Shown here: in pieces, positions 1 to 32,000 of the stretch | Layout: each line of letters begins with the position of its first letter | How positions within the stretch are numbered: the stretch's first letter is position 1 | Origin: Candidatus Blochmanniella floridana | GTDB lineage: Bacteria > Pseudomonadota > Gammaproteobacteria > Enterobacterales > Enterobacteriaceae | Direction of reading: 5' to 3' | DNA length: 32,000 nt | NCBI GenBank assembly: GCA_000043285.1 | Contig: BX248583.1 | Location: 390,001 to 422,000 of the forward strand | The notes under the pieces: model-generated | Told to the model about the DNA's origin: nothing | What the model saw: only the letters and a program-made list of their open reading frames with translations | Databases searched by the model: none | Translations under genes and position numbers: made by a program

Positions 1-1
1 T

Positions 2-436
2 AATTTTAACGAAGCAATTAAACAAGCTGAAGATTTGGAATTAGATTTAGTTGAAATTAGTCCTAATTCTGATCCTCCAGTGTGTAAAATTATGAATTAT
101 GGTAAATTTTTATATGAAAAAAATAAATCTACCAAAGAACAAAAGAAAAAACAAAAAATTATTCATATTAAAGAAATAAAATTTAGACCTGGTACTGATG
201 AAGGAGATTATCAAGTAAAATTACGTAATATAATTAAATTTTTAAATGATGGATATAAAATTAAAATTACTTTACGTTTTAGAGGTGGAGAATTAATACA
301 CCAACAAATTGGAGTTAGAGTATTACATCGTATCAGTCAAGATTTACATGATTTAATGACAGTTGAAATTTTTCCAAATAAAGTTGAAGGAAGGCAAATG
401 ACAATGATTTTAGCTCCAAAAAAAAAACCTGTGTAA
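2..436 (+). CDS. infC: Translation initiation factor IF-3, C-terminal part. The 5' end lies outside the window; the TTG at 35 in the ORF track is internal.
   Basis: The frame is open from nt 2 ([40 protein letters not shown]...). It is near-collinear with remembered E. coli IF3 (...[27 protein letters not shown]...[16 protein letters not shown]...APKKK). infC-rpmI-rplT synteny supports the call. Confidence 0.95.
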
Positions 437-530
437 TTTAATATAATTAAATTAGTTATAGTGTATAAATAAAACCTAATAAATATAAATTAAGAATATA
501 TTTTAAGTTATGTTAAAGTGAAGGATATAT

Positions 531-728
531 ATGCCTAAAATTAAAACATCGCGGAGCGCTAGTAAAAGATTTAAAAGGTTATCTTCAAATAAATATAAAT
601 TTAAACACGCATACGCAAGGCACATTCTAACAAAAAAATCTACAAAACACAAACGACACTTGCGCATAAAATCTATTTTATCTAAAAAAAATAACAGAAA
701 AATCATGAAATATTTACCATATATATAA
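531..728 (+). CDS. rpmI: 50S ribosomal protein L35
   Basis: 65-aa basic protein starting MPKIKT.RSA.KRFK, typical of L35. GAAGGA Shine-Dalgarno about 8 nt upstream. Sits between infC and rplT. Confidence 0.95.
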
Positions 729-825
729 TTCTTTAATTTTATTGAACACAAAACGTATAATACATATATGTATGTACATACTATAACTGATAGAGTCGTT
801 TATTCATTACAGGAGTAAATATATA

Positions 826-1182
826 ATGGTTCGAGTAAAAAATAGTGTTACCGCCCATAGTCGGCATAAAAAAATCTTAAAGAGGGCAACTGGATATTAT
901 GGAGCGAGATCTCGTACATATCGAGTTGCATATCAAGCCATTATAAAAGCTGGTCAATATGCTTATAGAGATCGTAAACAGAAAAAGAGGATATTTCGTC
1001 AATTATGGATTAGTCATATCAATGCAGTAGCTCGCCAATACGGACTATCTTATAATAATTTAATCAATAATTTATATAAATCCTCTATTTATATTAATAG
1101 AAAAATGCTAGCTGAGTTAGCTACATCAGATCAAGTAGCATTTTTAAATTTAGTAAATAACATTAAAATTCACTCAAAATAA
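826..1182 (+). CDS. rplT: 50S ribosomal protein L20
   Basis: 118 aa, MVRVK....[45 protein letters not shown], matching L20. AGGAG Shine-Dalgarno upstream. Confidence 0.95.
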
Positions 1183-1285
1183 CCCTTAATGTTATTATGA
1201 GTAATATATTAAATATGATGTTTGTTATAAAAAAATCAGAATTTTATACTTATAATAATGTTATGAATTAATAGTTACTTCACCA

Positions 1286-2293
1286 ATGCCAAAAAAATTA
1301 CTAATTAATTTAGTTAAACAAGCAAAATTATCTTTAGAACAATCTAATACCATACAGGATGTAGAATCAATACGAATTCAATTTTTGGGTAAACATGGTT
1401 ATATCAATCAGCAATTAAAAAAAATAAACTCTTTAAATTGGGACAATAAATCTAAAATAGGAACAGTAATAAATCAAGTTAAATCAGATATACATCAACT
1501 ATTTTTAGAAAGAAAAAAATTAATAACACTCAAAGCTATAGAAAAATCATTAAATACAGAAAAATTAGATATCACTCTACCCGGTAGATTATCAGAAACT
1601 GGCACTATTCATCCTATAACTAACACTATAAATCGAATCAGACTTTTTTTTAATCATTTAGGATTTAAAGAAATATATGGACCAGAAATTGAAAATAGTT
1701 ATTTTAATTTCGATTCTTTAAATATTCCGAATAACCATCCTTCTCGTGATCAGCATGATACTTTTTGGTTTGATACAAACAAATTGCTTAGAACACATAC
1801 TTCTGGTATTCAAATTCGTGCTATGAAGCATATACCAATGCCAATTCAAATTATTTCTATAGGAAAAGTATATCGAAAAGATTATAATAAAGAACATACT
1901 CCTATGTTTCATCAAATAGAAGGAATGATGATTAGTTCAAATATAAATTTGACTAATTTAAAAAAAATTTTATATGATTTTTTATATAATTTTTTTGGAA
2001 AGAATGTAATTTTGCGTTTCAGAGCATCTTATTTTCCATTTACAGAACCATCAGCAGAGATAGACATATTAAATTTAAATATCAATAATAAAAAACAACC
2101 TAAAAAATGGATAGAATTACTAGGATGTGGCATGATACATCCTACAGTATTAAACAATGGAGGGATTGATTCAAAAAAATTTTCAGGATTTGCTTTTGGA
2201 ATAGGAATAGAACGATTAACAATGTTACTATATCATATGACTGATATTCGTGTTTTTTTTGAAAATGACTTACAATTTTTAGATCAATTTTAA
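1286..2293 (+). CDS. pheS: Phenylalanine--tRNA ligase alpha subunit
   Basis: 335 aa with class II motifs collinear with E. coli PheS (HPARxxHDTFWFD-like [57 protein letters not shown]). Confidence 0.96.
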
Positions 2294-2328
2294 TATTACC
2301 ACACTCATTTTAACGGAAAAACATTATA

Positions 2329-4740
2329 ATGAAATTCAGTGAATCATGGATACGCGAATGGGTTAATCCTCCTATTGATCATGATCAATTAATAGATCAA
2401 TTTACTTTAGCTGGATTGAATGTAGAAGAATCTAGAAAATTAAACTCTAATAAATTTTATGGCATAGTTATTGCTAAAATCATAGAATGTCAAGTACATC
2501 CTAGCTTAGCCGATACATGGATAATGACAGTAAATAGTGGTGGAGGAAATATAATTAATATAATTACAAATAACATGAATTACAATAAAAATACAAAAGT
2601 AGTGGTAGCCAACATAGGAGCAATATTACCAAATGGTAATATAATTAAACAGATTAATATACAAGGAAGAAAATCAGAAGGAGTTTTATGCACTTTTTCA
2701 ATGTTAGGATTAAATTATTATACACAAAAAGGAATTATAGAATTACCTATCGATGCACCCATTGGGTGTAATTTTTACGATTATTTGCATTTTAACGATA
2801 ATATTATTGATATTAATATTACTCCTAATAGAGGAGATTGTTTAAGTGTAATAGGTTTATCTAGAGAAATCGCAGCTATTAATCAATGTAAATTAAAAAA
2901 AATAAATATCAAATCAAATGTTCCAAATATTTTGGATACCATTCCAATTATTATTGAAACTCCACACGATTGTCCTAAATTTTTAGGAAAAGTATTAAAA
3001 AATATAGATATCACTATTCCTACTCCTCTAAAAATACAAGAAAAATTAATTCGCTGTGGAATACAACCCATCAATATCATTACGGATATTGCAAATTATG
3101 TTTTATTAGAATTAGGACAACCAGTACGTATCTTTGATTATGAAAAAATTGATAAAAACATAATATATGTACGATTTTCCAAACCAGGAGAAACATTAAC
3201 ATTATCTGAAAATAATATTAATATAAAATTATTTTCAAAGACATTAGTTATATCTGATGTACGTAAACCATTAGCTATTGCTGGAGTTATCACAGGTAAT
3301 CAATCAAGTGTCTCTTGTTCAACTCATAATATATTTTTAAAAGTTGCTTTTTTTAATCCCCTAACTATTATAAATCAATATAAACTATATAATTTATATA
3401 CTTCTTCTGTTGTTCGTTATGAAAAAGGAATAGATCCTGATATATCCGAATTAGCATTGAATTATGCTACATCATTATTGATAAAGTATTGTCATGGAAA
3501 AGCAGGGCCAACGATAAATATTATAAGTCATAATCATTTACCAAAAATTAAAATCATTAAATTACATCGTTCCAAATTAAATATGATATTAGGATTTTAT
3601 ATTCCTGATCAAAAAATCATTAATATTTTAACTAATCTTGGATTTCAAGTAGAAACGCAAGGTCATAATTGGATAGTATCTACTCCAAGTTGGCGTTTTG
3701 ATATTAATATAGAAGAAAATGTAATATCTGAAATTATTCGAATATATGGATATAATCATATTCCGAAAATTCCAGCTAAAATATCATTAAATCAAACTGT
3801 TCAATGTATACCTAATCAAGTTATATCCTTATCAAAATCTAAAACTGTATTAATAGCTCGGGGTTATCAAGAAATAATAACATATAGCTTTGTTGATCCT
3901 AATATACAAAAACTATTACACCCTCAATGTATACCATTAACTTTAATGAATCCTATTAGCACAAATATGTCAGTTATGAGATTATCCTTATGGACTGGAT
4001 TAATTCAAACAATGTTATATAACCAAAATAGACAACACAAAAATATCAAACTCTTTGAAAGTGGAATATGTTTTATTCCAAAAAATTCTCATAGCAAACA
4101 AGTATCGCAACAATTAAGACTATCTGGAATTCGATCTGGTTTGAGACATTATGAACATTGGGATATACATACATCTTTAACTGATTTTTATGATATTAAA
4201 GGTGATGTAGAATCTATACTGTATTTATTTAATAAAAAAAATCAAAACAATAATATTCATTTTAAAAGTTGCACATATCCTGCCTTACACCCTGGGCAAA
4301 GTGCAGAAATATATTTAAATGATATATTTTTGGGATATGTAGGTGTAATTCATCCTATGATACAATATAAATTACGAATACATTCAAATGTCTTAGTGTT
4401 TGAGTTAATTTGGGATTCAATTGTTAATATAAAATCACAAAAGATTATTGATATTTCTAAATTTCCTAAAAATTATCGAGATATTTCTTTAATAATACCA
4501 ACTCATATTTCTGCATCATCTGTTATAGAAACATGTAAAAAAATTGGCATAATTAACTTAACTGAAGTTAAGTTAATTGATGTATATACAGGACGAAATA
4601 TACCAACTAATTTTAAAAGTTTAACTATTAAATTAACTTTACAAAGTAAAACACATACATTAAAAGAACAAGAGATTAAAGAGATTATCATTATATGTAC
4701 AACAACACTTAAAAAACATTTTAATGCTATTTTTAGATAA
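2329..4740 (+). CDS. pheT: Phenylalanine--tRNA ligase beta subunit
   Basis: 803 aa, starts MKFSESWIREWVNP as in E. coli PheT (MKFSELWLREWVNP). Length and position directly after pheS fit. Confidence 0.95.
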   Translation: MKFSESWIREWVNPPIDHDQLIDQFTLAGLNVEESRKLNSNKFYGIVIAKIIECQVHPSLADTWIMTVNSGGGNIINIITNNMNYNKNTKVVVANIGAILPNGNIIKQINIQGRKSEGVLCTFSMLGLNYYTQKGIIELPIDAPIGCNFYDYLHFNDNIIDINITPNRGDCLSVIGLSREIAAINQCKLKKINIKSNVPNILDTIPIIIETPHDCPKFLGKVLKNIDITIPTPLKIQEKLIRCGIQPINIITDIANYVLLELGQPVRIFDYEKIDKNIIYVRFSKPGETLTLSENNINIKLFSKTLVISDVRKPLAIAGVITGNQSSVSCSTHNIFLKVAFFNPLTIINQYKLYNLYTSSVVRYEKGIDPDISELALNYATSLLIKYCHGKAGPTINIISHNHLPKIKIIKLHRSKLNMILGFYIPDQKIINILTNLGFQVETQGHNWIVSTPSWRFDINIEENVISEIIRIYGYNHIPKIPAKISLNQTVQCIPNQVISLSKSKTVLIARGYQEIITYSFVDPNIQKLLHPQCIPLTLMNPISTNMSVMRLSLWTGLIQTMLYNQNRQHKNIKLFESGICFIPKNSHSKQVSQQLRLSGIRSGLRHYEHWDIHTSLTDFYDIKGDVESILYLFNKKNQNNNIHFKSCTYPALHPGQSAEIYLNDIFLGYVGVIHPMIQYKLRIHSNVLVFELIWDSIVNIKSQKIIDISKFPKNYRDISLIIPTHISASSVIETCKKIGIINLTEVKLIDVYTGRNIPTNFKSLTIKLTLQSKTHTLKEQEIKEIIIICTTTLKKHFNAIFR

Positions 4741-4843
4741 TAATATGACATTAAAAATCATTTAATTCATGTACTTAAATTTACTCAAATTAATAAATAC
4801 TATATAATAGAACATTTATATTATTGATATATAATTTTAAAAT

Positions 4844-5857
4844 ATGATACCACTAAGATTATTATTTTCTACTTCATACAACCCATGGTTTAATTTATCA
4901 CTAGAAGAATATATTTTTAAAAATATGGATCAAAATCAAACCATATTATTTCTATGGAGAAATCAAAATACTATAGTTATAGGACGCTCTCAAAATGCAT
5001 GGAAAGAATGTAATACACGACGCATGAATCGAGATGGAGTAAAATTAGCTCGTCGACATAGTGGCGGTGGAGCAGTTTTTCATGATTTAGGAAATACTTG
5101 CTTTACTTTTATGTCTACGCAAAAAAACTATAATAAAAATGTATCTTTTAAAATTATTTTGGATGGATTAAATTCTTTAAATATTTCAGCAAAAATTTCT
5201 GGTCGCAATGATCTAATTATTAATACAAATCAAGGAGATCGTAAAATTAGTGGTTCTGCATATCGACAAGTATCCGATCGTCAATTACATCATGGAACAT
5301 TGCTATTAAATGTTGACATAAATAAATTATCTTATTATTTAAATCCAGATTCTAAAAAATTAAAATCTAAAGGCATTACTTCTGTAAATTCAAGAATTAT
5401 TAATCTAAATACATTACATGCTAATATTACTCACGATTTAGTATGTAATCAATTAAAAACAGCATTTTTTAATTATTATCAAACAACTGTAGAATCAGAA
5501 ATAATTTCTATAAAAAACTTTAATCATATAAAAGATTTCTCTAAACAATTTAATAAACAACGTAGTTGGCAATGGAATTTTGGAAACACCCCATCATTTT
5601 CTCACTATTTAGATAATAGATTTAATTGGGGCAGTGTAGAATTACATTTTGATATCTCTCATGGGATGATTAACCGTAGTCATATTTTTACTGATAGTTT
5701 GAATCCTGAGCCTTTAGAAGAATTATCTAAAAAATTAATTGGAATATCTTATAATGCTGTAACTATTCAACATTGCTGTCAAGAATGGACAAAAAACTGG
5801 CCTCAATTTCAAGAATTACAAGAAGTTACTCATTGGTTAATAACCAATGTCACATAA
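4844..5857 (+). CDS. lplA: Lipoate-protein ligase A
   Basis: 337 aa, collinear with remembered E. coli LplA (LRLL.S.SY.PWFNL..EE.IF..M, FLWRN..T.VIGR.QN.WKECNTRRM, ARR.SGGGAVFHDLGNTCFTFM, GDRK.SGSAYR, HHGTLLLN, WNFG..P.FSH). Confidence 0.93.
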   Translation: MIPLRLLFSTSYNPWFNLSLEEYIFKNMDQNQTILFLWRNQNTIVIGRSQNAWKECNTRRMNRDGVKLARRHSGGGAVFHDLGNTCFTFMSTQKNYNKNVSFKIILDGLNSLNISAKISGRNDLIINTNQGDRKISGSAYRQVSDRQLHHGTLLLNVDINKLSYYLNPDSKKLKSKGITSVNSRIINLNTLHANITHDLVCNQLKTAFFNYYQTTVESEIISIKNFNHIKDFSKQFNKQRSWQWNFGNTPSFSHYLDNRFNWGSVELHFDISHGMINRSHIFTDSLNPEPLEELSKKLIGISYNAVTIQHCCQEWTKNWPQFQELQEVTHWLITNVT

Positions 5858-5969
5858 TAATACAATATCTCATTTTTAATTTTAATATTTGAAAATCAAC
5901 CAATTATTAAATATCTTTGTATAATAAAAATATGTATAATGGCTATGTAAATATAATAAGCTATAATTA

Positions 5970-5995
5970 TATACCTAACTCGGTAGTTAGGTATA
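5970..5995. promoter_or_regulatory. Perfect 11-bp-arm inverted repeat with a 4-nt centre (TATACCTAACT-CGGT-AGTTAGGTATA), 28 nt upstream of the sufA start. Candidate operator or 5'-UTR hairpin.
   Basis: Arms 5970-5980 and 5985-5995 are exact reverse complements. The repeat contains G/C pairs that are unusual for this spacer. A TATAAT hexamer (5992-5997) overlaps the right arm. Confidence 0.4.
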
Positions 5996-6023
5996 ATATA
6001 AACATTAAAAAACTAGGTACTTA

Positions 6024-6410
6024 ATGATGCATAATGATACATATAATAAATATCTAAAAACTAACCAAAAAAAAATTTTATGGAAAGGTATTACATTGAC
6101 TGATCCTGCAGTACAACATATCATGAAATTAATCAATCACGAAAAAAATATAGTACTAGGATTTAAGATAACTATTAAAAAATCAGGTTGCGCAGGATTA
6201 ACTTATAAAATAAGCAAAGTTACTAATTTAGAAGAAAATACTATAGTTTATGAATACAATGGAATTAAATTATTCATACCAATTGAAGTAATGCCTTTTA
6301 TTGACGGAACTGAATTAGATTATATTCAAGACGGATTAAATTATTCGTTTAAATTTAATAATCCTAAAGCTCGATATTCTTGCGGGTGTGGTGAAAGTTT
6401 TAATATATAA
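6024..6410 (+). CDS. sufA: Fe-S cluster assembly A-type carrier SufA
   Basis: 128 aa with the SGCAG...C.CGESF cysteine motif of A-type carriers. First gene of the sufABCDSE cluster. The start could also be the adjacent ATG at 6027. Confidence 0.9.
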
Positions 6411-6423
6411 TAGGTATTATACT

Positions 6424-7926
6424 ATGATTGATAAAAAAATAAGTACACATAACATAAATCAGCACTCTACATATACTAATAATTCATATTATAAAGAAGG
6501 ATTTTTTACTCAATTAAAAAATGAAGAGTTTGCTCAAGGAATTAACGAAAAAGTAATCCGAAATATTTCTGAAAAAAGATCTGAACCTGAATGGATGTTA
6601 AAATTCAGATTATCAGGATATAAAGCATGGATTAATATGCAAGAACCCCATTGGTTAAAAGGACATTACCATAATCTTGATTATAATTCTTATAGTTATT
6701 ATTCTGCTCCAGAATATTCAACGCATAATCAATCTGAAAAACAAGAAAAAAAATTAGATCATACTATTTCAAAAAAATCACCATTCTTGACAAAAGAAGT
6801 AGAAAAAACATTTAATAAACTAGGTATACCTGTAAACGATATAGGTAATGTAGCAATTGATGCAATTTTTGATTCAGTTTCTGTATCTACTACATTTCGT
6901 AATACTCTTTTAAAAAAAGGAATTATTTTTTGTTCTTTAAATGATGCTATTCATGATTATCCAAATTTAGTACGTAAATACTTAGGTACAGTGGTATCTT
7001 ATAAAGATAATTTTTTTGCTGCTTTAAATGCTGCAGTTGTTTCAGATGGTACATTTATATATATTCCAAAAAACGTACGCTGTCCAATGGAATTATCTAC
7101 ATATTTTCGAATTAATTCTAAAAAAACCGGCCAATTTGAACGCACTATTTTAATAGCAGATTCAGGAAGTTATGTAAGTTATATAGAAGGATGTTCAGCT
7201 CCAGCTCATAATAATTATCAGCTTCATGCAGCGGTTGTAGAGGTTATTGTGTTGAAAAATGCTCAAGTTAAATATTCAACAATACAAAATTGGTTTTCAG
7301 GACATTCAAAAAACTCTCAGGGAGGTATTTTGAATTTTGTTACAAAAAGAGCATTATGTGCTGAAGAAAATGCTAAAATGTCTTGGACTCAATCTGAATC
7401 AGGATCTGCTATTACTTGGAAATATCCCAGTGTTATTTTAAAAGGTAAAAATTCAGTAGGAGAATTTTTTTCAGTTGCTATTACTAATGGTATACAACAA
7501 GCTGATACTGGAACGAAGATGATTCATATCGGAGAAAATTCTCGATCAACCATTATTTCTAAAGGTATTTCTATCGGGAATAGCCAAAATACTTATCGTG
7601 GATTAGTAAAAATTTTACCAACTGCTACACATGCTCGTAATTTTACTCAGTGCGATTCAATGTTAATTGGTAAAAAATGTGGGGCTCATACATTTCCAAA
7701 TATTGAATCTCATAATAATACTGCCCAAGTAGAACATGAAGCAACAACATCTAAAATTAGTGATAATCAATTATTTTATTGTCGACAACGAGGTATTACT
7801 GAAGATAATGCTATTTCTATGATTGTTAATGGTTTTTGTAAAGATATATTTTCTGCATTACCTTTAGAATTTTCTGTAGAAGCACAAAAGTTATTAGAAA
7901 TAACTTTAGAACATAGTGTCGGTTAA
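6424..7926 (+). CDS. sufB: Fe-S cluster assembly scaffold SufB
   Basis: Strong SufB-like C-terminal two thirds (FERTLI.AD.GS.VSY.EGC.AP, QNW, GENS.STI.SKGIS, F.QCDS.L). I prefer the ATG at 6424 (about 500 aa, close to E. coli) over the GTG at 6388, which overlaps sufA. Confidence 0.9.
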
Positions 7927-7992
7927 AATTGTATTTTCATTTTAAATACTATGTATGATACAAATAAATAATATCAAAAGGAGTATCTATTT

Positions 7993-8730
7993 ATGTTATC
8001 TATACATAACTTAAATGTTAGTGTAAAAGGTTCGTCTATTTTAAATAAACTAAATTTAGAAATTAGCCCCGGAGAAATACATATAATTATGGGCCCTAAT
8101 GGATCAGGTAAAAGTACATTATCTGCTGTTATTTCTGGTCAACCAGACTATATTGTAACGGATGGAACAATTCTATTTAAAAAAAAAGATTTATTATTAT
8201 TAAAACCAGAAGAACGTGCCGGAGAAGGTATTTTTGTAGCTTTTCAATATCCTATAGAGATTCCAGGAATTAGTAATCAATTATTTTTATATAGCGCTAT
8301 TAACGCTATTCGTAAATATCGAAATCAACCTCCTGTTGAACGTTTTGAATTTCTACAATCCGTGCAAAAAAAAATGCAATTACTACATATTCCAGACGAT
8401 TTACTCACAAGATCAGTAAACGTTGGTTTTTCTGGAGGTGAAAAAAAAAGAAATGATATACTACAAATGATGATGCTAGAACCAACACTATGTATTTTAG
8501 ATGAAACAGATTCTGGATTAGATATTGATGCTATCAAAATTGTTTATAATGGATTAAATTTATTGCGTAATACAACTCGTTCATTTATTATTATTACTCA
8601 TTATGAAAGAATTTTAGAATATATTAAACCTGATTATGTACATATATTACATAAAGGATGTATTATAAAATCTGGAGATTTAACGTTAGTAAAAAAACTT
8701 GAGGAAAAAGGATATGGTTGGTTATATTGA
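7993..8730 (+). CDS. sufC: Fe-S cluster assembly ATPase SufC
   Basis: 245 aa with Walker A GPNGSGKST, signature FSGGEKKRNDILQ and Walker B LCILDETDSGLD. Typical atypical-ABC SufC. Confidence 0.95.
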   Translation: MLSIHNLNVSVKGSSILNKLNLEISPGEIHIIMGPNGSGKSTLSAVISGQPDYIVTDGTILFKKKDLLLLKPEERAGEGIFVAFQYPIEIPGISNQLFLYSAINAIRKYRNQPPVERFEFLQSVQKKMQLLHIPDDLLTRSVNVGFSGGEKKRNDILQMMMLEPTLCILDETDSGLDIDAIKIVYNGLNLLRNTTRSFIIITHYERILEYIKPDYVHILHKGCIIKSGDLTLVKKLEEKGYGWLY

Positions 8731-10015
8731 TAATAAAACTCGTACATTAAATGAGTGGTATTATTTATTTAAAAAAAAGCATCCTGAATTTTCAAAAAAA
8801 AACAATAATTATTGGGAACAAAATATAATTAAATTTAATGAATCATACCACGCAATAAATGATCCTTGGAAATATTTTCCCATTGAAGAATTTTATAACA
8901 ATCAATTTATCCTCAATGAAGACGCCGCCATAAATTTATCAACATATAATAAATTACGTTTAAATATAGATTGTTATAGATTAGTATTTATTAACGGCCA
9001 ATTCTCATGTACATTAAGTGATCTAAATATAAATCCATGGATATTAAAAATTGATAACAATCTCAATTATTGGAATACATCAAAACCTATTCGTCCAACA
9101 ATGTTTTTATATTTAACTGAATATTTAAGCGATGTTGTAATACGAATTACATTACCTGAAAAAAAAATTACAAAAAAACCGTTATATTTATTGTATATTA
9201 ATTCAGGATCTGATACACCTAATGCATTAGCTATGTCACACTCTTATCATTACTTAGAAACAGGACAAAACACTGATGCATATGTTATCGAACATGTTGT
9301 AAACATAAATGAATATGCACACTTTAGTGGATCAAGAATGTTAATGTCTATAGGAAATAAATCAAAATTCAATCATGTTAAATTAATACTTAAAAATCAA
9401 TCTAGTTATCATATATCACATCAAGATATGCATATAAATTCATGTTCAGATGTACATAGTAATACTTTTGTTATTGCAGGCTCAAAATTTACATATCATC
9501 AAATCAGTTCTAAAATAAATTATTCAGAATCTTCTATATCATTAAATAGTTTAACTATTTTATCTGAAAGAAATATTAGTAATATGCGTACGTATATAGA
9601 ACATAATAATCAAAATTGTTCTATAAGCAGACAACTACATAAAATTATTGCTAGTGATTATAGCACTGGTATATTTGATGGTTTAATTAAAGTTAATCCA
9701 CATTCAATAAAAACGGATGGAAAAATGATTAACAATAATTTACTACTCAATAAAACTGCTTCAATATATACTATACCTAAACTTGAAATATACTCTGATT
9801 CGGTACAATGTAATCATGGATCTACAGTTGGGCATATAGATCTTAATCATTTATTTTATTTAAGTACACGAGGTATCTCTAAAAAAGATGCTATCAAAAT
9901 GTTAATAGATGCTTTTACTATAGAAAATATAAAAAAAATTCAAAATCTATCATTACAAAAAATAATAGCAGATAAAATAAAAAACGTTTTAACAAAAAAA
10001 ATAATATTTTTATGA
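8714..10015 (+). CDS. sufD: Fe-S cluster assembly protein SufD
   Basis: Position between sufC and sufS. The C-terminal SufB/SufD-family beta-helix region is recognisable (TDGKM.NN.LL....S....P.LEIY.D.V.C.HG.TVG..D...LFYL..RGI....A). ATG at 8714 is preferred to the TTG at 8699. It overlaps the sufC end by 17 nt. Confidence 0.85.
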   Translation: MVGYIDNKTRTLNEWYYLFKKKHPEFSKKNNNYWEQNIIKFNESYHAINDPWKYFPIEEFYNNQFILNEDAAINLSTYNKLRLNIDCYRLVFINGQFSCTLSDLNINPWILKIDNNLNYWNTSKPIRPTMFLYLTEYLSDVVIRITLPEKKITKKPLYLLYINSGSDTPNALAMSHSYHYLETGQNTDAYVIEHVVNINEYAHFSGSRMLMSIGNKSKFNHVKLILKNQSSYHISHQDMHINSCSDVHSNTFVIAGSKFTYHQISSKINYSESSISLNSLTILSERNISNMRTYIEHNNQNCSISRQLHKIIASDYSTGIFDGLIKVNPHSIKTDGKMINNNLLLNKTASIYTIPKLEIYSDSVQCNHGSTVGHIDLNHLFYLSTRGISKKDAIKMLIDAFTIENIKKIQNLSLQKIIADKIKNVLTKKIIFL

Positions 10016-11247
10016 TTTTATATCCGATAAAAAAAATTAGATTAGATTTTCCTATATTAAGTACGTTAATGAATTCTTATCCATTAGCTTATTTAGACAA
10101 TGCTGCAACTACTCAAAAACCTAATATTGTTATTGATTCACAATCATATTATTATAAAAATGAATGTTCTGCTGCTCATCGTAGCGTTCATAGTTTAAGC
10201 TCCATATCAACTAATCATATAGAAACTGTCCGAACATATATAGCTAAATTTATTAATACATCTATACCAGAAGAAATAATTTTTGTTAAAGGAGTAACGG
10301 ACGCTATCAATTTCATTGCCAATAGCTGGGGACGTAATTTCATAAATTATGGTGATAATATTCTAATAAGCGCAATGGAACATCATGCTAATATTTTACC
10401 ATGGCAAAACTTAGCAAAAGAAAAAAAAATTGAATTAAATTATATTCCTTTATTACCTGATGGTTCATTAAATTTATCTAAATTATCAGAATTAATTAAC
10501 CGTCGTACCAAATTATTATCCATTTCTCATATATCAAACGTATTAGGAATAATTAATCCTTTAACTGAAATAATTGATATTGTACGTACTAAAAGCAATG
10601 CAAGAATACTGATAGATGGAGCACAGGGAATTGCTCATCAAAAAGTAGATGTACAGAAATTAGATTGTGATTTTTATGTATTTTCAGGACATAAAATATA
10701 TGCTACTTATGGAGTTGGAATAATGTATGGAAAATATGAGTTACTCAATACTATGGATCCATGGGTAGTAGGAGGAGGAATCGTAAAAAATGTTAGTTTA
10801 ACTCAAGAACCAACCTTTGTAGATATCCCTTGGAAATTTGAACCAGGTTCTCCTGATGTTAGTGGAATCGTAGCTTTAGGTAATGCTGTTAAATATATCA
10901 ATACCATCGGTATAAAAAATATTTACAATTATGAAAATCAACTTATATCTTATGCAATAAATACTTTAAAACAACAAAATTTACATCTAACATTGTACGG
11001 TTCTGATTGTAATAAATCTAGTATAATTGCTTTCAATTTAAAATCGTATGATTCATATGACGTAGGAATGTTACTAAATCAATATGGAGTTGCTATACGT
11101 ACAGGACATCACTGCGCAATACCATTAATGAATCATTTTCAAGTTCCAGGAATGTGTCGAGCATCTATTGCTATGTATACTAATAAAGATGATATTGATC
11201 AATTTATTCATGGATTAAATCAAATAAAACATCTATTCCATGCATAA
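10012..11247 (+). CDS. sufS: Cysteine desulfurase SufS (PLP-dependent, group II)
   Basis: 411 aa collinear with E. coli SufS (DFP.L...N..PLAYLD.AA..QKP, MEHHANI.PWQ, DCDFYVFSGHK.Y, RTGHHCA.PLM, MCRAS.AMY). ATGA start/stop overlap with sufD. Confidence 0.95.
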   Translation: MILYPIKKIRLDFPILSTLMNSYPLAYLDNAATTQKPNIVIDSQSYYYKNECSAAHRSVHSLSSISTNHIETVRTYIAKFINTSIPEEIIFVKGVTDAINFIANSWGRNFINYGDNILISAMEHHANILPWQNLAKEKKIELNYIPLLPDGSLNLSKLSELINRRTKLLSISHISNVLGIINPLTEIIDIVRTKSNARILIDGAQGIAHQKVDVQKLDCDFYVFSGHKIYATYGVGIMYGKYELLNTMDPWVVGGGIVKNVSLTQEPTFVDIPWKFEPGSPDVSGIVALGNAVKYINTIGIKNIYNYENQLISYAINTLKQQNLHLTLYGSDCNKSSIIAFNLKSYDSYDVGMLLNQYGVAIRTGHHCAIPLMNHFQVPGMCRASIAMYTNKDDIDQFIHGLNQIKHLFHA

Positions 11248-11290
11248 TTATGATATATAATAATTATATTATTTTATTAAAAAATTAAAA

Positions 11291-11722
11291 ATGTTTCCTA
11301 CAAAAGAACAATTATTAAAAAATTTTTTCAGTTGCATGACTTGGGAAGAAAAATACCTATATATTATAGATCTTGGTAAATTATTACCAAGGTTTCCAGA
11401 AGATTTTCGAACTCAACAATATTTAGTATCTGGATGCCAAAGTCGCACATGGATTACTATAACTAATTATTCACACTATAATTCATCTAATAATGATTTT
11501 TTAGATTTTTATGGTGATAGTGACTCTACTATTATAAAAGGGGTTATTACGATAATTTTCAGTTTGTACCAAAATTTAAATATAAAATCAATCGTTAAGC
11601 TCGATGTATATAATTTCTTAAATCAGCTAAAGTTAAATCAACACGTAACTATCACTCGTGTACAAGGCATTTATTCCATAATTAATACTATTAAAATGCA
11701 AATTAATAATATAATTCCATAA
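11291..11722 (+). CDS. sufE: Cysteine desulfuration protein SufE
   Basis: 143 aa with the SufE active-site context (YLVSGCQSRTWI, cf. E. coli ...GCQSQVWI). Last gene of the suf cluster. Confidence 0.9.
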   Translation: MFPTKEQLLKNFFSCMTWEEKYLYIIDLGKLLPRFPEDFRTQQYLVSGCQSRTWITITNYSHYNSSNNDFLDFYGDSDSTIIKGVITIIFSLYQNLNIKSIVKLDVYNFLNQLKLNQHVTITRVQGIYSIINTIKMQINNIIP

Positions 11723-11736
11723 GTTCATAAAATAAA

Positions 11737-11804
11737 TAGAATCTAACACAATACTCCCGCCACTCAATATTTATTGAGTGGCGGGAGTATTGTGTTAGAT
11801 TCTA
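11737..11804. terminator. 68-nt palindrome (33-bp perfect arms, 2-nt TT centre) between convergent sufE and lpp. Probable intrinsic terminator, with the U-tract on the lpp (minus) side.
   Basis: 11737-11769 (TAGAATCTAACACAATACTCCCGCCACTCAATA) is the exact reverse complement of 11772-11804. The core is GC-rich (CTCCCGCCACTC). On the minus strand the stem is followed by ATTTATTTTATG. On the plus strand an A-run follows instead. Confidence 0.75.
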
Positions 11805-11821
11805 AAAATAAATATTATATT

Positions 11822-12058
11822 CTATTTTTTATAAATAGATATCTGATTATCCAGTCGTTTATTAGCTCTATTTGCTTCGTTTTTAATTTGTTCAATTGCA
11901 GGATTGAGTACATTTATATTTTCATTTACTTGATCAATTTTTCTATTTAACTTCTGTATTTCAGAAGACAATTCTGTTATTTGAGAAGTACTAGCACAAC
12001 CTATTAATATTAATGAACTGATAGTTAGCGTAAAACATATTAACTTTCTAAAATTCAT
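11822..12058 (-). CDS. lpp: Major outer membrane (Braun) lipoprotein Lpp
   Basis: 78 aa, MNFRKLICFTLTISSLILIGC with lipobox L-I-G-C. Coiled-coil body collinear with E. coli Lpp (..I..LSS.....N.K.DQ......ANRANKRLDN...YKK) and a C-terminal Lys. GGAG Shine-Dalgarno 8 nt before the ATG at 12058, so the ORF-track start at 12079 is rejected. Confidence 0.92.
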   Translation of the reverse strand: MNFRKLICFTLTISSLILIGCASTSQITELSSEIQKLNRKIDQVNENINVLNPAIEQIKNEANRANKRLDNQISIYKK

Positions 12059-12184
12059 ATTAAATTCTCCAATATACAATCACATGATTGATAAATTAAT
12101 TTAACAACATTAAATTAATTTGTAAGTTATAAAATTATTGTACAATATTGATTAATAATCACTTAATTACTAATTCATAATAAA

Positions 12185-12258
12185 TGCGTTCTAATGGACT
12201 CGAACCATCGACCTCTACCATGTCACGGTAGCACTCTAACCAACTGAGCTAAGAACGC
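12185..12258 (-). tRNA. tRNA-Val (anticodon GAC), with no encoded 3' CCA
   Basis: The reverse complement folds by hand into a cloverleaf. Acceptor GCGTTCT/AGAACGC, D arm GCTC-AGTTGGTTA-GAGT, anticodon stem CTACC/GGTAG with loop GTGACAT, T arm GATGG-TTCGAGT-CCATT, discriminator A. Very similar to remembered E. coli valV/valW, which sit in the same lpp-ribC neighbourhood. Confidence 0.9.
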
Positions 12259-12613
12259 ATATACAACAATTATATCCTGATTTTAATTATATTGTATATC
12301 ATTATTCATAGTAATATCTAAAATCATAAGTATTTGATATCCGTTAAGTTAGATAGAATTTTTATTTTAAAAACATATATTACACATATATTATAATTTT
12401 AAATCAATTTTATTAATATTAGAAATATATATTATAACATATTTAAATACACTTATTATCTAATATTATTTTAAAATAATTCATAATGTTAATAGCAGAT
12501 ATGTATTCATATAAATTAAGATATAAAATATTAATAAAATTATGATCTTTTACATAACAATCTGTTACACTACATGAAAATATAATGATCATAGTGTAAA
12601 AATAATAAAAAAT

Positions 12614-13222
12614 ATGTTTTCAGGTATTATACAGGCTGTTGTTCCTGTACATACAATTTACGAAGAACTTAATTTCAAAACATATGTGGTTATTTTTCCT
12701 CAACATTTATTATCCAATATAAAGATTGGTTCTTCTATATCTAATAACGGATGTTGTTTAACAGTAATTACCATTCAACATAATTATGTTAGTTTTAATC
12801 TAATACATGAGACATTGAAATTAACCAACATGGGTATATTACAAGCAGGAGATTTAATTAATGTAGAAGAACCAATTAAGTACCATAAAAAAATTGAAGG
12901 CCATTTAATGACTGGACATATTGATTGTACAGGAGAAATTAAAAAAATAATACATTATAAAAAAAACAAAACAATATGGATTAAAATGAAGAACAAATAT
13001 TATCAAAAATATATTATACAAAAAGGATCTATTGGGATAGACGGAGTAAGCTTAACCATCAATAAAGTATTAGGTATTTATATACGCATTTGTTTAATTC
13101 CATACACTATAAAAAAAACTACTTTAGGAACAAGGAAAATTGGTGATATAGTGAATATTGAAATCGATTTTTTTGTAAAGACCATTACAAATACAGTAGA
13201 GAGAATATTATCAAATATTTAA
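12614..13222 (+). CDS. ribC: Riboflavin synthase (alpha chain)
   Basis: 202 aa, MFSGIIQ....V, NGCCLTV, H.MTGHI, KGSIGIDGVSLT.N and IPYT...TTLG. The internal two-fold repeat is typical of riboflavin synthase. The gene is called ribC in E. coli and ribE in other nomenclatures. Confidence 0.93.
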   Translation: MFSGIIQAVVPVHTIYEELNFKTYVVIFPQHLLSNIKIGSSISNNGCCLTVITIQHNYVSFNLIHETLKLTNMGILQAGDLINVEEPIKYHKKIEGHLMTGHIDCTGEIKKIIHYKKNKTIWIKMKNKYYQKYIIQKGSIGIDGVSLTINKVLGIYIRICLIPYTIKKTTLGTRKIGDIVNIEIDFFVKTITNTVERILSNI

Positions 13223-13358
13223 ATTAAATCAAAAATAATACTTTCAAACATAAACCTTAATGTATATACTTTATTTTACATACATTAATTTACCACAGTG
13301 CAAATATTAAATTTCTATATAGTTTAAGTTATATAAATATCATAAGGACTGATCTATT

Positions 13359-13694
13359 ATGAGCAATAATACAGTAGAAAAAATTAAAAAACAAATTCAA
13401 GCAAATCCTATTCTTTTATACATGAAAGGTACTCCTGATTCCGCTAAATGTGGTTTCTCAGCAAAAAGTGCCCAAATATTACATCTTTATGTAAAATCCT
13501 TTTATTATATAGATGTTTTAATTGACACTGATATTCGATCCGTTTTACCTACTTTCTCTAATTGGCCTACATTTCCACAATTATGGTTAGAAGGAAAATT
13601 AATAGGAGGTTGTGATATTATAATGGATATGCACCAAAATGGAACCTTAAAACAAGCCATCGACCCAATTAAATTAAAATATAATTTAAATTAA
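13359..13694 (+). CDS. grxD: Monothiol glutaredoxin Grx4
   Basis: 111 aa, IEKI..QI..NPILLYMKG.P....CGFSA, NWPTFPQLW..G.L.GGCDI. The CGFS active site matches E. coli GrxD. Confidence 0.95.
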   Translation: MSNNTVEKIKKQIQANPILLYMKGTPDSAKCGFSAKSAQILHLYVKSFYYIDVLIDTDIRSVLPTFSNWPTFPQLWLEGKLIGGCDIIMDMHQNGTLKQAIDPIKLKYNLN

Positions 13695-13704
13695 CAATGT
13701 ATAT

Positions 13705-14376
13705 TTATTTATGATAACCTTCGTTGTTTGTAATCAACGAAGGTTTCCATGGCCATCCCCCAAGTTTTTTCCAAGCATTAACTAATGTACAAAATAAAAT
13801 AGCAGTTTTTTCAGCATCATATAAAGCAGAATGTGCTTTATTTTTATCAAATATAATTCCTGCATATTCACAAGCTTTAGATAATACAGTCTGCCCAAAT
13901 ACTAATCCACTCAAAGCAGCGGTATCAAATGTAACAAAAGGATGAAATGGATTATCTTGAATATTATTAGTACGTTCTGTTGCTGCCATTAAAAAACTAT
14001 GATCAAAAGAAGCATTATGTGCAACTATAATAGCTTTATTACATTGTTGAGCTTTAATTCCTACATGTACCATTTTGAAAATTTCAACTAATGCTTCTTG
14101 TTCTGTTACCGCAAATCTTAAGGGACTATTAGGATTAATTTTATTTAATGCTAGTGCCTCAGGTTGCAAAATAGCTCCCGGAAACGATTTAATATGGAAA
14201 TGTAACATGTTATCTACGTGTAACCAACCATCTTCGTTCATCTTTAAAGTAATGGTTGCAATTTCTAATAAAGCGTTCGTACTAGCATTTAGTCCTGACG
14301 TTTCAACATCAATGACAACAGGATAAAATCCTCTAAATCTTGCTTTCAGAGTATCAATATTAACTGGATCAATCAT
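13705..14376 (-). CDS. rnt: Ribonuclease T (DEDDh 3'-5' exoribonuclease)
   Basis: 223 aa collinear with E. coli RNase T ([90 protein letters not shown]). It has a C-terminal extension relative to E. coli. Confidence 0.95.
13716..13745. other. Hairpin (11-bp perfect stem AACCTTCGTTG/CAACGAAGGTT, 8-nt loop) at the convergent grxD/rnt junction, lying inside the last codons of rnt
   Basis: 13716-13726 is the exact reverse complement of 13735-13745. It lies 22 nt past the grxD stop and 9 nt before the rnt stop codon. No U-tract follows on either strand, so a classical terminator role is uncertain. Confidence 0.5.
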
Positions 14377-14930
14377 ATGTTATTAATTAATAAATAAATG
14401 GTTTGTAATTATTAATACATAAAGTTATCTGTACCAGAATATACATCAATATTCAAATATTTGTGTATAAAATACTTGAACATAAACTCAAGTGAGACTT
14501 ATAAAAATTAACATTTAATAATAAAATATCATCATTTAAATTCTTTAGATAACAAATATTATCTCTGCTGGATATATCAAATAATATCAAATTTCCAAAA
14601 TATCATAATATAATTATATTTATTTAATAAAAATAAATCTATCTAATTAATTGAAATTATGAATTTATTTTAAAAAAGATTAATAAATCTTATATTTTAA
14701 AATAATTATTCATAATAATAAATATATGTTATAATTATAACTTAATAAAGTTACATCATATATGTAATATAGTCATATGTATAATATCTTACAATGATAA
14801 ATACAATATCGAATCTAATGTAGATTAATGACACATAAATATGATATTATTTGTAATAATATACCCTATTTATATACAACCAGTTTTTATATTATATAAA
14901 AAGTCTGTATTTGCATAAAGGAGAAATAGA

Positions 14931-15365
14931 TTGGAATCATCATTAGGGTCAGATCTGGCCCGACTTGTTAGAATATGGCGCGCTTTAATTGATTACCGAT
15001 TAAAACCATTGAAACTTACACAAACACATTGGATTACGCTACATAATATCTATCAATTACCTCCCGATCAATCACAAATTCAATTAGCAAAAGCTATAGG
15101 AATTGAACAACCATCTTTAGTGAGGACATTGGATCAACTTGAATCAAAAGGACTAATTGTGAGAAACATATGCTCTAACGATCGAAGAGCTAAAAGAATT
15201 ACATTAACAGAATTAGCTAAACCTGTCATTAATCAAGTAAATCAAGTTATTAATGTTACACGAAATGAAGTGTTTTACGGATTACGTGTCGAAGAAATAC
15301 AACAATTAAATAATATTATTGCTAAATTAGAACGCAATATAATAAATTTATATAACAAAACATAA
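14931..15365 (+). CDS. slyA: MarR-family transcriptional regulator SlyA, TTG start
   Basis: 144 aa. The N-terminal ~76 aa are almost identical to remembered E. coli SlyA ([68 protein letters not shown]). AAGGAG Shine-Dalgarno 8 nt upstream of the TTG. As far as I recall, E. coli slyA also initiates at UUG. Confidence 0.93.
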
Positions 15366-15627
15366 CTCACTTTTAAAAATTCATAATGAATTCATTCACT
15401 TTAAAAATTAATTACAATTAACATTATCAATACACATCTAAAATTATAATATTCTAAAAAATTTATATTTAATTATTATTTAACACATACATCATATATA
15501 ATATATAAATTATGTAAAATATTAAATTAAAAATTTTACAAAATAACGGCATAAAAACGGTATTTATCTTGTATTGTTTTTACAGAATAATTTATGATAT
15601 AGTGATAGATAAAAACTTATTATTATT

Positions 15628-16272
15628 ATGCTTGAATTATCTAAAATTCATAATTTAAGAAGAGAATATATATCAAAACAATTTCGTCGATCAAATTTAA
15701 CTAAAAACCCTATGCATCTTTTTTCAAAATGGTTATATGAAGCCTATTGTCAAATACCTGATCCTAATGCTATGTGCCTATCAACTGTAGATCATACAGG
15801 ACAACCATTTCAAAGACTAGTTCTATTAAAATATTTCAATGATAAAACAATAGTATTTTTCACTCATTTAAACAGCCGAAAGGCTATACATATCAATAAT
15901 AATCCCAAAATTAGTCTATGTTTTCCATGGAACATTATAAATCGTCAAATTATTATCACTGGAAGTGTTTATAAAATCTCTAAAAAAGAAGCGCAAAAAT
16001 ATTTTTATACAAGACCTAAAAATAATCAAATTAGCACATGGGCATCAAAACAATCTACCATTATTTCATCTAAAAAAGTATTAAAAAATAAATTTTTGAA
16101 ATTAAAAAAAAAATATTTTCAAAAATCTGTACCATTTCCACATTTTTGGGTGGGATATAAAATAAATATTAATAGTATGGAATTTTGGCAAGGAGGAATA
16201 TATAGATTACATGATCGTTTTTTATATAAAAAAAACAAAAAAAAATGGTATATCAATCGATTATCTCCTTAA
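15628..16272 (+). CDS. pdxH: Pyridoxamine/pyridoxine 5'-phosphate oxidase
   Basis: 214 aa with LRREY, QR.VLLK, F.T...SRKA..I..NP..SL.FPW, FWVGY....... EFWQGG..RLHDRFLY. Collinear with E. coli PdxH and upstream of tyrS as in E. coli. Confidence 0.94.
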   Translation: MLELSKIHNLRREYISKQFRRSNLTKNPMHLFSKWLYEAYCQIPDPNAMCLSTVDHTGQPFQRLVLLKYFNDKTIVFFTHLNSRKAIHINNNPKISLCFPWNIINRQIIITGSVYKISKKEAQKYFYTRPKNNQISTWASKQSTIISSKKVLKNKFLKLKKKYFQKSVPFPHFWVGYKININSMEFWQGGIYRLHDRFLYKKNKKKWYINRLSP

Positions 16273-16391
16273 AATAATTACTAATTATTACATTTAACAC
16301 AATAAATTATAATATATTGATATACAATCCAATATATTATATATTACAAAAGATGCTGATTATGTTAATAATATAAAATAGATGCATTACT

Positions 16392-17684
16392 ATGAAATAT
16401 AATAACTCAATTCATATGATTGATAATATTATTGATTATTTATATGAACGCGGTTCAATCGCTCAAATTACTGATCGAAAAAAATTAAACGCAGTATTAA
16501 ACTCACAACCAATCACCTTATACTGTGGATTTGATCCAACAGCCGATAGTTTACATATAGGACATTTAGCCCCTTTGTTATGTTTAAAACGATTTCAAAA
16601 AGCAGGACATCGTCCACTAATTTTATTAGGAGGAGCAACTGGTTTAATTGGAGATCCTAGTTTTAAAGATTCAGAGCGTAAACTTCAATCATTTAACACA
16701 ACACAAAAATGGATAAAAAAAATAAAATTGCAAATTGCTTTATTTATTGATTGTAATAGTAATAATGCATCACAAGCACATATTATCGATAATTATTCAT
16801 GGTTTTCTTCTATGAATATCTTAACTTTTTTAAGAGATATAGGAAAATTTTTTTCTATCAATAAAATGATTAATAAAGATATTATAAAAAAAAGATTAAA
16901 AAATGATAATTATGGAATTTCTTATACTGAATTTTCATATAATTTAATGCAAAGTTATGATTTCGCACATATATATAAACATTATGATGCAATATTACAA
17001 ATTGGAGGATCAGATCAATGGGGTAATATTATATCAGGAATTGACTTGATTAAACGCATGTATAAAAAAAATGCTTATGGATTAACAGTACCGTTACTAA
17101 CTAATTTTAATAACATAAAGTTTGGAAAAACAGAAAAAAATACAATATGGTTAGATCCTGAAAAAACTAGCCCTTATCAATTTTATCAATACTGGATAAA
17201 TATTGATGATAAAAGTGCATATCACTTTCTAAAGATTTTTACTGATATCTCTGTACAAGATATAAATTCATTTAAAAATAGAGATCATAGTTATTCACAA
17301 GCTCAATATATATTAGCAGAAAATATGACACAATTAGTACATGGAAAAAGGGGATTAAATATAGCACAACGTATTAGTCAAAATCTATTTTCTTATAACA
17401 TATTAAAATTAACATTAAATGATTTTCATCAATTAATTCAAGATGGCATTCCAAACATAATATTAGAAACAAATACTTCATTACAAGAAGCATTAACAAA
17501 ATCAAAATTAGCAACATCTCGATCGCAAGCTCGATATTTTATTAAATCTAATGCAATAACTATAAATGCACATAAACAATCAAAAATAGAATATATTTTT
17601 CAAGATTCAGATCGAATATATAATCTGTATACTTTATTAAAAAGAGGTAAAAAAAACTATTGCCTTATTCAATGGAACATATAA
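16392..17684 (+). CDS. tyrS: Tyrosine--tRNA ligase
   Basis: 430 aa with the HIGH motif (LHIGHL) and KMSKS-type KFGKT. GGATGLIGDPSFK, IGGSDQWGNI.SGIDL and the C-terminal S4-like domain ...LLKRGKKNYCLI.W match E. coli TyrRS. The start could alternatively be the ATG at 16413. Confidence 0.95.
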   Translation: MKYNNSIHMIDNIIDYLYERGSIAQITDRKKLNAVLNSQPITLYCGFDPTADSLHIGHLAPLLCLKRFQKAGHRPLILLGGATGLIGDPSFKDSERKLQSFNTTQKWIKKIKLQIALFIDCNSNNASQAHIIDNYSWFSSMNILTFLRDIGKFFSINKMINKDIIKKRLKNDNYGISYTEFSYNLMQSYDFAHIYKHYDAILQIGGSDQWGNIISGIDLIKRMYKKNAYGLTVPLLTNFNNIKFGKTEKNTIWLDPEKTSPYQFYQYWINIDDKSAYHFLKIFTDISVQDINSFKNRDHSYSQAQYILAENMTQLVHGKRGLNIAQRISQNLFSYNILKLTLNDFHQLIQDGIPNIILETNTSLQEALTKSKLATSRSQARYFIKSNAITINAHKQSKIEYIFQDSDRIYNLYTLLKRGKKNYCLIQWNI

Positions 17685-17742
17685 GTATTGATAATGGATT
17701 GTTTATATAAACAATCCATTATCAATACTTATATGTTCCATT
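17671..17742. terminator. 72-nt perfect palindrome (36-bp arms, no spacer) spanning the stop codons and last codons of both tyrS (+) and nth (-). The U-tract is on the plus (tyrS) side.
   Basis: 17671-17706 (AATGGAACATATAAGTATTGATAATGGATTGTTTAT) is the exact reverse complement of 17707-17742. TTTT follows at 17743-17746. The tyrS stop is at 17682-17684 and the nth stop at 17729-17731, both inside the arms. Confidence 0.8.
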
Positions 17743-18370
17743 TTTTATCAAATTCACATAAATCATTAATAATACAGTTATTACAATCTGGATTTTTAGA
17801 TTTACAAGTATAACGACCATGTTTTACTAACCATCGATGGCAATTTCTTTTAAATTCTCTTGGAACTACTGACATTAACTTTCGCTCTACAGCAATAACG
17901 TTATGACCAGAAGCGAAACAACTACGATTACAAAATCGGAATACATGAGTATCTACTGCAATAGTAGATAAACCAAAACAAACATTTAAAATAATATTAG
18001 CAGTTTTTCTACCTATTCCAGGTAAAGACTCCAATTCTAATCGTTTTTTTGGTACAATACCATTGTATTGATTTATTAACAAATTGCAAATCTTAATAAG
18101 ATTTTCGGATTTTGAATTAAATAATCCAATACATTTAATATGCTGTTTAACACCATCTACACCTAAATTCAACATAGACTGAGGAGTATTAGCAATCTTA
18201 AATAAATTCTTAGTAATTTTATTAACTTGAACATCTCGAGCCTGAGCTGATAACAACGTTGCAACAAGGCACTCAAACACAGAATGATAAACCAAATCAT
18301 CTTGATCATGCATATCATAATTATAATTTTTCAATCTACATAAAATCTGATAACGCTTCAAATTATTCAT
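17729..18370 (-). CDS. nth: Endonuclease III (DNA glycosylase/AP lyase)
   Basis: 213 aa with the HhH-GPD motif LPGIGRKTANIILN, IAVDTH.FR and the 4Fe-4S ligand pattern C-x6-C-x2-C-x5-C (CKSKNPDCNNCIINDLC). Collinear with E. coli Nth. Confidence 0.95.
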   Translation of the reverse strand: MNNLKRYQILCRLKNYNYDMHDQDDLVYHSVFECLVATLLSAQARDVQVNKITKNLFKIANTPQSMLNLGVDGVKQHIKCIGLFNSKSENLIKICNLLINQYNGIVPKKRLELESLPGIGRKTANIILNVCFGLSTIAVDTHVFRFCNRSCFASGHNVIAVERKLMSVVPREFKRNCHRWLVKHGRYTCKSKNPDCNNCIINDLCEFDKKWNI

Positions 18371-18456
18371 ACTATAACATGTATTAATTTAATATTTATA
18401 TGAACGTTAATAATATTAAACAACAACTAAATTATCTTAAATAAAAATCATTATAC

Positions 18457-19803
18457 CTACATATCAGGATAAATCATATTTTCTGGACAAACCCAATCAT
18501 CAAACTGTTTTTCAGTTACGTAACCCGATTGTATCGATGCAGCTTTTAAAGTAATTCCATTTAAATAAGCTGTTTGAGCAATTTGTGCTGATTTATCATA
18601 TCCTATATGAGAACTTAATGCTGTTACTAACATTAAAGATTTGTTTAACAATTTTTCAATTCTTTTGAATTTTGGTCTGATACCCACAATACAATAATCA
18701 TGAAAATTTTTTATACTATCTGTAAGTAATCGTATTGATTGTAAAAAATTGTAAATAATTAAAGGCCTATATGTATTTAATTGTAACTGTCCAGATGAAC
18801 CTCCCAAACTAATGCTTAAATCATTACCCATAACTTGGCAACATGACATAGTCATAGACTCACATTGCGTAGGATTAACTTTACCAGGCATAATAGAACT
18901 TCCAGGTTCATTAGCAGGAATAATCAACTCTCCCAGACCACACTGAGGACCAGATGATAACAAACGTATATCGTTTGCAATCTTCATCATGGATATAGCT
19001 AATCCCTTCAAAGTCCCATGACTATAAACTATAGCATCACACGTAGATAAAGATTCAAATTTATTAGGAGCGCTAAAAAAAGAGTGATGAATTAGTTTAG
19101 ACAAGCCTAATACAACACGTTCTGCATATTCTACATGAGCGCTAAATCCTGTCCCTACTGCCGTTCCTCCTAATGCCAATGCACTTAAATCAAGAATAGT
19201 TGATTGAATATGATTTGTATTATTTTTTAACATAAAATCCCATCCGGAAATTTCTTGCCCTAAAGTCAATGGAATAGCATCCTGCAAATGAGTACGTCCA
19301 ATTTTTATAATATTACGAAATTCAATAGATTTTTTTAAAAAAGTTTTTTGTAATAATTTAATTACAGGTATTAGTTTTGTTTTTAAATTAACTACTGCTG
19401 CAATGTGCATTGCACTAGGAAAAACATCATTTGAACTTTGACTTTTATTGACATGATCGTTTGGATGTACGACTATATTTATCTGATTTTTTCTTAATAA
19501 TTCATTTGCCCTATTTGCCAAAACTTCATTCATATTCATATTGCTTTGAGTACCAGATCCAGTTTGCCACACTGATAATGGAAATTCATTTTTATGATTG
19601 CCAGATAATATTTCATCTACTGCTGCAATAATAGCTTGAGAACGTTCATAATCAAGTAATTTTAAATCATAATTTACTTGAGCTGATACTCGTTTTATTT
19701 GAGCTAATGCTTTAATTAATTCCCAAGGCATTTTTTCTGTAGAAATATTAAAAAATTTTAAAGAAGATTCTGTTTGATCTCCCCATAATCTATTACATAT
19801 CAT
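18457..19803 (-). CDS. fumC: Class II fumarate hydratase
   Basis: 448 aa. WQTGSGTQSNMNMNEVLANRA, VHPND.VNKSQSSNDVFP, GRTHLQDA.PLTLGQE and the GSSIMPGKVNPTQCE signature match E. coli FumC. The N-terminus is about 19 aa shorter than E. coli, and an in-frame TAA lies 7 codons upstream of the ATG. Confidence 0.93.
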   Translation of the reverse strand: MICNRLWGDQTESSLKFFNISTEKMPWELIKALAQIKRVSAQVNYDLKLLDYERSQAIIAAVDEILSGNHKNEFPLSVWQTGSGTQSNMNMNEVLANRANELLRKNQINIVVHPNDHVNKSQSSNDVFPSAMHIAAVVNLKTKLIPVIKLLQKTFLKKSIEFRNIIKIGRTHLQDAIPLTLGQEISGWDFMLKNNTNHIQSTILDLSALALGGTAVGTGFSAHVEYAERVVLGLSKLIHHSFFSAPNKFESLSTCDAIVYSHGTLKGLAISMMKIANDIRLLSSGPQCGLGELIIPANEPGSSIMPGKVNPTQCESMTMSCCQVMGNDLSISLGGSSGQLQLNTYRPLIIYNFLQSIRLLTDSIKNFHDYCIVGIRPKFKRIEKLLNKSLMLVTALSSHIGYDKSAQIAQTAYLNGITLKAASIQSGYVTEKQFDDWVCPENMIYPDM

Positions 19804-19943
19804 TGGATTATCCCTATATAATTAATATACAATATATAATATATTAAATATCGGTATATTTTTCATAAAAATTATATATTTAATTAAATCACATAATTTG
19901 CATATAGTATATTTATATCAAAAATAATAAAAACTTAAAAACA

Positions 19944-21986
19944 ATGATTATATATAATCTAAATACTCACATTAAATCTTTTCTAGTATTTACCTTAATT
20001 ATAAAATTAATAATGCTAGATTCCCTAGCGTATTATAATTGTATATCTAAATTTGATACGCATAAATTCATTCATGCTTATACATATAACAATATAACTA
20101 ATACATATGACATATATCAATCTAAAATCAATAAATTATCACTAATTAATATTAATAAAAACAACAATAATATTAATTACTATTACTTTTCAAATAATAA
20201 TACTGTATTACTATCAGAGTATTATAAATATAATAATCAATCTCAAATACAAATAAAAAATGATTCAATAGATTTCTTTCATGTATTGTTAGAATATCCA
20301 TGGAATATGCAATACAAAAAAATCTTATACTTTCTGCAAATAGGGATGAAAAATTTTACAGAAAATAAAATGATTGTTTTTGGCAGCGGAAAAAGATTAG
20401 TTTATAATAAAAAACATATTATAGGATATAATGCTTGTTATCATCATCCTATATCTACTATACAATCTCAACCATATTCTATAAATATTGGAGGTGAATA
20501 TTGGTATCGAAATTTAAAATTTATATTCAATAATTATTATAATATTAACGAAATTTTTTACTCTTATAAGAATATATCGAACCATCATTATTATCAGTAT
20601 CCAAAAATTGGATATCAAATCTGTGCAAAAAGTAATTTTCCATATATCTCAGAATTTATAGGACAAATAAAATTTGAACAATGCGTTTACGATAAAACCA
20701 GAAACAATATACGATTTTGGAATGCGAATAATAAGAATCACATTCTATGTGTAAGCTTAGAATATCAACCTATTCCTATGTTTAATCTATCCATCAACAA
20801 TCGTTTTATATATAAAAAATATTGTAATACTTTTTTCACAATAACATTAAATTATCAATTTCATGTACCGTTAAAACAACAACTCAATAATGTAAATAAT
20901 AATATACAACAAAATAAAATAATATTTAATAATCATCTCAATTCCATACTAAACCCCTTCATTCCTTCTATTGATCCATATTTTATTAAAACTAACAATT
21001 CTAATGAAATTTTATTGACACAATCAAATAATGAAATAATCGGATATCCTGGAGAAAGAAAATTCATTCAAATTGAAGACTATAAAACAAATATACAATG
21101 GAATTACGAATCATTAAAAAAACAAGGCGGAAAAATTTTTCATATACACAATAATCTATATGAAATACATTTACCTAAATCTACTCATTCTATAACAGAT
21201 ATATTTCTTACTTATATTTCGGAATTAAATATAGATAATACAATACATTATACGCAACAAAAAATAAGTATTATTACAAAAAATCCCGACGAACGACAAT
21301 TACAGAATATTCAGTTAGATAGCATATATCCTGATAATATACAAGACAATCCACAATTATTTGTTACTCAGGATACAATCCCAATCAGTAATACCAGTCA
21401 AAATAATCAAAATAAGCAACTTTATGATAATGATATTACTTCAAATAATACCATATCTTCCCAAGATAACAAAAGCAATGAAAAAGATGATACAAAAACG
21501 ATTATTACACTTAATGACGACAATGATAACAATTCAAATGATTTTAACAACATACCTACGCCACCACCAATGTTATTATCTTCTAATAAGTTCGAACTTG
21601 CACAACCACCCCTATTAAGATCATTGTCTCTATCTACTATACAACAAGAAAAAAAGATTGATTTAAATACAACAGATATAAACAAACATAGTGGTCAATC
21701 CTCACTTACTGTACAACAAGATAAGTATGATGATGAAAATCAATATCATTCTAATCATAATATAAATGAATCAAATAACACTGATTTAGCTTGTCGTTTA
21801 TTAATACATAAAAAAACTAATTTTTTATCAATCAATACAAATGCATATGTAGAAAATTTAGAAAAGTCTATATTAGAAAGAAAAAAAATCAAACGTATGA
21901 GTGATATGGAAAAGATTTTTAATAAATTACGTATTACTCAATCACAGTCATCTATTGATGAATCTACAACAACAGATGACAGTTAA
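19944..21986 (+). CDS. Putative inverse autotransporter (intimin/invasin-family outer-membrane protein). It has an N-terminal hydrophobic leader, a beta-barrel-like region at about aa 115-313, one invasin-like proximal passenger segment, then an N/D/Q-rich low-complexity C-terminal half.
   Basis: Uninterrupted 680-codon ORF. Ordered motifs match remembered invasin/intimin beta-domains: LLEYPW..ILYFLQIGMKN....FGSGKR; SINIGGEYWYRNLKFIFNNY; FPYISEFIGQIKFEQCVYD; SLEYQPIPMFNLSI; ITLNYQFHVPLKQQL; then NIQWNYESLKKQGGKIFH. There is no obvious Shine-Dalgarno, so the start codon is uncertain. No search was run. Confidence 0.6.
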   Translation: MIIYNLNTHIKSFLVFTLIIKLIMLDSLAYYNCISKFDTHKFIHAYTYNNITNTYDIYQSKINKLSLININKNNNNINYYYFSNNNTVLLSEYYKYNNQSQIQIKNDSIDFFHVLLEYPWNMQYKKILYFLQIGMKNFTENKMIVFGSGKRLVYNKKHIIGYNACYHHPISTIQSQPYSINIGGEYWYRNLKFIFNNYYNINEIFYSYKNISNHHYYQYPKIGYQICAKSNFPYISEFIGQIKFEQCVYDKTRNNIRFWNANNKNHILCVSLEYQPIPMFNLSINNRFIYKKYCNTFFTITLNYQFHVPLKQQLNNVNNNIQQNKIIFNNHLNSILNPFIPSIDPYFIKTNNSNEILLTQSNNEIIGYPGERKFIQIEDYKTNIQWNYESLKKQGGKIFHIHNNLYEIHLPKSTHSITDIFLTYISELNIDNTIHYTQQKISIITKNPDERQLQNIQLDSIYPDNIQDNPQLFVTQDTIPISNTSQNNQNKQLYDNDITSNNTISSQDNKSNEKDDTKTIITLNDDNDNNSNDFNNIPTPPPMLLSSNKFELAQPPLLRSLSLSTIQQEKKIDLNTTDINKHSGQSSLTVQQDKYDDENQYHSNHNINESNNTDLACRLLIHKKTNFLSINTNAYVENLEKSILERKKIKRMSDMEKIFNKLRITQSQSSIDESTTTDDS

Positions 21987-22018
21987 TATAATATATAAAA
22001 ATATATTAATAATAAAAA

Positions 22019-22118
22019 AAGCAAATCTGAATCTTGGCTAGGAATAAATCAACAAAACCATTGTGATTAATCACAATGGTTTTGTTGATTTATTCCTAGC
22101 CAAGATTCAGATTTGCTT
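22019..22118. terminator. 100-nt perfect palindrome (50-bp arms, no spacer) between the 680-aa ORF (+) and ubiX (-). The right arm encodes the last 16 codons of ubiX, and the ubiX stop codon sits at the palindrome centre. The U-tract is on the minus (ubiX) side.
   Basis: 22019-22068 (AAGCAAATCTGAATCTTGGCTAGGAATAAATCAACAAAACCATTGTGATT) is the exact reverse complement of 22069-22118, checked base by base. An A-run at 22011-22018 gives a U-run after the stem on the minus-strand transcript. Confidence 0.8.
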
Positions 22119-22666
22119 AAGGGATCAGAATAAATACCAAATAAATTTAACATTCTTATTACACTATAGTATACAATATCATCTATAGTTTTAGGATTTG
22201 TATAATATGCTGGAACTGGAGGCATAATTACAGCTCCAAATTCAGCTAATTTTACCATAGTTCTCAAATGCCCCACATGTAAAGGAGTTTCTCTAATTAT
22301 TAAAACTAATTTTCTTTTTTCTTTCAACATAACATCCGCAACACGACTAATTAATGATGACGTCACACCTGATTTAATTTCTGACATTGTTTTAATTGAA
22401 CACGGAGCTATCAACATCCCTAAAGTTTTATATGAACCACTAGATATAATGGCCCCAATATCTTGAGAAAAATATACAAAATCTGCCATTTTTTGTATAG
22501 ATTGACGATGAATATTTAGTTCGTGTTTCAATGTAACTAAAGCATTACGTGTTACAACAAGATGAGATTCTATATTATATTTCTTCAATATAGACAAAGC
22601 TTTAATTCCATAAATTCCTCCAGAAGCTCCTGATATTCCAACAATTAAACGTAATTTTCTACACAT
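22067..22666 (-). CDS. ubiX: Flavin prenyltransferase UbiX
   Basis: 199 aa. LIVGISGASG.IYG, SSGS..TLGM.I.PCSIKT, V.LKE.R.LVL..RETPLH.GHLR.M...AE.GAVIMPPVPA.Y matches E. coli UbiX. The C-terminus is a few residues longer than in E. coli. Confidence 0.94.
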   Translation of the reverse strand: MCRKLRLIVGISGASGGIYGIKALSILKKYNIESHLVVTRNALVTLKHELNIHRQSIQKMADFVYFSQDIGAIISSGSYKTLGMLIAPCSIKTMSEIKSGVTSSLISRVADVMLKEKRKLVLIIRETPLHVGHLRTMVKLAEFGAVIMPPVPAYYTNPKTIDDIVYYSVIRMLNLFGIYSDPLSKSESWLGINQQNHCD

Positions 22667-22729
22667 AATTACCTTCCAATATCAAAATAATACAATATTT
22701 TTCATCTATCAAATATTTATCAACACATA

Positions 22730-23506
22730 TTAATTACTAATTAAAAATAGCTCATTAACCTTCCTTAATGACTCTGGAGTATCTACACTGATATTACGTA
22801 TATTATCCATTACAGACACATATATTGTTTCTCCATTCCATAGTATTCGTAATTGCTCAAGCATTTCATATTTCTCTAACGAACTTTTAATCCAGTTCAT
22901 ATAACGACTCAGAAAATTAACACGATAAGCATAAATCCCAATATGACGTAACCATATACCTAATTCTTGATTGAAATCATGATTAATGCTCATCCAAGGA
23001 ATCATCGAACGAGAAAAATATAAAGCAACACCATATATATTTACAACAACTTTAACGATATTACTATCTATTACTTCGTTATAAAAAAATATTGGAGTAG
23101 CTAACGTTGATACACTAATATTATTAGAGGTAGTCATATTAAAAACATCAACTATTTGATGAATCATATATGATGAAATTAAAGGTTCATCACCTTGTAA
23201 TTGTACAATGATTTGATCATCTGCAAATCTATAACGTTTAACGATTTCTGAAATACGTTCAGTTCCTGATTGATGATCAGAGTAAGTTAAACACACTTCA
23301 ACTTTATCTCCAAAAGAATAATATTCATACTCAACTATTTGTTTTATAGAAACACTATCAGTAGCTACTATTATTTTAGTAGTTTTAGTGGTTAACGCCT
23401 TTTCTATAACTCGTATAATCATAGGTTTACCCTGAATATCAGCCAACAATTTTCCAGGAAAACGAGAGGAAAAAAACCGAGCAGGAATAATGATTATAAA
23501 ATTCAT
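22730..23506 (-). CDS. kdsB: 3-deoxy-manno-octulosonate cytidylyltransferase (CMP-Kdo synthetase)
   Basis: 258 aa. IIIPAR..S.R.PGK.L.DI.GKPMI, HQSGTERI.E, VQLQGDEPLI, ALYFSR..IPW, RH.GIY.YR, LE..EMLEQLR.LW.GE.I.V match E. coli KdsB. Confidence 0.94.
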   Translation of the reverse strand: MNFIIIIPARFFSSRFPGKLLADIQGKPMIIRVIEKALTTKTTKIIVATDSVSIKQIVEYEYYSFGDKVEVCLTYSDHQSGTERISEIVKRYRFADDQIIVQLQGDEPLISSYMIHQIVDVFNMTTSNNISVSTLATPIFFYNEVIDSNIVKVVVNIYGVALYFSRSMIPWMSINHDFNQELGIWLRHIGIYAYRVNFLSRYMNWIKSSLEKYEMLEQLRILWNGETIYVSVMDNIRNISVDTPESLRKVNELFLISN

Positions 23507-23694
23507 TGGTTATCTATAATTTTGCAATTCAAATATCGAATTTGATTTTTTAATAAAACTGGAATTCCTTGTTTTAGAGGAAAACTAATGTTCTCAATAT
23601 TACAAATTAATTCTGTTTCTGTATCATTCATAAATAACCGTGTATAACAAAAAGGACAAACGATAATTTCTAATAATTTTTTTTGCATAATCAC
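23503..23694 (-). CDS. ycaR: Trm112/UPF0434-family small zinc-ribbon protein YcaR
   Basis: 63 aa. LLEII.CP.C...L.......ELIC......FPL..GIPVLL matches E. coli YcaR. ATGA overlap with kdsB, and lpxK-ycaR-kdsB order as in E. coli. Confidence 0.88.
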   Translation of the reverse strand: MIMQKKLLEIIVCPFCYTRLFMNDTETELICNIENISFPLKQGIPVLLKNQIRYLNCKIIDNQ

Positions 23695-23749
23695 ACACTA
23701 TCATCATTAATATGTCACAATTATAAAATTAATGCTCAAACACTCCATT

Positions 23750-24751
23750 TTAATTATTTTTATAATACTGAATTGTACTCTCTATCTTAGATAATAATTT
23801 TTTTGTATCTTCTTGATGTATGTTAACATCTATATGTACATACCACCAGTTTTCATGCGCAAAATCTAAACATTTAATAGCATCTTTTTCTGTCATTAAT
23901 AACATTTCATTTCCAGAAGTAAGAGAAGATAACATTATTTCAGAATACATATGATGATCAGAAAATTCTATTGTTTTGATAGGAAAAATTCCATAATCTT
24001 GTAAAGTCATAAAAAATTGCTTCGGATATCCAATTCCAGCTATAGCTACAACGTCCTTCAATGGTTGAATAGGTCGAATCTCCCCTGTTACAAGATTAAT
24101 TATTGATCTAGGACATAACTGCATTAGTATTGCACCAGATTGAATATCATTACTTAATCCATTAATAATAATTGCCTGCACTGTATTTAGTCGAGTAATT
24201 CGTTCACGCATAGGCCCAGCCGGTAACCAACAACCATTTCCGAAACGACGTAGACTATGTACAACCACCCACTCTATATCTCTAAAAAGAGCATAATGTT
24301 GCAACCCATCATCACTAATGATTATATCTAATAAAGGTTGCTTTTTTAATAAAGCAGATACAGCTTTAACTCTGTTAGGAGAAACAGATACTAATACACC
24401 CGTCCTCCTCCAAATAAGTAATGGTTCATCTCCACATTTTTTACTACAACTAGTACTATTAATAATAATCGGATACTTATCAGACCTACCGCCATAACCC
24501 CTAGAAACTACTCCAACTCTCCAACCACGAGTCTTTAATTGATCAATTAACCATAATACCATGGGAGTTTTTCCGTTACCTCCAATAGTTAAATTTCCAA
24601 TAACTATAATAGGCACTGAAAATCGATATACTTTACGCCATCCATATTTATAACTAATGCGATTTAACGTACTGAAAAATCCATATACCCAAGAAAAAGG
24701 AAGTAAAAATAAATAACATAATGATGAACCAAACCAAATATTAAACAACAT
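23750..24751 (-). CDS. lpxK: Tetraacyldisaccharide 4'-kinase (lipid A biosynthesis)
   Basis: 333 aa. LLPFSW.YG, P-loop VIGNLT.GGNGKTP.V.WL, VVSRGYGG, GDEP, DDGLQHY.L.RD.E, RRFGNG.WLPAGPMRE, MTEKDA.KC, ENWWY match E. coli LpxK. Confidence 0.94.
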   Translation of the reverse strand: MLFNIWFGSSLCYLFLLPFSWVYGFFSTLNRISYKYGWRKVYRFSVPIIVIGNLTIGGNGKTPMVLWLIDQLKTRGWRVGVVSRGYGGRSDKYPIIINSTSCSKKCGDEPLLIWRRTGVLVSVSPNRVKAVSALLKKQPLLDIIISDDGLQHYALFRDIEWVVVHSLRRFGNGCWLPAGPMRERITRLNTVQAIIINGLSNDIQSGAILMQLCPRSIINLVTGEIRPIQPLKDVVAIAGIGYPKQFFMTLQDYGIFPIKTIEFSDHHMYSEIMLSSLTSGNEMLLMTEKDAIKCLDFAHENWWYVHIDVNIHQEDTKKLLSKIESTIQYYKNN

Positions 24752-26502
24752 CAGGAAAATTGAAATTTATATAACTGAGAATAAACACCTTTATGATTTA
24801 ATAAATCCACATGTATTCCTCTTTCCACAATAGATCCTCGTTCAACTACTAAAATTTCATCCGCATTTTCTATAGTAGATAAACGATGTGCAATAATTAA
24901 TGATGTTCTATTTTTCTTTAATATATTAATAGATTTATAAATAATACATTCAGATTCAGTATCCAAAGATGAAGTAGCTTCATCTAAAATTAAAATAGGA
25001 CAATTTCTTAATAAAGCCCGAGCAATTGCAATACGTTGACGTTGACCATTAGATAACAATATACCATTTTCTCCAACAATAGTATCAAACCCATTCTTCA
25101 TTTTAGAAATAAACCCCATAGCATACGCCATTTTAGCTGCTTCTTCAATAGAAGCCCTAGAATAAAATCTTGTACGTGCATATGCAATATTATTTGCAAT
25201 AGTATCATTAAATAAATATACATTTTGTGTAACTACAGATACTTGTTCTCTCAAAGAAGTAAGTGTATAATCATTTAAATTTAATCCATCAAGCAATATA
25301 CGACCCTGATACACATCATAAAAACGAGTTAATAAATTTACAATAGTAGATTTTCCAGATCCAGATCTTCCGACTAATGCTATAGTTTTTCCAGATTCAA
25401 TATTAAAATTGATATTACATAAAGATGGAGTATTTGTTTCAGGGTAAAAAAAAGTAACATTATCAAAAATAATATGTCCTTTAACTCTTTTAACGCTAAA
25501 TTTACCTATATTTTTTTCAGTTTTTAAATCTAAAATAGTAAACAAAGTTTGACAAGCTACCATTCCACGCTGAAATTGCGCACTAACATTAGTTAAAGAC
25601 TTTAATGGTTTCATTAATGCTATCATGGATGAAAAAATAACAGTAATTGTTCCAGCACTAAGCATTTCTATAACACTAGGAATACTTGCTATATATAATA
25701 CACAAGCCAATGCTAATGAAGCAACAAACTGAATTAATGGTTCAAATACAGAAGACGTTTGAACCATTTTCATAGTATATTGTCTCATACGATTACTTAA
25801 ATAATTAAATCTATTTTGCTCAAGATGTTGACCTCCAAATATTAACACTTCTTTATGACCTTTTAGCATTTGCTCTACACTATTTACAAGTTGACTCATA
25901 GAATTCTGTATCTTTTTTCCAATATCTTTAAATTTATTGGATACTAACTTAATAATTATGGATATTATCGGCATAATCAAAATTAAAACTAACGATAATT
26001 GCCAACTGTAATAAAACATCATAATACATAACCCAACAACAGATGCTCCTTCTCGAATGATAGTAATTAAAGCTCCAGAAGATGATGATGCAACTTGATC
26101 TGCATCATAAGTAATACGAGACATTAAAGTAGCAGTAGATTGTTCAATAAAAAAAGAAACCGGCATGTTCATTATATGATTAAACAAAAGTCTTCTAATA
26201 TGCATTACCACTTTTCCAGATACCCATGATATACAATAAGTTGACGCAAACCCACTCATCCCGCGCATAATCATTAAACCCATCAATACCAAAGGCATCC
26301 ACATAAAAATCGACCTATTAGCTTTCCCGAAACCTTCATCAAGCAACGGTTTCAACAACGCTAACATTAAAGAATCACTTACTGCATTTATAATTAAAGT
26401 AATAGACGCTATAATTAATCCTATTTTAAAGGGATTAATTATAGGCCAAAGACGCCGAAAGACTTTCCAATTTGATATATTACCATTATTGCAGTAATGC
26501 AT
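24751..26502 (-). CDS. msbA: Lipid A export ABC transporter (flippase) MsbA
   Basis: Collinear with E. coli MsbA from W..FRRLWP.I.PFK.GLI through Walker A GRSGSGKST, signature LS.GQRQRIAIARA and Walker B ILILDEATS.LD to the C-terminal KFQF. ATG at 26502 (583 aa) is preferred to the TTG at 26514. The TGA stop shares one base with the lpxK ATG. Confidence 0.94.
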   Translation of the reverse strand: MHYCNNGNISNWKVFRRLWPIINPFKIGLIIASITLIINAVSDSLMLALLKPLLDEGFGKANRSIFMWMPLVLMGLMIMRGMSGFASTYCISWVSGKVVMHIRRLLFNHIMNMPVSFFIEQSTATLMSRITYDADQVASSSSGALITIIREGASVVGLCIMMFYYSWQLSLVLILIMPIISIIIKLVSNKFKDIGKKIQNSMSQLVNSVEQMLKGHKEVLIFGGQHLEQNRFNYLSNRMRQYTMKMVQTSSVFEPLIQFVASLALACVLYIASIPSVIEMLSAGTITVIFSSMIALMKPLKSLTNVSAQFQRGMVACQTLFTILDLKTEKNIGKFSVKRVKGHIIFDNVTFFYPETNTPSLCNINFNIESGKTIALVGRSGSGKSTIVNLLTRFYDVYQGRILLDGLNLNDYTLTSLREQVSVVTQNVYLFNDTIANNIAYARTRFYSRASIEEAAKMAYAMGFISKMKNGFDTIVGENGILLSNGQRQRIAIARALLRNCPILILDEATSSLDTESECIIYKSINILKKNRTSLIIAHRLSTIENADEILVVERGSIVERGIHVDLLNHKGVYSQLYKFQFS

Positions 26503-26923
26503 GTATACACCCAATTACAATTCTACACTTATGCACTAATCACATTTAATAAAACTCTATAATAATGTTTATACATTGTAATTTTACAAATTACGGTCCA
26601 TTTTATACATAACAATGATACAAAATTTTGATGGTATCAAAATTACATTTAAATTTTAAAACTATATAAATATAATGATGCTATCATTTAACATAAAATT
26701 TCGTTGAACTTTATCTATAATATCTAATCCTATTAACATGCATCATATATTATGATCTATATATAAATTATATTGATATATGATCATATATCACCAAATG
26801 ACTCAAGATAAATCCATGTTGCTAAAAATTTTCTATTATTTTAATAATAGAATATATCTATTATTTTTTAACTACCAAATCATAATATAATTTATTTATA
26901 TCATAAAATTCTAAAAAAACTTC

Positions 26924-26950
26924 ACATATTAATATACTATATTAATATGT
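26924..26950 (-). terminator. Possible intrinsic terminator downstream of rpsA (13-bp AT-rich stem around a single central base)
   Basis: ACATATTAATATA (26924-26936) and TATATTAATATGT (26938-26950) are reverse complements. On the minus strand the stem is followed by GAAGTTTTTTT. The stem has only one G:C pair, so stability is doubtful. Confidence 0.35.
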
Positions 26951-26977
26951 ATTTTTTAAATAAAATATTAATAAATA

Positions 26978-28705
26978 TTATTCATGTTTAGTAGCCGCCT
27001 TAAATGCTTCAATCATAACACTAGAAAAATCATTTTTATCTTTTCCTTTTTTTTCATTATTGCTAATACCAATAATAGATTTCTTATTTAATTCATCATC
27101 ATTATATACAGATAAATTAATAACCCGATTTTTTCTATCTATTCCTTCTATTTTTGATTGTATAATATCACCTATCTGAAATGATTTAAATTTTCTCAAA
27201 AGCATATTCTTAGTCTGATTATCAATACCAGAAGCATTATGCAATACATCTAAGTAACATACACAACCAATTACAAACTCATTATCTAATGATAATGTAA
27301 TTTTTTTTGTATCATGATCTATAAAAGTAATCTTACCTGAAACAATACTGCCTTTTTTATGAATAGATAAAAAAATATTTAAAGGATCTTCTGTTAACTG
27401 TTTTATACTTAATGAAATCCGTTCACGTTCTGAATCTACTTGCAAAACTACAGCCGTAACTTCGTCTCCTTTTTTATATTGACTGATTAACTCATTATTA
27501 TTAGACACACTCCAAGCGATATCCGAAAGATGAACTAAGCCATCAATACCATCCTCTAACCCAATAAAAATCCCAAAATCAGTAATAGATTTAATTCTTC
27601 CTGTTACCCGATCACCTCGAGCATATATTTGAGAAAATCTCTGCCATGGATTAACTTTACACTGCTTTAATCCTAACGAAATTCTCCTCCTATCTTCATC
27701 TATATCCAATACCATCACTTCAATACATTCTCCTACCTCTACCACTTTAGAAGGATGAATATTTTTATTAGTCCAATCCATTTCAGAAATATGCACTAAT
27801 CCCTCCACTCCTCCTGCAATTTCAATAAAACAACCATAATCCGTTAAATTTGTAACCTTACCTGTTATCTTGTCTCCCTCTTTATAATTACGAACAATAG
27901 AAATCCATGGATCATCTTCTAATTGTTTTAACCCTAATGATACTCGAGTTCTTTCTCTATCAAATTTCAATACTTTTACAGAAATTTCATCTCCTATACT
28001 TATTATATCACTGGGATGCTTAACTCGTTTCCAAGCAATATCAGTGATATGTAATAATCCATCTATTCCTCCTAAATCGATAAAAGCACCATAATCTGTT
28101 AAATTTTTTACTACTCCTTTAATTATTATTCCTTCGTGTAACTTATGTAATAATTGATCACGTTCAGCACTATGTTCAAATTCAATTGCAGCACGTCTTG
28201 AAACAACAACATTATTACGTTTATGATCTAACTTAATAACCTTAAAATCACATGTTTGGCCTTCTAAATCTATAGAATCTTTTATTGGACGTATATCTAC
28301 CAATGAGCCTGGCAAAAATGCACGTATTCCATTTAGTTCTACTGTAAATCCACCTTTCACTTTTCCATGAATAACTCCCGTAACAGTAGTAACTTCTTGA
28401 TACGCTTTTTCAAGATATAACCAAGATTCATGTCGTTTTGCTTTTTCTCTAGATAATATAGTTTCTCCAAACCCATCTTCCACTGCATCCAGTATTACAT
28501 CAATATAATCACCTACTGTAACTTCTAATTCTCCATGAGAATTATAAAATTGATTAATAGGAATAGCAGATTCAGATTTTAGACCTGCATCAACTAAAAC
28601 TATTTCTTTAGAAATAGCTATCACCACTCCTTGAACAATAGATCCAGATTTAGTTTGAGTTTTTTTTATAGATTCTTCAAATAACTGAGCAAATGATTCT
28701 ATCAT
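26978..28705 (-). CDS. rpsA: 30S ribosomal protein S1
   Basis: Starts [11 protein letters not shown] exactly as E. coli S1 ([12 protein letters not shown]). Six S1 repeats are collinear ([101 protein letters not shown]). The GTG at 28732 in the ORF track adds 9 non-homologous residues and is rejected. Confidence 0.95.
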
Positions 28706-28772
28706 TTTAATTTTAAATTTTTCAAATAACACTCATCAAGAATCCATACTTGATAGTGATAGAGTTTATATT

Positions 28773-28802
28773 TTTTTCATCATCATCCATGATGATGAAA
28801 AA
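28773..28802. other. Hairpin-forming inverted repeat (TTTTTCATCATCAT-CC-ATGATGATGAAAAA) in the cmk-rpsA spacer
   Basis: 28773-28786 is the reverse complement of 28789-28802 (14 bp, 2-nt centre). It lies 14 nt downstream of the cmk stop and about 68 nt upstream of the rpsA start, on the transcribed (minus) strand of both. Confidence 0.35.
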
Positions 28803-28815
28803 TCTTATATAATAC

Positions 28816-29514
28816 TTAATAATTAATTATACCAATTTTTTTCTGAATAAATAATAACGCTTTATTTTCAACTTCATTTTTAGACAAATGAGTCGAATCT
28901 AAAACAAATGCATCAACTGCAGGAACTAACGGTGCTAATTGTCTATTACAATCTCGATCATCACGTTCTTTTATTTGTGATGATAAACACTTAAAATTAA
29001 CAGAAAAATTTACTTTCTGCAACTGATCTAATCGTCTTTGTGCTCTTACTTTTACAGCAGCATTTAGAAAAATTTTTACTATTGCATTAGGAAAAACTAT
29101 CGTTCCCATATCTCTTCCATCAGCAACAAGACCAGGAAATACACAAAATGTGCGTTGATATTTTAATAAAACATCACGTACTTTCGGAAAAAGTGCAATT
29201 TTAGAAGCTAAATTTCCAACAAATTCCGTATGAATATTCTTTTTGATTTCTTTATCATTACAATACACAACGAAACTATTTTTTATATTTATAAAACTAA
29301 CTTTTATCTTTGACATCAGCACCTGTAAACTATCCTCATTACACATATCTATATTATTATCCAAAGCCTCACATGCTAAAATTCGATAAATTATTCCTGA
29401 ATCTAATAAATTCCATCCAAGAATATATGCTAACTGTTTAGATAATACTCCCTTTCCTGACCCACTAGGACCATCAACGGTCACAATAGGAACAATATTA
29501 TTTATAAATTTCAT
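28816..29514 (-). CDS. cmk: Cytidylate kinase
   Basis: 232 aa. P-loop [65 protein letters not shown] match E. coli Cmk. Upstream of rpsA as in E. coli. Confidence 0.94.
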
Positions 29515-29634
29515 TCTATATATCTTTTAATATAATTATAATATCAAATTAACAAATTAAACAATAACAATAACATAATTAGATAATCTTTAAAGTTTAA
29601 ATACAACACACATCATTATATTTATCATACCCTT

Positions 29635-30936
29635 TTATAAATTATTACCAACACTCAAAAATCGATCAAAAAAATCTGGAAACGTCTTACAAACACACTT
29701 AGGATTATTTATGGTAACTGATACATTTGATAATGCTACTAAAGCAAAACACATTGCTATACGATGATCATTATAAGTATTTATAAAAGCTGATTGTATT
29801 TGAACAGGGGGAACTATATGTAAATAATCATATCCCTCTGATACTATAGCCCCTACTTTCCTTAATTCAGTAGCCATAGCATGCAAGCGATCACTTTCTT
29901 TAACACGCCAGTTATAAATATTACGTAATATCATAGGAAGATTGTTAGTAGTAAACAACGCAATCACCGCTAAAGTCATTGCTGCATCTGGAATATCATT
30001 TACATCTATATCAATGGATTTTAACATAATTCCTTTAGAACATTCTATATAATTATCACCCCAAGTAATTATTGAACCCATACGTTCTAATATATTAGCA
30101 AATTTAATATCCCCTTGTTTACTGTTTTTACCTACTCCTAATACTCGTATAGTTCCACCCTTGATTGCTGCTGCTGCCAAAAAATAAGAAGCACTCGAAG
30201 CATCTCCTTCTATTACATATTCTTGAGGAGCTTTATATATTCTATTACCTTCACAATAAAAAAATTTATAATCCTTATCATGTTGTACACAAATTCCAAA
30301 AGCTCGCATAACCGATAGAGTTATATCAATATACGGCTTAGATACCAAAGATCCTATAACTTCAATATATGTATTTTTCGATGCTAATGGAGTCATCATT
30401 AATACAGCAGATAAAAATTGACTAGAAATATCACCCTTAATAACAATATTTCCTCCACAATATCCTCCATATAATTTTACTGGTAAATGATGATCCCGTT
30501 CTATATATTCGATACGACCACCTCCTTGTCGTAAAGTATCAACTAAATGAAATATAGGCCTTTCTTTCATGCGCATATCCCCAGTTAATACAATATTATG
30601 AGATTTTATAGATAAAGCAGCAATCAGAGGCCTAATGGCAGTACCAGCATTTCCCAAAAATAAAGTAGTTTGAGTATTTTTCGATTGCAAAGAACCTCCT
30701 ACCCCTTTAATTTCACAAATTTTATGATCAGTAGATAATTTATATTTTACCCCAAGCTGTAACAAAGCAGCTAACATGTATCGTGTATCATCGCTATCAA
30801 GTAAATTGATTAAACGAGTAGCGCCAACAGATTGAGCTGCTAATAATAATGCACGATTTGATATACTTTTTGATCCAGGAAGATATATAGTACCATTTAT
30901 TTTTTTTATAGGATTTAACGTAATAAAATTTTCCAT
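29635..30936 (-). CDS. aroA: 3-phosphoshikimate 1-carboxyvinyltransferase (EPSP synthase)
   Basis: 433 aa. [20 protein letters not shown]...[69 protein letters not shown] and DHR.AMCF.L.AL match class I EPSPS. Confidence 0.95.
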
Positions 30937-31057
30937 TCTTATTCTAACTCTATTAAAAATAAAAGATTAAACTTATCTACAACTAACTATACGATAAATT
31001 TTTTCAAAAATTCTATATAACCTTATATTAAATTTTAATTAAAAATCATCTTAAAAA

Positions 31058-32000
31058 TTAACCATATTTTTTAGAAAAAAAATTCATAAAATTAACTAAT
31101 TTTTGCACTCCTTCTAAAGTCATAGCATTATATAAAGATGCTCGCATTCCTCCAATAACTTTATGACCTTTTAGTCCATGTAACCCAAATGATGTGGATT
31201 CTGATAAGAATAAAGAATTTAATTTTTCTTTTTTTAGAAAAAAAGGAATATTCATACGCGACCTATTTAATGAATGAATATTATTATAATAAAAATCATT
31301 ACTATCAATAGCATGATATAATAGATTCGACTTTTTTTTATTATACTCAGCAATTTTATCTAATCCTCCTTGATCTTGTAACCACTTAAAAACTAAATTA
31401 GCAATATACCAAGATACAGTTACTGGAGTATTAAACATGGAATTACTATCAGCTAAAATTCGATAATTTAAAATTGCTGGTATCTTTTGAACAGTTGAAA
31501 TATTATTAATTAAACTCCGACGAATAATCAGTACCGTTAAACCTGATATACCCATATTTTTTTGTGCAGCAGCATAAATCATACCAAAATTATTAACATT
31601 TACTGGACGAGATAATAAAGTTGAAGAAAAATCAGCAATAACTATTTTTTTTTCAAAACAATCTGGTATATCATCTATAGATATACCTTCAACAGTTTCA
31701 TTTGGGCAATAATGTATATAAGTACTATTTTTAGATATATTCCATTCACTCATGGGTTTGATATAACGCAATTCATTTTTACTACTACTAATGTTAATTA
31801 TATTTGGATGACAATACTTTTTGGATTCTATTGCAGCAAGATAACCCCAATACCCTGTATTTATATAATCAATATTATCTGCACTGCCTCTTAAAAAATT
31901 CATAGGGATGGCCGAAAATTGTGCTCGAGCTCCTCCATGACAAAATAATATTTCATAACTATTTGGTATATTAAGTAGATTTCTTAAATTACGTTTTGTA
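31058..32000 (-). CDS. serC: Phosphoserine aminotransferase. The 5' end lies beyond the window; the ATG at 31903 in the ORF track is internal.
   Basis: The frame stays open from 31999 downward ([36 protein letters not shown]...). This matches E. coli SerC (...[32 protein letters not shown]...). Downstream [32 protein letters not shown] and KGHR/K..GGMRAS.YNAM also match. serC-aroA order as in E. coli. Confidence 0.94.

Follow-up and report, generated by a model that had tools for sequence, protein, structure and literature searches.

The window analysed here is a 32,000-nt stretch of the genome of Candidatus Blochmanniella floridana (B. floridanus), taken from contig BX248583.1 (positions 390,001–422,000); the genome as a whole is 705,557 bp. 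Within it, tyrS and nth converge on a spacer of 44 nt, and the sequence across this junction is a perfect palindrome, in which 17671–17706 (AATGGAACATATAAGTATTGATAATGGATTGTTTAT) and 17707–17742 are exact reverse complements (36+36 nt, 100% complementarity, gap 0, 0 mismatches). The palindrome overlaps each gene by 14 nt, made up of 2 nt of the preceding codon, the Trp-Asn-Ile codons and TAA, with both stop codons inside the arms. The two convergent genes thus have W-N-I-stop in common (TyrS ends in ...CLIQWNI and Nth in ...DKKWNI), and the 44-nt spacer is by itself a 22+22 palindrome. The features of the junction are as follows.

16392–17684, plus strand: tyrS, tyrosine--tRNA ligase (TIGR00234, E=3e-119), with stop codon TAA at 17682–17684
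17671–17706, no strand: left arm, consisting of the last 2 nt of the tyrS Gln427 codon, Trp-Asn-Ile-stop (17673–17684) and 22 nt of spacer
17707–17742, no strand: right arm, consisting of 22 nt of spacer, the minus-strand stop-Ile-Asn-Trp of nth and the last 2 nt of the invariant Lys210 codon
17729–18370, minus strand: nth, endonuclease III, with its stop codon at 17729–17731; the protein is 100% identical to B. floridanus CAD83438
17743–17748, plus strand: TTTTAT tract, which follows the stem immediately on the tyrS transcript and corresponds to the nth Lys-Lys codons of the opposite strand; if the two U's that end the stem are included, it reads UUUUUUAU

An earlier note on this DNA had described a 72-nt perfect palindrome running through both stop codons to give WNI ends, and that description is exact. 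The E. coli facts it gave are also correct: the gene order there is nth-dtpA-gstA-pdxY-tyrS-pdxH, TyrS ends in ...CLICWK* and Nth in ...KEKVDI*. An alignment of the B. floridanus Nth with E. coli 2abk reaches the last Fe-S cysteine, and the WNI tail lies beyond it.

As RNA, the palindrome gives a hairpin from either strand, with a stem of ~34 bp, a 4-nt loop and about 22% GC (ΔG about -48 kcal/mol, z about -12). A U-tract is present 3' of the stem on the tyrS strand (UUUUUUAUC, with two stem U's counted) and absent on the nth strand (GAAUAAGG). The upstream flank, CCUUAUUC, holds no A-tract, which leaves the pattern of a bidirectional terminator incomplete, and the 34-bp AT-rich stem lies outside the canonical form of an intrinsic terminator (about 5–14 bp, GC-rich, with a 3–8 nt loop). 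A consensus terminator scan flagged both strands; this result was discarded since the stem had been cut to 20 pairs and stem bases had been counted as tail. Judged from its sequence, the hairpin could plausibly serve tyrS as a terminator or 3'-stabiliser, a role that would be secondary if present.

Three of the four convergent junctions in the window (~31 spacers in all) carry a long palindrome, and the fourth, grxD/rnt, carries an imperfect inverted repeat.

11737–11804, no strand: sister palindrome in the sufE/lpp convergent spacer, 33+2+33 and perfect, with a GC-rich core (CTCCCGCCACTC) and a U-rich tail in the lpp direction
13711–13750, no strand: imperfect inverted repeat (16/19) inside the 3' end of rnt, at the grxD/rnt junction with its 10-nt spacer
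22019–22118, no strand: sister palindrome at the convergent junction of an invasin-like gene and ubiX, 50+50, gap 0 and perfect, centred on the ubiX stop codon

The longest perfect arm in 100 dinucleotide-preserving shuffles of the window was 14 nt; the arms of all three long palindromes are far above this maximum, which excludes chance. The ubiX palindrome shows the direction of copying. The final 16 codons of ubiX, among them those of the conserved WLGI motif, form its right arm, and its left arm is an inverted copy of these in the spacer, so the conservation of the motif identifies the coding arm as the template and the intergenic arm as the copy. On the ubiX transcript the palindrome is followed by a seven-U run, the first two U's of which are the last two stem bases; both sister palindromes have a U-tract in one direction only (lpp and ubiX, respectively). 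In the sufE/lpp palindrome, the sufE-proximal arm contains an 11-mer that is present at the homologous place in B. vafer. The grxD/rnt inverted repeat coincides with an unusually long RNase T tail, the longest among six species. No sequence was found to be shared among the three long palindromes, or between them and the rest of 176 kb from eight genomes, and searches of Rfam returned only sub-threshold matches to eukaryotic miRNA precursors, none at or above gathering score. These matches were rejected as reflecting generic long hairpins. With neither a shared sequence nor an Rfam family, the window palindromes are not copies of a mobile element or members of a known RNA family.

We compared the same junction in seven relatives, the sequences of which were reached through exact-protein look-ups: B. 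vafer, B. pennsylvanicus, B. modoc, B. vicinus, B. nipponensis, B. ocreatus and 'sp' (from a Camponotus species). The order fumC-nth / tyrS-pdxH is common to all eight Blochmannia genomes, B. floridanus included, and there is no long palindrome at nth/tyrS in the other seven. Folding of the nth/tyrS spacers gave z of -2.4 to +1.0 in the relatives against -17 in B. floridanus. A hairpin is therefore not required at this junction, as seven of eight species lack a significant one there, and hairpins are likewise sporadic across species at the other three convergent junctions. Since the adjacency occurs in all eight genomes and the palindrome only in B. floridanus, the adjacency is much the older of the two. 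This disposes of deletion of dtpA-gstA-pdxY as the trigger, to which the earlier note had tied the palindrome; on the evidence of gene order, these genes were already lost in the ancestor of the genus, and their loss has nothing to do with the palindrome. The nearest Nth to that of B. floridanus is 69% identical (59–69% across the seven relatives), a distance too great for the tyrS/nth spacer to be aligned.

The earlier note had also proposed that both C-termini were rewritten, and this stands for Nth but only in part for TyrS. In the seven other Blochmannia, TyrS ends in W-K or W-E; the Trp, present in E. coli and in all Blochmannia, is therefore ancestral and only the last residue has changed, from K/E to N-I. 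The Nth tails past the invariant Lys210 vary in length and sequence, none of 26 other Nth sequences has a Trp there, and against these 26 the WNI tail is found in B. floridanus alone. Relatives without the palindrome that nevertheless end in WNI, which the note had said would make the protein ends ancestral, were sought among the seven Blochmannia, and the W-K or W-E ends of TyrS and the Trp-free tails of Nth leave its position intact.

A scan of the 176 kb from eight genomes, with identity allowed down to 80%, yielded 19 palindromes of at least 16 pairs. Eighteen are fully Watson–Crick (100%) and one is at 95%, the gaps are at most 4 nt in all 19, and there are no G:T positions in the 18. Perfect Watson–Crick pairing with no G:T fits copying at the level of DNA better than selection at the level of RNA. 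All 19 are centred in spacers or on a stop codon, though 82.5% of the sequence is coding, and by spacer type 8 are convergent, 7 divergent and 4 tandem. Being equally perfect in divergent and tandem spacers, the palindromes point to a process that is not specific to convergent junctions or to gene 3' ends, and they intrude into genes where spacers are short. Thus the suggestion that the 3' ends of genes are duplicated in inverted orientation holds as regards inverted copying of adjacent sequence, as the WLGI arm of ubiX shows, but not as a process specific to 3' ends. Re-symmetrisation, rapid turnover or selection could each contribute to the scarcity of decayed copies.

The corresponding 20 kb of the relatives are rich in further perfect palindromes with next to no gap, and their positions vary. 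Even where a spacer is shared the palindromes may differ: lpp/sufE has three different ones, of 30+30 in B. vicinus, 41+41 in B. nipponensis and 33+2+33 in B. floridanus. Between close species, some of the steps by which they grew can be read directly. At rnt/grxD, B. pennsylvanicus has a 19+19 palindrome (TTGTGTGTCTGTATAGTAG|CTACTATACAGACACACAA), of which 11 nt of the right arm (ACAGACACACA) are absent both from B. modoc and from the outgroup 'sp' (95.8% and 93.1% identical to B. pennsylvanicus in tyrS, respectively), so that these 11 nt represent an insertion in B. pennsylvanicus. The inserted sequence is the exact reverse complement of B. pennsylvanicus' own left flank and converts 8+8 into 19+19. 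In the marR/rnt divergent spacer, B. vicinus has gone from 17+2+17 to 33+2+33. Five species conserve the left flank, ATATTTATTATTGTAGG. On the right, B. vicinus has CCTACAATAATAAATAT in place of 17 nt of the other four, and this sequence is the left flank in reverse complement; in its inner arms, a 1-nt deletion and a C>T/G>A change are mirrored as well. A second hairpin at rnt/grxD shows a mirrored C:G to T:A difference between B. pennsylvanicus and 'sp', and in 'sp' it is enlarged to 22+1+22, now extending over the grxD stop codon. Finally, the arms of the marR/rnt palindrome are identical in B. pennsylvanicus, B. modoc and 'sp', with a loop of aa in the first two and tt in the third.

These are the footprints that template switching is reported to leave, namely stem extension, insertion in a stem half, multiple compensatory changes and loop inversion (PMC8794818), and inverted repeats in yeast show arm homogenisation with spacer inversion (PMC8604942) or with expansion (PMC13100816). 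The sequence comparisons thus indicate that Blochmannia palindromes are lineage-specific and have grown by templated insertion or replacement, with the footprints of template switching (quasipalindrome mutation). The block events are polarised only at the sister palindromes of relatives, the B. floridanus tyrS/nth palindrome itself showing none observable. By extension from these sister palindromes in other lineages, the same mechanism would most likely account for the tyrS/nth palindrome.

We consider it likely that the tyrS/nth palindrome is a product of replication template switching (the quasipalindrome or 'snap-back' process) that has persisted without repair genes, its hairpin being a by-product. 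The nascent strand would briefly copy the opposite arm of a short inverted repeat, and this copying would turn neighbouring sequence into the exact reverse complement and extend the palindrome outward. With a tyrS–nth spacer of only 44 nt, extension would have reached both genes, halting there or being tolerated only up to the presumably dispensable extreme C-termini of TyrS and Nth. Nth would in this way have gained a tail of Trp-Asn-Ile-stop as a mirror image of the tyrS end, where the Trp is ancestral. Whichever strand is transcribed, a hairpin of ~34 bp would form, with a U-tract in the tyrS direction, and the probable effect is to end or stabilise tyrS mRNA and to impede convergent read-through, as a by-product under no conserved requirement. 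Such palindromes would persist because Blochmannia is without SbcCD, RecA, ExoVII and MutSL: an ortholog table of three Blochmannia genomes has no entries for sbcC/D, recA, xseA/B, mutS or mutL, and sbcB and rho are present. In E. coli, long palindromes are attacked by SbcCD, and quasipalindrome mutation is suppressed by ExoI and ExoVII. With sbcC/D, recA, xseA/B and mutSL missing, we infer that palindromes form more readily and survive. Quasipalindrome switching in E. coli does not itself depend on RecA; replication blocks stimulate it, and recB mutants show more of it (PMC6357072).

The source of the individual parts can be suggested in outline. That tyrS supplied the outer 14 nt is favoured by the Trp, and there is a hint of the same in a position-matched 13/15 match of the left arm downstream of B. 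pennsylvanicus tyrS (B. pennsylvanicus/B. modoc; p=0.016 before correction for 14 tests). For the inner arm, comparison with the B. vafer spacer gave no significant similarity (p=0.14). One distant Logan Nth (P0025) ends in ...DKKNI, and given this tail nth could instead have been the source of Asn-Ile-stop, through a separate event, with only the Trp coming from tyrS.

Several observations pull towards function. The 17+2+17 palindrome at marR/rnt is exactly conserved across three species that are 93–96% identical in tyrS, which counts against template switching, and this conservation and the near-total absence of decayed palindromes could reflect selection instead. That all three window palindromes lie at convergent junctions, each with a U-tract in one direction, likewise hints at function. 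The most developed functional reading is that the hairpin is a selected intrinsic terminator, possibly bidirectional, or a stabiliser of mRNA 3' ends, in which pairing is kept by selection on the RNA and the shared C-termini are the price of a 44-nt spacer. It draws on the very stable RNA hairpins on both strands, the U-tracts after the stem for tyrS, ubiX and lpp, the location of the three long window palindromes, the marR/rnt conservation and the argument of Williams and Wernegreen that palindromes decay without selection (PMC3017870). The comparative evidence nevertheless makes it unlikely. Orthologous nth/tyrS junctions are without significant structure in seven of eight species, the other three junctions are similarly sporadic, and equally perfect palindromes occupy divergent spacers, where a terminator would make no sense; the earlier note's idea of a process that builds terminator hairpins is likewise not supported. 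Moreover, termination calls for much less than stems of 33–50 bp with zero G:U and zero bulges, the nth, sufE and invasin-like directions lack a U-tract, no A-tract precedes the stem, Rho is retained, and block insertions and replacements cannot arise by point-wise compensatory selection.

A role at the level of DNA, as a cruciform or as the site of a dimeric protein in nucleoid organisation, fork pausing or termination, or regulation, seems to us quite improbable. Perfect dyad symmetry with a 0–2 nt spacer is optimal for cruciform extrusion; gene-strand bias and GC skew change around 8–20 kb of the window, which could be a replication terminus; and the conserved marR/rnt palindrome, being upstream of a MarR-family gene, might act as the operator of that gene. 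However, positive supercoiling between convergent genes disfavours cruciform extrusion, the three window palindromes share no sequence and so imply no common binding protein, the palindromes are lineage-specific and no protein candidate was identified. Less credible again is a small palindromic mobile element of the REP, MITE or Rickettsia-palindromic-element type that landed across both gene ends. In-frame insertion of Rickettsia palindromic elements into genes is known, and AAAATAAA on both sides of the sufE/lpp palindrome resembles a target-site duplication, but such a flanking sequence is unremarkable in DNA of 26% GC. The palindromes are single-copy and unrelated to one another or to anything in the 176 kb of eight genomes, no further copies were present in the B. 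floridanus window or the seven syntenic loci, there is no Rfam match at or above gathering score, and the ubiX arm is ancestral coding sequence.

That cloning or assembly introduced an artefact into the 2003 Sanger genome, for instance a chimeric inverted clone, seems to us equally hard to credit, even though B. floridanus has a single complete assembly and palindromes are known to disturb sequencing and assembly. A Logan contig from an unrelated run (L086, SRR11554989) matches the window at 17719–18807 with 3 SNPs; it has the identical WNI-stop (...DKKWNI), covers 24 nt of the right arm and breaks off inside the palindrome. The contig covers one arm only, and by reproducing the WNI tail and breaking in the palindrome as a k-mer assembler would, it makes an artefact unlikely. 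Comparable palindromes also occur in seven independently sequenced Blochmannia genomes, two palindromes at assembly gaps in B. vafer were closed manually with existing Illumina reads, and the ORFs remain intact.

Template switching accordingly remains our preferred reading, and a broader version of it can be put forward tentatively, as possible though somewhat short of an even chance. Blochmannia, without SbcCD, RecA, ExoVII and mismatch repair, may have an unusually active and continuing process of palindrome creation, extension and re-symmetrisation, which would explain why 18 of the 19 are flawless, supply terminator-like hairpins de novo and overwrite C-terminal codons of adjacent genes. 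If true, the birth of terminators and of C-termini from one mutational mechanism could be watched across a dated host phylogeny.

The class of palindrome is already published, and what is new here is that a known mutational mechanism is documented for it, together with the intrusion into coding ends. Using EMBOSS palindrome (30–1000 bp, gap ≤20 bp, ≤3 mismatches), Williams and Wernegreen found large palindromes numbering 20 in B. floridanus (62–104 bp), 10 in B. vafer and 6 in B. pennsylvanicus, with totals of 62–136 bp, all but two at least partly intergenic (2010, BMC Genomics 11:687; PMC3017870). They noted that both the Velvet assembly and Sanger reads were broken by palindromes, and suggested a role in transcription control or mRNA stability. 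The organism and class are the same, and the 72-, 68- and 100-bp palindromes of the window fall within their criteria and size range; the tyrS/nth palindrome does so in size, gap, mismatches and in being part-intergenic, its central 44 nt being the spacer, and it counts among the ~20 known from this genome. Their paper gives counts only, with no positions, origin, link to convergent junctions, stop-codon overlap or shared C-termini. Template switching thus provides a mechanistic explanation for an unexplained observation of 2010, and a consequence not described before for these palindromes, that coding 3' ends are invaded and protein C-termini rewritten. More generally, how long perfect stems originate is still puzzling; the proposal that they come from template switching is based chiefly on rRNA, miRNA and yeast, and Blochmannia offers unusually clean bacterial examples, with block insertions and replacements polarised between species 4–7% apart. 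The results also caution that a strong hairpin between convergent genes is not always a selected terminator, and, because short-read assemblies break at palindromes exactly at gene ends, the adjoining C-termini and stop codons are easily mis-annotated.

Among known systems, Rho-independent and bidirectional terminators resemble the tyrS/nth palindrome in their location at convergent 3' ends, stable hairpin and U-tract in one direction, but their stems are usually of 5–14 bp and GC-rich, whereas this one is of 34–36 bp with 22% GC, runs into both ORFs, has no symmetry of A-tract and U-tract and is unconserved at orthologous junctions. REP/BIME sequences are spacer palindromes, and Rickettsia palindromic elements occasionally intrude into genes in frame, as in Blochmannia; in contrast to these repeated families, each Blochmannia palindrome is unique and derives from local sequence. 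In plastid spacers, hairpin inversions flip a loop between identical arms, as is also seen in Blochmannia. The closest parallels are the template-switch systems, comprising the Ripley model, the E. coli quasipalindrome reporters of the Lovett laboratory (PMC6357072), the analysis of Monttinen and Loytynoja (2022; PMC8794818) and the yeast studies (PMC8604942, PMC13100816), in which, as in Blochmannia, the new sequence is a reverse complement, perfect stems appear in one step and coding changes result. The Blochmannia arms differ in reaching far greater lengths (up to 50 nt) with almost no gap, and in occurring in an endosymbiont that lacks recA, sbcCD and mutSL, and the B. floridanus palindrome differs further in spanning two convergent genes, with the result that unrelated proteins share their last three residues and mirrored stop codons.

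The spacer between the divergent genes marR and rnt holds a palindrome, TAAATTATTTTTAATAC nn GTATTAAAAATAATTTA, at the following positions in the homologous loci of Blochmannia relatives.

13818-13853, B. pennsylvanicus locus (L005): marR/rnt palindrome, divergent spacer
13818-13853, B. modoc locus (L088): marR/rnt palindrome, divergent spacer
13820-13855, locus L092: marR/rnt palindrome, divergent spacer
13810-13835, locus L090: marR/rnt palindrome, divergent spacer
13725-13792, locus L089: marR/rnt palindrome, divergent spacer

Its arms carry no substitutions across three species among which tyrS identity is 93-96%, and the palindrome is still recognisable in two additional species. It looks like the sole member of the palindrome set to be under selective conservation and, given the MarR/SlyA-family gene lying downstream, it could be an operator of this adjoining regulator.

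An independent B. floridanus strain is represented by two contigs. The first (L086; Logan, run SRR11554989) corresponds to window 17719-18807. Over these 1,089 nt it shows 3 SNPs relative to the reference, and one of them turns R175 of Nth into K. The contig stops at window 17719, 12 nt from the centre of the tyrS/nth palindrome and approximately 6 nt short of the first branch point expected in a k=31 de Bruijn graph. The second contig (L087) corresponds to window 14824-16637 and contains an indel near window 14889. This indel falls within an (AT)n-like tract lying upstream of the marR-family gene and puts an ungapped comparison out of register from that position on.

The Nth tail varies freely, as illustrated by a length of 213 aa in B. 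pennsylvanicus versus 209 aa in B. modoc, which results from a single CGA-to-TGA change at the nth 3' end (locus ~10630-10642). In B. floridanus, RNase T continues for 14 residues beyond the conserved LGGWP (window 13705-13750, minus strand), the longest such tail among six species. The DNA encoding this tail forms a 16/19 inverted repeat and looks like a palindrome in partial decay within a coding region. The distance to the grxD stop is only 10 nt.

Two perfect palindromes of smaller size are also present. One occupies a tandem spacer at window 28773-28802 (14+2+14, TTTTTCATCATCAT cc ATGATGATGAAAAA); the other, at 4551-4578 (13+2+13), is inside the 3' part of an 803-aa ORF, 2329..4740. The sufE/lpp palindrome is flanked on each side by the direct repeat AAAATAAA (window 11729-11736 and 11805-11812), which resembles a target-site duplication but is probably due to chance in DNA of 26% GC. 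The interval separating lpp from the next gene on the plus strand contains a tRNA gene (window 12185-12258, minus strand; Rfam RF00005, 63.6 bits). The 680-aa invasin-like protein, or inverse autotransporter (window 19944-21986, plus strand; IAT_beta domain), has weak NCBIfam matches to YchO/YchP invasin and SinH. It has been kept in every one of the eight Blochmannia genomes examined, all of them from obligate intracellular bacteria.

Gene orientation changes from all-plus (35-11722) to all-minus (22067-31903), with the switch at window ~8000-22000, and across the same stretch GC skew goes from about zero to strongly negative, a pattern that would be expected near a replication terminus. This 32-kb window holds three of the ~20 large palindromes reported earlier for the B. 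floridanus genome (Williams & Wernegreen 2010).

Follow-up and report, generated by a model that had tools for sequence, protein, structure and literature searches.

A predicted type Ve inverse autotransporter with a conserved, genus-restricted passenger tail in the ant endosymbiont Candidatus Blochmannia floridanus

Type Ve proteins are defined by the order of an N-terminal beta-barrel and a C-terminal passenger, and their secretion mechanism and the typical make-up of their passengers have been described (PMC6555100). The prototypes are Yersinia invasin (InvA) and the intimin (Eae) of EHEC and EPEC, in which a signal peptide, the barrel and the passenger follow one another; the passenger is an array of Big_1/Big_2 domains with a C-type lectin-like tip (intimin also has LysM), and the bearers are extracellular gut pathogens. 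A short enterobacterial inverse autotransporter, the ‘putative invasin’ YchO/YchP of E. coli, is encoded next to narL. Outer-membrane-anchored type V proteins are also present in cytosolic bacteria, e.g., BimA of Burkholderia (type Vc) and IcsA and YapV (type Va). The passenger of BimA has proline-rich motifs. It also exposes short helical motifs, and autotransporters of types Va and Vc from cytosolic bacteria drive actin polymerization (PMC6555100). In insect endosymbionts, a counterpart is SyeA of Buchnera, a fast-evolving, lineage-restricted host-interaction protein that was retained from a pathogenic ancestor and is needed for host-cell colonization (Maeda et al. 2026; PMC13468123). Blochmannia, a mutualist, lives free in the host cytoplasm without a symbiosomal membrane, and it may invade oocytes and enterocytes, the factors responsible having been left open (PMC3009655).

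We analyzed a window of 32,000 nucleotides of the Candidatus Blochmannia floridanus genome (contig BX248583.1, positions 390,001 to 422,000 of the forward strand). The ORF list of the window contains a complete CDS at 19944..21986 on the + strand (ATG start, 680 aa plus stop), with the same coordinates as in an earlier reading made from the letters (the sequence-only reading). Its product is 100% identical to the database protein CAD83440.1 of B. floridanus, a ‘putative adhesin’, and the RefSeq relatives of this protein are annotated as ‘inverse autotransporter beta domain-containing protein’. The adhesin annotation dates from deposition, so the identification as such was already known; what is new is how the passenger is built and that this build is conserved. 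The locus tag is probably Bfl374, judging from the numbers of neighboring genes (Bfl370 (pdxH), Bfl375 (ubiX) and Bfl377; PMC1360075), and no mention of Bfl374 was found in the literature searched. CAD83440.1 is the sole non-housekeeping large CDS of its region. The base composition is that of the rest of the window, as had been noted from the letters (GC 0.217 at 20001-21000 and 0.254 at 21001-22000, versus 0.22-0.32 window-wide), and a promoter scan was uninformative (27 sites versus 28 expected). An outer membrane is maintained, as the adjoining genes kdsB, lpxK and msbA indicate. The features along the protein are listed in Table 1.

Table 1. Features of the CAD83440.1 coding sequence (positions in the window; aa, residues of the protein)
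Feature	aa	Position	Strand	Evidence
Predicted Sec signal peptide	1-29	19944..20030	+	Hydrophobicity; core aa 14-23; possible cleavage between SLA and Y
Variable N-rich N-terminal segment	30-98	20031..20237	+	Low conservation; no Pfam match; pLDDT <50
Predicted 12-stranded inverse-autotransporter beta-barrel	99-302	20238..20849	+	Pfam; PDB sequence; AF2; Foldseek; conserved NYQF strand at end
Linker	303-362	20850..21029	+	Alignment and conservation profile; L-N-x-I-I-Q-P-F-I-P conserved; F339 and P341 invariant
Beta-rich barrel-proximal passenger domain (predicted)	363-445	21030..21278	+	AF2: seven strands plus one short helix (block pLDDT 63-79)
Disordered N/D/S/Q-rich acidic stalk	446-537	21279..21554	+	pLDDT ~25; low conservation; many indels
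Proline-rich motif PTPPPMLL	538-545	21555..21578	+	P538, P540 and P541 invariant in 18/18 sequences
Variable spacer between proline motif and tail	546-611	21579..21776	+	49-95 aa in orthologues
Second, weaker proline patch QPPLL	554-558	21603..21617	+	Not conserved across the genus
Conserved C-terminal tail	612-680	21777..21983	+	Conservation; profile search; AF2 helices; dN/dS

Several lines of homology and modeling place CAD83440.1 among the type Ve inverse autotransporter outer-membrane proteins. In Pfam, IAT_beta (PF11924) matched aa 92-323 at 73.8 bits, well above the gathering cutoff of 22.3 (E=2.2e-20), and the same domain, but no other Pfam domain in common, was found in 17 of the 18 orthologues. 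Using phmmer against PDB sequences, the beta-domain of Yersinia invasin (4E1T, E=1.6e-11, query 105-315) and that of EHEC intimin (4E1S, E=7.6e-8) were retrieved, and the strings by which the sequence-only reading had recognized an invasin/intimin barrel (LLEYPW.., GGEYW.., FEQ.., YQPIP.. and NYQF..) are present in these alignments. An AF2 model of CAD83440.1 showed twelve strands within aa 99-302 with moderate confidence (block pLDDT 53-84; an earlier model built from 6 sequences, with a pLDDT of 37.6, was too poor for use), and the best three Foldseek matches of the model, with E from 6.6e-8 to 1e-7 and a target TM of ~0.5, were 4e1s, 5g26 and 4e1t, among them the intimin and invasin barrels. 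Both the profile-HMM and the structure-prediction checks proposed by the sequence-only reading thus came out in favor of the barrel. It lies N-terminally, and the ~380 residues after it constitute the passenger, which is the inverted domain order of the family. The barrel is only ~20% identical to those of invasin and intimin.

Of the NCBIfam models, YchO/YchP (NF007556) scored best (E=1.8e-16), and hhalign aligned the two barrels with 97.6% probability (E=2.6e-12). Orthology with YchO was rejected, since the score of 59.7 bits falls far short of the equivalog cutoff (508) and both hhalign and BLASTP align the barrel only (profile columns 119-310); the genomic context also differs from that of the ychO-type gene in E. 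coli. The intimin-like inverse autotransporter SinH (NF033423) was likewise rejected (47.7 bits versus a cutoff of 999).

An N-terminal hydrophobic stretch is present in all 18 orthologues (maximum 10-aa Kyte-Doolittle mean 1.95-3.81), which suggests a signal peptide by the heuristic of hydrophobicity alone. The segment between it and the barrel is presumably periplasmic, given the topology of the family; LysM was not found there or elsewhere by Pfam in CAD83440.1 or in the 18 orthologues.

The neighborhood, with the inverse-autotransporter gene between fumC and ubiX-kdsB-ycaR-lpxK-msbA, is common to B. pennsylvanicus and three other Blochmannia-type loci, and in every related locus retrieved the gene was intact and in the same position; further orthologues, likewise intact, are on record for B. 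chromaiodes, B. vafer, B. ocreatus and one MAG. We aligned 18 intact orthologues of 600-788 aa, which are ~30-35% identical overall and keep the same order of elements (signal peptide, barrel, linker with QPFIP, probably an Ig-like domain, stalk, proline motif, spacer, tail). A second homologue search, with the 18-sequence profile, gave only the six proteins of the first, and a tail-profile search found no orthologue cut off before the tail. The dN/dS ratio, for which a value near 1 across the whole ORF had been named as a refutation, was well below 1 in every region: 0.18-0.19 in the barrel, 0.10-0.24 in the tail and 0.3-0.6 in the middle (0.37-0.47 in the stalk), with 0.05-0.35 in eleven neighboring genes. 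The amino-acid identity is 36% versus 59-77% for the neighbors, so that the gene evolves about twice as fast as they do and is the fastest-evolving of its neighborhood. From these comparisons of sequences, the gene is an old resident under selection, inherited from the Blochmannia ancestor; the earlier view of an old resident whose reading frame was kept open is borne out by the intact and syntenic orthologues in B. pennsylvanicus and the three other loci.

The linker contains short helices in the AF2 model (aa 310-315, 317-320 and 329-336) and, by analogy with intimin and invasin, presumably runs back through the barrel pore. The domain that follows has a conserved GYPGEIK (G367 and E371 invariant) and GGNI...N.Y. 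A Foldseek match to the intimin D00-D0 structure 6tqd_A (E=0.013, prob 1.00, 92 columns, rmsd 4.3), which the output table lists without a query range, is one that we infer to belong to this domain. The domain is therefore probably Ig-like (D00-like) and lies directly after the linker, as in invasin and intimin, an assignment that derives from this one match of a moderate-confidence model. No significant match to an Ig domain was obtained with a profile of the domain among PDB sequences, and Pfam Big domains were absent from CAD83440.1 (E<=10) and from the 18 orthologues (E<=0.01). A match of the same profile to the SRPBCC protein 7tmu (E=0.0023, 54 positions) was taken as chance. The sequence-only reading had likened NIQWNY..GGKIFH to invasin's first passenger domain; this found no support at the level of sequence, and the 6TQD match speaks weakly for it at the level of structure.

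Beyond this domain, the remaining 235 residues of the passenger are disordered or helical in the AF2 model. All parts listed here by the sequence-only reading (N/D/Q/S-rich low complexity, the PTPPPMLL and QPPLL patches and a charged tail) are present, and its statement that Ig-like and lectin-like domains are lacking past aa ~450 agrees with Pfam, which shows no Big, lectin or LysM domain in CAD83440.1 (E<=10) or in the 18 orthologues (E<=0.01). The stalk consists to 77% of polar or disorder-promoting residues, has a net charge of -10 and varies in length from 33 to 153 aa across the orthologues. The proline patch, described earlier as part of the low complexity, is on the alignment a conserved motif: its genus consensus is ~PPxPPPhP followed by a hydrophobic residue, and the three invariant prolines are set in a fast-evolving, indel-rich region. 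It contains the only PPP in the 28 ORFs of the window (~9,200 codons, 26% GC; proline 3.1% of residues), and few of the 18 sequences have a weaker version of it than B. floridanus. Inspection by eye found none of the LC8 (TQT), class II SH3, PP1-docking, NLS and FFAT motifs conserved across the 18 sequences; the EVH1 motif (FPPPP) was not conserved either (7 of the 18 fit the pattern as used here). Another possible role for proline-rich stretches is that of a rigid spacer.

The charged K/E/R tail, too, is more than low complexity: outside the barrel no other module is as well conserved, and it occurs in this genus only. Its conservation (0.57-0.77) equals that of the barrel core, with F627, E640, S669, S670 and T677 invariant. 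Three amphipathic helices are predicted at ~615-627, 633-648 and 654-664 in both AF2 models (pLDDT ~45-65), their center is basic (ERKKxK), and behind them comes an acidic end rich in Ser, S.SSI.E..T[DN]DS. A profile of the tail searched against 1.84e9 proteins gave 15 matches only, all of them orthologues (600-788 aa) with the tail at the C-terminus. Relatives of known function were found neither in this search nor by Pfam (six tails, E<=10) nor by a PDB profile search, in which a match to CERT (E=1.2) was at chance level; because no such relative is detectable, any role assigned to the tail is a guess.

CAD83440.1 thus shares with invasin and intimin the order of its parts, a 12-strand IAT_beta barrel recognized by HMM, sequence and fold, and probably the Ig domain behind the linker, but it lacks the Big array, the lectin-like tip and LysM, in place of which it has the disordered stalk, the proline motif and the genus-specific helical and acidic tail. 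In contrast to the bearers of intimin and invasin, its bearer lives inside host cells. It resembles BimA, IcsA and YapV as an outer-membrane-anchored type V protein of a cytosolic bacterium; these belong to other type V subclasses, no WH2/CA module was detectable in the Blochmannia protein, and the likeness is one of functional analogy only. With SyeA it has no sequence relationship (tail profile search, 1.84e9 proteins), and SyeA differs in being an effector secreted into the host cytoplasm and homologous to pathogen effectors, whereas the protein described here would stay anchored in the outer membrane.

The reading that we favor, with reasonable though incomplete confidence, is that of a type Ve anchor whose passenger presents short elements for host binding, either to the ant cytoplasm or during entry into cells. 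The N-terminal signal peptide would direct export through Sec, and the barrel, from homology and the model, would insert in the outer membrane. The passenger would leave through the barrel by the hairpin mechanism of intimin and invasin, with the QPFIP linker remaining in the pore and the putative D00-type domain folding on the surface, a placement for which structure comparison gives weak support. The flexible acidic stalk would then present the PPxPPPhP motif and, as a tip, the helical, Ser/acidic 70 residues found in this genus only, both of them candidate binding sites that may take the place of the Big array and the lectin tip. In the cytoplasm of the bacteriocyte no host membrane encloses Blochmannia, and the two conserved elements would therefore face host proteins directly. 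The partner might be a host protein that has a module for recognizing proline-rich ligands, or else some other scaffold of the cytoplasm, and the role might be in positioning, persistence or cell-to-cell transfer of the symbiont. A host-interface adhesin or invasin scaffold had already seemed plausible from the letters, and this is supported now that the barrel HMM and structure, the intact orthologues and the dN/dS values are all favorable.

A considerably less probable reading, but one to be taken seriously, is that the protein is an adhesin or invasin of the classical, extracellular kind. It would act only while the bacteria are outside cells, on the way from bacteriocytes to oocytes or into enterocytes (during metamorphosis), and would induce uptake by binding a receptor in the host membrane, in the manner of invasin and integrins. 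The family of the barrel, the suggested cell-invasive capacity of Blochmannia, whose factors were left open (PMC3009655), and the Buchnera precedent of a retained pathogen-type factor essential for host-cell colonization (PMC13468123) are all in keeping with it, but the receptor-binding parts of invasin and intimin (Big array, C-type lectin-like tip) are missing by Pfam. What is conserved instead, on a disordered stalk, is a short proline motif together with a helical/acidic peptide. Proline motifs of this type typically serve as ligands for modules inside eukaryotic cells. Extracellular uptake and display in the cytoplasm are compatible, and one protein could act in both settings. That only the barrel matters (e.g., for outer-membrane integrity), the passenger being a decaying remnant that drifts to loss without a binding function, we consider highly improbable. 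The fast evolution of the gene relative to its neighbors and the N-rich, low-complexity middle, with its many indels and the highest dN/dS, are what would be expected under AT-biased drift; the conservation data nevertheless disfavor this, because the extreme C-terminus, although farthest from the barrel, is conserved like the barrel core in 18 lineages and has a low dN/dS, and three positions of the proline motif do not vary. Moreover, premature stops would be tolerable anywhere in the ~350 passenger codons under this reading, yet none was seen.

Two more specific versions of cytoplasmic display were also considered. The proline motif and the tip may be host-mimicking short linear motifs that recruit cytoskeletal or trafficking machinery (profilin, Ena/VASP, SH3, WW, actin regulators) for positioning, protection from autophagy or entry into oocytes, which we hold to be unlikely; if true, it would be without precedent both as an inverse autotransporter that engages the cytoskeleton and as a device of this kind retained by an obligate mutualist. 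We give still less credence to a mimic of actin nucleation-promoting factors, i.e., a type Ve equivalent of the type Vc protein BimA and the type Va protein IcsA, whose proline motif would serve to attract profilin or Ena/VASP and whose tail, a WCA-like (WH2, central, acidic) module, would bind actin and Arp2/3. WASP/WAVE proteins have the order PRD-V-C-A. The succession of a proline-rich part, helices and a Ser/acidic end resembles this order, in hhalign the second helix of the tail falls on the central region of N-WASP, and Blochmannia is cytosolic like the bacteria whose Va and Vc autotransporters polymerize actin (PMC6555100). The searches, however, lend the mimic no support: the hhalign comparison with the VCA regions of WASP, N-WASP and WAVE (approximate sequences) was not significant (P=0.14, probability 0.4%), six tails searched with Pfam at E<=10 contained no WH2, the PDB profile search showed no WH2, VCA or actin-binding chain, and the tail profile found neither WASP/WAVE nor a bacterial mimic among the 1.84e9 proteins, so that a WH2/WCA actin mimic was rejected for want of support. 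Arp2/3-binding acidic regions need a terminal aromatic residue (Trp). The acidic Ser-rich end of the tail is itself conserved but the aromatic is not, as the terminal DSF is missing in B. floridanus and in at least four other lineages (P0017, P0018, P0022 and P0023), and an LKKV-type motif is not conserved in the 18 sequences. To our knowledge, actin tails have not been reported for Blochmannia.

For insect endosymbionts with tiny genomes, how the position in the host cell and the passage from cell to cell work is largely open, and under the favored reading of an outer-membrane anchor with short host-binding elements, Bfl374 is a concrete candidate for the contact between B. floridanus and its host cell. 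SyeA of Buchnera demonstrates that a single retained protein of pathogen type can be essential for colonization (PMC13468123). The two strongly conserved, putatively exposed elements of Bfl374 are short and can be synthesized as peptides, which makes direct experiments possible, and the passenger repertoire of type Ve proteins would widen beyond Ig and lectin arrays.

The product of the open reading frame under study is 100% identical to the database protein CAD83440.1 / Q7VR49 ("putative adhesin"), encoded on the Candidatus Blochmannia floridanus chromosome (705,557 bp). Genes in the window are ordered pdxH, tyrS, nth, fumC, the inverse autotransporter (IAT) gene, ubiX, kdsB, ycaR-like, lpxK and msbA. 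Given this order and the 2006 re-annotation, in which Bfl370 is pdxH, Bfl375 is ubiX and Bfl377 is a small COG2835 protein (PMC1360075), the IAT gene would correspond to Bfl374, no mention of which was found in the literature searched. The GC content of the gene (0.22-0.25) lies inside the range across the window (0.22-0.32), in agreement with the sequence-only reading. GC skew on the + strand is strongly negative from 15000 to 32000. Most genes from 17.7 kb onward lie on the - strand. The autotransporter gene, alone on the + strand there, is thus probably read in the direction opposite to most genes around it. Inside the signal-peptide coding region, a small hairpin containing GC (ATGCTAG..CTAGCGT) scored terminator-like on both strands (2 such sites vs 0.3 expected). 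In the adjacent fumC, an in-frame stop just upstream of the ATG (region upstream to about 19890) leaves the B. floridanus product without the conserved N-terminal 13-19 residues (MRVEKDTMG..). The tRNA-Val gene sits in an ORF-free gap from 11722 to 12614.

The Pfam IAT_beta family (PF11924) matched aa 92-323 (E=2.2e-20; 73.8 bits, gathering cutoff 22.3), and a phmmer search of PDB sequences returned two chains only, the beta-domains of invasin (4E1T, E=1.6e-11, query 105-315) and intimin (4E1S, E=7.6e-8); the alignments pass through the very strings from which an intimin/invasin barrel had been proposed. The first AlphaFold2 run, on 6 sequences, was poor (mean pLDDT 37.6); the model used here was built from 18 orthologues, which raised the block pLDDT of the barrel to 53-84. 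It contains exactly 12 strands (aa 99-302), the number anticipated for such a barrel, followed by short helices (aa 310-336), a beta-rich domain (aa 363-445, block pLDDT 63-79), a long unstructured stretch (aa 446-614) and three C-terminal helices (615-627, 633-648 and 654-664; pLDDT about 45-65). The top Foldseek matches in the PDB (4e1s, 5g26, 4e1t; E 6.6e-8 to 1e-7) are intimin/invasin barrels. Homology and the model together show a type Ve barrel with its passenger on the C-terminal side.

Foldseek also matched the intimin D00-D0 fragment 6tqd (E=0.013, prob 1.00, 92 columns, rmsd 4.3), a match assigned to aa 363-445 because, the barrel apart, the model has no folded segment of similar length; aa 363-445 may tentatively be read as an Ig-like domain of D00 type. 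No Ig domain was found in the PDB with a sequence profile of this region, and Pfam detected no Big domain in the window protein or the 18 orthologues. The earlier view that Ig-like and lectin-like domains are missing from about aa 450 on agrees with Pfam, which found no Big or lectin family. A profile of the post-barrel domain (window about 21030-21278) matched the SRPBCC-family structure 7tmu_A (E=0.0023, 54 positions, GY..EIK.I....IQW), at odds with the Ig-like reading and probably by chance.

A word-indexed protein search recovered 6 full-length relatives, all with IAT_beta, from B. pennsylvanicus, a Camponotus symbiont and three read-archive assemblies; cluster look-ups added B. chromaiodes and further strains. 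In four related loci (L001, L002, L003, L006) the order ribE, grx, rnt, marR-like, pdxH, tyrS, nth, fumC, IAT, ubiX, kdsB, ycaR, lpxK, msbA is shared, and in a fifth (L005) ubiX lies directly downstream of the IAT gene. The apparent synteny break therefore became fixed long ago in the genus, whose ancestor already had the gene, an old resident as had been supposed; the gene is intact in every lineage sampled. For the B. vafer orthologue (P0019 / P0024), the start in GenBank ADV33770 (738 aa) lies 11 codons later than in the RefSeq form (749 aa); because only the longer form has a hydrophobic N-terminus, the GenBank start is probably wrong.

In the 18-sequence alignment and its conservation profile, conservation forms islands within a fast-evolving protein (deep-lineage pairwise identity about 30-36%). 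A hydrophobic N-terminal stretch, as expected of a signal peptide, is present in 18/18 orthologues. From about aa 446 the passenger consists to 70-77% of polar or disorder-promoting residues, bearing out its description as low-complexity, and the proline patches noted there are PTPPPMLL and QPPLL (aa 554-558). Proline makes up 3.1% of residues in the 26%-GC window, and the only PPP among 28 ORFs is that of the IAT gene. Some lineages carry a second proline motif upstream: the orthologues P0006, P0016, P0017 and P0023 have a longer stalk (143-153 aa) in which the additional motif precedes a conserved hydrophobic patch (LP.PPP.PIILSS); in this group of lineages, the region around the motif seems to have been duplicated or lengthened. 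Block conservation of the tail (0.57-0.77) reaches the level of the best barrel blocks. A profile of the last 75-90 residues, run with no word filter against 1.84 billion representative proteins, retrieved just 15 proteins at E<=0.001 (E 6e-35 to 4e-12); all are 600-788 aa long with the match at the very C-terminus, and the named ones belong to B. vafer (BVAF_377, "hypothetical protein"), B. ocreatus and a Blochmannia MAG. The tail is thus a module confined to the genus.

Nei-Gojobori dN/dS was computed by region for three close orthologues with unsaturated dS (0.17-0.76), as the sequence-only reading had suggested for barrel and tail. Set against 11 neighbouring housekeeping genes (0.05-0.35 for the closest pair), the regional values show that barrel and tail are constrained like ordinary genes; the middle of the protein is under relaxed constraint, which fits a disordered linker. 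Of the 31 amino-acid differences that separate B. pennsylvanicus from B. chromaiodes, 15 fall in the stalk-to-spacer region, with only 2/84 tail and 3/199 barrel positions differing. Overall the protein evolves faster than any of its neighbours (identity to B. pennsylvanicus 36% vs 59-77%). The orthologues P0002 and P0008 (same 90% cluster, 664 aa each) show 180 mismatches position by position, all from linker to stalk, and zero in the barrel's flanks and tail; this confinement points to two compensating one-residue indels, not real divergence.

Features of the window, the IAT protein (aa numbering of B. floridanus) and a long-stalk orthologue
Feature	Position	Strand	Description	dN/dS
tRNA-Val (GAC)	12184-12259	-	sole Rfam or ARAGORN match in window	
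fumC	18457-19803	-	448 aa in B. floridanus vs 461-467 aa in other Blochmannia	
IAT gene, whole	19944-21986	+	680 aa	0.27-0.32
Hairpin	20013-20031			
ORF in other frame	21361-21618	+	85-87 aa, inside low-complexity part; probably chance	
ORF in other frame	21422-21685	-	85-87 aa, inside low-complexity part; probably chance	
P0006 gene	L003 7834-10200		long-stalk group	
N-terminus				0.22-0.29
Segment after hydrophobic N-terminus			variable, N-rich (18-sequence alignment)	
Barrel			block conservation 0.5-0.77	0.18-0.19
Linker motif			LNxIIQPFIP; F339, P341 invariant in 18 sequences	
Ig-like domain (putative)	aa 363-445		GYPGEIK and GGNI..N.Y; G367, E371 invariant	
Linker plus Ig-like domain				0.31-0.60
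Stalk			33-153 residues across orthologues; indel-rich	
Proline motif	aa 538-545		~PPxPPPhP (PTPPPMLL); P538, P540, P541 invariant	
Spacer			49-95 residues between proline motif and tail	
Stalk and spacer				0.37-0.47
Tail	aa 612-680		N.DL...LS.HKK.KFSSIGT.EHINKLEN.I.ERKK.K..SDMEKIF.KLHLTQS.SSI.ES..TDDS; F627, E640, S669, S670, T677 invariant	0.10-0.24

The protein is no intimin or invasin proper, as Pfam found no LysM, Big_1/Big_2 or lectin domain, and no equivalog of YchO/YchP (59.7 bits vs cutoff 508) or SinH (47.7 bits vs cutoff 999); E. coli YchO is alignable over the barrel alone (hhalign 97.6%, E=2.6e-12, columns 119-310). The succession of proline-rich segment, helices and Ser/acidic end recalls the PRD-V-C-A layout of WASP/WAVE proteins, and likewise the passenger of Burkholderia BimA, which combines proline-rich and WH2 elements. 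The tail did not qualify as a WH2/WCA actin mimic: a Pfam scan of six tails at E<=10 gave no WH2, a PDB profile search returned no actin-binding peptide (best, a CERT helix, E=1.2), hhalign against the VCA regions of WASP, N-WASP and WAVE1/2 gave P=0.14, the unfiltered search of 1.84e9 proteins yielded no relative outside the orthologues, and the terminal aromatic residue is missing in 5 lineages, B. floridanus among them. Because short motifs can converge, an actin-mimic mechanism is conceivable, yet it has no positive support.

By analogy with the family, the protein would be exported by Sec and its barrel inserted by BAM, the passenger would pass outward as a hairpin in N-to-C direction while the linker stays behind in the pore, and export would be driven in part by the first Ig-like domain as it folds (PMC6555100). 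The acidic, disordered stalk may act as a flexible tether that projects the proline motif and the helical/acidic tip; being the only strongly conserved exposed elements, these two are probable binding sites. Inside bacteriocytes, Blochmannia lies in the cytoplasm with no symbiosomal membrane around it, and it may invade oocytes and enterocytes (PMC3009655). With no such membrane, the exposed elements would meet cytoplasmic proteins of the host during most of the life cycle and, in transfer, the surfaces of host cells. Proline motifs of the PPxPPPhP type are typically bound by modules found inside eukaryotic cells, and for this reason we consider a cytoplasmic partner more likely than an extracellular receptor; both may hold together. 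The adhesin-like inverse autotransporter identity is already in database annotation; the passenger architecture, the genus-wide conservation of proline motif and tail, and a tail with no relative anywhere else appear undescribed in the literature searched. The finding is of value mainly because it offers a clearly delimited candidate for the interface between a model ant endosymbiont and its host.

Follow-up and report, generated by a model that had tools for sequence, protein, structure and literature searches.

Blochmannia is an obligate endosymbiont of carpenter ants. We analysed a 32,000-nt stretch of the Candidatus Blochmanniella floridana (B. floridanus) genome, contig BX248583.1, positions 390,001 to 422,000, which we call the window and to whose own numbering all coordinates below refer. 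Its gene order tyrS-nth-fumC-eaeH-ubiX-kdsB-ycaR-lpxK-msbA is that of the B. floridanus genes Bfl371-Bfl379 in the table published by Williams & Wernegreen (2010, BMC Genomics 11:687; PMC3017870). The ubiX ORF (Bfl375; 22067-22666, minus strand) encodes a 199-aa UbiX-type flavin prenyltransferase, a flavoprotein matching Pfam PF02441 (E = 2e-38), whose close homologues all come from Blochmannia. According to the same gene table and to syntenic loci, ubiX closes the co-directional cluster msbA-lpxK-ycaR-kdsB-ubiX. Its convergent neighbour is an eaeH-like inverse-autotransporter ORF (Bfl374; 19944-21986, plus strand), identified by Pfam PF11924 and the gene table.

A palindrome lies at the meeting point of these two genes, 32 nt beyond the eaeH stop codon. 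A repeat search and a separate scan both returned arms of 50 nt at 22019-22068 and 22069-22118 that were 100% complementary with 0 nt between them, and so reproduced the perfect, spacer-less 100-nt palindrome reported in the initial annotation. The symmetry centre between 22068 and 22069 (GATT/AATC, core TTAA) falls inside the ubiX TAA stop codon (22067-22069), which also agrees with the first description. The right arm (22069-22118, minus strand) carries 2 nt of the ubiX stop and the last 16 ubiX codons (SKSESWLGINQQNHCD) and is coding, as had been claimed. The left arm (22019-22068, no strand assigned) falls in the eaeH-ubiX spacer; the T of the ubiX TAA forms its final base. In 30 simulated windows (Markov-1) the longest perfect arm was 9-15 nt, which excludes chance as the source of 50-nt arms.

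The predicted RNA hairpin of the palindrome had a folding energy of -79.7 kcal/mol (z = -17.8), and the DNA hairpin one of -55.9 kcal/mol (z = -19.7). The sequence next to the stem on the ubiX strand is UUUUUAUUAUU, and 2 more U's of the run are paired within the stem. The complete U/T-rich tract (22005-22020, minus strand) reads GC-UUUUUUU-AUUAUUAAU on the ubiX strand, with 22019-22020 forming part of the stem.

Palindromes at other junctions of the window

The window contained three long perfect palindromes with arms of 50, 36 and 33 nt. The next best perfect hairpin had 14-nt arms, within the range of the simulated windows, and there were no long palindromes of 85-97% identity in the window. 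The second palindrome (17671-17742, no strand assigned) has perfect, spacer-less 36-nt arms and sits at the convergent tyrS/nth junction, where each arm provides the last three codons and the stop of one gene (WNI, then stop). The third (11737-11804, no strand assigned) has 33-nt perfect arms, a 2-nt loop and a GC-rich core, and lies between the convergent genes sufE and lpp (11822-12058, minus strand). The stems of the three palindromes comprise 119 pairs, every one of them Watson-Crick. The three are mutually unrelated in sequence, each arm was found by BLAST once in the window in addition to its partner, and none matched an Rfam family.

An imperfect hairpin (13711-13750, no strand assigned; 19-nt arms, 84% complementary) was found inside the extended 3' end of rnt at the convergent grxD/rnt junction. 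The rnt product continues for 14 aa beyond the conserved GGWP, compared with 2-11 aa in relatives, and the grxD/rnt spacer measures 10 nt, compared with 64-152 nt in relatives.

Among the junctions of the window, 4 are convergent, 3 divergent and 24 tandem. Long palindromes occurred at 3/4 convergent junctions and at 0/27 of the others (Fisher p = 8.9e-4), all within 233 nt of convergent spacer in an intergenic total of 3,621 nt.

Long palindromes of this kind have been described before. The search of three Blochmannia genomes in PMC3017870 used EMBOSS palindrome (repeats of 30-1000 bp, gap ≤20, mismatches ≤3) and reported 20 long palindromes of 62-104 bp in B. floridanus, all but two of them at least partly intergenic. 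With its 50-nt arms, gap of 0, 0 mismatches and left arm in a spacer, the ubiX palindrome has every property of that set. The class was therefore already known, and this very palindrome is almost certainly among those reported. The earlier view of it as a singular oddity does not hold, as it is one of 3 in the window and one of the 20 published for the genome.

Homologous junctions in other Blochmannia lineages

We compared the locus with syntenic loci from seven other Blochmannia lineages (L081/L082, L083 (B. vafer), L084, L085, L087, L088 and L089), reached via protein matches and their encoding contigs. A contig search with fumC as the syntenic anchor returned only Enterobacterales at ≤65% identity and no Blochmannia. 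The closest relatives were L081/L082, with UbiX 79% identical. L089, the symbiont of C. nipponensis, is an independent complete genome.

The ubiX/eaeH junction contained no long inverted repeat in any of the seven other lineages. A counterpart of the spacer arm was absent from the spacers of L081, L082, L083, L085, L087, L088 and L089, and the ubiX-eaeH spacers of relatives folded no better than shuffled sequence (z -0.76 to +1.4). The nth/tyrS junction had no long inverted repeat in 4/4 lineages reaching it. SufE homologues were recovered from B. vafer only among the other Blochmannia, and the sufE/lpp junction of this single relative compared had no palindrome; its spacer has the 11-mer CTAACACAATA in common with the left arm of the third palindrome. 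Since the junctions are palindrome-free in relatives, a stable hairpin is no conserved requirement at these sites, and the B. floridanus branch is where the three palindromes originated. The comparison does not support the strong selection for the stem proposed in the initial annotation, as seven other lineages have an ordinary unstructured spacer. The same annotation had asked whether the two arms co-vary among related 3' ends and spacers: the coding arm is conserved, and none of the relatives compared has the second arm.

Long palindromes do occur elsewhere in the genus. L089 has perfect palindromes with 24-nt arms in one tandem and one divergent spacer, as well as 96%, 90% and 85% versions. 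The process that makes palindromes is thus genus-wide, while its sites are lineage-specific and not always convergent, and the convergent bias of the window may not be general. The graded versions in L089 form a decay series, and the balance of gain and loss may differ between lineages.

Identification of the ancestral arm

An alignment of 26 Blochmannia UbiX sequences showed that W189 and G191 are invariant and that 'WLGI' is largely conserved, while the tails past WLGI vary freely in length and sequence. The proposed match between ESWLG and the E. coli-type C-terminus (RWQG) was recovered with PDB 1sbz, in which HPYAR--RWQGLPQ aligns to ...DPLSKSESWLGINQ. By BLAST against ten Blochmannia loci, the right arm matched relatives at homologous ubiX codons only. 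These three results identify the right arm as native UbiX sequence, and so the template, and the left arm as its copy. The claim that the left arm is an inverted copy of coding sequence is therefore upheld, the spacer arm having no counterpart in relatives. The centre of the palindrome (TTAA/ATTAAT) contains the stop codon, and the tail of UbiX at this point is shared by no relative.

On the ubiX strand, homology between L081 and the window extends across the coding arm and resumes at the T-run and beyond (window, GCTTTTTTTATTATTAATATATTTT; L081, AGTTTTTTATTAATTTAATATATTTT). Because L081 has the homologous T-run and no hairpin, the T-run predates the palindrome. Because homology resumes at the T-run, the copy arm must have replaced the stop-proximal part of the old spacer. 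The ubiX palindrome thus has one arm homologous to ancestral sequence and another that stands in place of non-homologous spacer. Spacer lengths are roughly conserved at ubiX/eaeH (80 nt in the window vs 89 nt) and identical at tyrS/nth (44 nt in the window and in L081), which fits replacement and does not fit insertion.

The tyrS/nth palindrome could be polarised in the same way. TyrS of relatives ends in CLI[QTK]W[E/K], and Nth of relatives ends in DKKIL, MKKFFGF, KEKK or KEKQIYII, each directly before the stop. Only in the B. floridanus lineage do TyrS and Nth both end in WNI. The W is an original part of the TyrS end and an alien one in Nth; the 3' end of nth was therefore overwritten by a reverse-complement copy of that of tyrS. 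The tyrS/nth spacer of L081 holds a short palindrome, TTTATATATAAA, a candidate seed for the longer one.

Repair genes and the tolerance of palindromes

Read by gene name, the three-genome Blochmannia gene table lacked sbcC, sbcD, recA, recJ, xseA, mutS and mutL. This answers the question raised initially about sbcCD, both genes being absent from the table. The genes recBCD, sbcB and polA were present. The SbcCD nuclease attacks hairpins and cruciforms, and sbcC mutants stably propagate long palindromes (work referenced in PMC4787754). We attribute the tolerance of palindromes in Blochmannia to the missing sbcCD, recA and mutSL.

The hairpin as a possible transcription terminator

The ubiX strand has the hairpin followed by a U-tract that is expected of an intrinsic terminator. 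The eaeH strand does not, its stem being followed by AAGGGAUCAGAA, and the hairpin is therefore no canonical bidirectional terminator; likewise, T-rich flanks are confined to one strand in all three palindromes. In place of a short GC-rich stem (~5-14 bp) that is untranslated and closed by a 3-8 nt loop, the ubiX hairpin has a stem of 48 bp at ~32% GC with the stop codon in its apex. A consensus terminator scan reported palindrome 2 only; as it is limited to stems of ≤20 pairs, its silence on the ubiX site carries no information.

A T-rich flank was found at 47.5% of random intergenic positions in the window, and its presence at 3/3 palindromes has a chance probability of ~0.11. With this background, the adjacency of the U-run is not statistically unusual. 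The part of the initial annotation that described a hairpin and U-run on the ubiX transcript therefore stands, whereas the U-run loses its value as evidence of terminator design, being ancestral and of a common type.

The termination factors rho, nusA and nusG are retained, with rho among the slowest-evolving genes in the table, and the gene table also contains RNase III (rnc, Bfl540) and tmRNA/SmpB. A perfect RNA duplex of 48 bp is a substrate of RNase III and should be cleaved, here within the ubiX reading frame. In E. coli, the ribosome largely represses a terminator that stands a few bp past a stop codon or towards the end of a coding region (PMC4824070). The geometry at ubiX argues, by this effect, for weakened as much as for regulated termination. 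Translation-coupled termination is a mechanistically reasonable proposal. As relatives have no hairpin here, the ubiX/eaeH junction does not need one, and a termination or 3'-end hairpin role would plausibly be a secondary consequence of the palindrome and not the reason for it.

Discussion

We favour, with a probability of about 0.54, the reading that the ubiX palindrome is a lineage-specific inverted duplication generated by template-switching and tolerated in a genome without SbcCD, RecA and MutSL, and that its hairpin-plus-U-run is incidental and probably serves as a terminator or 3'-end hairpin. The length-neutral replacement, the single ancestral arm, the putative short seed and the all-Watson-Crick stem together form the signature from which we infer a template switch. 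Just after copying the ubiX end, a nascent strand in the B. floridanus lineage would have folded back at the stop-codon centre GATT/AATC, templated about 48 nt on itself or on the opposite strand, and switched back near the existing A/T run, in an intramolecular event of the quasipalindrome type. The outcome would be the replacement of the stop-proximal ubiX-eaeH spacer by the reverse complement of the last 16 ubiX codons. A TAA stop preceded by T would already be a minimal seed for such an event, which makes the position of the stop codon at the centre less remarkable than it appears. The same process would have produced the tyrS/nth and sufE/lpp palindromes, with the last nth codons overwritten in the former. 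The event is reconstructed from sequence, and with the nearest UbiX at 79% identity its dating is limited.

Once formed, the palindromes would persist in perfect form in the absence of SbcCD, RecA, RecJ, ExoVII and MutSL, at 3' ends and in convergent spacers that tolerate rewriting. The msbA-lpxK-ycaR-kdsB-ubiX transcript would have gained a 48-bp hairpin directly before an older U-run, and this hairpin would probably act as an intrinsic terminator or 3'-end hairpin when ribosomes leave its 5' arm uncovered.

The perfection of the arms bears on how they are kept. All three long palindromes have zero mismatches (n = 3). If palindromes had formed at random times and point mutation alone caused decay, states with 0, 1 and 2 or more mismatches should be about equally occupied, and all three were found at zero. 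With three cases this is no more than suggestive; it points to a young age, to quick removal by deletion or to templated correction that recurs, and offers no support to a slow decay held in check by selection on RNA pairing. Inverted repeats are known to become 'perfect or more perfect' through template switching (PMC7202029), a mechanism also proposed to preserve the perfection of such repeats on evolutionary time scales (PMC5941160). Continual correction of one arm from the other is a live explanation of the perfection.

A wider form of the favoured reading is tentative, and we think it possible but somewhat doubtful. Here, in a lineage without SbcCD, RecA and mismatch repair, template-switching during replication would amount to an ongoing 'palindromisation' that builds perfect 70-100-bp palindromes from short AT seeds, with a preference for convergent junctions, rewrites C-termini and creates terminators where a T-run lies beside them. 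The tails of TyrS and Nth, both WNI, and those of UbiX and RNase T, encoded by hairpin arms, would be its products. If true, mutation would in this way give rise to terminators in a genome whose regulatory elements are otherwise being lost.

The palindromes could also be pure mutational by-products, that is, template-switch inverted duplications at AT-rich seeds that survive only where they are harmless, at gene 3' ends and in convergent spacers free of promoters, and are later deleted, with the U-run a coincidence. Much of the comparison is compatible with this: none of the sampled relatives has a palindrome at the homologous junctions, the T-run is ancestral in a window where T-rich flanks are common (47.5%), the Nth tail was overwritten and the rnt tail extended with no sign of benefit, and L089 has palindromes in every type of spacer. 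The genome has kept its Rho machinery, and RNase III, which is present, would be expected to cut the stem. We nevertheless rate this explanation as rather unlikely, since tolerance alone hardly explains why the 3 palindromes fall in 233 of 3,621 intergenic nt when the tandem and divergent spacers are large. Williams & Wernegreen (PMC3017870) further argued that palindromes would decay without selection, so that selection must maintain them.

A selected RNA structure, as put forward both in the initial annotation and by Williams & Wernegreen, in which purifying selection keeps the hairpin perfect because it terminates or insulates convergent transcription or stabilises mRNA, perhaps tuned by translation, appears improbable. 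It would account for the palindrome's place behind the msbA-ubiX cluster and for the U-run of the ubiX strand, and for the enrichment at convergent junctions in the window. It also agrees with the proposal that the palindromes act in transcription control or mRNA stabilisation (PMC3017870) and with the known sensitivity of terminators to nearby ribosomes (PMC4824070). However, the structure is conserved in no relative, its 48-bp stem is far beyond the needs of termination, the eaeH strand has no U-run, and RNase III is present. RNA pairing also allows G-U pairs and mismatches, yet 119/119 pairs are Watson-Crick, which points to a DNA-level process or a very recent origin.

We consider it highly improbable that the palindrome reflects a sequencing or assembly artefact, in which the reads of the two sides were joined in a hairpin or a central spacer collapsed. 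The locus is known from a single assembly: exact matches to the UbiX, eaeH and Nth products gave no second copy of it, and an exact 30-mer scan of a metagenome collection did not find the palindrome. A contig of a 99.5% identical strain (L086, reached via kdsB) breaks off 6 nt upstream of the ubiX start codon, with ~550 nt still to go to the palindrome. Against an artefact, palindromes tend to be lost, and not made, when they are cloned in E. coli. The window has three independent palindromes, each centred at a gene junction and flanked by intact ORFs with their stop codons. Perfect palindromes with 24-nt arms also occur in the separate complete genome of L089. In B. vafer, palindromes blocked Sanger reads and Velvet assembly, which speaks for an artefact, but the same class was resolved there and verified by alignment of the full Illumina read set (PMC3017870); PMC3268670 concerns three variants inside a B. 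vafer palindrome. An artefact origin of the ubiX palindrome is thus unlikely, a collapsed central loop being a remote possibility.

Palindromic repeats at gene ends are typical of enterobacterial REP elements (see also bioRxiv 10.64898/2026.03.23.713779), but an inserted palindromic element of mobile or repetitive type (REP, MITE or RPE-like) is effectively refuted, because one arm is native coding sequence, arm BLAST found no dispersed copies (the arms occurring nowhere else in the window or in ten Blochmannia loci save at homologous ubiX codons), no sequence is common to the three palindromes and none of them matches Rfam. The last result also led us to reject a known RNA.

Long palindromes of Blochmannia have been in the literature since 2010, and the ubiX case opens no new category. 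The mechanisms invoked here, template switching, SbcCD loss and intrinsic terminators overlapping stop codons, are all known. What is new is the polarity of the arms, the absence of the palindromes at the homologous junctions of relatives, the ancestral U-run, the local bias to convergent junctions, and the rewritten or extended protein tails of Nth, TyrS, RNase T and possibly UbiX. The comparison sharpens the question left by PMC3017870 of whether the palindromes are kept by selection or are mutational debris. Palindromes that are lineage-specific and locally built, with one ancestral arm and overwritten C-termini, favour a templated origin at the DNA level over selection at the RNA level. 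If the convergent bias were genome-wide, Blochmannia would offer a natural system for template-switch mutagenesis and for the tolerance of palindromes without SbcCD, and also for the de novo birth of terminators in reduced genomes.

Comparison with known systems

The nearest precedent is the set of Blochmannia long palindromes in PMC3017870, to which the ubiX palindrome is related by organism and by class. The available text of that study gives no positions, junction types, arm polarity or cross-species comparison.

The instability of long palindromes in E. coli and the action of SbcCD (PMC4787754, PMC3315005) explain why a 100-bp spacer-less palindrome is rare in an enterobacterial relative, and the loss of SbcCD permits one to exist. 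This system bears on tolerance and is silent on origin and function, and the work has mostly used 246-bp palindromes, compared with 100 bp here.

Intrinsic terminators near or overlapping stop codons (PMC4824070) share with the ubiX site a stable hairpin with a U-run directly after it where a transcription unit ends, and in both the position of the ribosome is expected to modulate hairpin formation. The ubiX stem differs in its length and composition (48-50 bp and ~32% GC, against ~5-14 bp and GC-rich), and, unlike those terminators, the ubiX hairpin has the stop in its apex and a 5' arm that is translated throughout. It is a putative terminator, predicted from sequence, with a U-run on one strand and no conservation in relatives.

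Quasipalindrome template switching (the Ripley model; E. coli lacZ QP reporters, PMC7202029; evolutionary signature, PMC5941160) likewise yields perfect inverted repeats in which one arm is copied from the other. It starts from short-inverted-repeat seeds and operates on DNA, which would account for both the Watson-Crick-only pairing and the length-neutral replacement. Documented events fix a few bases in quasipalindromes of ~10-20 bp, whereas ~30-50 nt were apparently templated here, possibly stepwise. Unlike in those events, coding sequence was overwritten here.

Palindromes at the convergent junctions of the window

A perfect palindrome of 72 nt without a spacer (window 17671-17742) was located at the convergent tyrS/nth junction. 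Each arm encodes the end of one of the two proteins, and both TyrS and Nth terminate in WNI*. In contrast, the TyrS termini of relatives read W[E/K]*, and their Nth termini read DKKIL*, MKKFFGF*, KEKK* or KEKQIYII*. The shared WNI* ending, set against these differing ends, shows that a reverse-complement copy of the tyrS terminus has replaced the old Nth C-terminus.

A second palindrome of 68 nt, with perfect 33-nt arms and a 2-nt loop, lies between convergent sufE and lpp (window 11737-11804). It has a GC-rich core, CTCCCGCCACTC, and a T-rich flank beside it on the lpp strand. The palindrome is absent from the sufE/lpp spacer of the relative B. vafer, which has only the 11-mer CTAACACAATA in common with the left arm of the window.

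At the grxD/rnt junction the structure was an imperfect hairpin with 19-nt arms inside the rnt 3' end (window 13705-13750). RNase T of the window continues for 14 residues past the conserved GGWP, with a tail that crosses this hairpin, whereas the tails of relatives have 2-11 residues. The grxD-rnt spacer is 10 nt in the window but 64-152 nt in relatives. A former spacer hairpin seems to have been taken into rnt by extension of the ORF.

Neighboring features and contig ends

The cmk-rpsA spacer holds a perfect hairpin (window 28773-28802; TTTTTCATCATCAT CC ATGATGATGAAAAA, a 2-nt loop), whose 14-nt arms are near the top of the range from simulated sequence.

The very Asn-rich 'eaeH' ORF (window 19944-21986) encodes 680 aa, compared with 600 to 749 aa among relatives, and its Pfam match was to the inverse-autotransporter beta-domain only (residues 92-323). 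Two Logan contigs from other Blochmannia lineages, L084 (13 kb) and L088 (44 kb), terminate at positions 10612 and 10734, which lie 6 nt and 143 nt past the ubiX stop, respectively. In those lineages a structure between ubiX and eaeH may have interrupted the assembly, or coverage may simply have dropped.

Another contig, L086 (Logan SRR11554989), stops 6 nt short of the ubiX start. Its 2,415-nt alignment to window 22672-25085 shows 99.5% identity, with 10 mismatches and 1 gap. The contig is independent, so public reads contain a second strain of the window's symbiont.

Palindromes in other Blochmannia lineages

The locus of the C. nipponensis symbiont (L089) carried its own palindromes in tandem and divergent spacers, with 23-30-nt arms. 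Complementarity was 100% at 8535-8583 and 18105-18154, 96% at 12827-12874, 90% at 5200-5263 and 85% at 9797-9854, a decay series in that lineage. Palindrome sites are therefore lineage-specific, and convergent junctions are not their sole setting.

The divergent slyA/rnt spacer held a perfect palindrome in both L089 (18105-18154, 24-nt arms) and L081, one of the closest syntenic loci (15826-15868, 20-nt arms), and the two were mutually unrelated. This spacer may be a recurrent palindrome site or a regulatory region.
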